A stretch of DNA of 63,998 nucleotides, filler included, from Folioceros fuciformis (lineage: Eukaryota), in the NCBI GenBank assembly GCA_049999805.1. It is 5 parts of 5 records of this genome, joined end to end, with 100 filler letters (N's around TTAATTAATTAA, not from the genome) between each part and the next. Parts side by side here need not be neighbours in the genome. Positions count along the whole stretch, not along the records: positions 36,943 to 47,238 come from JBNGIO010004598.1; 4 more parts are not named here. One strand, written 5' to 3'. Below the pieces are notes generated by a model. That model saw nothing but the letters and a program-made list of their open reading frames with translations. It was not told the DNA's origin and made no database searches. The position numbers were made by a program, and so were the translations under genes. Of this stretch, positions 1-63,998 are shown piece after piece; the stretch's first letter is position 1; the number at the start of each line of letters is the position of its first letter.

Positions 1-1941
1 CTCCCGCTCCCGAATTTCCCAGTCAGTCTCCTTCAAACTCTTGAGCCTGCTGCACCTGAGCCACAGGAGGTCCCGGAAGCTCCGACACCGCGTCCTCCCA
101 GCAGAGAAAGCGGGAAACCAGCTCGAGGAAAGAAGCATCCAGACATCAGCAGCTGAGGCAGTTCCAGTGTCCGAATCGATCCAGTAATGTCGGATTAAGA
201 CAAGCTCCCGTACCCTCCGCTGGCAGGACAGGCTCGTAGTCTGACGAGCTGCACACAGCACAGCTGCGGAAATCAAATTTGTGGCCGTGCGGAGGGAGCG
301 GTGGAGACACATGGATCGAGGTGGAGCGCCATCCCTGCTGAGCACGGCTGGCGAGCAATGTGCATGGCCATGCATCGCGGGGAGATGAGGCTGTGCGCGT
401 CGCGCTGCGACGTGGGAGGCGGGCAGGAAGGAAGTGGAAGGAACGGGACGGCATCGCATTGGATGGCTCCATCTTCCTGCACGGGATTCCGAGCCGTCCG
501 CACCACACGCTTCTTTCCGTCTTCCGCTTTCCCCCAGAAAATAACATCAAATAATCCCTCCTACTGATCAGCCTCGTGCGTGCCCTTTCGCGCTGCCCAG
601 TACCTCGTGCACTTTGGCCAATCATGCTCTAACCCCTATCGTATCGGACCTATGAATTCACGACCATGTGGATCGCTCTGAGAGACATTAAATACCCTTC
701 GTTCGAGACATCCAGTATACGGTTTGCTTTTCTGTCATCGTGATTGCTTGTTGCTGCCACTTGTCAAGCACTATCAGTGGAATCTTTTTACCCTTCCCCA
801 ATCAGTTGCTTCCTGCCTACTTTTCCAACCTGATTTTCTACACACTGAATAGGAGCTCGGAGTGCTTGCTGCCCCACGTACTGTCTGTATTTCCAAGATT
901 CATCTCTCCTTCACCTCTTTACATCACAATCCTGCACTATTTACGGCTGCAAATATTTCTGCCTCACAATAAGTGACCTCTCCACATCACGAAACCAGCA
1001 CCATGTTCGCAAGAAGACACAGCTCTGGCAACGTGTATCAGAAACCAGCACGGACACCGACCCATACCTGCAACATTTCACCTCTACGTTATTAGAACCA
1101 TGTCAGCTGTTAGCCTTGTGTAAAACACTCCCAAGGATCAGACGGAAATTACGGTCAAAGACGGAAAACGGATCAGGAGGGAATTCCCACCTCCTACAAT
1201 GCATGCAAGGAGGACGTCTTCACAGGCTTCTGCTTTTCTCGCTTCCTGGACCTCACTGCTTACACGTTCAAAGCAATAGCAGTCGCACACGTAATGCGGC
1301 TGAATGCTTCTTATGGCGGTCAACATGCTTACGTAGTCTCACCACAGGCGCCTGACACCTTTCTTTGAAGAACTGCTGACTATGGCAAATGGAGCAAAGC
1401 ACTCCAAATGCACATAGGTCCCACCGTATGAAACGCATGTCCACCGAGATACATCGGATCCCAGAGTCTCCGCCTCTTCCTGAAAATATCTGTCTCCTAA
1501 CACAAGCCCGAAGCACGGACACTGCAGTTGAATGATCGCCTGGAACAATGCCTTCGTGCTGCGTGTTTCTGTGTAGATCTGGGTTGCCAATCGGTTGTTA
1601 AGCAGTCATATACCCTAACTTGAGAGCAAAACATCAAGCAGTGCACGACGTCTTCAACCGACGTTTGGCATGAACAAAGACTCCTCTAAGTTCAGACCCT
1701 GCCATGAACCCTTCTCCTATTGTAGCTGCCGATCCATAACACATGTAGAGAGCCTGGGCATGTTGTGTCAAACCATGGTCGACATATACTTCACGCTCCT
1801 GCTGAACGCAGCAAAGTGAATTGCTTCTAAAACCGAGCTTCTGAGTATCTCAACCCTAAAGCTATTTCTGAGAGGTTTGTTCGTTTAGCACGGTGGTCGT
1901 GAGGAGGAGTCTGTGACTGTACTGCCATTGCTTGCACCGAG

Positions 1942-2331
1942 ATGTTGCGCGCCGCCGTGCTACGGTCGAGGCAGGCAGTGCGCTGCAAAGAATGCAGCCC
2001 ATCATACTATCCTCTCCGGGGCGTTCTTCGAGATTGTGAATTGACACAACTTCCAGAGGTTGCGAGGAAGCAAGTGCGGGGCTTGTCATACGTCGGGGAT
2101 CACACGTCCAAGTGGTTATCCAAGACCAGTGGCAAGACGCCGATGGAGCTCATAGCAGAAGTTCCTCCGATCACTGTCAAGAGTAGAATTGTTGCTTGCG
2201 AAGGACTCAAGGATCCTGCTCTCGGCCATCCGGTGGAGTACATCTGCTTGGACCTTCCCGACCCCGCAGTTTGCAAGTATTGCGGGCTTCGATACGTGCA
2301 GGACCATGGCCATGGCGGAGGACATCACTAG
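1942..2331 (+). CDS. NDUFS6: Mitochondrial complex I 13 kDa Fe-S subunit 6 (zf-CHCC)
   Basis: Single ORF with Arg-rich presequence (MLRAAVLRSR) and the motifs KTPMELIAEVPPI, ACEG..DPALGHPVEYICLD, CKYCGLRY. Confidence 0.9.
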   Translation: MLRAAVLRSRQAVRCKECSPSYYPLRGVLRDCELTQLPEVARKQVRGLSYVGDHTSKWLSKTSGKTPMELIAEVPPITVKSRIVACEGLKDPALGHPVEYICLDLPDPAVCKYCGLRYVQDHGHGGGHH

Positions 2332-3050
2332 GGTTTTCGTTCATCTTGAGAATCGAAGTCCTCACAGTTTGTTGACATCCAATTTCTGTAACATGTAAGA
2401 TTTTGGCCAGGGCCAGATTTTGGTATGCACATCGTGCTAAAGCTTGGACTCATCGACTGGTGGATTCGTATTACGTATTTGACAGTTAGGAAGAGCCTCT
2501 TGTTCTGTGGAGGGCTTCAGAAGCCATGGCGGTAGGCACTGGTATTATGGCAATTTTCACAATTTTCCGCTGGACTCCAGAAGTCTCAGTGGTCGGTTCT
2601 GAGATTTTTTTTGCGAGATGGATGGTCGGGTTGAATCCAAGGAATTTGGAAATTCTCTCAATCCTTGCTCAAGCTGCACTTTTCTCCAATCGTTTGCGAT
2701 ACCTGCCTTGACTTCAGCGCACTGGATCATATACAACTAGAACTTGTGGTTAACAGTCTGTTAGTAAAACTCTTGGCAGCGAATTTGTATCTCTCCATTC
2801 AATAGGATACAAAGGTTGTTTCAGCTGCTCGCCACAGCATACCAATCTCCAACTTCACCCGACGTCAACAACTCTCTCTCCCGACGATTGATCCACGTCA
2901 ACAACACTACACCAGCTGCGAACCCTAAGCGCGTGCAAGGTCCCTGAATCGAAGGCTGGTTCGAATCACACGGTTCAGAATTTTGCCATACCCGAACCCG
3001 TCGTATGGTTGCCAAGCACCCTTGAAACTGGTGGAGAATCCCCGCTGACA

Positions 3051-4774
3051 ATGGTAATGGCTTTGGCGCCGGGAGTGCGCCTCTGTCACGGCTATCAATC
3101 GGAAACGTTTAGTGCAAGCTCTAGATTCGGTAATGGCGTGGCTGTGAGGACGAGGTGCACTCCCAGGTTGGGCGGTACCAGGCCAAAGCATTCTATAGTC
3201 ACTTGCAGTTTGCTTGGTGGAGGGAAGAAGTCTGAAGACATCGAGAGCTCCGATGAGCAGAAGAAGGTGTGGTAGATTTTCGGCATGCGTTTGAATCTCC
3301 TGTGCAACGGGTCTGATTCTCGCTCGTCATGTGCAGGCAGGGCTGTTTAGGAACATTGAGGGCTTGTACGAAACTGTTCAGGAGGTAAGGCGGGTGGAAG
3401 CAGCGAAGGAAGTAAAAGCTTGCCGCAGATTATGAATTCGATTTTCTTGGAGTGGAGTGAGCTAATGATCAGCCCTTTGCACCTGCGCAGCAAAAGCAGG
3501 AGTTATACACTGTTGGTGACTTCATGACTCCTGCCAGTGAGCTCCTTGTTGCCAAAAAAAACACAACACTCGACGAGGGTAAGAGTCCATTTGTGTAAGG
3601 GTTATCGGAGGGAGCCTTGACGTTGGTCATCTGTTTTCTGGTTTCTGACGAGTTGTGCGCTGTCTCTTGTCAGCTCTGGAGGCTCTGGTGGATAATCGAA
3701 TAACAGGCATGCCAGTGGTTGACGACAATGGCNNNNNNNNNNNNNNNNNNNNNNNNNNNNNNNNNNNNNNNNNNNNNNNNNNNNNNNNNNNNNNNNNNNN
3801 NNNNNNNNNNNNNNNNNNNNNNNNNNNNNNNNTGCTTCGCTGTTAGGGAGCGGTTATTCCTCGCATGGTAACCTTGGGGGGAATTCACAGCAAGTATGGA
3901 TGAATTTCGCATGACCGGCTATTTTTTGCATTTGTCGTGTGGTGCTGCAGATTGGTGTCGTCTCTGATTATGATCTGCTTGCGTTGGACTCGATATCAGG
4001 TATGCAGTTTTCTGACGCTGGTAGAGGTCATGAGCAGCTCCCTGAAAGAGGAGTGGATTTTGAATGAGCAGGGGACGTCACTGACAATTCAATTGAACCT
4101 TGTTGTCTCCTGACAGGAAAGCTTCCAGCTGAGATGGGTCTCTTCCCCGAGCCTGGAAGGACTTGGAAGGTATTTTCCTGCTGTACAATTTCGATACTGT
4201 TGTGAAGCCGTGTTCTTGTGAGACGGTGCCTCTCATTTCTGTACATTCGAAGCCTGGGATTTTGTGGGGTAATTAGATTTTGTGCCCATTGCATCCATGT
4301 TGTGTAAATGGTATCAGGCATTCAAGGAGATACAGAGGCTTCTCATCAAGACTCATGGCAAAACCGTAGGCGAAGTGATGACTCCCTCACCTCTTGTAGT
4401 TCGAGAGATGACTAACCTTGAAGACGCAGCCAGGTGAATGTCCAGCTTTTATTCGGATGGATTGACGAAGTTGACAAATACTCGGGACCCTGATACCTGA
4501 CCCGGGCCTGTTCCTATGGTGCCAGGTTGCTTCTGGACAGCAAATATAGGCGACTACCTGTTGTTGATGACGGAGGAAAGCTAGTGAGTTCGCTTTTCAT
4601 CCTTCTACGTATAATTATCCTGCGATGTGACTTCTGGTGGACTAATGGATGTTGCTATCGTATACTACTTGGTTTACGCTGCAGGTTGGTCTGCTTACAC
4701 GGGGTAATGTAGTGAGGGCTGCTCTGCAAATGAAACGGGCGGCAGTGAAGGTTTATAAGGAAAGTCGACCGTAA
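3051..4774 (+). CDS. Chloroplast CBS-domain protein, CBSX1/CBSX2-like (multi-exon; assembly gap 3733-3832)
   Basis: GT-AG exons give a transit-peptide-like N-terminus, then YTVGDFMT, LVDNRITGMPVVDD, IGVVSDYDLLALDSIS, TWKAFKEIQRLL..T.GKTVGEVMTPSPLVVRE.TNLEDAARLLLDSKYRRLPVVD, VGLLTRGNVVRAALQMK; stop TAA 4772-4774. Confidence 0.9.
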
Positions 4775-5541
4775 GCGTTGCCTTACTTCCGGCTAGAAAA
4801 ACAAACGAGGCATGATGTAGCCTTTCCACGCCCCTTCATGTCTTCGCAATTGAGTACCCACATCATTTTCACTTTGTGCCAAGCTATGCACCGAGTTGAT
4901 GTACATATCATTGTATTCCACATTGCCAAACTCTAACAAAATGCCCTAGGAGGGGAAAATGACAGGACCTTTCACTGTCTTTTGTGGCTGGGTTTTGTGC
5001 CAATTTTACTGTCAACAGCGTAGTGAGGGATAAAGAGTGCGAGCTTCGATTATAATTAGCACAGCACAGATTAGTAAGGTCTGTTGTGGTCCCATCAGTA
5101 AATGTGTGTAAATATCCTGAATGTACGTGTATCTTGTGTGGTTGGAGTTATACATAGCTACGCGAAACTTACAAGGATCTGTGTGCAACGAGGTCTGTAG
5201 CTGACGCCATAAAAGGCATGCAGCTTTCCCCTGCAAACAGGTGGTTTCTGTTGGGGTAGTGTCGTCTGCGACTAGGAGGCTTAAATCATCTTGCTGGGTC
5301 TAAACCCCCATCAGATGTAGGACTATACTCTTCCTGTTCCTATGTGTTGGTGGGGAGGACCACCGTCTCCAAGGTACTGGATCAAACATGTTTGACTCCT
5401 GTGGATCTATTGCGGGCCAGTTCCTACACTGTCTCCGCCAAGGGTGTGGTATCTGTAGGTGGTCACGTTAGATGATTCAAGCCTTCATGGCTGAGGAATT
5501 TCCCCCTTGAAAAGGCCTGATATGAGCTAGTAAGGGAAAGG

Positions 5542-8500
5542 TCAGTTGATTATGGAACCCAGCTCAGAAAAATCCCAGAACAGAACATCAGAGTTGAGAA
5601 CTCCGTCAATAGCAGCATCAGCGGCAGCTAGGCTGGTGCTGCTGCAGCTGCTCCCACTCGCCGAAGGACTCCAAGGATTTTTGCTGTCTTCGTGATTTGG
5701 GCTGCCATCCTTTTTTGCCAAGTCACTGGAATCGGCAATCTGCATGTTCTGGCTCTGGCTCGGGCTGCACCCGCTTTCACTGGGACTGGCAGGCGGGCTG
5801 CTCCTTCCACCTTGTCCCATGTCTTGCTCCTCAACGTCCGTCTGTGGTTTCCCGAAGGAAGGAATCAGAAGGTCCTGCTGCGCCAGCTGCCCATGTGGTG
5901 CTACCGGTATCTGCATCGCTGCCGTCGACTTCTGCCCATACAAACCAGCCTGTCGGTCATGGGACTCATGCAGGTCCAAGAAGCTCCGGAATCCCTGGTT
6001 CTGGGCCTGTACTGGCGAGCTCGGCAGATGTAATCCCAGGCTGGTAGGTGGAGAAGACCCAGGGAGATTCCCCCCCCATGAGGGCAATCCCTTGCAAAGG
6101 CTCTGGGGCTGCATCTGAAATTCCATGCCCCCCATGTTGGGCATGATGCCCAATGAAGTTGTCGCGCTCACTCCCTGCGGATCCATGAGAATGTCCATCA
6201 CCGACTTGGATGCTGCCTCTGATCCTCCCACGCTAGGGCCCATAGGTATGAACTGGTGCCCCGGGATGCTGTAGTTCTGCGTCGCCTCTCCAGAAAACCT
6301 GCTCCGCATAGCCGCTACAGCCATGTTGTGAGAAGACTGATCAGGCTTCAAGAACCCGGAGTTGGGATCCGCCATCATTGCCCCGTTGCAGTGAGGGCTG
6401 TTCGGCGTGCTTCCTGCGTTCCCCACAACGTACATTCCCTGCACAGACGTCCCCGGGACGTTGGATTGCACGGCCTTGGTTAAGCTGCATTTAATCTTTT
6501 GCACAACAGCGTCAGACATGCGTGCCGACGCTGGGTCGCTCCCACATCGCTGATCGCTCAGCGTCCCAGACTCGTACGCTGTGGAAAGAACGGACTTCGG
6601 GCTGGCGGTGCCTCGAGGCAGCTGAAACACGCAAATTCCAAACTCAGATGTCACGAACTCTTCGAGTGGCAAAATTTCTGTTAGATAGATGTCTCTGAGG
6701 GTCGGGGAATTTCCTCGTGTGTGCATACCTGACTGGTCGTTGCAACCAAATCAGACCACGATTGCCGCCCGTTTGGAACTGCATTGCGAGGATTAGCGTT
6801 GGCGCCCATCGATCCTTCTAGCTGCCAGTCTGGTCTCTTTCTCATGAGGACATTGAGCATGTCATCCTTGAAGCAACCCAAGGCAGCTTCAGCAATCTCC
6901 CCCCCTTTGGGCAGCGCCATGCTTCCAGCCAGATCTGCCAGCAGCTGCGAGATGGGTTTGTGCGTGATGGGATCAATTCCCATCTCGCACAATTTCTTCT
7001 TCAGTCTGGTGTTCCAATAGTTCTTCACATCGTTATCCGTGCGGCCTGGTAATTGAGCAGCTATGAGAGACCATCTGTTGCACATCCAATCCAAACACGG
7101 AACCAAGGCAAGCCGTGTTGTGTTAAACGACCTGAGTGTATTTACACTAACATAATCCAATTTTTCACACCACGAGGCTTATCGCTTCGCGCAGACGAGG
7201 CACATACACATCAGCAAGGAACCTTTCGGGAACCGTACCCGAGACCTACTATTAGCTAGGCGAAGTCGCTAACCACAGCAATACAAGTCCCTGATAACAC
7301 GCATGGAACCTTTGAACCGACGACTCCAAGTCAACAAGTCAACAGGTCAACAGGGCAGCAAGTGACACCCGACAGGTACCAACAACTGGCGGGAGGAAGG
7401 AGAGGGGAAAGGAAGGAAGGCAGGGAGGAAGAATAAGGGGCCCAGTCACGACACGCTGCTGGTACGACATGGCCGACAGCTTCTCGTGACGAGGCTGCCA
7501 TCCAGGCGAGGACGAGGAGGGTGTAGAAGCAAGAGAGGTTGCGGAACGGTGAGGAGATCATGAGCTGCCGTTGTACAGTGTCACAGGGTACTTCAGAGGA
7601 AGCAGGACATTAGCACTCACAGGCTTCAGGTTTTCTGTTCCACCACCTGAGAAACTGTTAGAAATGTCGAAAGACCGTGGACATCACTAGGGGCGCTGGC
7701 CATATATCCACGTCTGCTACCCTTCTGTAACCGACCTGGTGATGGCTCAGCAACTATGCTGTACACAACCCACTGCGTACTGTACTGATCTTGACAATCT
7801 GAACGCACAGTGTGACAGCAGCAAAGCAGAGGATGCCTCAGTGCGCCAACTGTTGTGTAGACTGGGACACCTGTCGAGCAATTCCTTGACAGGCAGGCCT
7901 ACGGGAGATTCGGCAGATTAGTCGCACATCTTGTTGATTCTTCCGGGGGAGCTTCCAGGTTCCATCCGGGCAAACGGACAAGGCGGCCCAGGCCTACAGC
8001 AGCAGCAGCAGCAGCCATGGCCGCGAGGAAGACAATGTAAAAGCCTTAAGAAACCAAGTCCTCAATGAGCATGAGCTCTGAAGAAGCGACCAAGCCCGAG
8101 GAAGACCCTGACTCGACACCCACCCGTGGCAGGAAGCGACTGCGAGATCCCTGACTCCACACCAACAGTCGGAAGACGCGACTTCGAGAGCCAACCTATC
8201 GCCTGGAGAAAACAAGGCTTGACTTCGGGCCAAACAAATTGAGACACCACAACCAGGCTGCCTGAGAAACACGGCAAAACGGGATGGGCAGCTGCTACGA
8301 CCTTGGCAGTGAAATCATTCCGCCTACGGCATGCCCACACTTGTCTCTCACGATACGACAGAGTTGGTCTGGACCAAAATTTGTATGATCTCTGTACAGA
8401 CCCATGCATCATTCTTGAATGATGCACTGCTGTACATTCACTGAGTCTAAAATCTCTCCAGTACGAGTACATAGCGGCAATCTTTCAGGTACTTCCAAGT

Positions 8501-9251
8501 ATGTAATGGTACCTACTGCGGTACTCACCGTAACAAGCAATCTAATACGCTTCACTCACTCATACACACACGCAATCGCTATCTGCGGGTTTGCATAGAC
8601 CTAACTGACCCGCCATCAATTCAAGCAAGCTCTCACTCACACAGCACAGCAGACTAAAGGGCACACAGTTTGGAGCTTCATTTTCAAAGGAAGGCAGCAG
8701 CTCAGACTCACCTGCTTCCCAGGGCGGCGTGCAGGTTGACAATGAGCTGCTCTTCGTGGTCTGTGAACCTGCCATGCTTCAGGTCGGGCCGAAGATAATT
8801 CGTCCATCGCAGCCGACAGCTTTTCCCGCACCTCTGCAGGCCTGTAACGGTTCCACATGTGGGAACATTGTTAGCACTGTTCTCAAGCTTGGAGTGTGGA
8901 CTCGTAACCTCGCATTCCAAGAGCTCGCTGAGAAGTGGGATGTTGTAATAAAAATTTACCAGAACTAGGCAATGCAGATCATGCCCAGGCCAGTACGCTT
9001 TCAAATTCTTGTGCCTCAAGGACAAGCATGACATCAATTCTACTTGAGCCTCTGATGGGTTCCAGACAGAAGGTGGGTTTGTGTTCCTACTAGGGCAAGT
9101 TATGCGACGAATTCTCACCAGCCTTTTTGGGAAGAGTCCGCCAGCTGCCTGTGCCATGTTGCCCTATGCAGGCCATGAGCTTGGCATCCTCCTCTGGAGT
9201 CCAGGGCCCCCGTTTCACACTATCTTTCTCGCAGCATGGAGCCCTCCCCAT
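5542..9251 (-). CDS. MYB80: R2R3-MYB transcription factor, MYB80 (MS188/MYB103) clade; exons 9251-9119, 8841-8712, 7074-6729, 6621-5542
   Basis: Canonical 133-nt and 130-nt first exons ([22 protein letters not shown]...[24 protein letters not shown]), [23 protein letters not shown], and the MYB80-type post-MYB motif GIDPITHKP...[13 protein letters not shown]. Confidence 0.9.
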
Positions 9252-9892
9252 GCAACCCAGTTTCTTCACGAAATTGCAATGCGCAGAAATTGCTCTGTTC
9301 TGTTCAGCTCTGCTCGCTTGCTGTTACGAACCCCGCTCAAAGCCCCTCGGAGGAGCAGATCGGACTGCCAAATCCGGGGGCTAGTTACATGCCTGTGGGC
9401 ATCCCAAGCGATTGAGTTGGCGCACAGATTCTCGAAACCAGCTCCTGAAACTCGTCCTAAGCCTTGAATCTACAGGAAGGAACTTGCCCGGTTCAGGATC
9501 GGAGAGGGAGTCTGAGAATGATTTCAAGACTTGTGACTGCCTTGGAGCTCGACGGCTGCCGCAATTACTTCCACGATTCCACAAATTGCGCGCACCGGCA
9601 GCTTAATTGAGTTGCATGTCATCAACTGTCAGGCAGTCTTGGAGCAGGGAATGAAGCATTCAAACTCGTGATCCCACGCGCACAGCACAATACTTTGAAA
9701 CAAGCCTTCTTTGTGGCCCCGGATGCGATGCGCAAGAATTGGGTTCCTCGCACCCCACGCAAATATGAGTGACCTCTGACGACCAGCTAGCAAAGCCCGC
9801 GGCAGCTTCGAGTCGGCAACTTGGACTTAGAGAATCAACAGCAGAGAAGGGCAGTGTTGCGGCAGTTGCTGAGGGAAAGCTTAGGCATCCAT

Positions 9893-9913
9893 TGACAAGG
9901 AGAGAGAGCAGCA
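9893..9913 (-). promoter_or_regulatory. Candidate miR535-complementary site in the putative MYB80 5' leader
   Basis: Plus strand reads TGACAAGGAGAGAGAGCA, matching 17 of the first 18 nt of miR535 (UGACAACGAGAGAGAGCACGC, recalled sequence); no star arm nearby. Confidence 0.3.
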
Positions 9914-12900
9914 GCTCAATGCTGCACCGGCAGTGGCAGCCGCAATTTCGATTCGAGAAGGTGAGGCTCGAGGAACTTGGCTGCAGCGGCGGAGGGGGGG
10001 CAAAACAGGAGCAGAAGCAGAAGCAGGAGCAGGAGCGGGAGATGGAGCTGGAGCAGGAGGAGGACCTGGGTGTAGAGCTGAGAGGAGCAAGGCGGAGCAC
10101 GGGGGGGCTAACACAGTGCCGCGGGGGATCATCTGGGCGAGCCGCCGCCGGAGGAAGCAGGCAGCAAGGCAACAAGGCAGACAGGGAGGCGCTTGCAAGC
10201 ACAGGCCTGGGCCGAGGGAATCAATCCACGAACCGGTCCTGCTTCTGCTGTATAAGCAAGGGCGGGATCGAAGGGGAGAGAAGCATCACCCAACAGCGGC
10301 GGCAGCGACAGCGGCAGCTGGGGAGAGAGATGCAGGGAGCGAGCGGCGAGATAATCACACCAGCCCAAGAGCGGAGAGAGATGACGCTTCCCGACTCCGT
10401 CCTCGTCCCTGTCTTGGGCAAGCTACGATGAACCACCTGTCCTGTTCCGACGTTGAGCATCCGGAGGCGGGGCAGCGAGGCAACCCATTTCAGCCGTGGT
10501 CAATGATCGTTCACTGTAATCGCCTGACTGACCCGACTACTGCTCCAAAAATCCGGCAACCTTCCGTGAATTCTTGGTTCCTGGAGAAATCCTGGGAGAC
10601 ATGCAAGTACGGTACAGCCTCCCACGTCAGGCCGCGGTGTTGGGGTGTGTCGGAACCCAAACTTGTCAGTCCCAAGTCCTCTCTCCTCCGTCCGTCTCCT
10701 CCTCCCGCCTCCAGTCCGAGCGTCGATGCGGCAGGCGGTTGGAGTACTGTCTTCATTACTGAGCTCAGCTACACACTACGATACATGAAGCGACCAAGGA
10801 AGCCTGCTGCCGACCTTCCTCTGCGGCGTCGCCTCCTGCCAAAGTACCGTGCACTCTTCTCTGGCCTCGACTTGTGTGTCGACACTTTTGGCAGTGCGAC
10901 ACCTCAAAGCTCAGCTCAGGATCGCGAGTGAGTGAGTTAGATCTTAAAGAAGGCTTAAATCAAAGCGAAGCAAAGCAAAGACGACCCGTCTTCCATCTTC
11001 CAATTCCGATGGACAGGCACAGGCCAGAATTGGCCGCCATAGGCTGGCGGAAGGTAGCCGGGTGACGGGACAACCGGCGAGGCACCGGGGCCCAGCCCTT
11101 GCAGCCAAGCTCAGCCGGTTTCTCCTTTCGGGCGGCACGGAACGGGACCCGGAGGTGTGAACGGAATCCGTACGGTCAGCACACGATGTTGACTTTGACG
11201 CGCTGTGGACCCGATTTGACCGCTTGACCGGCCCCTAATGGCGTGAAAGGCAAGATGACGGCGACGGGCGGGGAAGGGCCGAGCCCTAACGCGGAAACGG
11301 GGCCCGTTGCGTGGGCGCGCAGAACATGTGAGCCCTCGGGGCCCCCATTGCGTTTGCTGCGCTCTGCCCTTTCCCACCCCTTTGCCCTTCGCTTGGATGG
11401 AGCTTAACAGTAACAGTAACAGTAGCAGTCACGTGATCTCAACGATCCATAACGGAAAAACGAAACCCTTTCGGTTGCGAATCGCGAATCATGCTGCTTC
11501 GCGTTTCACAGCTTTCGAGGCGCAGGGACGGGGCAAGCCTGCATCCTGAGGCCGGGTCTTTATTCGGGTCCGTGTAAGAAGAGGTTCTTCTCCAGTTTTA
11601 CCTTTGGGGGTAAATTCGGGACACCTGCGGGAGGGAGGAAGGAATTGGAAGGAACTGGAGGAAGGGAGCGGAAACTTGGAAGGACGATTTGGGGGGTCAA
11701 GAGAAGGAGTTGGGATTAGGGAGCAGTACAGGAGCAGCAGCAGCAGCACACCAGTAGAGGTCAAGGACGAAGGAAAGGGAAAAGAAGCAAGAAGAAGATA
11801 GGTGATATACGATGAGGTCAAGGAAAGAAAGGAGGTGTGTTAGGGCCGAGGAGCTGGAAAGGAAGGATGCCATCAAAGAATGGAGTCAAGCAAATGAGGT
11901 TGCTTAGAGCGTGTTGTATTCTTCAGCATGGATTCTAGAAGGTGCGATGCCGTGGACGGCCGGAGCACCTGCAAGCGTCATCCTGTAGCGCTATTGTGGC
12001 ACGAGGAAGTCAGGGAAGGGTTAAGGAAAGAGCCATACACGGTCCGGGATCCTGCGGCTGCTACCTTAGGGTCCGTGCCCGGACAAGGGCTAGCCTAGGA
12101 CTTTCAAGAGCAGGGGCCGGATGATAGCCGAGCTGCAGCTGTGATGTCAGGGGCTGCGGTTGTTCTTTGTCTTGTGTGCCTTAGCTTGACTGGAGCATAA
12201 AGGTGATTTGTCTGATTGTCGAGTGCTGAGGTCGGAATGTGCTGGGACGAGGAGCATGGGATACGAAAACGTGGCTGCAGGGCTGCGAATTTGTTTACGT
12301 ATGGGTTGTGGAGTGTGGGCATGGGCTGCACATGTATGTACAGGATTGTGGCGTGGTAATTTAGTGCATGGGATGGGAGACGTCTGCTGTGGGGCTGGAC
12401 AGTCAGGGACGACGACGAACAGAAGCGGATGGCGAAGCCGTCCGTGCAAGGTTATGCAGGGAATATATGGGCCCATGGGTGCGCCCGCCACAACAGAAGC
12501 ATGATGGATAGTGCGGCTAGGCATTGCAAGGACTGATAATCCAAGACCCCCTTTCTGGCGCTGTAGCAACCAACGCCACTCATGAAAGCCTCATGTTTCG
12601 GCTGCCCCTCACACCACATCACCCTGACTCCCTAAGGGCTTACATTCATCGCATTATTTTATTACGCCTCTGGCTTCCAGGCAGATACGGATATCTGTAT
12701 GTGTGCACCAGGTGTCTGGGAATGTGTGATTGTCCCCCACCTGGCTCCTTTACTCGGTGGAGTGAAGTAGAAGTGAACCACACAAATCAGCCCATGAGGT
12801 GATCGCAAGCATCACCCCACTGCTAGCTAGTAGCCCTTTCTTGAGCGACCTGTACGTGGCTAGACTAGACTGATTCTGCCTGTGGACATGTTAGTAACAT

Positions 12901-14049
12901 GCAAGAGGGGGGCTGTTCGAGGTGAAGGTGACTGGTGTGACTGAGCTTGACTGACTTCCCCGAGGGGTTGAACAGACTTTGACGACCCCAAACCCCAATG
13001 TTGCTTTGCCCTAAACCGGGTCGGGACGGCCCGGGCATTCGGAATCCACAAGTACATTGGACAGGACTGCAATGGAGAGCAAATTCGAGAGAGGGGAGTG
13101 GGAGGGCACACTTTTGCTGAGTTTGCCTGCTGGTACACAGGAATCTTGGGTCTTTCGATCCTGCAGCTTAGATCTGCTAAAACGCCTGCAGGATTCTGTA
13201 AGCAAGGCCAAGTGCAAAGCAGAGTTCCCAAGGGGATTACAGGAGACATGTTAAGTGGAGGCCTCATCAAGCAACAAATGGAGAAAACGATGGGTTTGCA
13301 GATGGGTGGGATCATGAGGCAGGCGTGAACGGTAACCCATTATAGCCACGCAGTACTGACCATTCAATGATGCTGTGGTAAAGATAGTGGGCGTGACCCT
13401 CATCGTTGCTGGTGGTGCTGCGCACACACACTGGTAACTCCCCCTCCCTTATGCTCGTCAATTCATGCTCGCCGGTTCAGTTGCAAGATGCGACACACAC
13501 ACCGGTCTCTCAAGAAACACATCGCAACTAAATTTCACAGCTCCCAGTCATTCCTGCAGGCACAATCCAGGCACACTGTCTTGTCTGGAACACACTTTCC
13601 ATGCCTCGCGCGGGCCTTACAACCCACATGGAGTTTGGCTCTTCTTCCCACAAGAGAAAAAGACCCGCCTCTTCATCGTGATCACCCATCCCTCGGACAC
13701 TTGTGGGTTCTCGGCAGCGCATCACCGCCCCTGTGCCTCACCAGTGCATACCGACGACATGCTCCAGGTTAGTGTTTCTCAGACGTTCGACATAACCGTA
13801 ACCACCGATGTCTAAGCTACGTCTCAATCATTCTGATACACCCGCAAATGGAGACAGCACCAGAGTCTCTGTCATGTCTTATTTTTTCAGATCCTCATAC
13901 AAAACTGTGGAGGGCGACGCCGACAACCTCCAGGTCCACCAGTTTGGGTGGTCAAAGTCTGGTTGGACCTTGAAACGGACTTGGAAAAGATGGGGGCCGA
14001 TGACATACTACACTCATCGGGTCGGGAACCAGTGAGGCCGCTTTGATTG

Positions 14050-16553
14050 TCACTGCGTCCCTTTGCTTTGAGAATGTAAAAACACGGCTGTGGACACCAT
14101 CCTGAGGCCCAACCCAAGTGCGACTGTTAACGTCCAGCAGTGCAGGATGATGACGTCAGTCACGGGCACACTAAGGGGATACGTTGCACTTACAATGTAC
14201 CGACAACGAAGGGCAAACTCAACTTGTAACTGAAGAAGATCTTCGACACGAGTGCCGTGAGAAGCATTGCCACTGAGGTGGCATATACCTGAATATCAGT
14301 TAAGGTGAAAGCATCAGTGCTCAATGACCTGTTCAAATTAGGGACCCCACAAGACTGGATTGGGATCACCTTTACAATGTTGTCAGCATACTTCATCACC
14401 ATTGAGACAGCGAGTCCACTGCAATTCCACCAACGAAGGAAGTATAGTAATCTCGATGCTTGCAAAGGAAACCGATCCTGCAGCCTCACAAGGTTCACCA
14501 AGCCACTCACCTGAGCGCGTGGTTGATGATCATGATCACCACCGTCCATGTATAGCCATAGAATACTCCTCTGCATCAGCCGGAGTCTGCTTGAACAACA
14601 TGGTCAGACATCTCTAATTGTGTGGGGCTTGAGACGCAGTTACCTGTCAGCAATTTGATCGAAATCTTGTGTGACCATGGCGAAGACATTGAACAGCACA
14701 CCAAACACATAGAGCCAGAAGTTCTGGACGTTTACGTTCCTCAAGGGCCTCGCTTTCATAATCACCTGATAGGAGGACCATGAGAAGTGTAATTGCAGTG
14801 CTTCTTACGCACACGCACGGCAATGCGCTGGCATTTCATGAGTGCAGAATAAGGTAGACTGACCTCTGTGTAGATGCCCGCGGCACCACTAAGTAGTGCC
14901 ATAACCTGAATCCGTAACAGATTAAGAGGCCAGCCACGAATGTAAAGCATAAAAGGCAATTGCATACAAGAAGCAATAGGGAAGGAGCATACAACTGCAA
15001 TCATCCACCCCTCCATCGGTGTGTCAAACACGTAGTAGGATCTGCAAGACCAGACAGACGAAAGATGAAACATCATTCCGTGGATCGCACTCAACCTGTA
15101 AGCACTGCAAGAAAGACAATGAAGGACTGAATGGAAAACAAAAGGAAGAGCAGAAAGGGAGACAAGGTACACGGAGTTCAGCTGCGCTGTTGTGCATCCT
15201 ACTGTTAGCAGTGCGAAGGCCGCCCATTGTGTGGTGCTCAGCCTGGGAACATAATGCTGTGTCAGGAATAACCAGGAGTCTGTCCTTCTTTAGACTGTAT
15301 TGCCATCCTTAAACTTCGTAAAACTCACGTTTTTTTCAAAAACATCCAATACAGTAGACCAGTGGAGATGATGTTCAGGTTCTTCAATATCTGATATGCG
15401 GGTGCCTCAACGTACAGAAAGATGTAGTACTGTAGGCGAACAGATCATGGAAATGAGAAGGGGTGTAGGACACCAGCAAGTTTGTAGATTGAATGTAAAC
15501 AACATCCACCGACCTGAAGAAGGTTCTTGATGAGGTACAGAGCAGCTGGAATCGGGTAGACCTTCAGCTCATCCCAGGTGGTGCTTAGGCTGCAGAATTA
15601 GGTGCTCAGAATCGGCTTCCTCACGAACTACACTAAGCATGCATGCTACCCTCCTCGGTGTCTTTCTACCCTGTTCTTTCTCAAGAAAGTACCATCTCCA
15701 CATTACAGTGCTTTGCCAGACTGCATAATTTCTCAAAAGACTCCTTCTTGAGTGTGCAGATTGCATATTTACTTGTTATCTTCAGAGACGCCCTCTGTCA
15801 CCCAAGTTCGTACAAGAGCCAGCAGTGAGATGCAACACTTCAGCACCTCGACCTGATCAGCGTACACACCCCAGTTCTGAAGATCACCATCGCACAGAAG
15901 ACACTCCGAAATTTCTTCTTCCAACTTCACAACAGCCATCTCTAGCTTGACCACACAAGAACGAAGGTGGAAGTACTAATACCATGCAATTAGCTGACGT
16001 GACGCTGTAATCGTAACGTTGCGTCTTCCTCTTGGACCAAGCAATCAAAATGCCCTGGGAGCTTGTCAAAAGCGTGAGAATCATAGTGACGACAGCCCTG
16101 AGTATGTGAAATTTGTCTGTTAGACGCATGACAGGCCAAGACATGCCTGCCGTACACCAATTTCCATGGACTCACTTGCGCCCCCATTGAGAAACTACAG
16201 CAGCAGATGTCTGGCACTCCGTACGCCCTTTCAGACAAACTGGACCAGGAAAGAAGACCATATCAGTCCCAGCAACCCATTAATGTTTTGCAATTCCCTT
16301 CTCCAAGAAGCCAAATGCAGAAGCAGAGACATTATACAGACCCCCGTCATCTGCCTCCGCCTTCGTAACAGCCTCTTCTTCGTCAATGAGCTTGCGCTCC
16401 TGCAAGCCATTCGCGTTGGGACTGGCATTGGCAATTGCAATGTATTTTGCAGGCAAAGTTCGTTCAGATTGCAATATTTCCAAGAAAGAGGGGGCCGACG
16501 GAAGAGAGTGTCCGCCTGTTGCAAACCTGGTCCCTGAGCTTCCTATTCTCCAT
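14050..16553 (-). CDS. Nucleotide-sugar transporter, CMP-sialic acid transporter-like (SLC35A/CSTLP4-like), ~14 short exons
   Basis: Spliced peptides MENRKLRDQ, LTLLTSSQGILIAWSK, YPIPAALYLIKNLLQ, AYQILKNLNIISTG, LSGAAGIYTE, NVQNFWLYVFG, GLAVSMVMKYADNIVKVYATSVAMLLT; stop TGA 14052-14050. Confidence 0.88.
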
Positions 16554-17666
16554 GCCCACGAAACACTGCTCTGACTAACGGCAAAGATGGAATGGGCCCC
16601 CCTAGTCAAATGACATCGCAGCCATCGCCTTGAGCACGCGCACCCAGCACAAGCACAAGAGAGTGCCAGGTGGCGCGTAATTGCCGCTTTTCAGCTCTGG
16701 TTTTTTGCAGTTGTTTTTGGGGTCCACAACCCGGTTCACACGGCGGGGTTGGCGAAACGACGGCCGTGGGATGATGGCAGCGCAGAGCAGACGGAGTCAG
16801 ACAAACGCGATGCGTTGAAGCTCGCAGATCGATACACTGCAGCTCTACACTTGCCACGCCCGCGAGCCCATGTTGCCTCTGGCGAATGGGCGTTGCTAGG
16901 CCTGGTACTCTCTGCCTGCGAAGTCCTGTCCATACTGCTCGCTCGAGCGGGTACTTGTAACCTGCTCTGCTTCTGCACCAGCTCCTCTGAAGACAGAGCC
17001 TGATACTCCTACTCAACTGCTGCCGCACCTGCACGTCTCCAGTACCTGCACCTGGACTTGCAGCTTTTCTCGCTATTTGTGACGCTGGCTGTTGCTGGGC
17101 TGGTGCCCAGTTTGAGATCTCGGCTTCCCATGAATGCTGTTGTCCAGACCCGGCCTCTGGATTGGCCTCGCGGTTGCTGCACGCGCAAGGAATCGGGAGG
17201 CCTGGGTGCTGCCCTAGGGAGGTAGGGTGGGTGGATTGCGTTTTTGGGTTGTGGCGCTGAATTCATAGCAGGCAGTGGAATACGATGACACAGATCGTCG
17301 GATACGATGGTGGGTCTCCCGCTGCTGCCGCACAGGTTGTGGGATGTGGGAGGCGTTGGAGCTGGTTGAGGTGGATGGGCTCCAGCTGAGCTGAAGGAGA
17401 GAAGTGCGGTGGGGCAGGAATTTTTGGGGGGGTTAGCGCAGAGTCAGGAGGACTGGGATGCATAGCAGCGTCATTCCCTAAGGAGAATATGAATGCAGTG
17501 AACAGTTTTTACAAGGAGTTGCCGGATATTCCTGGATAGGATTGGCTGCTCATGTGAAGCCTTATTAGGGTAGGCTCAGAACGATTGAGAGTATCATTGG
17601 AGGAGCATCAGGTGTTTCCTTTGCAATCAGTTACCCTTGTAGCTGGTACAGTGTTCAGCAGCAACG

Positions 17667-20600
17667 ATGCAGTTCGCCAAGCTGGATGACTCTCCTATGT
17701 TCAGGAAACAGGTAGATATCTTGCCTTATTTTCTGTTGGCTGCTGCTGCGGAATGAAGCCATGCACTGATGTTGGTTGGGTTGCCTCAGCTTCAACAGCT
17801 GGAGGAGAGTGCGGAGGCTCTGCGCGACCGATGTCAGAAATTCTACAAAGGGTGCAAGAAATACACGTATTGTCCTGGACCCGTTGTTGAGGGAGGCAGG
17901 TACTGCTCTTGCTGGCTGAAGTCAGGTCAGCCAGGTGCGATGAGTACTGTGGGTGAACGCTGATGCAGGGACGGGCTAGGTGATGCGTACGATGGAGACC
18001 TTGCCTTTGCAGCTGCGTTGGAAACTTTCGGAGGTGGCCATGATGACCCTATTAGCGTGGCGGTCGGAGGTTGTGCTTTTTCCGTACTATGTTGTCGTGA
18101 CGTTGCTAGGATTGTAGGGCCTGGAAGGCAGCGCATAACATTGGATGGTCATCTTGCAGGCCCAGTGATGACCAAATTTACAATTGCTCTCCGAGAGATT
18201 GGCACCTACAAAGAAGTCCTTCGATCACAAGTAGGTGGCCACAGTGAGCTGAGGAAAGCTTGTTTCAGCTGAAGAAAGCGAAGATTTACTTGACGTGTGA
18301 TTGGATCATCTATCGCACTGTAGATGGGCTGCTCTAACTGTCTGCTAGCATCTCGGCCTTGACCGTCCGTGTTTTCTGGCATGTAGGTGGAGCACATGCT
18401 GAATGATCGTCTAACGCAGTTCGTGAGTGTGGATCTTCAGGACGTGAAGGTGTGTCCCCTCCTCAGTTTGCATCTTCTCTACCGTTCTCGAAAGCCCCTC
18501 TGTCGTTAGTGGGTCTGCAGGCTAATTTCTTCCTAACAACCAGCTGCCTATTTTTTGGGGTGACTGATCGCAGACTGTCAAGGTTGGTGACGCGCTTCAA
18601 ACTCAGGATATGCTGGCTTATTTTCTTCATAGCTGGTTATACTGCTTTGGTCTTTACGGCTCTATGCTGCAGGAGAAAAAATTGGTTAAATTCTTGTGTA
18701 GCTTTCTGGTGATGGTGATACTAGGGCATGTTCCAAGTCTGCAGCTAGCACGGCTATTACTTGGCCTCGAAACCATTGAAAGACTCGTTACGTAGGTGTT
18801 CCTGTAGGGTAAATCAGCAATAGCCCACTTGTAATATGGTTCAAGACTCTTGCTGTGTAGAACTCCAACCAGTGGTTCTTCCCACTCACTTTCCCAATCT
18901 CCACCACTTGTTAGATATTGAACAGTGTGCTACATAGTAAGGCAGGAGAACACGGTGCAGGTGAAATTTGTAAGAATTGTTACTCCAAAATCCATGCATG
19001 ATACCCGAGCTGCTGTTGATTTGCAGGAAGTCAGGAAACGATTCGATAAGGCCAGTCTGCAATATGATCAGGTAACAATGCCCCTATGAGCACCAACGCT
19101 TTCAATCTATCTTACCATCGAAGGTGCAGGCAGTTTTCTCTTTTGGAATGCCGGTTAGGAGCTGTTCTTGCTAGTAGGCTTTTCTGCATGTTCTTATTGA
19201 GCCCTGAAACAGGTTCGAGAGAAGTTCTTATCTTTGAAGAAAGATGCAAAACCTGATGTTATTGCTGAAGCTGAGGAGGTACGCCATCGTATTTCAGGCA
19301 TAACTCTTGTGGAGGTGAAGCGCTGTGCAGATGTCCTTTACATCGTGTGTCCACTCACATTTTGCATGACACTTGGCAGGACGTAAGGAATGCAAGGTCA
19401 CTGTTTGAGCAGACACGCTTCAATCTTGTATGTGATTAGAAACCCTTCAATAGGTCCAAGGGAAGAAAAATGGACAGATTCATAGACGCTGTATTTTTCC
19501 TTTGTTGTTCGATGTGGCCCTTGGTGATGATTTGCAGACTCTGCTTGCAGGTGACAGCTCTCTCAAACATTGAATCGAAGAAGAAATTTGAGTTTTTAGA
19601 ATCTGTGAGTGGTACAATGGATGCACATTTACGTTACTTCAAACAGGTGTGTCTCCTCTCCAGGATGCTTCTACGAAATTATTTCGTTTGTGTTGAAAAG
19701 CCAATTTTAAGGGCATTAAGCGGAACAAGTGGGTTGTACGCACGTGGGTACCTAGGGATATGAGCTACTCCATCAAATGGAGCCATACATTCATCAGGTA
19801 AGCCACTTGGTTTCTCGCTGTAGATCATTTTTTTTGCCTGCATTTGGTTGACCAAGCACATGCTAAATGAAATGGATTCATCAATACCCTTTGCACAGGT
19901 TCTCACATACGCACAACAATCTCGCGAGCGAGCTAATTTTGAGCAAGCAGCACTTGCAGACAGGATGCAAGAGTTTAGAAGGCAAATGGAAAGGGAATCT
20001 CTTCGCTCCAGTGATGAAGTGTCATCAGCCGGAGATGGTATTCAGGCTGTTGGGAAGAGTTCTCACAAGCAAATTGAAGCTGTGATGCAGTCAACTCCGA
20101 AGGGCAAGGTTTGGACAGTTTGTAGTTTGCGCCCGTGGGCTGGAGATAAGTTCTGTTTTGTTTCCTTGTTGACAGTGATCGTGCCTCCATTCCTACAGAT
20201 TCAAACAATAAAGCAAGGGTATCTACTTAAACGATCCTCCAATTTACGTGGTGATTGGAAACGGAGATTCTTTGTTCTCGATAGTCGAGGCATGCTGTAC
20301 TACTATCGAAAACAGTGGGGCAAGCCAACTGTGAGTCTATCTACTTGGCTTCTCCTGACATTGAAGGGACCTATGCTTGGGCCCAGATGCTTGCGACGGC
20401 ATTGTTGCTGAATCATCATGTGTAAGTCATAACATCCTTCTGAGATGCTGAGGTACTTCATCACGTGCTCCTTGAGACAATGCAGGATGACAAGACAATT
20501 GCACACCATACAGTTAATTTGCTTACAGCTACCATAAAAGTTGACGCTGAGCAGAGCGATCTTCGATTCTGCTTTCGAATAATATCGCCTACCAAGAACT

Positions 20601-22919
20601 ACACGCTCCAGGTGGGAGACCTTTTTGGTGCTTTCGGCACTTTGTTTAAGCTGTCACTTGTTTAAACGCAGCATTTGTCACCGTGACACCAAATGGGTTC
20701 TCATAGCGCATGATTGTACCTTTACTGCTAATGGCTCTGCTGTGCAAGCTGAGAACGCAATTAATCGAATGGATTGGATGCTCTATTGTGCAGGCTGAGA
20801 ACGCAATTGATCGAATGGATTGGATGGACAAGATCACTGGAGTGATTGCCTCTCTTTTAAATTCTCAAGTGTCAGACCAGGTAATGGACAAAGCCCCACA
20901 AATTATCGTCCAGATCTCCAGCACCTGAATTGAGCTTGATGATAAATTATGTTGGGACTCAGTGGAATCCTAGTGCTGCAGTAGAATGTTCGCGTGACTG
21001 AGAAGACGTTGTATTTACTTCAGAGGCCTCCTCGGAGTCCAATGTTGGGTCACAATCGCACGGCCAGTGAGAGCAGCTCTGTGGGCTCGGATTTTGAGCA
21101 TGTGACGCTGGATGAGAGGGGCCATTATTCAGCCCCTCGGCGTGACATCGCCTCCCGGGGCATGCAATTAACGTATCCTGGGCATGATTATCACGAGAGA
21201 CCCCTGGACATTTTGAGGCGCGTGGCCGGGAATGATGTCTGTGCAGACTGTGGTGCCCCAGATCCAGATTGGGCCTCCCTAAACTTGGGTATTCTTGTGT
21301 GTATAGAATGCTCAGGTGTACACAGAAACCTCGGGGTCCACATTTCCAAGGTCTTGTACACCGTCGTTTCCCTTTTCTGCATGATTGAGCCTTCATATGG
21401 TGTAGAGATGTCTTTCCTTTTTCCGTTCAATTGATTTGGCCTGTTCTGGTTCATAGGAAATGTGGATTCTATGGTATTGAAATTGAACGAAACTGATGAG
21501 GGGAAGTGCGTTGAGTGGACTATCAGTTTGGTTGTGTTTTTGTCGGTACAGATGCGTTCATTGACGCTGGATGTGAAGGTGTGGGAACCTTCAGTTCTTG
21601 GATATTTCCAATCCATTGGCAATCAGTATTCAAATTCAATATGGGAGGAGCTTCTTCCACGGTGGGAGAATGACAGAAGGGCTCGAAGTGCATCAACTGG
21701 TGGCATACTAGATAGGTGTATACGTGATCTACAACTATTTAGCGTAATTTTTAAATTATCTTTATTAGATTGCCATGTTGATTAGTGTACGTGTCTTTCA
21801 TGCTGATGCCTCAACCGCATTTGTGCTAACCCTGTCTTTGGTCTGCTGAGCAGGGCTGCTGACAGACCCTCTGTGGATGTGCTCAGAGTTAAACCAGATG
21901 CAAGGGATCCACTTCCGATCAAGGAAAGGTTTATTCAATCGAAGGTAGAATCATATCGTTGAGGTCTTCTAGTGAACAATTCATTTGTCCGTTTGTCTAT
22001 TTTCAACGTTCCGTGCTCTGGTTCCTTTCTCATGGCTGATTCAATTTGCTCTCAAGGAAGCAAGAAAGCTGCTGGTACTTGAGTAAGGTTATCGATGTGA
22101 AATTCTGACAATGGCCTTTTGTGGGCAGTATGTGGAGAAAAGGTTTGTGCAGAGACTGAAGTACGATCCTAGAGGTCCAACGGTGGCAAGAAGCATGTGG
22201 GATGCTGTTCAAGAGGGGAATAAGCAGATTGTACTCCGTCTGATAGTCACAGCAGATGGCGATGTAAATACCACGTATGAGCAAGCAATGGCTGCTGAAG
22301 GATCTCCTATTTCGCGTGGATCAAGTGGAGCCAGAAAGTTTCTGGATATGTCCAACAGCACCAGGAGCAGTTGGAGTGGCCCCATTGGTGTCGGCTCCAC
22401 GTCCCCCTCCTTAGTGCATTCACGGTCGGTTGCTTCTTCACTCACATCAAGCCCTGTCTCCAGGACTGTGGCTAACGTCGCAGCATCTAATGCTTTCCTG
22501 AAAATTGAAGTGGAGAAAGATATGCATGGGTGTACATTGCTTCACTTGGCCTGCCAGATAGGTATTCTGTCTATGGTGGAGCTGCTTCTTCAATACGGGG
22601 CTGCAGTCAATGCTACCGACCGATTGGGAAGGTCACCTCTTCATCACTGTATTCTATATGGCAAAAATTACTGTGCGAAGTTGCTGTTATCCAGGTATGC
22701 TCCTAAGCTAAACTAATCTGTAGTGTGGTGTAGTTGCAGTTGTCCTGCTGAGCTTTTTGGTACCTGACGAACGATTATGATCCGTTCTGTACTTGCAGAG
22801 GAGCTGACCCTTCAGCTGTGGATGGTGGAGGGAAGACTCCACTGGAGAGTGCTGTGGAGATAGGTGCTATTACGGACGAGGAGCTGTTCATCATGTTGGC
22901 AGAATCCGCACATAGCTAA
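17667..22919 (+). CDS. ACAP-type ARF-GAP (BAR-PH-ArfGAP-ankyrin), AGD1-4/VAN3-like
   Basis: [15 protein letters not shown] start; BAR exons; PH domain [24 protein letters not shown]; ArfGAP zinc finger [32 protein letters not shown]; ankyrin repeats GCTLLHLAC and GRSPLHHC; stop TAA 22917-22919. Confidence 0.93.
20734..20825 (+). repeat. 46-bp tandem duplication spanning an intron/exon junction of the ARF-GAP gene
   Basis: gctctgctgtgcaagctgagaacgcaattaatcgaatggattggat followed by gctctattgtgcaggctgagaacgcaattgatcgaatggattggat. Confidence 0.85.
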
Positions 22920-23311
22920 TACATAATTCGAGCCATCAGGTGTATAGTACAACAAGATGCTGATTGTGAACGTGTATGATGGTAAACAGGTAGACGATTC
23001 TTTCTCCAGCATGGAGGGGAAGTCATTGGTGGCCAGAGGAAGCAGGCTTCAACCAAGGAATTGGGTGTGGAAACGATGAGATAGTCTTGTATCGTGCATT
23101 AGACTTCTGAGATATCTTGTGTATTTAATTCTTGCTCAGAAGCCATCGAAGGAATTTGAACTGCAGAATTCACATTCCAGCAGTCTTCAGAGCAGCAAGC
23201 CTCTTCGTGATGACTCAAGCCCTAATCGCGTAGGTCGGTTCTATGTTAAAACATCCTGGTGCAGCTTTGAGATACCATGGAATTCTCAAACTTCACTTAC
23301 TCTCATCGCCT

Positions 23312-23960
23312 GCAAGGTCCCGAGGGGAAAAGCCCAGAGAAAGACGATAAATGTCCCAGGTAACAACGGAGGGAAAAACCCAGGGAAAGGACGATAAACG
23401 TACCAGCTAACAACAGGAAGGTCGGTCTTAGGAGGGAAGGTCTTTTAGGAGCCACAGAGAAACCTCCGATGAAAGAAATATCTAGACTAACAGGAAGTCA
23501 TATAAAGCTTGGGCCTAGAAATATCTATAAAGCTTGGGCCTAGAAATATCTAGACAAGCAGGAAGTTGTATAAAGCTTGGGCCTAGAAATATCTAGACCA
23601 GCAGGAAGTCATATAAAGCCTTGGGCCTAGAAATATCTAGACTAGCAATAAGGATGAAATATCTAGACTAGCAGTAAGTCGTATAAAGCCTTGGCCTTCA
23701 TGGCCATAGTCAAATAAAGGGCTTACACGCCTGCCTCTATTGCTAGATTTCATTCTACCACCAACTATAATCCCCATATATATATTGTGCTTATGGATCA
23801 GTCTTGGCAGCTTTGTGTCATGTCTTGTTGATTAGTAGCTTTATGTCATGTCTTGTTGATTAGTAGCTTTATGTCATGTCTTGTTGATTCAATGTTATTC
23901 AATGAAGTGTACACTTCGCTCTCCTCCCCCCTCTCCATACGCCATATGATATAGTATCAT
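23312..23960. repeat. LTR-like repeat region with internal minisatellites
   Basis: Several ~40-bp copies of gaaatatctagac..caggaagtcatataaagcttgggccta (23475-23695), three ~28-bp copies of agctttatgtcatgtcttgttgattagt (23808-23890), TATA run; no TSD found. Confidence 0.5.
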
Positions 23961-26900
23961 GGTTGCAAAACTTGAAGGTTGAGGGAGGAATACAGCGCAG
24001 CAGCCGAGGGCGTCTTGCTATAAGAAAGGTAACCAACGTAATCACCATCTCATAGTCCCATTGTCGAATTGAATCCCAAAATCAAGCACAGGCCTAAGTG
24101 CCATTAATTAAAATCAAGGTTCCCATACTCTTGAATCCAAGACCAATCTTGCACTCTCAATTTCGTCGACCGATGCTTACTTTGGTTTGCTTCACTTCTC
24201 TATCCCCATTAGGGCTCTCATGCTAGAAAATATGAACTAAGCCTCTATTGAGAAGAGAATGTCTCTCATTATAAAAAATGGATTAAGCCTTTGTTGAGAG
24301 AGATTACAAAGACTAGATGCAAGAAGGATGATAGTACTTGTATACAATTCTAGCTTCACTCTAGAGAATTGGCTAAGCCTCCTATTCTATAGAGGCTCAT
24401 TATGTTATAATCCTAGGTACTTTTATGGCAGATAACTACTTTGCTTAAGCTACAAGCAAAGATCTGCTTAAGCTACAAGCAAAGATCTCGTAACATTCAT
24501 CACCTTCTTTCCATTCCTTTGTTTTTTGTTCTTTCAAAAGAAAATTGAATTTTCTTCTTATCATTCCTTCGCCTTTTGCTCTTCCAATGCTTCTTTCCAT
24601 TCCTTCAAGGAATCATAATTCCCAAGTGCTGGATGGTCGTGGCAACGACTGTGATAGCCACATCGACAAAAAGGTTGTGAAGCAGGAATGCTTTCTTGTC
24701 ACGAATTCGTCCTTCCTCCACAAACCCGCAAGGCATTCTAGCAAGGATTGCGAATTCTTGGGCCCAAGGTCTATCTCTGTCGTTCTCAGCACGGCCTTGA
24801 CTTCCCCCATGACAAATGACATGTGTCAACATGAACCGACAACAATCTCCAAGCATCCAAAATTCGGTTTGTCAAGATTGCCCGCATAAATGGCACAAGC
24901 CATGGAAAGCCAGCATGACTACATATCGGGAAACAAATGGCAAGGCTGGAGAAGTGAGCTAGTAGCTAGATAAGCTTGGATTGAGTTCATGAGATTGTTG
25001 CGTATAACATGAATTTTGTCATGGATGTAGGGACAAGAGGAGCAAGAGGGCTCGGGCAATGCTGAAGCAATGTGTAAACAATCCAGGCTAATAGAGGAGA
25101 TGAATGAACATGAAAGAGAGGAGGGGATATGTGTTTGTAAGGATGGTTGGGACAACGAGCTAGGCACAAGATCAAAGGGCTTGCACAGGGGGACACCAGT
25201 ACGAGTTACGCGCTAAATCACAAGAAGTGAAATTTTACTTTCCTACATGTTCCAGTTTTACAAGACAAGGAAGAGGGGGCTGATGATTTTTGTAGGGTTG
25301 GTACCAGCTATCCATGGATACCGGAGGTCAAATGTGATAGTCTCCTACAAGAGAAGAACGAAGGGAGCAGAGGAAGGCAAACAAGAGAGAGTGTTAGATG
25401 TAGGGGGATCGAATAAGCGGTGGAAGGCCAACCACACGAATGCAATTAACACAAGGATAAAATAGGAAGGGAGAGAACTTGCTATAAATGGAATCCACCA
25501 CATGGATACACCAAGAGACCTACAGTTAGGCAATGTGTTGTTGGTTGTTGTTGCTTGCACAATTGCCACTATGATGGCTGAGTGTGCCTTTACTAGAAGT
25601 AGTCTACAATGTGAAGAGCTAGACCTTTGCATTTTGCTAAAAACCCTATATGGTGGTTGCAGACTTTGTGGACGTTTACAAATTGCATGCAAGCATGCAA
25701 CCAGACACACAAAGAGGCACATTTTTTTATTTGATTTGGTTCCAAAAAACAAAAAAAAAGGAGGCACATGGATAGGGCAAAGGCATAGGAGGCATGCATT
25801 AATCCAAGTGCACATGGTAAAGCCAAGAGGATACAAGAAGGGGGCAAGTTAAAAAGGATGTGCAAGCTTTGTCAAGAGCAAGCCTTTAGCCTCTTGAAGA
25901 CCAAGCACCCCTGGCTAGGGTGCTAATCATGAGTAGATGGGACAAGAGCGAAAAAGGACATAGTGCAGCATGTGTGAAGGGCCCCTCAATGCATGCATAT
26001 AAGTGGCTTGTTGATTAGCATGCATCTTGAAATGTGCGGATAGCTGCGGTGACTAGCATGATGAACGAGTAACAACAACAACCTCACTCCTAATCATGAC
26101 CACACATGTGTGGCTTTGACAAATATTAGAGGGTCTAACTATAGTGCTATCCACACATTTGCGTGTGAACACCAGGCAAAGGTGGGATGCAAACAATGGT
26201 TATTGATAGATAGCAGCTCTTATGGGGCTGCAAAGCTTTGTGGAATTCCAATGAAATCATACCAAGAGGAGCTCTCTTGTGTTACCTTTTAGAGCTACAA
26301 TGTGCCCAACTATGGAATGGCCGTCCATGCAAATGCGATGGCCTTCAAGGCTAGATGAAGTAACTATGTTGAGCAATGCAATTAAGGGTCACATGTTTAA
26401 ATCCCTAGGTCAAGGATTGTTTAATGCTGATTTGCGTAGATGGCATATAACAAGGTTTGCACCAAACAATCAGATTCTACTAAATCATGCTTCAAGTGAA
26501 AAATAAATTGAAAATCTCCAATATATATCAAAGATTTGGATGGTTATGAGTTGTACATTTGAAAACTTTAACCAAAAGGTAGTATCCAAAATGCAATTAC
26601 ATTAATGTCTCACAACATTTACGAAAAAGTAGTATCCAAAATGCAATAACATCAATGTTTCGCTCAACATCTCCGAATATGCAAGTATCTAGTGGTAGCA
26701 AAAAATGAAAAAATCTAAATAAATAACTGATTTGGCAACCAAAGTTGGGTTTTCTAAACAAAGTAAATAGAGGGCTTCAAAATACTCAAATTTTTTTATC
26801 CTTATTGTATCTACATAAACATCTTTTCACGCTTTTGAGTTTTACATCAAATTTTTGAGTTTGCTAGGGTTACAATGTTTAGACATACTACGATCAGAGT

Positions 26901-27136
26901 GCGCCAGTAGATCAATGCACTTTGCCCTAGGCCCCACATGCATTAGTTTGGTGTGTATATATTTTAACAATAACCTTTTATTATTTAGATAAAAGAAGTG
27001 GTGGCCAATAGACCCTTTGGTTCAATACTGACCTCAAGCTGCCAACTGGCTTAGAAGATTCGAGTTTGAACCTTTTCGATTCCCTGCTTGGCCCTCTCCC
27101 TCCTCCCAACTTCCCCATTCTCACATCCCCCCAACC

Positions 27137-27236
27137 NNNNNNNNNNNNNNNNNNNNNNNNNNNNNNNNNNNNNNNNNNNNTTAATTAATTAANNNNNNNN
27201 NNNNNNNNNNNNNNNNNNNNNNNNNNNNNNNNNNNN
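27137..27236. other. Artificial contig-joining spacer
   Basis: 44 N + TTAATTAATTAA (stops in all six frames) + 44 N. Confidence 0.97.
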
Positions 27237-28817
27237 ACTTGCCACGTCCTCTTGCAGCAGTTAATGCAACCGTACTTCTCAAAGTCTTTTCTGAGACTGC
27301 CTCGACAAATGTGATAACTGCCATAGCCTGTGTGACAGACAGACAAGCACATGTGGTGAGTCTCGTGACATAGACTTAGCTCTGAGTTGACAGAGGCTTG
27401 CTGTTAAGTGAGACTCATCAGGGAGCCTATGGAGATCAACAGCAGCTAGAAGTGGAGAGCAAGGACTGAAACACTTCTACCTGATCCTTTGTACGACATT
27501 TGCTGACCAGAAGACCTAACGGTTGAATGTACCTTAACGACTCTTTAAGGTCCTTCAGATCCTTCTCTGCCTCTGTAAGACCTTCCTCACCCTGAAATTT
27601 CAAGCCTCAAGTATTAGAAGGAGGCACACACTACAACCGAAAATTATTACCATCAACTTCATGAAAAGAAATACCTCTACAGTGGGAAGAGGTTCAATAC
27701 ACCGCATATGTGAAAAGATAGGCAAAATGTTGAGCTCGTCGTCCATAACAATGCAATTCCGGCAAGAGGACAGCGACAGAATGCAACGTTCATGGAACCG
27801 ACCAATCACATCTCCATGTGCGTCAGTGCGGAACCTTTCATGTATATCCTGGAAATGAGTGCAAAGGTCAGCAACTGAGATGAGTGACTGTTTCCAACAA
27901 TACAGAGCTGTGGCTAAGGAGTGATACTGACCATGACCATCGTGTACAGGCTGACCAGGGAAGACAGAGAGCTGAGCAGGAGTATGATGATCCCACCACC
28001 CTCTACTGTCTCGATGGTGCGGGCAAGAAGGTTTGGTGTCAAAGCCTCAAAGTCCTGAGCTTCAAAGAGCACTAGCACTCAGCAACTGCATTTCCCAAAA
28101 AGGGACATGCTGCAACAGAGAGAAACAACAATCCAAAACGGGGCGACAATCAGACTCCACACTCTGACCTGCAGAACACACATCCCGAACGTTTGGCCAA
28201 GTATTTTGTGGGTCTCAGAATAATAGCAATAGCGGATGTCTGAACTCGCCATGAAAAGGGCAAAGGAGTCTTCGTTCTCTGCATCAACCAATTGCCTTGT
28301 CTTCATCATCTTTTTCACCTGCTTCATTCTTTTCTTCAAGTGACTGAAACTCGCCAGCAAGGGGCTTCAGAAAAAGTCCTGCTTCTGAATAGAAACGCAG
28401 GCACATGAATGGAACAACTCCAAAATGTGAGAGATAGACAGACTCACAAACCTGCTCAGAAAAAGGTCCTTCTTATAGCACCATAATACCGACGGTCTGG
28501 CCTTCACTACAGCCTTCGTTAGCATGTAGTGCAAATGCACGACCTGCAAGGACATCAGGAATCAGAAACTAACACATCCACCACACATCATATCACCTTC
28601 TTGGATCACCTTTCCCAGGACTCTACACCTAAATTTCACAAAATGAGGGTACTGCTGAACGCCAGAAACCCAATTACGCAAGAACAGCACAAACAGAAAA
28701 TGCCCGATAGACCTGATATCGGCCCTTGTCCCCGACCACAACAAAAAGGGTGCGCTGCCGAGTTCTAACTCCATTCTCGACCATCGTCCGTATCCGCTGA
28801 TCCACCTTCTTCCTCAT
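27237..28817 (-). CDS. NAT10: RNA cytidine acetyltransferase (NAT10/Kre33), 5' part, truncated at contig end
   Basis: MRKKVDQRIRTMVENGV.., PSVLWCYKK, ILGQTFGMCVLQDFEALTPNLLARTIETVEGGG, VMDDELNILP, Walker A TAARGRGKS at the break. Confidence 0.92.
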
Positions 28818-29173
28818 CTGGCCTACCGTGAAAGGTCAGCCGTCGTGCCCTGTGAGCACTCGGCCGCCGTAATCCTAGAGCTCGCAGGATCCGAGCCCAC
28901 CCTTCCTCAGTCCCCGGTGGATACCGGCATCTCCTTCACCGTCCACCGGGAGATCGGCTTGAGCAGTGAACGGAGTCAGTTAAACAAATCCAACCAGCCG
29001 GTGAGAAACGAGCCTCCTGAAGAAGCTTCATGAGCGTGTGCAAACTAGGTGGAGACATAATCTGGAGACCTAAGTAAAATTCGTAGACCGTCTGCAGAGC
29101 TGAGCATCAATGGTACAACTTGTTGGACAATTACCAATAAGCCAGCGAGGGATAGATATCTTGACGATAAATC

Positions 29174-29221
29174 CTAGTGTAACTCAAATACACTCTCTCC
29201 GGTAGACCAAACCGGAGAGAG
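29174..29221 (-). mobile_element. Possible Helitron 3' terminus (hairpin + CTAG)
   Basis: Perfect 11-bp stem ctctctccggt/accggagagag (29193-29221), ~15 nt from CTAG (29174-29177), at the edge of an AT-rich block; the base after CTAG is G rather than the expected T. Confidence 0.35.
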
Positions 29222-29929
29222 GGGTATGTCAGAATTCTTTCTACTATGGAGCTATGGATTTGGGTCTTCTGTTAAAAACATTTTTTAAGTTAAAATATGT
29301 GCTAAAATATTTTTAGATTTTCAATAGAAAATTAGAGTATTTCTTTGAATTGGGCATTTTTATCTAAGTGCCTAATACGCACCTATATGATCTTATTTTT
29401 TTATGAAGAGATGAGTAGATTGATATATGGTTAATTTATATTTAAAGATTTATTAATTATATTTATAAATAGTTAAACTAATAACTCTTCAAGAAACTGA
29501 ATAATATGTTAAGTTCCAGATTACTTGCTATCTATCAAGACAATTTCATTCCTGAAGCTAGGGTAGGGTTTCATGGTTCCATGAAACCTAAAAATACTTT
29601 AATTTATGGTAAAATCTATAACTCTCTATGGTATAGAGAACACACATAGCCATTGTGGTTCAAAGTATGTACGTTTAGTTATTGAAATTAAAAGTCTTTT
29701 GGTAGTTAAAAAAAAAGTCTAAAACAACCACCGCCTCTTCACAAAGAAATATGGCTTCTACCTCAAAACTTCACTCTTATCCTTAGATTGTTTGCACTCT
29801 TCTCTTTCAAATTAAGGGAATTCATGTTGAGTGTGTTTTAGGGTTTGGGACTATATGGAGGCACTGGTTTGCCCGAACTTGTGCCTCCAAGCCTAGTTTG
29901 GCTTGCTTTAGGGTTTAAGCTTTATTTTC

Positions 29930-30810
29930 CACTTTAGCACAAGTCTCTCCCCTCACTCCTTTAGCACAAGCCTCTCCCCTCCATCCCTTAGCACAAGCCT
30001 CTCCCCGTAGCAATGTAGGCAAGCATGCCTCAGGCTAGCATAGACATCGAAAGGCATAGCTCAAGCCTGCACAAGCAGGCATGGCTTAGGCCAGTCCAAG
30101 CATGGCTCAAGTCGCTCCATGCATGGAGGCCCCTATGCCCTTGTTAATGTTGAGCTGTGGTGGTCCCCAAGTTGTTTGGGGGAAGCACCACCACACCTCT
30201 CTCTAGTTGCGCACCACCACACCTCTCTCTANNNNNNNNNNACCTCTCTCTAGTTGCGCACCACCACACCTCTCTCTAGTTGCGCACCTAAGGCGCTCGA
30301 GTTGCAGCTCTCCTCCTTTCCTCCTATAGCGTTCAAAAGAGGCCTTAGGTTACGGCAAGGCATAATGGCCCCTTTGCCCTTATCAACTTCAACCTACCCT
30401 AGCAACCCCGAACATGGCCATCCTATGGCATTAGTCATGGCTGCACCACTTCTAATTAGTGTAAAGGTGCTTTGTGTTTGCTCACCATGGCTCTCAAAAC
30501 CATTTAGTTTCCATTACAAGGGTCTGTTCACACTACTGTGCATAGTGCATCTCCCTCTCTACTGAAACATGCTCTCAATCTCCCCCTTAGCAACTAAACA
30601 AGCTCTCAACCATAGAGCGCCCTCTACTGTGCATAGTGCATCTCCCTCTCTACTGTGCATAGTGCATCTCCCTCTCTACTGTGCATAGTGCATCTCCCTC
30701 TCTACTGAAACATGCTCTCAATCTCCCCCTCAGCAACTAAACAAGCTCTCNNNNNNNNNNCTCTCAATCTCCCCCTCAGCAACTAAACAAGCTCTCAACC
30801 ATAGAGCTCG
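29930..30810. repeat. Cluster of short minisatellites (~25-40 bp units)
   Basis: Repeated ttagcacaagcctctcccct, ctctctagttgcgcaccaccacac, ctactgtgcatagtgcatctccctct, ctctcaatctcccc.cagcaactaaacaag; small N gaps inside the arrays. Confidence 0.8.
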
Positions 30811-31419
30811 ACCATCACACCTTGCTCGCTACACTCCATGTGTTTTCTACACTTGAACTTTACTATTGTCGACATGTCATATCACTCATGCACACCCAAA
30901 TAAGGTTTGTAGGATGTTCATACCTCACCACATTCACACAGTGCAATCGTCCTTCACCAAACCCAATGCTGATCTTCCAACTACAGGTCCCTCCATTTGT
31001 AATAAAGACAAATAGCTATTATAGCTCATACATGTATGGGAGGTAATTTAATAGTGGCTGAAATAAAACGAGTCTGTCCTCAGACCCTTCTGTCCTTTTT
31101 TCATACACATGTTTTTCTCTTTCTACCCTCCAATTTCTTGCAATTTTGCTGCATACAAGTTTGGCAAGGTCCATATTTAGTCTATTGCGCATATGTAAAG
31201 TCCCTTTTTGTGATGGAATGGGTGAGCAGAAGAAGTCATTGATGACATAATGTATACACAAATACACTTTTTGAATTGAAATACGCTATTTTTGGCACGC
31301 ATAAGTGTGCACCCCTACTGCTATCTCTTATCCAGCCTATCATGCAACAGTTCCTGGCCTTGAACCCACAAAGATTCCTACCTCTCAGTCATGGGGGCAA
31401 TGAAGTTAGAATTACAGAC

Positions 31420-34400
31420 CGCGTTGGTTATGGTTAACTTAGCTAAACCCAGCGGGGTCATACCCTTTGGTATCTAGTATCGAAGAGGTACAACTCTTCA
31501 GGCTATAAAAGCCTACCTCTTGTAATCAATTTTATCAATTAGTAAAGCACTATCTTTGATCAAACGCTTCCGCAAAGCACTACAAACTTTAAACTTGGTA
31601 TCAGAGCACAAGTTTGATTACTAAGTTCATCATGCATTATAATGTGAATCTAAATGTTCTTCTAATATGTCTTTCTTATGCCTTTGGTATTTGTAATATG
31701 AAGTTATTTTCTACTTATTCATAGTTTGTCTTATATTCAACCATACATGTTTTTTTAATAAAATAGTTTGGCTTCTTCTATGATTAACTTTTATATTCAT
31801 TAAAGTTTCATGTCTAATTACCACTCTCATTCTTCAATCTTATTCTTCCAATGCTTCTAGCACTCTTATCATTCTCTCTTGCTCAAAACTTTGTTTCTTT
31901 ATCATTTCATTCAAAGTTATAACATGGCAAGAAGACACAATTACAAGAGTAATCAAGCTAAGAGAAGCGGAGAACCAGATAGGAGAAGGAAAAGTAGACG
32001 AAGTGTGCACCTTCGACGATCCTACTATCATAACAGGCTGAATTCTTCTTTGTTTAGTGTGCACCTTCGACGATCCTACTATCATAATAGGCTGAATTCT
32101 TCTTTGTTTAATACCCTAGGGAGTAAGATAGTCTACGTGCTATCCCGTTTCTTCCTAGAAAACGACTTTGTGTCATCTTTCACAAGAGGAGTTTCAAGCA
32201 ATCTAAGAATTCATCGTCACAACGTTCTAACTAGTCGGATCATCATCATACTATATCCTCTGCTAAGAAATGTGATTATGCTGAAGGACGAACCAAATCA
32301 TCTTCATCACCAGTTCCTCAACAAAATTCTCAATAGATTCAGCAAGTCAATCTTTCTCATTCCTCACATATGCTACAACACGAAAAGCTTGCTATCAGAA
32401 GAAAGCTGATCATGTCTCAACACAAGAGATTCCACCAGGTAGGGCGCCCTCCCATGGCGCTCCTTTTGATCCCCTAAAGTCCACATTTGAGTAGGCACAG
32501 GCTCCGATTTCAGTACACAATGTCGAAGCATCAAGAAATTTTGAGGAGGTGCCGTATGGCGCTGGAGCGTGCGCCGGCTGTGAGACTTGGCCAGCGTGGA
32601 CGCCCGTGCTGGGTGCCTCTACCCTCAGAAGCACGCCTCCTTCAGCCTTCAATCAGCCCGAGATTTCGAAGGATTTGACGCTGGAGGTTTCTGGTCGTTC
32701 AGTGCTGGTTCTGGACGGCGCCGGCTCAGATCTCTTACTAGCAAGGTCGCCTGGGATGGGTGCCCCTTCTGCATCTTGCGAACTTTAGATTGGAGAAGTT
32801 TCGGCCCAGATCGGCGGGGGTGAAATTCCAGGGGGGATCCGACGGTTATGCACGCGTTCACCTTGCTGAGCAGCGAAACGGTGCCCCAGCTGCCAACTTA
32901 AATCGAGTTTCTTATCGAGGGGGGGGGGGGCGTTTCTGACCCACCCAATGAAACTCATTTGGAGTTTCTTTCACAGGAGTATGAAACGGATCCCCCGTTT
33001 CTTACTGTTTTTGTCCTTTGATATCTCATTTTCTTGGCTTCGAACACTTGGGGTATCTGGTGGGGCCCACCTAGTGTGTTCCTCTGGATCTCCTACGTAC
33101 CTTTACAGCCCTCGCCTGCAACTATTCGGTGCTCCTCGCCTCCTTATACGCAGTCTCTAGCGGTGGAGTGTCCAGTTTTTCCAACTTCAGTCATCAAGCA
33201 AGAGCCCTTGTCGCCGCACTTTCAACCTGATGATCTTGCCACTCAGTGTTACCTTTATCAGCAAGCTGGTGCTACTCCTCAAGAGCTATTTCAACTGGAG
33301 TGTCATCATCTCTGGGATTATCTTAATCAGCTCTCTGAGTCGGTGCACTCAGTTGCCCAAGCAGTTCAACATCTTTCTACTGTTTATGGCCCTAGTAATC
33401 GTGGCATCATTCATTGGGCTACTTGACTTTCTGGACTTGTATTCGTATACCATTTGAGTTGATCCTATTCAAAATTTGATATATCAATATATATATATTT
33501 GAAGACTACTTGGCTTCTCGTCATAACTTGAAGTTGGCAGTCCTTTTCGTATTTATTTTCTGCTTCTATCTAATCACTATTGTTTGCTTGTATCACGATG
33601 GCTTCCTCATCAAACACGCCCTCTACTCCTATCATCAATTATATGAATGTGACTTCTGAATTCAAAGAGAAAGACCGTTTTGAGAGCACTAAGTTTGAGA
33701 TATGGTCCAAATGTATGCGTTCTGTCTTGAATACAAGAGATCTACTTGGCATAGTTGATGGATCTATCCTCAGGGTGGCACTGTTCGAGAGGCTCATCAG
33801 GCGGTAAATGCTGGCCGCACACCCAACATTTCCATCTCCAAAATTACCGGCGCTCTCCTTCAAGAGGAGGCTTCCAGATACAATGCCGGCACTTCGAAGC
33901 ATGGTGGTGAATGAGTTATGTTCGTTAGCAAGGTCGTCAACGCCACCAGCCTCACCAGCGACGTCGTCCTACTCCACCTAATAGACAACCCTTCACTGCG
34001 CCTTCTCCGGCTCCTAGTCGTGGACCTTCGGCATCCAAACCTGCTAGTTCTGGCCGCAAGCCCGGTACGTGCAATTGGTATCAAATACCAGGCCATTGGG
34101 AGCCTAACTGCCGCAAGAAGAAAGCTTGTGAGCCTCGATGTGCATCCAAGACTGCCAATACGGCCTCAACCTCCACGCAGAAACAGGCCGGCATTGCCCT
34201 CATAGTCTGCTTGGTAGCTTTTGAATATAAGACCTCTTGGCAATTGGATTCTGCTGCCTCCGCGCATACATGCTGCCATCGTCATATGTTTTCTGATTAT
34301 CTCCCTGCCAAAGATCAACGTTTTGTTCTTCTCGGCAACGACTCTGGCCTTACTATTGCGGGCACTGGCACTGTTACTTTTACTCTTGAAGATGGTTCTG

Positions 34401-36842
34401 TGCTTCTTCTAAGTGATGTGCTGCATGTTCCGCAAATGGCGAAGAATCTTATTTCCGTTCGACACTTGGTGAAGGACGGTACATTCCGGCTAGAGTTTGG
34501 AAGAGGTGATTGCCTCCTCACAAGATCTGTTGCTCCTGGTCGCGTGGTTGCCAGAGGTCGTCCGCAGCATGATCTCTATGTCTTCTCTGCCGTACCAGTG
34601 CTCACGGCTTCCTCGACCCCAGCTTCCGCAATGGCAACTGTGGTCGATAGAGGGAGTTCCCGCAAAGGTGACTCCCTATTATGGCATTCTCGGCTTGGAT
34701 ATATCAATCATGCTAAGCTTCTCGAGATGTCTAGGCAGGATTTATTTCAGGATAAGCTATCTCACTTTTCATAGACTCCACTATTATGTGAACCTTGTAT
34801 ATATGCTAAACAACGTAGTTTCTCCTATCCTACTTTCCTTGCCCGTCGGGCTACTCAGCCCTTGGAGTTGGTCTATGTTGATCTTTGTGGTCCACTTCCC
34901 GTCCTTTCACTTGGTGGTGCACCGCATTTTATGACTATTGTTGACGACTATAGTCGCTATACCTTTGCTATTCTGCTCAAGTTGAAGAGTGACTCCTTCG
35001 GCTCCTTTGCTCCTTTTGTCACTATGGCCGAGCCGCAAATCGGTTGCAAGCTTCGGTGTATTAGATCTAACAATGCAGGGGAACTAAATAACCGGCAATT
35101 TAAGGATTTCTGTCTTGAGAGGGGGATTCTTTGTCAATTTACGGTTCCCTACACTTCTCAACAAAATGGGGTTGCTAAAAAGGCCAACGGCGATCTGCTC
35201 GCCATGGCCTGCGCTATGCTAGCCTGCGCTCAGCTCCCCAAACCATTCTGGGCCGAAGCGAATAATACTGCAACGTATCTCCGCAACAGGGTACTTTCCA
35301 AGTCCGTTCCTGACCAGACACCCTTTGAGTCTTGGCATGGATATAAGCCTCTTATTACTCATCTTCGGATTTCCGGTTGCCCCGCCTATGCTAATATTCC
35401 TTCTCAGCTTCGCGACAAGCTTTCTGCTCGTGCTCGCAAGCTGGTATTTGTTGGCTATAGCGAGGACCGTAAGGCTTATAAACTGGTTGACTTGGATATT
35501 TATGCTATTGTATATGCTCGCACTGTCACTTTTGATGAGGCTCGGTTAGCATCTGCTCGTTCTGAGTCCATGGATTCTACTTCGGCTCCTTCAGACAACA
35601 CTACTTCTCCTAACCCAGGTGACCTTATGCCTGAGTTTTTAACTCAACCCTCTGTTTTTCCGGACTTTGGTCTTGCACCCACTACTCCATCCTTGGCCTC
35701 TTCACCTCAAGCACCACCTATCCCTATTGTTCCTGCTCGAGAGGGGGAAGATGAACAGGCCATTGTTGATCCTTATGAAAACAGAGAAGACTTTGGTGCT
35801 CTTAATCCACAAGACCCAGAGACTCTTCCTGCTCCACCTTCTCGTGTAACACTTGATCCAGCCCCTGAGCGAAGATATCCTTTGCGTCATCATCAACCAA
35901 GACACCTCTGGAATGAGATCCCCTTTGATTTAGAGTTCAATGAAGCTGGCTACACCACCACTGCTGCAGGTCACTTTAACGCCTTTAGTAATGCCCCTTC
36001 AAAGGGAGATCCTCTCACTCTGCAAGAGGCATATTCACGACCTGATGCAGCTAAGTGGAAGTTCGCTATTGATGATGAATATAATTCTCTTATAAAAAAT
36101 AATACTTGAACTCTAGTAAACTTGCCGAAAGGCAGAACTATTGTCAAATGCAAGTGGGTTCTCAAAACTAAATTCTAGGAAGTTGAACCTCGTATTCGCT
36201 ATAAGGCGAGACTAGTGGCTAAGGGTTATAGTCTGAAAGAGGGAGTGGACTATCAGGGCGATAAGGTTTATTCACCTGTACAATCAAGGCTGCTTCCGTG
36301 AGAATGCTCCTGGCTTTATGTGCCGAGCTTAATCTGGAAATTTATCAGCTTGATCTTTGTAATGCTGTCCTTTATGGTCATCTGCAAGAAGAGATCTATA
36401 TGGATCAACCAGAAGACTATGAAGATAAGCAATATCCAAATAAGGTGTGTAAACTTATTCGTTCTATTTACGGACTAAAGCAAAGCCCATGTTTATGGTA
36501 TGAGAGAATGGACTCTTACCTCAAGAAGATACGTTTTATCCAAAGTGAAGCAAACACCAATATCTATGTACTCCGCAAGGACAGCTCACTTGTACTGGTT
36601 GCTCTATATGTTGATGACTTAGTTATTCCTGGCAACAATATTGAACTAGTTAACAAGATTAAAGCTGACCTTAGTAAAGAATTCGAGATGAAGGATCTCG
36701 GCAAAGTTAAATATATTCTTGGTATGCATGTATATAGAGATACCACTGGTGCTATCTATCTCCATCAAGGAAGATATATAGCTGGATGCTAAAACGCTTC
36801 AATTTGGAGAATGCACGTGCGGCAGCCACACCTGGCGCCGTA
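31420..36842 (+). mobile_element. Degenerate Ty1/Copia LTR retrotransposon (putative 5' LTR, PBS, gag-PR-INT-RT), truncated at contig end
   Basis: tRNA-iMet PBS TGGTATCAGAGC 31596-31607; gag N-terminus at 33598 (FEIWSKCMRSVL..DLLGIVDG); degenerate zinc knuckle CNWYQIPGHWEPNC; protease WQLDSAASAH; LWHSRLG; integrase ELVYVDLCGP...QQNGVA; RT RYKARLVAKG, YVDDL; stops and frameshifts. Confidence 0.92.
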
Positions 36843-36942
36843 NNNNNNNNNNNNNNNNNNNNNNNNNNNNNNNNNNNNNNNNNNNNTTAATTAATTAANN
36901 NNNNNNNNNNNNNNNNNNNNNNNNNNNNNNNNNNNNNNNNNN
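36843..36942. other. Artificial contig-joining spacer
   Basis: 44 N + TTAATTAATTAA + 44 N. Confidence 0.97.
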
Positions 36943-37460
36943 GCCGCTGCGGGGTCGGAGGTGTGTAATGTTTTAGTCCTCTTCTGTGCCGTTTTGCGTT
37001 TTGTAGGTGGCAGGCTTTGCCGCGGGTGCTTGAGTACTGGGGAGCTGCTGTCGTTTCACTGTCGTGTAGGTTTTTTGTGCTTTCCTTTACGCGTATACGT
37101 TTCATTTTGAAATTGTGTTCACTGAGGCGGGTTTCCATCAAGTCCAGACTTTCTCTGCTTCCATCCTGGGAGATGGTTGATGTTCTTGGACGTTCTCCCT
37201 GGTTTTGGTGGTCTGGTGGCTGAAGGCTTTGTGCTTCGGTAGCACTAGGTTGTTTCAGCACTAGTTCGCGTCCTGGCAGGAGTCCTTTCAGGGTGTCGCG
37301 TTGGTATGTCATTTTCATTTCACTTCGTGTTGCGAGCTCACCTCATGTTGCTGTCCTTCAGGAGGGGGTGCTTGTTGTGTCCGGGGTTGTTGGGTTGGGT
37401 GGGGAGCCGGTGGTAAAATGCTACTGAGATCCGTTTGGACTTAGTGAGCATCCGGCGAGC

Positions 37461-38889
37461 ATGCCTACTGTGGGCGTAAAGCTTTCCAGCTGGCGCTACA
37501 AATTTAACCTCAAGCATTCTGTTGCTGAGAGGGATGGGAAGTATGTGAACCTGAATTTGGAACGCAGAGTTTCTCCCAATGCCTCTTTTGTGGATGGAGT
37601 TGCCACAAAAGACTGTGTTATTGATCCTGTGACGGCTCTCTCCATCCGCATATTTCTTCCTCAGAACAACCTTCAAATTGAAACAGCAGGGAATAGGGCA
37701 TTCAGTTGGCTCCCAGAAAGGGCCGTGCAGGAAGACGTTTTCTCTTACGGTCACTTAAATGGACGGAGATCTCTGGATGGTACTCCGAATGGGCGAGGTG
37801 TGGGCGGTCCTCAGAATGCATATGGAAGAGGGGTAAGTGGCATCACCAACGGGAGAGCGCGGGCAGATATGGACAAGTCGAGTGCCTTAGGAGCTTACTT
37901 TCCGAGAAGTGACGTCCAGTATGCAAAGATTCCAGTGATAGTTCAGTTCCATGACGGTGCTTTTATCAATGGCGGAAAGGACAATCCAGGAAATGACACC
38001 TTTTGTAGAAGAGTAGCTAAAGCATGTAAGAGCGTTGTCATAGCTGTAGGATATGGATTAGCACCAGAGAGCAGATATCCTGCACCCTCGCAGGACGGAG
38101 TTCTAACCCTCAAGTGGCTGGCTATGCAAGCGAACATTATCAACTGTACTCTGTCTTCAGGCATGTTCAGGTCTACTGCGGACAATTCTCTGCATTCTGC
38201 AAATGGCTTGATTGACTCCTTTGCACATATGATTGCAGACCCATGGATTGCTGCTCACGTGGACTTCTCTAGGTGTGTTACCCGTTCCTTCGGACTCTAG
38301 GCATAACGTAGCGTGCTGTCCCGCAAACTGACCAACTGATATGGTTCTTTCTGGTTGTAGATGTATGATTTTAGGTTCTGGGGCCGGAGGAAACATAGCT
38401 CAGCAGGTGACAAGGTCGGCAGTAAAACTGGGGAGGCAGCTGGAGCCTTTGAGTATTGTTGGTCAGATTCTAATATGCCCCTTTTTCGGTGGTATTCCAC
38501 CTCTTCCCTCGGAGGTTGCTCTCGCTGACACGTACTACATAGACAAAGAGACAATGCAGCTTGTGTGGAAGCTCGTGTTACCAGAAGGAGAGAACAGTCT
38601 CAATCATCCCGGAGTAGACCCCCTGCTGCCCGGTTGGGAATCGTCTTTGAGGAATATGCCTTCCTCCTTGGTGATAAGTGCGGAGCTGGACATGATGAGG
38701 GACAGGGCTGCAGCGTATGTGGAAGCTTTGAGGTCAGTGCATGTCGATGCCACTCTGGTGACGTACCGAAAGCAAGTTCATGGCTTCGCCACTATGGACT
38801 TTCTATTGAACACTAAGCCGGCCCAAGCATGTCTAGAGGATATTTCCATTTGGTTCGACAGGCGTGTGTCCCCCCAGTTTTTGAGTTAA
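37461..38889 (+). CDS. Carboxylesterase CXE11/CXE16-like alpha/beta hydrolase with altered active site; exons 37461-38272, 38361-38889 (~446 aa)
   Basis: MPTVGVKL...KFNLKH start, SFVDGVATKD, ND.FCRRVAK, AVGY.LAPESRYPA, AELDMMRDR, VHGFATMD; HGGG motif reads HDGA and GxSxG reads GSGAG. Confidence 0.88.
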
Positions 38890-40504
38890 TAAGGATCTTG
38901 TATCTAGTGTAAAGTATGTGCATACTTGCGACTGGTGCATTGCCGGTCACGTCTTTGGGACGGAATGTCTACCCCGGAACGCCTGGAAATATTTTCAGGC
39001 ATGTTCAGCGGTTCAATGTGTTTTCACTATAATTAATTCAAGAAAATATGTCTCACCTGTTCTTGCCATCGGACTGCGGCGACGCCTCATCTATGGCTCA
39101 AGCGCCACAGGCACCAAAATCTGGGCCTAAACTTCCATACTTGAAAAAAAAAAAAAAAATAAAACTTTTTTCCTAATCTCGTTACCAACCTCATCTGTAT
39201 CATTTAATTCTTAGATATATTTGATGGGTCGTTAAGTATGGAATACCATTCTCATCAAGGTCATGATCTACTAAGAACCAAAAAAAGGATTTCCTACCAG
39301 ATATAGCAAAGAAATTTTGTCACCATAGTAAAAATTTCAGTTTAGACCCTCTTGGTATTCAACCTCCCATACTTTGTATTGACAATTCCATCTATCATAG
39401 AAGTTTTCACCTACTTACAAGTGATACAACTTCTTTTTCTTCTTTGCCATCTTTAGGTTTAGGGTTCTGATAAACAATGAGCTTGTGAGTTCTCACATGG
39501 GCAAAAGAACCATATCTTTTCAGCTGTCTAAGGGAAGGGCTTCTCCTTGTCATTTCAAACTTCTACAATGAAAGTTTGTTTGCTTAGCTATTTAGAGGAA
39601 GAGCTTGTCTTTACATTGCAATAAATGTAAATAATATTGGTCTTCTAAAGGTTGTAATGTAACACCCACATCAGTATGAGGAGGAAATCCTAAACTATGG
39701 GACACTACAGAATACACAATTAGTTGCAATTAGTTGTTAATGACCAAGGTGTAGCATCATCCTCAATGCATGGCTTTATATTTGAATATATTAGATCAAA
39801 CCCAAAGTATTGTGCATGTGGACTCTCAATACACACTTGGATGCCCCAATGAGTTAGTGGTGCATACTTGTGCACAACAATGGTCTTCTATTGTGCACTT
39901 GGTTGTTCTAACAGGCTGGTGCAAAGCCTCTCAAATGTCAAAAGAGAGAAAAAAGATGGAGAAACACTAAGAACAAAATTACTAGTCCTATAATTAGTTG
40001 ATTGTGAAGGCATTCAAGGTCACTAACGTCCTTCATATCACCCCTATACATACAAAGAACCTTGCTTTTGGAACATAAAAAGGTAACATTTATATGAATG
40101 GCATACAATGGTAGGCTTTAAGTCAATATCATCACAAATTCATGCAAACTATTTTGTGCCACTTTCCAGATGAACTTTTTTGTGCAGTTCAACAAAAAAT
40201 ACCTTAAATTTTATAAATTAAGCCTATTTTAAAACATATTTTGCTTAAATTACTCTAAATTGGAAGTTGTAGATCNNNNNNNNNNNNNNNNNNNNNNNNN
40301 NNNNNNNNNNNNNNNNNNNNNNNNNNNNNNNNNNNNNNNNNNNNNNNNNNNNNNNNNNNNNNNNNNNNNNNNNNNCTACTAATTTTCAATGTTCATATTA
40401 TGTGAAAAGCTTGCAAATGGGAACATCCACGACGAAATGAAATTTCTCTCTCAACACCCATAAAATACGTTAATTGTGCACAACTATAATATGTCAACGT
40501 ATAA

Positions 40505-41000
40505 TCTTTGGGGGGCACCGCATTGCCACTCATGATGCAGTTCGGGATGTCATGTTCTCAATGGCTAGGGAGTGTGGGTTTCTTCCGTATAGGGAGCGTC
40601 CATATACTTTGCGCAATGGGGTTTCACTTAGAGCCGACCTTTTCTTCACTAGGGGAAAATAGGTTTGTGTTGCTGATGAGGTTGTTACGGATCCCACTAG
40701 GGATTTGATTTGTGAGCACGTCATCATCAACCCCCCTGGTTGGGTGGCAGAGGGTTGTGCAAGTGCCAAAGTCCATAAGTATTCTCCCTTGCAAGACGGG
40801 CATACTTTCATCCCCCTTGCTCTTAAGACACATGGAGCTATGGGCAAGGACTTTTCAAGGTTTATCAAGGAGTGCGCCAAGGTTTATCAAAGCAATAGGA
40901 ATGGTGTTCTCCCTCTTTGCTCTGTGGTGGCCTTTTGACGACGTGTATCCATTGCTCTGCAACGAGCATTGGCCAATGCAGCTTTTAGAACAGCAACAAG
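40505..41000 (+). mobile_element. 3' fragment of a non-LTR retrotransposon with restriction-like endonuclease (CRE-like)
   Basis: Translated GGHRIATHDAVRD...RADL...D.VVTDP...KVHKY...FIPLALKTHGAMG...RRVSIALQRA, with in-frame stops at ~40660 and ~40936. Confidence 0.7.
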
Positions 41001-41799
41001 CGCAAGTCAAGCAGCTTCTTCGGCACAGGTGGTAGGTAGGCCTTTTGTTATTCCACATCATGACATTTTGGGAGCAGTAGGTAGTTTTTGAAAATGATAT
41101 TTGTAGGGGAGAGTACCTTTTTTTGCCTTTGGTCCTAATGGGGTTGTTCCTCCAATCTTTGGAGTAGATGGGACTTTCCATCTCTTTTTCAATCATAGAA
41201 AATACTTCTCTTTATCTTCAACACTAAAACCTAAGATATACACAACAAGATCAATCATTATATAAGACGTAAACGTGGTGTTCATATTGTTAGGAGTTGC
41301 GACTCGTATGAACCTCATATCACACCATTGCTCATAATGCTAGGTGAGCAGAGAATTAAGGCTTCTTGCTCTTTAAACAATGACCTTCGACTATCTTCTG
41401 GTTGCAACAACCACTCATAAGGTTACATAGTGAGAAACACACAAGTCCACGTACATGTGAAGAAGGCATAGATACTAACATAGCTAGGAAATGGGTTACA
41501 TAGAACCATGACTACATGAGTATTTTTCTATGATCTCCATTGCGATCAACTGACTGGTAAGTCGTATCATGTAGATGGTTAGTGCTTCGAAGAGATGATA
41601 GTAGAAAAGCTCCAACTAGCCACCTGAATGCAAAGAGATGGAGTTGTGCTTTGTGCTCTAGTGAATATGGTGTTGAACCCAAAGATGTAAAAGGCATGAC
41701 ATCAGTTATCTTGTTCTTAGAGGTGGAACTACATAGGAGAATACCAAAGCCTCTAGTGTTCTATTGCTCTATCGTACTTAAGTAGTCATGGCAATCATA

Positions 41800-42570
41800 A
41801 TTCTTGGTTCTTATCCTTCTTGTTTCCACTTCTCCAACCACTCATGTAAAGTGTCACTCAAAACATCATGGTTTCTTGGCATGGTTTATGCTAATAGAAG
41901 TCTCTCATAAATAAGGGGCCTATTGCAGATCCTAGTCATAAGCTATCGCAATCCCTAGTAGTTGGCACACCTTGTGTTGCAAACTTGACCTATAGTGATG
42001 TAGTGTTACTTCAATAATCTCACACTCATTCCTTGGATCCCATTGTAGGGGGGCTCCATCTTCTAAGAATCCAAGCATTATGTTGACAAATGACCTTGCT
42101 AGCTCAATTTCCCTTTCCCCATCAGATGCCCCTAGTTCCTCTGCCCCAACCTCGAATTCCTCCTTAGCTCGTCCTCTTAACACTTGTCATCAAGCTTGAG
42201 GATAGTGCGTCACCATCTCCACTTGTGAAAGCTTCCCAATTAAGAGCCTCCCTCAATGAGCCTATGATCCTTACATCCACCGACAAGGCGTGTAGCTCAC
42301 CATGAAAATTCTCCATCAAAGGCCCCTAGTTCCTCTGCTTTGGCCTTGAGTTCCTCCTCAGCTTGTCCTCTTAACACTTGTCACCAAGCTCGAGGATAGT
42401 GCGTCACCATCTCCACTTGTGAAAGCTTGCCCAATTAGGAGCCTCCCTCAATTGGCCTATAATTGTCACATCCACCAACAAGACTTGTAGCTCATCATGG
42501 CAACCAGACAGACGTTTGCAGAACACTGAGCTATCCACTTTGAGTGACTCGACTCCACTAGCCATTTGGT
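41800..42570 (-). mobile_element. Highly degraded retroelement gag-like remnant with internal ~195-bp direct duplication
   Basis: Duplicated blocks at ~42130-42310 and ~42325-42500; weak gag-like peptides with many stops. Confidence 0.35.
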
Positions 42571-43419
42571 GAAGCTATATATAAGTGCATGCGCAAGGCC
42601 TCACACCCTTCCTAGCAGCTCATAGACCACTCAAACATATGAGATCCTATTAGGATCACCAAGGGGCAGTGTCGTAATTAGACATCCTCTATTCAGCACC
42701 ACAAGTGGTGCCGCTAAAAGTAAGACAACCGTAGTCCAACCTCCCTCCTACTACACGGTCACTTCAGCAAATAGGGATCAAATGTTGACCAAAATCTTGC
42801 TCTCGTTGGTCATACTCACCTCCACAACTGAATGTCTACACTCGGCCTTACTTCCTAGGCTCTCGTAAAACAACCACTCTTCATTGTGCAAGTACTTGTA
42901 ATAACTAGCATTTATTGGACAACACTCACATCCACTTGTTTGTTATAGCCTATTGATTGCTTCTTTCCCTTTTATGCCTTATGGACACGAGAGAGACACA
43001 CCTTATCCATGGCTATATCACTTGTTATGTACATCCCAAAACACAAGCACTCCCAATTCTTGCACACCCATTTCATGAGCATGCAGCTCATGCATGTGGA
43101 AACATCTTCACCCGTCACAGTGGAGCCTTTCTAGCAATAGAAATGCTTCAAATAGGCTCCACTAACTAGTTATTCCTCACGTAGCTCTAGCGGTTTGAGA
43201 TCATTGTAGCTCCTTGTTCAATGTTTCCTTGATTAAGTATAGTCCCTCCCACCTTAGTTTTAATTTTGATGTAGGCTCTGTCGTGCTTCAAGAGGTCTTG
43301 CTCCTCAACATCTGAACTTGACCCTAGAAGTCTTTGAACACTCATATATATATTATATATATAGCATGCATTGATATGAATATGGGGTGGCCAGCCCCTA
43401 TATGATATATGCATATATT

Positions 43420-43754
43420 CTTGTCAACAGTGCACCTGGATGCCTCCCCTTGAGTGCTTCCTCTCCGTCGTGCACACCAAGGCTACTGGTCATCCTGGCA
43501 CTCTTTGGTGGTTTACTACACACGAGATCGACGAAAGGAGTAGCCTATCTCTACTCCTCCTCCCTCGATGTGAGTTCAGTGATCACACTCATAATTCTTG
43601 GATGCCTCCCCTTGGATGCTTCCTCTCCGTCGTGCACACCAAGGCTACTGGTCATCCTGCCACTCTTTGGTGGTTTACTACACATGAGATCGACGAATGG
43701 AATAGCTATCCTCTACTCCTTCTCCCTTGCTGCGACACCTTCACTCCCCCCCTT
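43420..43754 (-). repeat. Polypurine tract and start of the putative 3' LTR with a 162-bp internal tandem duplication
   Basis: PPT then TG at 43743; two copies starting tggatgcctcccct at 43437 and 43599; distal LTR boundary uncertain. Confidence 0.6.
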
Positions 43755-43834
43755 AATCTGCTGACCATCTCTCGTTGGTAAGCCAGATTAACAAACTTTT
43801 CATCAACATACATACACGCTGAACATACTGCCCT

Positions 43835-44023
43835 TTACAATGTATCAACTGCTACACACATTGAACAAAACCATTGCCTATTTGGCACTACTTCTAGCAC
43901 AGGCTCTAAACAAAAAGTATGCCACCCATCATTGCACCTATCACACAACAACATGCAATGATCACCTGCAGGATCTCCACAACCTATATAAGCGAACCCC
44001 TTCCTTGGCACAAAAGCTTGCAC
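43835..44023 (-). pseudogene. PHD finger at the C-terminus of the Gypsy integrase
   Basis: YIGC..........CDRC...WHTFCL..........WFCSMC fits C4HC3; first Cys codon reads TAT. Confidence 0.85.
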
Positions 44024-44126
44024 ATCNNNNNNNNNNNNNNNNNNNNNNNNNNNNNNNNNNNNNNNNNNNNNNNNNNNNNNNNNNNNNNNNNNNNNNNNNN
44101 NNNNNNNNNNNNNNNNNNNNNNNNNN

Positions 44127-44765
44127 TATTATCCTACTCGCACTTGTATCAATTGTTGTCATCGTCTTCCTCTGCAAATATACATAATCTCCGACTTCAA
44201 ACTTTTTCACCTTAGGCCTGAAATGTCCACTTCTTGTTTCCTTGTATCTTAGCTCATCCCTATGTTGAGCTATTAACAAATTATCCATTGCCATAAGCAT
44301 TATTTTTGTAAACAACTCTGCTCTGTACGTGACTATCTTTAACCACTTATTAGGATCGTCCAAATCCACTATAGCATTCACCTTGTCTTCTAACATCCCA
44401 GATAACTGTGGTCTACGCCCAAACAACAACATGTACAGTGAAAACTTTCCCAGCGATGCTTGCCTACTCATCCTACAACCCATCGCAAGAAATGGTAACA
44501 TCCTATCCCACTCACTCTTGTCCATTACCAAACAATATTTCCTCAAAGCACTCTTACATGTCTATATCATTTTGTCTGCTAAACCATCAGCCTCCGGGTG
44601 ATTTCTTGAAGTTACCCTATGATCAATAAGGTACTCATTTAAAAATTCATCAAATTCTCCCATAAATTTAGTGCCTTGATCTATTAGAACTTCTGCACAA
44701 GCCCCAAAAACACTCAACACATGATTGAGAAATGCTTCCTTAATATCATGTGACTTTTATATATA
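44127..44765 (-). pseudogene. Gypsy integrase core/C-terminal region
   Basis: VFGACAEVLIDQGTKF, HPEADGLA, WDRMLP, LLFGRRP, FEVGDYVYL. Confidence 0.85.
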
Positions 44766-44769
44766 ACTT

Positions 44770-45830
44770 AAACTTTTTGTCCAAATTAGGTCTTGTCAAC
44801 AAGGGCTTCCTCATCAAAATGTCCTTTATCTCCTTAAATGCTCTCTGTTGATCTTCTCCCTAAACCCACAATGCATCTTTCTTTAACAACTTTGTCATTG
44901 GTTTTACCACCACGTTGTGGTTTGCCACAAAATTGCGATAATAATTCACCAATCCTAAAAAAGAACGCAAAGTCCCCAGATCAGAAGGTGGTATCATTTT
45001 TGCTATCGCTTCAACTTTATCATCAGATGGCGCCGTACCCCTAGGCACTATAAAATATCCCAAATATGCTATCTTAAAGAACCCAAACCTGCACTTTTGT
45101 GGATGACACGTCAAACCAACCTCTTTCAGTCTATCCAACACTTGCCAAACGTGCTCCTTATGTTCTTCCGCACTGCTACTAAAGGTTATTACATCATCTA
45201 TGTAACATTTGGTGAATGACAAACCTCTCAGTGCTTATCCATCGCTCCTTGAAAAGCACAAGGAGCATTCTTCAATCCAAATGGGATAACCACCCATTCC
45301 CACAAACATCTATTACCCCAAAAAGCAGTCTTCTTCTTATCCTCCTCCTCAATTTCAATTTGATTAAAGCCACCCCTCAAATCCAATGTTGATAATATAT
45401 TACATTCACCAATTGCATCAAAAATCTCCTCTGGAGTTGGCATTGGATATCTATCCATAGGCGTCACCTCATTAAGCGGTCTATAGTCACCACACATCCT
45501 CTTTTCTGTCCAATTACCATGCACATCCTTCTTTGGTGGGAGCACCATAGCTGATGCATACTCTGATTCCGAAGATCTTATCAATCCAACTTCAAGCAGC
45601 TCTTGACATTTCTTGTCCACAATCTCATTCTCCAATTTTCTCAAACGATATGGCCTTCTAAAAACCGGGTCAAAAGTTTTAAGCCGAATCTTAAACTTAG
45701 ACGTCTTGTGCCTGCCCAATTCCTTATTGGAAAAAGCAAATACCTGCCTGCTACTTTCCAAAATCCTTACAAAATCCTCCCTATCCTCCAAGGTTATCTC
45801 ATCAGAAATATCCCACTGAAAATCCATACA
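44770..45830 (-). pseudogene. Gypsy reverse transcriptase (frameshifted)
   Basis: RRPYRL, KRMCGDYRPLN, LDLRGGFNQI, KTAF, PFGLKNAP..FQ..MD, YIDDV, YLG, LRSFLGLVNYYRNFV. Confidence 0.93.
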
Positions 45831-46089
45831 CTCGTGTTTCTCACAGACGTTAACCTCACAGCTTGAGCTAGCCACATTCCCAGCTTTTCTTTCTGCATCT
45901 ACCACCTTTGCCCCATATCTCATTTGATTGCTCTACTTGCACTCATCACCTAAAACCTCATCATGCTCTCTCATTCTCTTAGTCTCCCCCCCAGCGTCTA
46001 GGCCTTCATTTCTTCTTACTTTACCCAGACTACGTCCTTCCAACCTTGTGCTTAAAATAACTTTCCACTTTCTCTTCCACTCCTGATAA

Positions 46090-47226
46090 ACCTTTATAGA
46101 CATCATAAGCCATCTGACTGTACTCAAATCCATAGCTTGTCCGAGTTTTTTATTCCTCTGCTCAAATGTTATGCCCTCCACTTGAGTAGCATTTGTATCA
46201 AAACCCATCGCCCTCTCTCTCCATAGGAGATGGCACATCCCACACCTTCCTCTTCATATCAAATATCATCCCAGGCTCTTCCCCTTTAAATGCATTGGTG
46301 CCCTCAAAACTTACAAATGTCGGTAATGCCCTCCTAAGCTCCCCCTTTTTATTTACACAATAAAAAGGCTGTCTATCATATGAAGTCACCTGCCTACTCA
46401 CTTGCCCCTCATCTAATATCTGATCAACTATTAAATCATCATCCCTTCGTCACTGACTCACAAGCATCTGCAACAAATGCCTAGGCATCATGTTATTCCA
46501 AACACAACGATGCATGTGAGCCCTAGATCCAAACTGCACTGCATCCAACTTTATAGGTTCACCCAAATAATACTTGATCTCCTCAAAATCTCGCCTCAAC
46601 ACTACTCTTCTATCCATTTGGGAATCCACATTCTCAATAAACAAACCACATTCTTTCTTCTGATGCTTTTGCACCAAATTCAAAATCCTAATTAGCTCAT
46701 AAAATAACACCAACCTATTATCCAACAAGCCTTTTCCCTTGCTTGCCATTGAATGCCCTTGACATTCCCAGCCAGCTATTATCATATCAACTTCTTCCTC
46801 CATTTGAAATTGTACCAATCCAATAAACCTAACATCTTGCGGCCAAACATAAAACGCTTGCTTCACAACTTCAACCTTTAATTGCTCAGGATACTTTTTG
46901 CATAATTTAAATACCCTTGCCTTCGCAATTGCCTGACAAACTTCATCTGGATCACAATAAATGTAACGTCTGACCACATACCCAGTAGCCAACACAGCCT
47001 CCAGACTAGATGCAATCCCAGCAAACAACTCAACCACAACCAATCCATACTTAGACGAACTCAATATCACAAGTTTATTACACACAAGTTCAAGTTTGCA
47101 AACTGCTTCCTTTGTACAAAGCTGAATTTTATCATCTAGTTGAAACTCAGTCTGTCGTTTTTCAATCTCTCTAAAAATTTCAGCTAATGCTCTACCAAAA
47201 TTTTCTCTCATTGCGATTTCCTCCAC
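46090..47226 (-). pseudogene. DNMT3-like cytosine-5 DNA methyltransferase domain within the retrotransposon pol (one stop, one frameshift)
   Basis: Motif I ELFAGI, II YCD, III QDV, IV GWECQGHS, VI FIENV, VIII DAVQFGSRAH.HR.VW.N, IX ERERAMGF, X LGQAMD; stop at 46450 and a 2-nt loss in an (AG)n run at ~46215. Confidence 0.9.
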
Positions 47227-47238
47227 TTTGTTATGACT

Positions 47239-47338
47239 NNNNNNNNNNNNNNNNNNNNNNNNNNNNNNNNNNNNNNNNNNNNTTAATTAATTAANNNNNN
47301 NNNNNNNNNNNNNNNNNNNNNNNNNNNNNNNNNNNNNN
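47239..47338. other. Artificial contig-joining spacer
   Basis: 44 N + TTAATTAATTAA + 44 N. Confidence 0.97.
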
Positions 47339-47639
47339 CTCCGGTACACCGCGTCCCTCGTAGCTCGTTGGTGCTGCCGCCGCTGAGTTGTGCTTCCGAT
47401 GTGGAGGGTTTGTGCGGGGCAGGGGTTGGGGACGGTGGGGCATGGGGATGGAGATGGATGGGCGACAGGTTTTGTATGATTTATGGCTATGAAGGCGTCT
47501 GGGAGATGAAATCGGGGTTGGGTGATGGTGTGTAGTGACGTTAGCGTGCCTAGTTTGTGGCAGATTGGAGTACTTCTCGGTACAGGGTTGCATTCTTCTG
47601 CGTCTGGTGGCGCTCCTGGGCGGCCAAAATTGAGCTAGG

Positions 47640-48960
47640 ATGACGAGTGTGCGGAAGAGTGGGAGTAAAGGGCACGAGGAGCCTAAGACGCCCCAGGAGG
47701 AGAAGGCCAAGGTACTAGATGGAGGGGATCTGTAATGGTCGGTGTTCGCTTAATTTGTGCTTGTCGCGGCCTTGTTGATTGGAGGCTTCTTCTGGTTGCC
47801 TGTTCAGGTTGACGCGTTGCGGACAGCTATTGGACCACTATCTAGGCGTTCTGCACAGTACTGTTCCGATGCTTGCTTAAGTAGGTATTTGCGGGCTCGC
47901 AATTGGAATCCCAAGAAGGCTGAAAAGATGTTAAGGGAAAGTCTAAAGTGGAGGGAGTCTTATAAGCCTGAGTCTATTCGATGGGTAAGACAGATGTCAC
48001 CTCTGGGCCTTTAGGTTCGTCCCTGCTGTCTTGGACAAGGAGCGGTGTCACGTGGGATGTGCTTCTTGTCTCTGCCTCTTCATGTTGCGTCTTCTGCTTC
48101 TTCCAGGAAGATGTCGCTGGCGAGTCGGAAACGGGAAAAGTGTACAGGTCTAGCTTTTTTGACAAGCAGGGGCGGACTGTTCTGGTCATGCGACCTGGAA
48201 ATCAGGTATGATTTTGGGGAAAAGTGCAACCAATGTAACGTGTGAATGTCGAACCCAGCGTCACCGGTTTTTTCTTTGTCTTGGCAGAACACCAATTCTC
48301 ATGACGGTCAGATCAAGCAACTTGTCTACTGTTTAGAAAATGCAATACTTAATCTTCGCGAAGGACAAGAGCAGATGGTTTGGTTGATTGACTTCAAAGG
48401 TTGGACTGTGAAGACTACCACGCCTATAAAAACAACCAGGGAGACAGCGTACATTCTGCAGAATCATTACCCGGAAAGGCTTGCTGTAGCAGTTTTGTAC
48501 AACCCTCCTAGGATTTTTGAGACCTTTTGGGCGGTAAGCTTCCTTTGCTGTTTCTATTTCGGAGGTGTTTCATCCCATGAAGACGGGACAGTAACCGTGG
48601 TAGTGCCTGCACCTGTCGCAGATTGTCAAGCCTTTCCTGGACCCAAAAACATTCCGGAAAGTGAAGTTTGTGTACACCAAGGATCCTGAGAGCCAAAAGC
48701 TGTTGGATGACCTTATTGACGCAGACAAGCTGGAAGCTGCATTTGGAGGGACAAACACTGCCACGTATTCTCATTCTGAGTATGCCAAGATGATGCGCGA
48801 AGATGATGTAAAAACAGCGCTGTATTGGAAACTGGGCACTCCTGTTGCACAACATTTGCCTGCTAACGGTGATTCCAAGTCAGAAACAGCAGTCTGGGAC
48901 GGGCAGTGTGGGGAGGTTCAAACTCCTCCAGAACATGTTGGTGTGAGTGTAAGCGCTTAA
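47640..48960 (+). CDS. Sec14/CRAL-TRIO phosphatidylinositol transfer-like protein (5 exons)
   Basis: CSDACLSRYLRARNWN..KAEKML, ETGKVYR...DKQGRTVLVMRPG, LVYCLENAI, EQMVWLIDF, LQNHYPERL, KPFLDPKT..KVKFVY. Confidence 0.92.
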
Positions 48961-49594
48961 ATTTTGTGGTTGCATAGGCGCAAGCCTGCATGCACCCGGG
49001 CTGGCATGGGCACTGTGTCATCATTTTCCGTCCGTCTTGGTACACTATATCTATGGTGGCATTCGGCACCAGAATTGAATAGGTCAAGTACTTTCTCGGG
49101 AGGCAAACTTCCAACCCTCTAGGTCTGAGGTGTGCAGATGTGCTCACGTTTAGTTCGTGAAGCGGAGTGCCCATGTGGCCAGCTACCCTTCATGCGCTGT
49201 GCATCAGCAATGAAATGGATTTCCTTGACGTATCACGATGCCTACGATTTCTCTCTGCCGTGGCTGTCCTGGGATCTGCCTCCTGTGGTCGTTTCCTGCA
49301 GAATGGACGCGTTGTGGGTCACGATCAAAAGCTCCAGCCTTTGCTGACAAGCGTTTTCGGATTCCCACGTGAAGTAAGCCTGTGAACTCTGTACCCATTG
49401 TGACCGCCATACAGCTGGTGTCGGGTGTCAGTCCATACATATCTGTCGCGCATGTCTTGGATCTCGGAACATGGACGAGACGGCTTCAGTTTTTGTACGC
49501 GCGTTGTGAAGCTTGGGATGCGATGCCAATTGTACCATGGCAGACACGCACCTAAGACGGTTATCTTGAAGTGGGAGCTCAGGATACGGGAAGC

Positions 49595-52388
49595 CATGGA
49601 GTCCAATACTGTTGCTCTTCAAGAAGCAAGCAATTCCGATGACAAGGTACTCAGCTGGTAAAAACGAACCAAATCATGTGTTCCCTTCTCCCTCTCAGTG
49701 GACGTCAATTTCTTCGGAGAACTTGTGGCCTTGGCTTTGATCTTCAACCGGGGGATGCATTCTGAAGATCTTGGACCCTCGGAATTTGTTTGTTGTCTCG
49801 TAAGTGTTCGGTTATCATATCACGATTAGCTCCCATCTCATCATCTGAGCTGATCGGTTTACAGGTTGCAGCAGCCCATGAGAACCGTGTGGAAGCACTG
49901 GAAGAGGAGCTGCAGGCCTTCCAACAGGAATTGATGGTATAATCGTGGAACTGTGACTCAGACTTTCGTTGCCCTATTGCAAAACTTGGAGTCCTCCTCT
50001 TAAGCTGTCATCGTCGATTTCAGGAACAAAGATTGAGAGTCGTGGAGCTTGCTGAAGAGAACGCAGGCCTGACTGAGGCTCTTTTCCAGCTCAAGAACCT
50101 CTACAGAGGAGCTGCTTCTGAACGGGAGCAACTTGCCAGAACCTTGGCAGCTGAGCAAAAGTGCAGCCAAGCTGCACAGTCTTCGCTGACGGAGGCACAA
50201 GCCGAGGTGCAGCATAATTGCCAGCACTCTTTCACCTGAGAAGCTGTCGGTAGGCCACCCGTATTTTCACAGTTCATGGTCACTTCTAACGATGAAATGT
50301 GTGTGACCGACAAAGGGTGGCTCATAGGCTGAGGCAGCAACGAAGGAAGCAAGAGAGAGTCGGATAGCGTTAGCACATGCCAAAGCAGAAGCGTTGGAAG
50401 TGAGGGGAGCTGCCACAGGCAAAGCTCTCGGTGAAAACGAGAGGAAAGAGCTGGAAAGGGCTCTCAAAGCCTTGTCAGCATCTGCATTGGCCGCTGCACA
50501 GGAGTCAACAAAGTGGCAGGAGATGGCACAGCAACACGAAGAGACCATCAGCAATCAAGAGAAACTTTTAGGAGCTGCCAATGATCAGCTTGTTCTTGCT
50601 TCTCAGCGTGTGACGGTAGCAGAAGCTCAGTCCTTGGAAGCGTTCAGTCAGTTAGCAAAGGTACGCTTCGCTTTGCAGCTTGACATAAGTTCACTGACAA
50701 AACAACGGGGAATCACACACTCTTTAATCCCAGGCAGAGTCTGCTTTGCAAGAGTTGTCCCAAGTGTCAGAGCGACGTGCCCGGAACTTCAATTCAGCAG
50801 TGCACGCTGCTGTCAGCAAGATTCAGAGTGTAATTCTTCGGTCCTTGACTCGCTGTTGCAAATAGGCACTATCCTGGGTTATCAGCAAGGCCCGTTCAGT
50901 GGCTGGCTAGTGTCCTACGGTGTGGGGTGTTGCTTTTGCAGGCCCTGGAAGCTGAGCTTGATGGATCACTTCAACAGATGACAGATCTTGAACTTGATCA
51001 TGCCGCTACAACCAAGGCTTTGACCGATGCAAATGTACCTGCCTTCGTATTCATATTAGGGCGGCTCCACATCATGAGAAATTAGTTTGTGGTTGGATGT
51101 AGTTGAAGTAGCCATTGCATTGACATCTTGGACGTACATCAAATCCTTAGAAGCTGACATTCAGTCCATGCAGGATGTCCTGGAAGTAAATCTCTCGGCA
51201 GCAAATACAAGGAATGCAGTATTAGAAGACAAGTTGAGAGAAAGCCAGATCCAAGTTTCACAGCTTCGAGAACGGGAGGAGTCATTGAAGAACAGCTGTG
51301 AAAGTCTGTCCCGGAAGGCAGAGGCTGCATGTGAGGTGCAAAACGATCTGGCTAGAAAGGTGAGCTACCAAACAACCTATTTCCTATGCTGCGGGGATCT
51401 TCTGCTCCAGACACTGGCCTTACTTGGGTGTCTGTACCTGAAACCAGATCCTTCGTCTAGAGGACTACTGTGAGGAGATCCTGACTTCATCACGTTCAGC
51501 ATCTCGCAATGCTGCAATGCGGGAGGTTGCTCTGGAAGAAGACCTGGCCCGTTTAAAGACGGCTGTTGCGTTGTCTCAGAGTGCAAAGGGTGTGACGATG
51601 GAGGAGTTAGCTGACACCAAAGCAACAGTGGTAACAGGCTGGTTGGTTTGCTGGGAACACGGTCGTATTCTGAAATGGTAAGTCAATCTGCTCGTACGTG
51701 CGTGTTGGTTGCGACCAGGATGCTCTCTCAGAAGAACTGGCGAAAGCAAAAGCAGAACTCAGCGTTGCGGCAACAAGAACCCTAGAAGCAGAAGCACAGC
51801 TGCGACTAAGGGAACTACAACAGGCTCAGCAGCCGAAAGAGATGACCCTGTCTTCAGCACAGGTGTCAAGTGGGACTGCAAGGCTGCATCGGCATGGAAA
51901 CGGGCTCGATGACCTCGGGCTTGAAGAAGGTCAGGAGGAGCGCTTGAAGTCGAAGGACAGCTTTAAAAAACAGGTTACGAAAATCTCCAATCAAACTACG
52001 TAGAAAGAAAAAAAATGTCCTGCTCTGATGCTCATTTATTTGCTCAACAGGTTCTTGGGGAGACCAGTTTTCTTCCCGTCACAGGTAGGCTGGCCTGGTT
52101 GCGGAGCAACTTGAGAGAGGACGAACTGCTTCTGCGTGGGCGTCTATCACCACGATCACTTCTAATTCTAGCCTACATCTTCATCCTTCACATTATTGTA
52201 AGCTCTCACACCTGGCGTGGGCTGCGGCTGCTATATTTTCCGAGTGCCTGGCAAAAAGAGGGCAGACAATGCACGGGGGCTTCACCCACGCTTGTTGAGT
52301 GCAGGTGATGGTGTCGTTTACACGAAGGACATGTCCTCCTTCTGCACGGGTTGGAGCTGAGCAGTTTATCAAGCTCCTTCCTGGCTGA
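49595..52388 (+). CDS. Long coiled-coil protein with C-terminal transmembrane anchor (golgin-like); start uncertain
   Basis: About 10 phase-compatible GT-AG exons rich in A/E/L/Q heptads, ending RSLLILAYIFILHIIVMVSF...LPG*; stop TGA 52386-52388. Confidence 0.7.
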
Positions 52389-52735
52389 TCAGTGTGCTCA
52401 ACCAGAAGCTAAACTGACGTTGGCAGGTTCCTTGGCAAGGTGCATCATGTCAAACCATCAGGCCCCTTCCTGTACAGAATATGCATGTATGTCAGACAGC
52501 TTACTTTACAAGATCCGTGGGGTCCGAAGGCTTGTGGTTCTGCGGAAAGGGGAGCTTCCGACACAGCCCACCAGATTGTTTTTCCAACTTTTTAGGCCTG
52601 ATCACTTTCTTAGCACAGTGGCTCGAAAGACAAGCCTCTTTATGACGGAGGCAGACTTTGCATGTATGTAGTGTACCTGTCTGTCAGGCTGGTCCGGACC
52701 AGCCAATGCTTTCATAGCATTCTTTTATCAAATCC

Positions 52736-54688
52736 GTGCCTTTAAAGCCTACCCTGCCTGCCGCCTTCGTACCACAAAACCCTGGCCTACCAATGTCCTA
52801 CCACGATGATTCCATACACAAAACAACCCAAAAGTTTTTTTACAATCCTTTTAAAACCATCAAAAGGTCTCAACTGAATTGTGGACCACATCTTCTGGCG
52901 AGGATATAATTTTTTTATAAATTCAGAATTCTATTAAACCAGGTACAACACGTATAGGACAAGAACAGTGTTAATTAAAGATTTTTCCTCCAATCAAAAA
53001 TCACATAAGGAATGATGTCATTGAAATTCTCATGCGTGCCTGAACATAGCATATATGTTGACACGGCCTCATTGGTTACCCTGTATATCAAAATTTTATT
53101 TTATGTTTTGATATTATTTTTAAATATGTATTATCAAAGTCTCCAAGTTTATTAGACTTCTTTTCTCCTTTTGAGAGCTACCTAGTCCCCTTCCCCTTTG
53201 GCCTTGGACCCTCCTAAAGTTGTTCCTCCTTATTCTTTTTTAGGTAGATGAAATCTTCATCTTGTAGTGAAGTATTTTTTTTCCTTATAAGTAAATTTTA
53301 TATCTTTGAATAATTATGAAAGGATTTTTTTAAGAATAATGATAATGTAAGATTCATCTCCTTGTTTCTCAAGTTGCTATTTTGAGCAACTAGTTTAAAG
53401 ACATGTGTTTAGGCTTAAGATAGATACTAGACCTTGTCTACTAGATAACTTAAAGATGATTTTTTTTTCAATTAGATTTGTCAACACAACAAAACAAGTT
53501 AAAGACTAGACCTTGTTGTCTAAATAATGCTTTTTGCTCAACATGACCTCCCAACTTTTTGAGTGATACAAGCCACATTCTCTATTGTAATGTAATGAGG
53601 TTTCACCTTTGGACTAAGATCAGTTAGTCCGATGTTAGTCCTTTAGTGTGCATGGCACACTGCTCAATGGAGTCTCTCTTTGGACTTGGACTGACCTTTT
53701 CATAGGCCAATGTTAGTTCTTCACTATCCCATGCACACTACTCATTACAGTCTCTCATTGGAGCGACATTTTCATAGGCCGATGTTAGTCCTTCATTGTC
53801 TCATTGGAGTCTCTCTTTGGACTAATATTTTCATAGGCCGATGTTATCCTTCAAGGCCCCGTGCACACTACTCATTGGAGTTTCTCTTTGGACTGACCTT
53901 TTCGTTGGGCGATATTAGTCCTTCAGACTCCCATGCACATTGCTTATTGGAGTCTCTCTTTGGAATGACCATTTCATAGGCCGATATTAGTCCTTCAGAG
54001 CACCATGCACACTAGTCACTGGAGTTTCTCTTTGGATTGACCTTTTCATAGGCCGATGTTAGTCCTTCAGAGTCCCTTGCACACTGCTCATTAAAGTCTC
54101 TCTTTGGACTGACCTTTTTATAGATTAATGTTAGTCCTTCAGACTCCCATGCACATTGCTCATTGGAGTCTCTCTTTGGACTAACCTTTAATAGGTTGAT
54201 GTTAGTCCTTCAGAGTCCCATGCACACTGCTCATTAGAGTCTCTCTTTGGACTGACCTTTNNNNNNNNNNAGTCCCATGCACACTGCTCATTAGAGTCTC
54301 TCTTTGGACTGACCTTTCATAGGTTGATGTTAGTCCTTCAGAGTCCCATGCACACTGCTCATCGGAGTCTCTCTTTGGACTGACCTTTGTCCTTCAGAGC
54401 CTCATGCATACTGCTCACTAGAGTTTCTCTTTGGACTGACCTTTTCCTTATCTAGATAGAACATATTTCTATTGTAGCTTTCGTCATTACCATATAGGAC
54501 ATAGCTCTCAATCTATGAGAATGTTGTTCAAAGATAGTACATCTACTAAGATTCACAAGTATCCATCATAAATTGATGATTCTCAACTACCTTGATGATT
54601 CTAGCAAAGATATATAGGTTCCTTTTATCAATTGTGTTGTGTTGTACTAGTGTCATAGGTAGGCTTTAAAGGTAGGCTTTAAAGGCAC
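52736..54688. mobile_element. Inverted-repeat-bounded non-coding element
   Basis: Perfect 18-bp inverted pair gtgcctttaaagcctacc (52736-52753) / ggtaggctttaaaggcac (54671-54688); no TSD seen. Confidence 0.5.
53620..54445. repeat. ~72-bp tandem repeat array (~11 copies)
   Basis: Unit gatgttagtccttcagagtcccatgcacactgctcattggagtctctctttggactgaccttttcataggcc; ttagtcc recurs at 53915, 53987, 54059, 54131, 54202. Confidence 0.92.
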
Positions 54689-55576
54689 ATATAGGTTCCA
54701 ATACATATATAGGTTGTGTTATATTGTACTTATGGTATCCCTTGTGTTGTACTTATTGCATGTAAGGAAGGAATGTGGGTAGCTCAACCTATCAAAACAA
54801 TAGTAAAATGCATAATTGCAAGAAAGAAGATTTGAGCAACTTTTGCAACGATTTTTTCTTAGCTTTTCCACAGCTCACTCCCCTCCAATCCTCCTATTCT
54901 TTGGCATCTTCTTGTAGGAGGGCATCCCCATCTTCCTTTGCACTCTCCACCTCAATAAGAACATAGGCCAAATTCGCTTACCAAGAGGTTGAACTACCTC
55001 CATTATGTGATGTACGAATGCTAGTAAGAGGTTCCAAGTTCTCCAAGTTCCTCCTAATCCTTGGTACAGAAACTCTTAGTTGCTCCTAGTGCTATATATA
55101 GTGTATGCCTCATTTTATCAACTAGTAGTAGACATTGTGGTCAGCCTCAGCAGGAAACAACTCAAGGGCTACTTACATTGAATATTGGAACACCTCCGTC
55201 CATTGTGTAGTCCACGGAATGATCTTTTGAAAGGAAGTGGAGCTCCGTCCGTTAAAAGTAGGGTTCCTCCTTACTTTTAACGAATGGAGCTTTCTATATG
55301 TCAGAGCGGCTTTCCCGTAACAGCTGACAGATGTATTTTTTTTAAGCACTCGAGATATATCTCGAGTACATGTGACCACCGACTCATCTTCTTCCTTCGC
55401 TGTTCGAGGGGGATGGTTCCTTCGCTCTTCGTTGTTTGTGCTGGACAGTGTTCTTGAAGTTGCCGAATCTGTTTCTCATGGATTCGCTGTCCCAATACAG
55501 CATGTTGGCAACGCAACTAGCACTTGTCCCAAGCGCATCAAGGTTACAAGTTTCAACAATTCATAGGCTTCAAAAC

Positions 55577-56430
55577 CAGAATGTGGCTACATGGACAGGA
55601 GATAGCACTTATGCTCTCATCTCGGCGTATGAGGAGGTGTATGTTAACCATCTTCACAAAGGGAACCTTGCCTCCCACCACTGGGATGCTATTGCACTCA
55701 AGATTTCATCCTTTTGCATGGGATTTGTGCCAACAGGTCTGCAATGTCACAACAAAATGGACTCCCTCAAGAAGCAATATAAGCAAGAGACCAAAAAGCT
55801 TGGCACAGGAGTGTATGCTTCTGAGTGGGCTTTTTAGGAAGCCTTGCATTCCTTCATGTCAGACAATCCAAAGGTGGTTGAAATGCCTAACTCACATGAC
55901 CTAGACTTTGTGGATTTAATTGAAACGCATGTTTGTGAAGATGTGGCATCTGGGATGTCTGAAGGTGTGTGTGAGTCATCACACACTCACAACCCACCAG
56001 CAAGCTCCCCTCCTGCCTCTTCTCCTCCTCCTACATTCCCACCCCTACAACTCCTGTTAGGGGCCCTACTTCTCCTTCTACATCCAAGAACAATCACTCT
56101 TGTGATTCATCTTTCACTCAAGTGACAAAGCTCAAAGGTGTTACTGCGAAGAAGGTCTCCAAGCAAGCCAAAAGGAAGCTCTCAAGTGCTGGGATATACA
56201 AGACAACTAAATCAATCAATAGCTTTGCAAAGGTGTGGGCAAGAGTTGAAGCTGTGAAGCAAGAGAACCTCCAAAGTATGGAGAGAGCAAGGTTGGAGAG
56301 CCTTCAAAACATGGAGAAAACAAGGTTAGAGCAGAGCATGAAGGTTGTTGAACTCCAACAATGCACGCAAACAGAGTTGGCCAAGCTCTTGGTACAAGCA
56401 TCCAAGCGCCCAAGGCAGGAGGAGGAGTGA
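55577..56430 (+). pseudogene. Myb/SANT-like (trihelix/MADF) DNA-binding ORF of a PIF/Harbinger transposon, degenerate
   Basis: WTGDSTYALI...HWDAIA...QCHNKMDSLKKQYK...SEWAF* followed by a coiled-coil tail; stop at 55835 and a frameshift. Confidence 0.8.
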
Positions 56431-56499
56431 TACATCAAGGGGTTCCAGCACTTGTCATAGTTTATGGTTTGTGCTAGCTATAATATTGTAAGGTTTCAC

Positions 56500-57465
56500 C
56501 ATAACTCCAAGTGCCATTCAGTCCTAAAATACAACTCACCTTGAAAAGAGCTACATACCATTATAATCCACTCATTGATCTCTACAAGCTTATGTTTTCA
56601 CATTTTCATTTGAATGAAAGATGACCTTTGAAACAGCTTCAAAATTGCAGACTTCCACATTGTTTCTTAAGTTTTGAGCAGACCTTGAAGTGCCATTCAG
56701 TCCCAACATACGATTAATCTCGAAAGGAGCTATATACCATTAAAATCCTCTCATTGTGCTCTACAATTTTGTGTTGTCAGTTTTTGATTCGGATGATCAA
56801 TGATGTCTGAAACAGCTCTGAAATTGCAGTCTTCCAAATAGTTTTTTAAGTTCTTAGCAAAAATTCAAGTGCCATTCAATCCCAACGTACGATTAATCTC
56901 AAAACGAGCTATATACCATTAGAATTCTCTCATTGTGCTCTACANNNNNNNNNNNNNNNNNNNNNNNNNNNNNNNNNNNNNNNNNNNNNNNNNNNNNNNN
57001 NNNNNNNNNNNNNNNNNNNNNNNNNNNNNNNNNNNNNNNNNNNNGCTATATACCATTAGAATTCTCTCATTGTGCTCTACAAGTTTGTGTTGTCATTTTT
57101 TCATTCGAATGATCGATGACGTCTAAAACAGCTTTGAAATTGCAAACTTCCATATAGTTTTTTAAGTTCTAAGAAAAAATTCCAGTGTCATTCAGCCCCA
57201 ACTTACGGTAACTCTCAAAATGAGCTGTATACCATTAGAATTCTCTCATTAAGCTCTACAAGCTTGTGGTGTCAGTTTTCATTGGAATGAACGATGACGT
57301 GTGAAACAGCTCCGAAATTGCAAACTTCTAAGTGAATAAGTCAGCAAATGCGTTTGTTGTTTTTGAAAGAAGTCTCTTATTAAAATCCAAAAGTGAGAAT
57401 ACGATCTTGCACAGGTAGACAAGCTGATTCTAATGGTATATAGCTCATTTCAAGATTAACCGTTG
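56500..57465. repeat. ~179-bp tandem satellite between the two Harbinger ORFs, with an inverted partial copy
   Basis: aagtgccattca recurs at ~56508, 56687, 56866 and (after a gap) ~57183; 57428-57465 is the reverse complement of the unit core (gagctatataccattagaat). Confidence 0.88.
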
Positions 57466-57503
57466 TGCAACAAAGTACATCACTCAAGCACATAAATGCA
57501 ACA

Positions 57504-58430
57504 CTATTGTTCTTGTCTTTGTCTACGCCAATGCTTGACTAAGGCATTGTGTTGAACCAGTGTAATACTCTTCACAGCCTCTTCCTCCACACTTGTCAAG
57601 ATTATAGGAACATTATGTGGTAGAGGATACTCATCCACCCCTGGTTCCGAAGGTTTTAACTCACTAGCCACAATGCAAAAGTTGTGCAAAACACAACAAG
57701 CAGCCACTGTCTTCGCAACATATTTCACGTGGACGTTGAGGTTCTTCAATATTCTCCACCTGTTCTTTAATAAGGAGAAAGCATTCTCAATGACAAATCT
57801 TCCAGAAGAAAAGGAAGAGTTGAATGCTTTCAACTCATTCGTAAGCATTGTGAAGCCTTTCATAAGAAAAGGTCTCAAAGGATACGCAGAGTCACCAATG
57901 ATGTAAGGAGGTACTAGAACTCCCTCCACTTCAATGATTGGCCCTACAAATATCCCTCTAGTGATAAGGCGTTGCCATAAGCTACTATTCTGAAGAATGC
58001 CAGCATCATTTGAACCTCTTGGACTATTAGCACATATATCAATGAACATCTTCTGGTTGTCACATATGGCTTGCACAAACCATGCAATGCATATTGTATC
58101 ATTTGCAATGATAAGCTGCTGGAGTGTATTGCTCCGCTGGATTGGTGGCAAACTTGATAAGAGATCCATCTATAGCACCAATAATATTAGGCAATAGGGT
58201 CCGGCGCTCAAATGCTGTTGATATGTCTACCTGTTGACGAACTGATGGAATGGTGATAAATGAAGAATATAGCTTGGCAGGGTCACTTTAGATGGAAACA
58301 ATGAGTTTAGTATACTCAATAACTGTGGCATCACCAACACCATATTTCAAAGCAACGGTGAGGGAAGGTAGACCCCTGCCAGCCTATGCAGCACTAGAGC
58401 AATAGCTTTATCATATGGTATAGATGTTTG
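57504..58430 (-). pseudogene. PIF/Harbinger (HARBI1-like) DDE transposase, degenerate
   Basis: IIGAIDGS, VQAICD, GSNDAGIL, IIGDSAYPL, RFVIENAFSLLKNRWRIL, ACCVLHNF; frameshifts upstream. Confidence 0.9.
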
Positions 58431-58722
58431 TGAACGAAAAAAACTTTCGGAACCCCCATTTTGAGCGGCGGAATGAGCATGTTGTGATTTTTTTTGTGAA
58501 GGGACAGACGAATCAGCTTAGGAGGTAAATAAGACCAGGGTGTTTATGCCCAAAGTCCCTCTTGGGCTTCGGGGTTGGGATGTACTAGAGACCGGGACAA
58601 GGAGGAGGAATGAGCGAGTGCCTCCTTGCCTCTCGGGTCATTGAGAACATTAAGGACCAGGTCTGTAGGTAGGTGAGTGGGGCATGTCCTTGGCCTTTGG
58701 TGGTCCGGGGCCCCTTAGGTCT

Positions 58723-58822
58723 NNNNNNNNNNNNNNNNNNNNNNNNNNNNNNNNNNNNNNNNNNNNTTAATTAATTAANNNNNNNNNNNNNNNNNNNNNN
58801 NNNNNNNNNNNNNNNNNNNNNN
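58723..58822. other. Artificial contig-joining spacer
   Basis: 44 N + TTAATTAATTAA + 44 N. Confidence 0.97.
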
Positions 58823-58823
58823 G

Positions 58824-59108
58824 GGGTATGAGATAGCGTCTAAGGTCGCCACTGAGCACTTGAATCACAGCGCGCCCAAGTCTGACTTCAGTGCAGATAA
58901 TGCTGAGCCTCTCGTTTAGACGTACATGACGACGCTATCTTCCGAGATAGTGGGTAGGTGCAAACGGATGCTGGCGGAAATTGCAGTGGAAGCTGTGCTT
59001 GCTGCGGCGGATTTGGAGAGACGTGATGTCAACCTCGACTTGATTAAGGTTGAGGGCTAGAGGATGCAAAGACTGCCCTTCTGACCTACCCATTCGAACC
59101 ACCGAAGC
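58824..59108 (+). pseudogene. CCT5: Fragment of chaperonin CCT epsilon (TCP-1 epsilon), disabled
   Basis: GYEIASKVATEHL...[50 protein letters not shown], then jumps to EDAKTALLTYPFEPPK; stop codon and internal deletion. Confidence 0.85.
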
Positions 59109-62092
59109 ATCCCCAATAGAGTTGGGTAGTTAGGATAGACGTGGTAGGAGGGGTGGTTTAAGCGTTTAAAGACGCTGTTTAATGCGCTTAAGCGCTGTAG
59201 CAGGTGAGGGACCATCAATGGCGGCCTACCCGATCAACCACCCCAACCGACAGTAGCCAGGAACTCTATAAGAGTCATAGGGCTCAAGAGATAAAGTGGT
59301 TGGTCTTCGTTTCTTACCAAGCCTGAGCACACTTGTTCGTGTTCCAACAAGTGCGCTCCTGCCGGCTGCGTCGTCTGCAGTCCCTGGTAGCTTGGTGGAG
59401 ATCGTGACGACCCAGACGCCGGGGTGTGAGGTGCCGTGTTTGGCACGCACACTCGTGGGTGTCCTACTGGAGTGAGTCGCCGACAGCAGAGGCGCGTTTG
59501 GCAAGCAGGAGGTGTATTCAGGTTAGTGAGGGTCGTGGTAGAAGAAAGGTACGAATAGAGTCGCACACACACAACTAGGACAGGCCCTCCTTCGAGGGAA
59601 CGAAACCTGCTAGACTACACGACAGCGGGATAGGTGTGGCCGCTAGAGGGAAGCCCCTGGATGTCCCCGGATTCTTTCCACCACAGAAGGTCGTTGTAGT
59701 GTTGCAAGGCACCAAGAGTGCTCAAGGCCTGGCCAGGAGCCTGAGGCAGTGTTTCCTCAAATCCACCCTAATTGGTGTGTGTGTTTCTAACGTGGTGCTG
59801 GCAGGATCTGACGGGGGAGGGTTGCAACCTAGTTGTAGCTTCCTCCTGCAAGTTCTAACTTGTGGTTTCCAGTACCTGGAGTGAGGGGGCTGTAGGCAGT
59901 ACCAGCTACAGCAGTTGAGAGTGTGAAGATCTGTTCATAGGTCGGCAGTAGTGACCTGAACCGTTGGCAAGGTAGGAGTGACAGTCCTGACCTATTTGCA
60001 GCTGGTAGGTCTGTCAGAAGTTGAGTAGTATCTCTAATCGAAGTTAGCAAGGTCAAAAGAGATTTGAATGGAAGTTGGTTGTGAGACGTGAGAAGTCTGA
60101 AGTGGGAGGTTGTGTGGTCAAGTCTAGGGTGACAGACCCGATCTGTCTGCAGCTAGACGAGTCCTGACTAAGGGTTGCAAGGTTAGGAGTAGAGGGTCAG
60201 CAATTGGATGTAAGAGTCGTGAAGTTGTGGAGTTAGGAGAAGTCATCTCATACACTACAGATTGGGAACACAAGCCACTCTTTGGTGGGATCGAAACCCA
60301 TTCTATACTAACAACAGTGGGATAAGTGTGGCCACTATAGGAAGGAGCTTAGGGAGCCCCAATCCCCGAGATCCGGCCGCCATAGTCGTTATCCTTGAGG
60401 ATGGGGTTGATGCAATTTGAAGACTTGGAGTCCTCTTTGTCTGCATTCAGATGCTACGAAGTCTCAAAAATACCAGCCCACCTCACCCTATAGCTTTGCA
60501 AAGCCTGCTTCATGTCAGTTGGCGGTGATGGCCGTGCCACAAGGCGCGTTTCTGTAGGTGTTCCCTCCCTCCTGGTCCGCTTCTTGCTGGGGCGACCCTC
60601 GTAGGTTTCCTGATGCTCCCCGCTGCTGGTTGTCATCTTGATGTGCGTGGAGATGCATGCCTTTATTGCACATCCTCATGGCAACCGTCATTTGTAGTGG
60701 AAGTTGGTGTCGTGTGGTCATCGTCTTCACAATGAGAATGCGCTGGTCAATTCCACTCTAGTAGAGTAGTTGGGAAGTAATGGCGGATTCCTTATCCGTG
60801 GTACACTGCTCGTTGTGGTTTAAGAGGGAGTGTGAAAGTGTCTAAAAATAAACCCCAACTTGCTAGGAAGACCAATGGGTGTGTCTTTTCACTCCTAGGT
60901 CTAAGTTATTGTATTTAAGCCTAGATACACTTATTATTAAGGATGATACTACAAATAGTACATATATAGTTGTACTTATATTGAACACATAATAAAGGTA
61001 ATTTATAAGTAACACAATTGAGATGTATCATTGATGCATTATTATATTTTGTCACATTGATCATAGCTACTTGTATTAGCTCTATCTTTCATATCCCCTC
61101 AGCTTTGATCTCCAGCAGCCTCAACCTTGCAATGTCTCGATTCTTGCTCACAAGTCGGCCACTAGCGCTGCGATCAGCCTCCTCCAACTTCTGGTCTTGA
61201 TTCATAGCTTAGGCTCCTACTCCTTAGTCAATCTAGCAACCACCGTCTTTGGCTCTCTTTCCAAATTGTTGATCTCCCCATGCCTTGCGGTGCTGTGCAC
61301 TAGCCCACGTACTAACATCCTTCTATTGCTCACTCCCAAAATGCACCTATGTGCCAAACACAACTCGCCTGCCACATCCAGACCAGGTTCCCGCTCCTAG
61401 GCAACGTTCAAACTATGATTTAATCATTTTCCATTATTTAATTATTAATATGATATAAACTAATATAATTAACATTATTGCCAATCCAAATACTAAACCC
61501 AAATCCGGACCTTCCCGACTCTATGGTCTAGTACCAAAGTTAAACTTCTCCAGGCCTGGTACCAAACCTACACCCACTCTAATAACTACACTAACTATTT
61601 GCTGGTAAATTAACCTAATTAGAACATGGAAAAATGACCAAAAAATAGAGGAAAATCAGGAAAAATAAGGAGAAAAAAGGAAATAAGGACCACTGTTAAC
61701 CATTTTTTAACTAGAACAAACCATTGCTCCAAACTTTGGAGGTTCAAAGTGACTACCATCCAATGCTTACATAAATAGAACTTGATCACCATTGAGCAAA
61801 AATGATCCAGTCACTTAATCAGTTATATGAAAACCATTTTCATCCGTTGAGGAAGTTAGTCACCCTTCAGTGAAGCCTCATCTTTGTTCTTCTCGTTGAT
61901 GACTCTATAGACTTAATGCATTCCGATAACAGTTTGAATAGGAAGATGGGATAGCTAATCTATCTTTCTTGTTTTATGAGTTAGATTTTGATACGTACTC
62001 ACCTTTCGACTTCTCCTTAGGTTGCGCACACTAGGTTGCTTTTGCAGGCAAAGTCACTATACAAACTAGTGAGTAACTCTATCCTAGCAAGT

Positions 62093-62645
62093 ATGTCAAG
62101 TGGTATTCTTGCACCTAATCCACCAAACCCTTATAGTATTTTTCCTATTAAAATAGAGTTTGGGGACAAAGATAGGATTAATGGTATTGATTATGGTATT
62201 TGGTCCATGAGGCAAACGCAGATTTTTTAAGAAAATGAGTTGATGGGTGGTGTAGACAACCTTGAAGTTTGTTTTGTATCCCTACCAAATCTCCTAACTT
62301 GGTAGCGAAAGGATAGGAGGGCCTAATCAATCTTGATCACCTCTTTAGATAGAACTAAGATGCCCCACACCATAGGTGCAGCCACTTTGAATGCTATGTG
62401 GAAGGCATTTAAACTTATTTATGAAGACAAGAGCTATACTTCCATGGTGCACGCATATCGTGTTTTCTTCAACTTGAAGATGAAGGACAATGAACCTATT
62501 GAAGGATACATACACAAGTTTCTAAATCTGACGGCTGACTTGACTTGTTCTAGCACTGCGTTAATAGAGGTTCGGGCTCCTATTAGCCTTCTTGCTTCTT
62601 TGCCAGACACCTATAGCTAGTTGATCACTTCTCAAATTGCAACTA
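62093..62645 (+). mobile_element. Degenerate Copia gag (UBN2-like) fragment
   Basis: EFGDKDRINGIDYGIWS..., AMWKAFKLIYE, FFNLKMKDNEPIEGYIHKF, LLASLPDTYS; resembles the gag at 33598; PPT-like aagagggag+TG at 60821-60832 upstream. Confidence 0.75.
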
Positions 62646-63998
62646 TAAGAGCAGCAGCTCAAGCCGCAACTGCTGGCACTTGTTAGCCCCAAAAATAACA
62701 ACTAGAGTAGCCCTCCGTTGGACCATTGGATTCATTACCGGAGCATATGGGGTATTTGCCCTTTTTTTTCAGGTTATAAAGGTTTTTTCCGGTAAACCCG
62801 AGTTCTTTGGAGTAGAATGCATGCCATACCTCTAGGGACCACTTGACGAATGGATTAACACATACCACGTTCCACTTAGATCTAGCGTTCTTGTCATCAT
62901 GGGGAGAAGTGGGTGTAACTATTTCTGGACAGTTGCAGGCAGACAAGTGATGGCTAGCATAAACTTTTATTCTAGCTTATGTTGACCTTTACGCTCCAAC
63001 GCCTTCCCTCTCCCTCCTGCCACTTTGTATGAGCCTCATTCCAACGCGCTACCTCTCCTCCATCTCCTCGCCTCCCTCACCTCTGCCTACTTCTCTCCCG
63101 CGACAACAAACCGGCTTGTTGCTGCTCCATCATGCTTCTGTTTGCACGCTCCTCTTCCTCAATCTTCTCCCTCAAAATTCCCTTCCATCCCTCATGGCGC
63201 TAGGGCAGTTCCTCAAAGCGGGTAGCGTGTGGCAGATCAACGAGGACCAAATCCATATGCAAGCCTATCCAAACTTTTTGCCATGAATAGCTACTTTGTG
63301 GGATTTGATGGAGTAGTGGGAGTTGGGGATTTTCTAGTTCCTATGGGGCATCAAGTCCACGGGCAGCCATCCAAGAATTCAATAGGAGGCTGAGGCACTG
63401 TGTGTGGGGCAAACTCGAGTCTTTGAAGATATGGGACAACCCCACCCTCCGGACCACCCGGATGATGAGGGAGGTCAACTCCCAACAAAGTAAGGCGTAG
63501 GTGAAGGAGGCTACAGCAATGCTCCTAACAAACAGTTCCTTCAAGACCACCAACAGGCGGTTAATCCACAACATCGAGGACCTCTGGATTTAGGGAGTAG
63601 CATGCCTCATAGTGAATTGGCTACTAGTCACCAAGATGGACCATGTAGCAAATGGAGTCATGTTGCTCCTCTACGGTCTAGCTTAAGGGACCTCGATGGA
63701 CTAGGGGAAGGTTGTGGCACATCATATTCAATTTGATGTTAGGAAACTCAGGCATGAGAAACCACCCGCCTCAGGCCTTTCCCCCTTTTTATTGCATATC
63801 TTGGGACACTATAAGGTCCTTACAGATTTGGAGAAGGCAGCGGTTTCCCGGCTACCCCCTTCTCCGACACCGTCTTCTGCTGCTAGTCCGACACTAGTTC
63901 CAAGGAAGAAGACTACTGTGAACCTCCAAAGTTTGGGGTAGTAGTTTGTTTTGGTTGAAAAAGGGTTAATAGTGGTATGGTTTGGTTTTCTTTTTCAA

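Follow-up and report, generated by a model that had tools for sequence, protein, structure and literature searches.

A conserved PHD finger at the integrase C-terminus of Ty3/gypsy retrotransposons that encode a DNMT3-like methyltransferase, from a decayed copy in Folioceros fuciformis

Background

Is a PHD finger encoded next to a retrotransposon integrase a genuine part of the element's polyprotein, and if so, what does it do there, in an element that also encodes a DNA methyltransferase? This question is raised by a locus in Folioceros fuciformis (assembly GCA_049999805.1), which lies in the stretch of DNA analysed here (63,998 nucleotides, filler included; hereafter the window). A first-pass annotation of the window described a C4HC3 PHD finger located beyond an assembly gap at the end of the integrase, and proposed that it stands in place of a chromodomain and that the polyprotein couples recognition of the histone H3 tail with cytosine methylation.

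Results

The window copy and its decay

The annotated stretch is pol's 3' end in a decayed Ty3/gypsy retrotransposon, which extends on the minus strand from 47238 to 43279 and comprises a C5 methyltransferase, a reverse transcriptase (RT), the C-terminal part of an integrase and, past a gap of 100 N, a PHD finger, in this order; gag and protease are cut off at 47239-47338. The DNMT3-like C5 cytosine methyltransferase (45933..47205, minus strand) exhibits the motifs ELFAG, GWECQ and ENV, matches the Pfam family DNA_methylase at 46453-47205 (1e-7), and is interrupted by a stop codon and a frameshift near 46215. It is followed by the RT with the first residues of RNase H (44761..45932, minus strand; RVT_1 matches of 1e-12 and 1e-9, frameshift near 45235), by a deletion junction at 44754..44760 (minus strand), and by the C-terminal part of the integrase core with the start of the C-terminal domain (44127..44753, minus strand; one internal stop), in whose frame the GDYVYL motif lies at 44192-44175 (minus strand). 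Comparison with sibling copies indicates that about 1 kb has been lost at the junction: relative to the sibling L030, most of RNase H, the integrase zinc finger and the start of the core are absent, and several siblings retain this stretch.

Beyond the gap (44027..44126), translation and Pfam place the end of pol, consisting of a linker, the PHD finger and the stop codon, at 43835..44026 (minus strand). It is a single open stretch on the minus strand, from 44026 to 43835, with the motifs CDRC, WHTFCL and WFCSMC, and its first and eighth ligands span 43990-43856 (minus strand); the Pfam PHD family PF00628 is matched with an E-value of 7e-9 and 36 bits, over a cut-off of 24. The annotated motifs, their strand and the domain assignment are thus borne out, but the finger of this particular copy is incomplete, as its ligands read YCCCHCCC, with seven of the eight zinc ligands kept and the first one replaced by Tyr; counted at fixed positions, all eight ligands are present in 12 of 21 siblings. 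The distance given earlier from the finger to the polypurine tract is also correct: the stop codon of pol (43837-43835, minus strand) and the purine tract, recognized from the sequence at 43738..43754 (minus strand), are 80 nt apart. The tract is followed by the 3' repeat B (459 nt; 43279..43737, minus strand), which includes an inner 162-nt tandem duplication (43735-43599 and 43573-43437), and the element terminates with ...CACGACA at 43279, the point at which 14 siblings diverge from the window sequence. With stops and frameshifts throughout, a deletion of about 1 kb and a Tyr as the first zinc ligand, the window copy is dead, and the working polyprotein envisaged in the first-pass annotation cannot come from it.

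Sibling copies close the gap in frame

If the 100-N placeholder is taken at face length, the integrase and PHD frames appear shifted. The corresponding stretch, however, is 123 nt long (41 codons) in 20 of 21 sibling contigs and 124 nt long in one, so that in the family the integrase and the PHD finger share one frame; two of the 21 siblings have a stop within it. The 41 codons encode the remainder of the SH3-like C-terminal domain of the integrase, which is strand-rich in a structure model of a related family. The in-frame fusion, which the first-pass annotation had left to be confirmed by gap closure and by collecting family copies, is therefore upheld at the family level: the finger occurs at the same place and in the same frame in 20/21 siblings, and a related family (C, below) has a frame that runs over 2,386 codons without interruption. 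A finger out of frame, an unrelated insertion or absence from the family, the findings named in advance as contrary to the proposal, were all looked for and none holds at that level.

Families in the genome

Searched at the DNA level, the same genome returned 82 matches from 40 scored candidates, a methyltransferase query gave 154 matches, and with an INT-PHD tail query all 150 of 150 scored candidates matched, these numbers counting pieces rather than element copies. At least three families can be distinguished: A, old and represented by the window copy; B, whose copies are about 99% alike; and C, with the 2,386-codon frame comprising a gag-like region, protease (PR), DNMT3-like domain, RT, RNase H (RH), integrase (INT) and PHD. 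The frame of family C is found whole in a contig of the public run X1, with 18 differences and no gaps over 7,245 bases; the run may derive from the same material as the assembly, and what it confirms is the frame. A search for expression listed no RNA data set. The PR-RT-RH-INT order, a polypurine tract, a CA end and the 4-bp target duplications described below identify the elements as Ty3/gypsy, and the finger is present on the integrase of other families of this genome in addition to that of the window. The DNMT3-like domain is unpermuted, lies inside the pol frame, keeps its catalytic residues and is under purifying selection; in family C its PDB matches are exclusively DNMT3A/B/C (29 sequences, best 1e-10), and the polyprotein encodes its own protease between gag and the methyltransferase.

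Five young copies of family B (L047, L050, L051, L096 and L099) carry five distinct internal deletions with overlaps of 7-20 nt, all of which remove RT and all of which are apparently in frame; frame length was the reason for choosing three of the five, and collapse of the assembly favours copies with deletions. The integrase tail of family C (L042:8746-9366) is 72% identical to that of the liverwort Calypogeia fissa (P0089/P0091) and only about 50% identical to those of families A and B, a closeness that may reflect either old coexisting lineages or horizontal transfer.

A clade of the green lineage

A protein search with the INT-PHD tail yielded 74 long proteins among 336 candidates, including those of the chlorophytes Cymbomonas, Hariotina and Tetradesmus; 71 of them contain the PHD finger, 69 a methyltransferase and 66 both, and in 71/74 the finger directly follows the integrase. 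Another 571 shorter proteins pass 1e-15, and the 120 listed include Sphagnum sequences and those of C. fissa, which show 72% identity along the tail; these fragments exhibit INT-PHD and not the methyltransferase. A profile search extended the set to 647 clusters at 1e-30, with the finger directly after the integrase in 139 of 142 new representatives at 50% identity. Since the queries were INT-PHD tails, the PHD counts are favoured and the frequency of integrases without PHD is not measured by them.

The position of the methyltransferase varies, and the finger is present with either position. In the long relatives that have a methyltransferase, it lies directly 5' of the integrase in 68/69 cases, as it does in 57 of 65 informative new representatives. 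In the genome studied here, on the other hand, it lies after the protease and before RT, at a distance of about 1,000 residues from the finger, and in four of the 74 long relatives the PHD is retained with no methyltransferase detected. The families of this genome, Calypogeia and P0015 form one branch in a quick integrase tree (SH-aLRT 99), and the rows with the methyltransferase before RT also group in a FastTree tree of the DNMT domain (94). The simplest reading is a single relocation of the methyltransferase, with the finger staying on the integrase; the trees are unrooted, so the direction of the move can only be suggested.

In a small unrooted FastTree integrase tree, the clade branches apart from six further gypsy frames, one of them chromodomain-bearing, all taken as controls from the same genome. 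Pfam finds no chromodomain in the family C frame, one weak match among 15 relatives, and none among the matches listed for 40 further relatives. The statement that the finger stands in place of a chromodomain thus fits its position at the integrase C-terminus only. Taken together, the sequences point to an old green-lineage clade, whose integrase ends with an SH3-like domain and a PHD finger, usually with a DNMT3-like methyltransferase in pol. Some algal-type members also contain a G-patch (P0003, P0014, P0039, P0279), one (P0058) has a weak chromodomain 3' of the PHD, and many carry a tail of 250-400 residues with no Pfam match.

The finger is constrained and resembles readers of unmethylated H3

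Relative to family C, the PHD has a median pN of 0.17 (pS 0.82), the integrase core one of 0.15 (pS 0.82), RT one of 0.13 (pS 0.80), and the methyltransferase one of 0.26 (pS 0.77; 5 rows); synonymous sites are saturated, so these values indicate strong constraint rather than exact ratios. The comparison took in 18 of 30 INT-PHD loci (24 rows at 18 distinct places, six counted twice), near-identical and short ones being left out. On this sequence comparison, the PHD is as constrained as the integrase core and evolves under purifying selection.

The best PDB matches of the finger are PHD1 of KDM5D/Lid/KDM5A/B, WSTF, KMT2C/D, BAZ2A/B, UHRF1/2, ORC1b and ATXR5, and the fold matches of its model (pLDDT 75) include structures of BAZ2A and UHRF1 bound to unmodified H3. 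Pattern matching identified a complete finger in 105 of 195 proteins. None of these 105 has an aromatic residue two positions before the His, which we take to be the site of the Trp that accommodates methylated K4, while 99 have an Asp after Cys3. An acid occurs at position Cys3-5 in 54/105 fingers and at -5 or -6 in 83/105, the acidic-wall position having been placed by alignment to the PDB hits. The window subfamily has a His at this position and an acid (Asp) one residue earlier, which makes the assignment to unmethylated H3 weaker for it. In this class of fingers, the acidic wall excludes the Trp for methylated K4, and K4 methylation weakens binding, as described in PMC5415848. Beyond the zinc ligands, surface residues of the H3-reader type are conserved from chlorophytes to bryophytes, and an additional Cys/His motif is conserved 5' of the finger. 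Hence, by sequence and structure model, the finger appears to be of the unmethylated-H3 reader type (the KDM5 PHD1 / BAZ2 / UHRF1 class), in agreement with the earlier suggestion that it is of a kind that reads the H3 tail.

Split repeats and probable self-priming

The ends of these elements are unusual. In family C the order is A1 (470 nt), the internal part, the purine tract, B1 (111 nt), GC, A2 and B2, and the same A1..B1-A2-B2 split repeats occur in family B; the arrangement A..B-GC-A-B in a DDE-integrase element can be followed at G000:C6246:203899-213509 (L054, L108), in L099 and, for its 3' part, at 43279-43754 of the window. The B1-A2 join is a palindrome consisting of the right end, two bases and the left end, in family B and many relatives as well. 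Target duplications of 4 bp were found at all three places where both flanks were read. Of 14 siblings, 12 end after B1, as does the window copy, and two continue via GC into A. A conventional LTR pair was considered for the window family and rejected, as the 3' repeat was not found at the 5' ends, which is explained by the split repeats. Solo A-B copies were observed at C5473 and C3150.

In three copies of family C, the bases immediately after A1 are complementary to a site within A for 21, 18 and 17 nt, with one compensating change and with the site downstream of a TATA-like stretch, and over 14 nt after the 5' repeat in family B (14-21 nt overall; L108, L042, L046 and L044). Inspection by eye of the same four loci revealed no tRNA-type primer site. 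This complementarity is likely to serve self-priming, by a mechanism like that of Tf1, which primes itself. Tf1-like self-priming has been mentioned for Tcn1 (PMC6317226). The cDNA repeat would then be B-GC-A, and the integrase would cut the internal palindrome; the permuted form A-B-A..B, which equal cutting of the two junctions would predict, did not turn up among the 5' ends examined.

CpG depletion and the remainder of the window

At codon junctions of family C, 42 CpG are found against 179 expected (0.23 of expectation), with no loss of CHG. This depletion was rejected as a sign of self-methylation, since four of six other gypsy frames have values of 0.25-0.29, and copia frames range from 0.16 to 0.69; L139, a gypsy frame with no room for a methyltransferase, has a similar CpG loss. 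In young copies, transitions amount to 0.18 per site at CG, 0.17 at CHG and 0.03 at CHH, a pattern that fits ordinary host silencing. The chromodomain-bearing gypsy L140 (G000:C6244) exhibits the opposite depletion, with CHG at 0.15 of expectation and CpG at 0.98.

Elsewhere, the window contains a Myb exon (6684-7178, minus strand), PH and ankyrin exons (19824-22713, plus), a decayed copia element (33929-36800, plus), an alpha/beta hydrolase gene (37428-38886, plus), a CRAL-TRIO protein gene just past the join beside the element (about 47800-48960, plus), a 72-nt tandem array (53578-54444), a 179-nt repeat (56550-57463) and a DDE_Tnp_4 transposase of the Harbinger type (57507-58169, minus). 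The joins at 27137-27236, 36843-36942, 47239-47338 and 58723-58822 all consist of 44 N, 12 bases and 44 N; the 12 bases (TTAATTAATTAA at 47283-47294) are probably an assembly linker. The genome also contains a DELLA domain, which to our knowledge is specific to land plants, LEAFY, and a weak LCIB match (29 and 26 bits, over the cut-off). LCIB has been reported from hornworts and algae and from no other land plants, and hornworts have DELLA (PMC8075897). On these genes, we regard the host as hornwort-like.

Discussion

What the finger is for

With the fusion, its frame and conservation, the reader class by sequence and fold, the clade and the DDE-type insertion established, we consider it fairly probable, on sequence grounds, that the finger tethers the integrase to H3K4-unmethylated nucleosomes, away from active promoters, with the methyltransferase acting as a separate module. 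The element's protease would release a mature integrase that still carries the PHD; the finger would bind histone H3 at its N-terminus as long as Lys4 carries no methyl group; and the tethering would put the integration complex on nucleosomes outside promoters marked with H3K4me3. The finger would thus do the job of a chromodomain by another rule, shunning an active mark instead of seeking a silent one. The methyltransferase, presumed to be active, would probably be freed by the protease as well. As most chromatin is H3K4-unmethylated, the gain from such targeting may be small. A weak test is provided by the flanks of the element ends, which match other fetched repeats in 9 of 24 cases, versus 7 of 35 window tiles, with three of the nine lying partly within their own locus.

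A second explanation, which we judge unlikely, is that the PHD acts like the ADD domain of DNMT3 and recruits or activates the methyltransferase of the element at nucleosomes unmethylated at H3K4, with the result that the element itself methylates its new insertions or their flanks. The ADD domain binds the same ligand as that predicted for the finger. Both domains co-occur in 66/74 long relatives, and since the methyltransferase usually adjoins the integrase (68/69 and 57/65), DNMT-INT-PHD could be one product; the catalytic Cys is kept in 67, EN in 66 and RxR in 64 of 70 methyltransferases, whose purifying selection is noted above (pN 0.26 at pS 0.77, 5 rows). Of the five young deleted copies that lack RT, four keep both methyltransferase and PHD, but they are a biased sample from a collapsed assembly. 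Against such coupling, the methyltransferase of the bryophyte clade has moved before RT, some 1,000 residues away, the finger persists in the 4/74 relatives with no detected methyltransferase, and other gypsy frames (4/6, at 0.25-0.29) match the element's CpG loss of 0.23. The enzyme of KnitGypsy-Dnmt3 was inactive in yeast, albeit inconclusively (PMC5890265). A predicted complex of methyltransferase and PHD, run with no alignments, scored 0.01 and speaks neither for nor against coupling. Of the earlier proposal of a reader and a writer in one polyprotein, the presence of the DNMT3-like domain in the same frame therefore stands, while their coupling is disfavoured by a methyltransferase that is distant, moved or lost.

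The finger could alternatively have a non-histone role, binding a host protein or nucleic acid, or stabilizing the integrase complex, for instance when the internal palindromic junction is cut. Certain PHD fingers do have partners other than H3 (PMC10124903), and the unusual end structure of the clade, the extra conserved Cys/His motif before the finger and the lack of the exact acidic-wall residue in the window subfamily would suit such a role; we regard it as doubtful, given that the H3-reader surface is conserved from chlorophytes to bryophytes and that the nearest solved relatives are H3 readers. Speculative, and improbable in our opinion, is a composite in which the clade has rebuilt the DNMT3-ADD logic, the PHD steers both insertion and methylation, and self-priming together with cutting of the internal palindrome explains the split repeats; every new copy would then be placed in silent chromatin, and marked as such, by the element's own proteins. 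That the finger came from the host as a captured fragment, or is an insertion beside the gap that is unrelated to the element, with no role, might be suggested by the unsequenced gap and the missing ligand in the window, but is highly improbable in view of the purifying selection on the finger and of its occurrence in other families and hundreds of clusters elsewhere, and at the family level is ruled out by its same place and frame in 20/21 siblings.

The preferred explanation, tethering of the integrase, predicts a targeting rule, namely that H3K4me3 is avoided. A hornwort with maps of H3K4me3, H3K9me1, H3K27me1/3 and the methylome exists (PMC10952607), which makes testable both the site choice of a non-chromovirus gypsy and the purpose of a retrotransposon's own DNMT3.

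Comparison with known systems

The closest known system is KnitGypsy-Dnmt3 of Klebsormidium nitens, described by de Mendoza et al. in 2018 (PMC5890265) and compared here by description. As in the present clade, the DNMT3-like domain in its gypsy pol is intron-less, unpermuted and under purifying selection, and its terminal repeats are 'as in DIRS' together with gypsy domains, which matches the A..B-A-B arrangement. However, the text of PMC5890265 does not mention a PHD (0 hits), though its Fig. 4c could show one, and the element is described there as an acquisition of the K. nitens lineage, whereas the present clade spans chlorophytes and all three bryophyte groups. No methylation was obtained in yeast with the Klebsormidium enzyme, a result called inconclusive by its authors. 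Our INT-PHD-tail searches gave no K. nitens sequences among the matches listed, and a query with the P0015 methyltransferase matched only itself.

The idea of a reader plus a writer is already published for EpiLTRs (bioRxiv 10.64898/2026.05.21.726589), LTR retrotransposons that likewise combine a histone reader with DNA methyltransferases. Their reader, however, is a chromodomain, and their enzymes, DAM and a sister of DNMT4, are located at the end of pol; Pfam detects neither DAM nor a chromodomain in the family C frame, which is thus not an EpiLTR, and the EpiLTR authors themselves separate EpiLTRs from streptophyte Gypsy-DNMT3. In REM1 of Chlamydomonas and in CR1-like elements, the PHD has been proposed as an accessory domain that guides integration, but the integrase of REM1 is truncated and reversed and carries a chromodomain, and no methyltransferase is mentioned in these sources (PMC6673714, PMC8557442, PMC2774666). 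Retrotransposon PHDs as such have been termed widespread (PMC6673714, PMC8557442, bioRxiv 2021.11.30.470311). In chromoviruses (PMC6317226), too, a histone reader follows an SH3-like domain at the C-terminus of the integrase; the present clade differs in having no chromodomain, in forming a separate branch and in its predicted reading of unmethylated H3K4. Identity with Selgy/Phygy was rejected, by description only, on the basis of the text of PMC6317226, which has no PHD.

We found no paper that describes a gypsy element combining DNMT3 with PHD, or such an element in bryophytes, although one could be contained in Fig. 4c or supplement 1 of PMC5890265 or in the bioRxiv supplements; the texts of PMC11982613 and PMC10508981 gave nothing on such elements. 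A methyltransferase-bearing gypsy had been described from one charophyte alga (PMC5890265), and a 2019 opinion piece stated that transposon methylases do not occur in land plants such as tracheophytes (PMC6338049). Such elements are young and abundant in the hornwort-like genome studied here, and they have close INT-PHD relatives in a liverwort and in Sphagnum, as well as a wide clade in algae. Each ingredient has a precedent, and the value of the present case lies in the breadth of the clade, its land-plant host and a targeting rule that can be tested.

Follow-up and report, generated by a model that had tools for sequence, protein, structure and literature searches.

Transposon-encoded cytosine methyltransferases invert the usual picture, in which it is the host that silences the transposon, and those in print come from dinoflagellates and one charophyte. 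The available text of de Mendoza et al. (2018, PMC5890265) describes KnitGypsy-Dnmt3 of Klebsormidium nitens, in which a Dnmt3-type domain lies in the Gypsy Pol; no methylation was observed for it in yeast, a result which its authors call inconclusive. In the same text, SymbioDIRS-Dnmt3 of Symbiodinium is the only class for which CG methylation was demonstrated in yeast, and Iyer, Abhiman and Aravind (2011) are cited for the linkage between DNA methyltransferase (DNMT) and reverse transcriptase (RT). A different DNMT type, in elements of Cymbomonas and Euglena, is the subject of a 2026 preprint.

In the literature searched no land-plant case of a DNMT-bearing Gypsy element was found, and the older DNMT-RT survey may name further hosts. 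The words 'methyltransferase' and 'PHD' have 0 occurrences in the main text of Neumann et al. (2019, PMC6317226), as far as it was available. Published cases are so far all algal, and an earlier note on this DNA held that such elements are not a standard feature among embryophyte LTR elements.

Structure of the element

The window (the whole stretch of DNA analysed, 63,998 nucleotides) is not one continuous segment, which corrects the earlier note, and consists of five short scaffolds joined by artificial N44-TTAATTAATTAA-N44 linkers. Positions 47239-47338 are one such linker and the element is therefore truncated by the scaffold end at 47238, which leaves the window without the 5' LTR, gag or protease of the element. 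What remains, minus-strand 43308-47238, makes up the 3' two thirds of what can with good confidence be read as a dead LTR retrotransposon of the Ty3/Gypsy type, whose pol carries a DNMT3-type C5 cytosine methyltransferase between protease and RT and a PHD finger after the integrase. On this reading the element belongs to a DNMT-before-RT minority subgroup, present also in Closterium, of a large and mostly unannotated family, and is multi-copy in the genome of its scaffold, most likely that of a non-seed land plant.

From 47238 to 43835, the minus strand holds a single degenerate Ty3/Gypsy pol frame, in the order DNMT, RT, a deletion of about 1 kb, integrase and PHD finger (Table 1). The reported position of a C5-methyltransferase motif set upstream of a Gypsy RT and on its strand was confirmed, PF00145 and RVT_1 both being found on the minus strand. 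The Pfam RVT_1 matches fell on the two pieces following the first DNMT piece (1.2e-12 and 1.1e-09), the PHD finger (PF00628, 7.2e-09) was recognised on 43835-44026, and the rve match on the integrase piece was weak. Most of the nearest solved relatives of the PHD finger recognise the unmodified tail of histone H3. The deletion of about 339 codons takes out RNase H together with the zinc finger and the front of the core of the integrase, so that RT precedes integrase in the window with RNase H deleted; the full Gypsy order is seen in collinear relatives.

That this copy is dead was also borne out, by the stop and the frameshift within the DNMT that the earlier note gave, by the in-frame TAG between DNMT and RT, and by breaks absent from the earlier note, namely a frameshift near 45236, the TAG codons at 44860-62 and 44562-64, and the large deletion. 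The putative 3' LTR, which holds two 137-nt direct repeats, was called from contig depth and a purine tract and is the single putative LTR end in the window; unique contigs end at its edge, position 43307. No Rfam match was obtained for the whole window at gathering thresholds.

Table 1. Position, strand and basis of the features of the element and its surroundings
Feature	Position	Strand	Basis
DNMT N-terminal part: linker of ~65 aa, then motifs I, IV, VI and VIII	46453..47238	-	PF00145, 32.1 bits; upstream side cut by scaffold end
DNMT motifs ELFAGI; GWECQ; ENV; GSRAHMHRCVWNN (motif VIII)	47031-47014; 46773-46759; 46635-46627; 46530-46492	-	
In-frame TGA inside DNMT, private to this copy	46450..46452	-	Translation and contigs
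DNMT target-recognition part, same frame as N-terminal part	46222..46449	-	Translation, alignment to relatives
Dinucleotide run CTCTCTCT, frameshift within motif IX	46213..46220	-	Frame change and contigs
DNMT motifs IX (RERAMGF) and X (LGQAMD) and linker to RT, second frame	45936..46220	-	Translation, alignment
TAG stop in frame, between DNMT and RT; private to this copy	45933..45935	-	Translation and contigs
RT and first RNase H residues; frameshift near 45236, TAG 44860-62	44758..45932	-	RVT_1, collinearity
RT motifs FWGN; YIDD	45323-45312; 45204-45193	-	Translation
Internal deletion joint, ~339 codons	44756..44758 (joint 44757/44758)	-	P0010 residues 1667-2005 without counterpart
C-terminal half of integrase core and integrase C-terminal region; TAG 44562-64	44127..44756	-	rve weak; 45% to P0005
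100-N gap within element	44027..44126	.	Join validated by collinearity (P0005 1570->1641 against window 44142->43954)
C-terminal PHD finger and natural stop TAA (43835-37)	43835..44026	-	PF00628, 7.2e-09
Putative 3' LTR	43308..43736	-	Purine-rich tract ~43752-43737 before it; contig depth higher than interior
Insertion flank	41415..43307	.	Depth near single-copy depth of carboxylesterase gene
Host carboxylesterase (CXE11/16-like) gene	37428..38889	+	On the scaffold of the element, two 100-N gaps away; intron 38270-38357

The coding strand of the element is biased in composition (G 28.5%, C 11.4%). APOBEC-like editing was considered as the source of this bias and rejected, because its direction is wrong for editing of minus-strand cDNA, and the bias is kept as a compositional trait.

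Relatives and trees

The metagenome polyprotein P0010 (2324 aa), which carries zf-CCHC, protease, DNMT, RT, RNase H and integrase, aligns in order to window positions 47070-44136, with only its residues 1667-2005 missing. The family comprises 514 cluster representatives at E <= 1e-30, the best 150 of which are all below 1e-77. These numbers, and the presence of unannotated Closterium proteins, suggest that it is far larger than the literature implies. In 88 of 170 relatives the DNMT lies after RT or directly before integrase and in six it lies before RT, while 73 show the DNMT part only and three RT only. One relative, P0019, is an NCBI entry and consists of the DNMT part alone.

Separate RT and DNMT trees (FastTree, with local support values only) both placed the window copy in the DNMT-before-RT subgroup. 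In the RT tree it forms one group of seven rows with the six DNMT-before-RT proteins (support 94), and in the DNMT tree it falls in a set of 19 rows (support 98), made up of the window, the same six proteins and 12 unassigned ones; the 91 rows with the other architecture all fall outside it. This suggests a family with two domain orders that are cleanly split in both trees. The named members of the 19-row set are from Closterium sp. NIES-65, NIES-53 and NIES-68 (Zygnematophyceae), and a NIES-53 protein shows the order zf-CCHC, protease, DNMT, RT. Given these Closterium relatives, an old residence of the element in streptophytes is plausible.

The proposal that the Gypsy element itself carries the DNMT was thus strengthened, with six intact or longer proteins carrying a DNMT directly before RT and the trees in agreement. 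Intact copies with the order gag-PR-DNMT-RT-RH-INT-PHD had been anticipated; proteins from elsewhere, including Closterium, provided this order as far as the integrase, and the terminal PHD finger was absent from three complete proteins of the subgroup.

Copies in the sequencing runs

Contigs assembled from DNA runs X1 and X2, from run X3 and from the presumed RNA run X4 were compared with the window. The carboxylesterase contigs in X1 and X2 differ from it by 0-1 mismatch and have a depth of 4.5-9.5, and the unique flank at 41177-43307, contiguous with the 3' end of the element, has a contig depth of 9.2-14.5. The element bins reach summed depths of 168-614 in X1 and 193-1004 in X2, that is 20 to 100 times the single-copy level, a summed contig depth not being a copy number. 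The depth is even over the integrase, RT and DNMT bins, and 4-26 contigs are found at single places. The repeat at 40383-41414, on the same contig as the element flank, has a depth of 1830-6871.

At position 46450, every contig has another letter than the window (7 in X1, 9 in X2 and 5 in X3, the other-letter depth being equal to full depth). Position 45935 likewise differs in 8 X1 and 9 X2 contigs at full depth, and in 12 X3 contigs at a depth of 448.9 out of 475. Two extra letters at 46212, which keep motifs IX-X in frame, were found in 3+3+2 contigs, or about 10% of depth, and the remaining 90% or so has the DNMT frameshift of the window copy. Most genomic copies therefore seem to have a broken DNMT and a broken downstream pol frame. 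The earlier suggestion that the family had been active in the genome is supported by the many diverged copies in the runs containing the host gene, as well as by the two stops that are private to this copy. On the element, X4 gave only short, mismatched pieces, which are evidence neither for nor against expression. Among the contigs listed, none bridges the 100-N gaps at 40276-40375 or 44027-44126, or extends past 47238.

The methyltransferase domain

The names I to X are those in use for the C5-methyltransferase motifs of DNMTs. Minus-strand 47238-46453 is an open stretch of 262 aa, which by itself matches PF00145 (E 1e-07; 32.1 bits, curated cut-off 22); the HMM search proposed for this domain was thus positive on the first piece alone. 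Against the Atlas, the plain piece retrieved only generic DNA-methylase clusters, one chlorophyte. Beyond the TGA, the DNMT frame goes on unchanged to 46201, and past the dinucleotide run the next frame holds RERAMGF (46220-46200) and LGQAMD (46145-46128), then runs through the TAG directly into RT. Motifs I, IV with the catalytic Cys, VI (ENV), VIII, IX and X are all present in canonical order, spread over two frames, and the domain is not open, as one stop and one frameshift lie within it. Both the stop at 46450 and the loss of two nucleotides near 46215 had been predicted, and both were found, as the TGA and as a frame change at 46213-46220. A programmed frameshift was considered here, because most copies have this frame state, and was held unlikely because the shift sits inside motif IX of a folded domain.

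A profile of the DNMT matched, among solved structures, DNMT3A (5.9e-18), DNMT3C (3.3e-16) and DNMT3B (6.8e-16) best, followed by NtDRM (9e-15), DRM2 (4e-11), M.HhaI (8.9e-9) and DNMT2 (4e-3). The 53 distinct sequences with matches at E <= 0.01 include no DNMT1 or CMT chain. The profile aligns to DNMT3A as three blocks in unchanged order, whereas the rearranged plant DRM chains match only one half of it (profile positions 1-133, at the DRM C-terminal end). In a Foldseek search with the structure model of the domain (core pLDDT 70-94), ranks 1-48 among the matches listed were all DNMT3A, DNMT3B or DNMT3C entries. With the three DNMT3 types ranking first, the blocks collinear and DRM half-matched, the claim of an unpermuted DNMT3-like domain is well founded. 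As judged from sequence within the scope of solved structures, the assignment to a DNMT3-like domain, rather than to DNMT1, CMT, DNMT2, DRM or a bacterial enzyme, is supported. No PWWP or ADD domain was detected by Pfam in P0010 or in two further polyproteins of the subgroup, P0136 and P0247, and in the window the element breaks off some 65 aa upstream of motif I.

In motif IV the catalytic Cys is present, and Glu-Cys (GWECQ) replaces the canonical Pro-Cys. The domain might serve the element as something other than a DNA methyltransferase, acting as a pseudo-enzyme, as a module that binds DNA or RNA, or as an RNA methyltransferase. The Glu is shared with 83 of 167 relatives (WECQ), most copies in this genome have the frameshift in the domain, and no activity of KnitGypsy-Dnmt3 was observed in yeast according to the available text of PMC5890265. 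Such a role nevertheless appears somewhat unlikely, since conservation across an alignment of 11 sequences extends to the catalytic Cys, ENV, the Arg-rich motif VIII and motifs IX-X, 40 of the 167 relatives have the canonical WPCQ, the family is large and conserved, and the SymbioDIRS-Dnmt3 domains, in the same source, do methylate CG in yeast.

Host of the element

A word-based search with the carboxylesterase gave 69 matches at E <= 1e-10, of which the named ones were all from embryophytes except for one labelled Phyllobates terribilis (an animal record). The best were from the lycophytes Diphasiastrum (48%) and Selaginella (44%), whose proteins form a clade with that of the window (support 100/100), and a spliced carboxylesterase contig was present in X4. 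As the gene groups with lycophyte proteins, an embryophyte host is likely, on the basis of one gene that lies two 100-N gaps away from the element. This gene had been advanced as an argument against contamination. Its plant identity held; the argument itself lost strength, because the link to the element crosses unbridged gaps in a concatenated window, and it now rests on the read depths. In two runs, the depth of the element flank was close to that of the carboxylesterase, which speaks against a chimeric or contaminant contig.

Since the identity of the host hangs on this single gene, the entire assembly might be that of a streptophyte alga rather than an embryophyte, with the element as one more algal Gypsy-DNMT3. 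A word-based search may overlook algal homologues, and the Atlas assignment goes no further than Streptophyta. This seems improbable, however, given that the named matches point to embryophytes although the collection includes Closterium proteins, and given the fully supported clade with the two lycophytes.

It is more improbable still that the element is real but foreign to the plant, the contigs at 40376-47238 being those of a streptophyte alga associated with it, for example a zygnematophyte or Klebsormidium, that were mis-scaffolded or mis-binned with plant contigs. The nearest named relatives are indeed from Closterium, the case in print likewise comes from an alga, the window joins short scaffolds artificially, and the two gaps between element and carboxylesterase are unbridged by the contigs listed. 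Yet the best identity of the window copy to any relative is 44-48%, so that no sampled alga is the source of the element. The unique flank joined to its 3' end has about the same depth as the carboxylesterase in two runs, the depths of the element and of the neighbouring repeat fit the repeats of the dominant genome, and the composition of the element (40% GC, CpG observed/expected 0.41) is similar to that of the other non-genic DNA in the window.

Finally, a chance juxtaposition of a host DNMT3 pseudogene and an unrelated Gypsy fragment is scarcely credible: both parts are degenerate and the window has one copy, but DNMT motif X and RT share a frame that is parted only by a stop missing from other copies, the DNMT-RT junction is the same in six independent proteins, the two trees are concordant, and contig depth is even across the DNMT, RT and integrase bins.

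Discussion

The preferred reading of the locus remains that of a dead, multi-copy Gypsy-DNMT3 element of a land plant, and it suggests that the streptophyte Gypsy-DNMT3 family extends into land plants. In intact elements, the DNMT domain would be translated within Pol and might methylate the element's own cDNA or a fresh insertion, while the PHD finger might steer integration to chromatin without active marks, in the manner of the chromodomains of chromoviruses. That intact members of the family have real DNA-methylating activity is a tentative proposition, which we consider somewhat less likely than not. It is more speculative, and rather unlikely in the form stated, that a Gypsy lineage with a DNMT3-type writer and a PHD reader has come down from the ancestor shared by Zygnematophyceae and land plants, and that one or more non-seed land plants still harbour it, perhaps in mobile form.

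If that were true, land-plant genomes would have coexisted with de novo methyltransferases carried by transposons; these could have influenced the host DNMT3/DRM repertoire, contributed to it or originated from it. The natural intact relatives provide a concrete set for asking if the DNA of the element is itself methylated by such domains, and they bear equally on a possible exchange between host DNMT3 genes and transposon DNMT3 domains in plant evolution.

Comparison with known systems

By description, the element is of an already published kind, the Gypsy-DNMT3 reported from K. nitens in the available text of PMC5890265. KnitGypsy-Dnmt3, as described there, shares with the window an unpermuted Dnmt3-type domain in the Pol of an LTR Gypsy element and a streptophyte host. 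The two differ in that K. nitens is an alga whereas the host of the window looks embryophyte, and the paper describes DIRS-like repeats while the window has one element end only.

Also related are the unannotated Closterium proteins CAI5973665.1 (NIES-65), CAI7855100.1 and CAI7911866.1 (NIES-53) and GJP34393.1 (NIES-68), together with the metagenome polyproteins P0010, P0136, P0247, P0199 and P0009, all of which fall in the same subgroup as the window in both trees. Their order (zf-CCHC, protease, DNMT, RT, RNase H, integrase) is like that of the window, to which their RT is 42-48% identical. They have intact reading frames whereas the window copy is broken, and the three complete proteins of the subgroup are without the PHD finger that the window copy has. 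The main branch of the family (P0003, P0005, P0008 and others) consists of polyproteins with RT, RNase H, DNMT, integrase and PHD finger; it resembles the window in its DNMT (up to 41-44% identity), its integrase (45%) and its C-terminal PHD finger. In this branch, however, the DNMT follows RNase H and precedes integrase, and both trees place it on the opposite side of the split.

SymbioDIRS-Dnmt3, in the available description (PMC5890265), is like the family of the window in having a Dnmt3-type domain in Pol and two domain orders in one host group. It differs in belonging to DIRS elements, which have a tyrosine recombinase, and in its dinoflagellate host, and its authors infer an independent acquisition. 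The catalytic domains of animal DNMT3A, DNMT3B and DNMT3C are the best sequence and fold matches of the window DNMT and have the same motif order, at about 25% identity and with no PWWP or ADD domain seen on the side of the element. Unlike them, the window DNMT has Glu and not Pro before the catalytic Cys, and forms one segment of a retrotransposon polyprotein. In chromoviruses, which are Gypsy elements whose integrase is followed by a chromodomain, a chromatin reader likewise sits at the C-terminal end of the integrase, and a role for it in the choice of insertion site is inferred. In the window, by contrast, this reader is a PHD finger rather than a chromodomain, and it is accompanied by a writer domain, the DNMT.

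The damaged pol frame

The element was read on the minus strand at the extreme end of the third scaffold (10.3 kb). An earlier note had described a C5-methyltransferase motif set upstream of a Gypsy reverse transcriptase (RT) on one strand, and this was confirmed: Pfam matched PF00145 to the 262-residue first piece by itself (32.1 bits, cut-off 22), and the second DNMT frame (RERAMGF, LGQAMD) leads straight into the RT, interrupted by one TAG. RVT_1 matched both RT pieces, and the rve match was weak. The stop at 46450 and the frame break in a dinucleotide run at about 46215, both reported in that note, were present, but its list of breaks was incomplete: a further frameshift, two TAG codons and a deletion of about 339 codons were also found, and the damage to this copy exceeds what was first described.

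Features of the window, with positions along the whole stretch
Feature	Position	Strand	Remarks
R2R3-MYB gene	6681-9163	-	multi-exon host gene, other scaffold
ArfGAP gene	19824-22716	+	multi-exon host gene, other scaffold
Spacers	27137-27236, 36843-36942, 47239-47338, 58723-58822		44 N + TTAATTAATTAA + 44 N; stops in all six frames
Ty1/Copia fragment	33929-36792	+	long open frames; Pol_BBD, gag_pre-integrase, rve, SH3_retrovirus, RVT_2
100-N gaps inside third scaffold	40276-40375, 44027-44126
Natural stop TAA	43835-37	-	end of pol frame
PHD finger	43835-44026	-	Pfam
TAG	44562-64	-
Deletion, ~339 codons	joint 44757/44758	-	RNase H, integrase zinc finger and front of integrase core lost
TAG	44860-62	-
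Frameshift	near 45236	-
TAG	45933-35	-	sole stop between second DNMT frame and RT
Frame change	46213-46220	-	within dinucleotide run; RERAMGF and LGQAMD in next frame
In-frame TGA	46450-52	-	same frame goes on to 46201
DNMT first piece	47238 down to 46453	-	open, 262 residues; ELFAGI, GWECQ, ENV, GSRAHMHRCVWNN
CRAL/TRIO (Sec14-like) gene	47640-48960	+	multi-exon host gene, other scaffold
Myb_DNA-bind_4 ORF	55376-55837	+	PIF/Harbinger-type pair
DDE_Tnp_4 / Plant_tran transposase ORF	57504-58169	-	PIF/Harbinger-type pair

Because of its four spacers, the window was recognised as a concatenation of five short separate scaffolds (1-27136, 27237-36842, 36943-47238, 47339-58722 and 58823-63998) and no single chromosome stretch, and neighbourhood across the spacers is meaningless. 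The 100-N gap at 47238, which the earlier note had proposed to cross, is thus an artificial linker, and the sequence beyond it is unrelated.

The coding strand of 43835-47238 is skewed (G 28.5%, C only 11.4%), with a GC skew down to -0.48 on the plus strand, a CpG observed/expected ratio of 0.41 and an excess of TpG. The strand skew extends, weaker, into the single-copy flank to about 42000, and this flank also holds a tandem duplication of ~195 nt (42115-42499). The putative 3' LTR contains a pair of direct repeats of 137 nt (43437-43573 and 43599-43735) that are 90% alike. Elsewhere in the window, the Ty1/Copia fragment is truncated where scaffold 2 ends, repeats of ~178 nt (56550-57328) and a 100-N gap separate the two PIF/Harbinger-type ORFs, and a tandem array at 53578-54444 (unit ~72 nt, 9-11 copies, 62-97% alike) runs across a 10-N gap.

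Other copies in the sequencing reads

Three DNA runs from one sample (X1, X2 and X3) and X4, presumably an RNA run and labelled as the same species, were compared with the whole scaffold at 80% likeness. The flank at 41177-43307, continuous with the 3' end of the element, was covered by perfect contigs of depth 9.2-14.5, which ended at 43307. Between that point and 47238, contig depths added up to 168-614 in X1 and 193-1004 in X2, values that are not a copy number; depth was even over integrase, RT and DNMT, with a peak at 43479-43822, and 4 to 26 different contigs overlapped at single places. This shows many diverged copies of the element in the same runs, with the flank at single-copy level. 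The depths fit repeats of the runs' dominant genome far better than a trace-level alga. Another repeat on the same contig as the flank (40383-41414, no Pfam match) had a summed depth of 1830-6871 in X1 and X2, with many rearranged joints among its copies. Among the contigs listed, none bridged either 100-N gap inside the scaffold.

At 46450 every overlying contig (7 in X1, 9 in X2, 5 in X3) carried a letter that removes the stop, and at 45935 another letter was read in all overlying contigs of X1 (8) and X2 (9) and in 448.9 of the 475 depth of X3, so both stops are peculiar to the window copy. At 46212, by contrast, only 3+3+2 contigs, about 10% of depth, carried the two additional letters with which motifs IX-X stay in frame; most window-like copies therefore share the DNMT frameshift, which also breaks the rest of pol, as the DNMT lies upstream of the RT in one frame. 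The extra letter at 45236 was found in one contig each of X1 and X2. The subfamily looks largely defective, and the shared frameshift argues against the DNMT having been essential in this genome in recent times.

C>T (321) and G>A (507) were strongly over-represented among the differences between X3 and the element (43310-47238), a pattern resembling that of a bisulfite or enzymatic-conversion library. Among the best-supported 40 of 1483 places, all 14 G>A places specific to X3 over the element were CHH on the coding strand, which has 325 CHH among 470 cytosines. These best-supported places hint that the family's CG and CHG cytosines escape conversion and hence are methylated.

Type and possible activity of the methyltransferase

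In a search of all solved structures, the best match of the single DNMT sequence was the catalytic domain of DNMT3A (E 8.9e-5). The profile A1, built from 11 DNMT domains, matched DNMT3A (E 5.9e-18), DNMT3C (3.3e-16), DNMT3B (6.8e-16), tobacco DRM (9e-15), Arabidopsis DRM2 (4e-11), M.HhaI (8.9e-9) and DNMT2 (4e-3); no DNMT1 or CMT chain was among the 53 distinct solved-structure sequences matched at E <= 0.01. DNMT3A was matched in three blocks in the order of the profile, whereas the match to the rearranged DRMs was limited to profile positions 1-133, at the DRM C-terminal end, as expected of an unpermuted against a permuted order. An AlphaFold model from A1 (mean pLDDT 67, core 70-94) retrieved DNMT3A/3B/3C entries at all listed Foldseek ranks 1 to 48. 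Within a comparison set of solved structures, these results support the earlier assignment of the domain as probably DNMT3-like and unpermuted.

Among solved structures, the PHD finger was closest to KMT2D/KMT2C, ATXR5, KDM5A/B PHD1, BAZ2A/B, WSTF, UHRF1, CHD4, PHF21A and AIRE, most of which presumably recognise H3 tails free of modification (H3K4me0), a mark also read by the ADD domain of host DNMT3. The element may thereby pair a DNA-methylation writer with a reader of chromatin lacking active marks. In intact elements the DNMT would be made within Pol, between protease and RT, and would then sit in the particle at the site of cDNA synthesis, where it could methylate that cDNA or the new insertion, as de Mendoza et al. 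proposed for DIRS elements in the available text of PMC5890265.

Judged from its sequence, a real DNA-methylating activity of the domain is conceivable but rather doubtful. The catalytic Cys, ENV and motifs VIII-X are kept family-wide in the 11-domain alignment. The domain may instead be a pseudo-enzyme, as a Glu occupies the usual Pro position ahead of the catalytic Cys, most window-like copies have the DNMT frameshift, and KnitGypsy-Dnmt3 was negative in yeast, a result that its authors call inconclusive (PMC5890265, available text). Among 167 relatives, motif IV read WECQ in 83 and the canonical WPCQ in 40.

Host genome

A two-exon carboxylesterase gene (37428-38889) lies on the scaffold of the element. 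In X1 and X2 it was covered by contigs with 0-1 mismatch at a word depth of 4.5-9.5, and an X4 contig had the intron 38270-38357 (GT..AG) spliced out. Its first exon matched 69 proteins at E <= 1e-10, the named ones all embryophyte save one bearing an animal name; the best named matches were Diphasiastrum complanatum (48%), Selaginella (44%) and Marchantia MpGID1L1 (40%), and one further match reached 72%. In a maximum-likelihood tree the window protein, the 72% match and two lycophyte proteins formed a 100/100 clade, apart from the Marchantia/Ceratopteris/angiosperm clade. Atlas places the gene as Streptophyta only. The carboxylesterase is of land-plant type, nearest lycophytes, although it is one gene and paralogy could mislead. 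Together with the read depths, it supports the earlier view of the host as a land plant, and a land plant with many copies is the probable host. The chief weaknesses here are the fragmentary, concatenated assembly, the placing of the host by a single gene, and a function deduced from sequence.

The DNMT domain within the Gypsy family

When longer proteins resembling the DNMT stretch were sought in the protein collection, 8 polyproteins of 870-1967 residues (27-41% identity) were obtained. The polyprotein P0010 (2324 aa; zinc knuckle, aspartic protease, DNA_methylase, RVT_1, RNase H, integrase zinc finger, rve) aligned collinearly with the window from 47070 to 44136, and only its residues 1667-2005 had no counterpart. 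Collinearity with P0005, of the other domain order, validated the join over the gap at 44027-44126.

Against 1.84 billion cluster representatives, the A1 profile found 11,628 proteins at E <= 0.001, 2,192 at E <= 1e-10 and 514 at E <= 1e-30; the best 150 were all below 1e-77, many of them 1000-3456 residues long. The hidden DNMT-Gypsy family is far larger than the literature shows. When 170 relatives were annotated by BLASTP with the window's own pieces, the DNMT lay after the RT or directly before the integrase in 88 (RT-DNMT-INT-PHD 39, DNMT-INT-PHD 21, RT-DNMT 13, DNMT-INT 10, RT-DNMT-INT 5) and before the RT in 6 (P0004, P0009, P0010, P0136, P0199, P0203); 73 had the DNMT part alone and 3 the RT alone. 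The two domain orders of the family are RT-RNaseH-DNMT-INT-PHD (the 88) and PR-DNMT-RT-RNaseH-INT (the 6).

Both trees were built with FastTree, with local support only. In the RT tree (65 rows) the window and the six DNMT-before-RT proteins formed one group (support 94), and a single change sufficed for this label. In the DNMT tree (164 rows) a set of 19, comprising the window, these six proteins and 12 unassigned rows, had a support of 98 and included none of the 91 rows of other domain order. As the orders separate cleanly in both trees, the DNMT domain seems to have changed its place in pol a single time, and since the trees agree on the window's subgroup, DNMT and RT share one history. 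The idea of a host DNMT pseudogene lying by chance beside a Gypsy fragment can be discounted, being contradicted by these concordant trees and by the recurrence of the DNMT-RT junction in independent intact frames. That the DNMT belongs to the Gypsy element, as first proposed, is thus borne out, also by the collinearity with P0010.

Comparison with known systems

Among 10 proteins examined from the window's subgroup, four clusters were traced to NCBI entries for Closterium sp. NIES-65, NIES-53 and NIES-68. Closterium belongs to the Zygnematophyceae, usually placed as the sister class to land plants. The NIES-53 protein has zinc knuckle, protease, DNMT and RT, with the DNMT before the RT as in the window copy, which is a member of this subgroup shared with Closterium. 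Its RT identity to these relatives is only 42-48%, which points to an ancient relationship rather than to contamination by a sampled alga. A PHD finger was absent from three complete subgroup proteins (P0010, P0136, P0247), whereas that of the window copy is of the kind found in the other family branch (up to 57-60% identity over 35-44 residues).

The literature searched held no joint mention of Closterium, retrotransposon and DNMT and, in the texts available, no land-plant case of a DNMT-bearing Gypsy element; the words methyltransferase and PHD are absent from the main text, as available, of the plant LTR retrotransposon survey of Neumann et al. 2019 (PMC6317226). The available text of de Mendoza et al. 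2018 (PMC5890265) describes a Klebsormidium nitens Gypsy element of the LTR class whose Pol contains Dnmt3-type domains, with unpermuted motifs and Ka/Ks < 0.2, and DNMTs in DIRS and LINE elements of Symbiodinium; in its yeast assay only SymbioDIRS-Dnmt3 domains gave CG methylation. A 2026 preprint (10.64898/2026.05.21.726589), in the part available, still gives 'streptophytes (Gypsy-DNMT3)' as the known plant-side case and reports in addition DNMT4-like domains from elements of Cymbomonas and Euglena. The present element belongs with these already known Gypsy-DNMT3 elements of streptophytes, to which it adds a probable land-plant host with many copies, membership of a DNMT-before-RT subgroup that Closterium shares, and a much larger hidden family.
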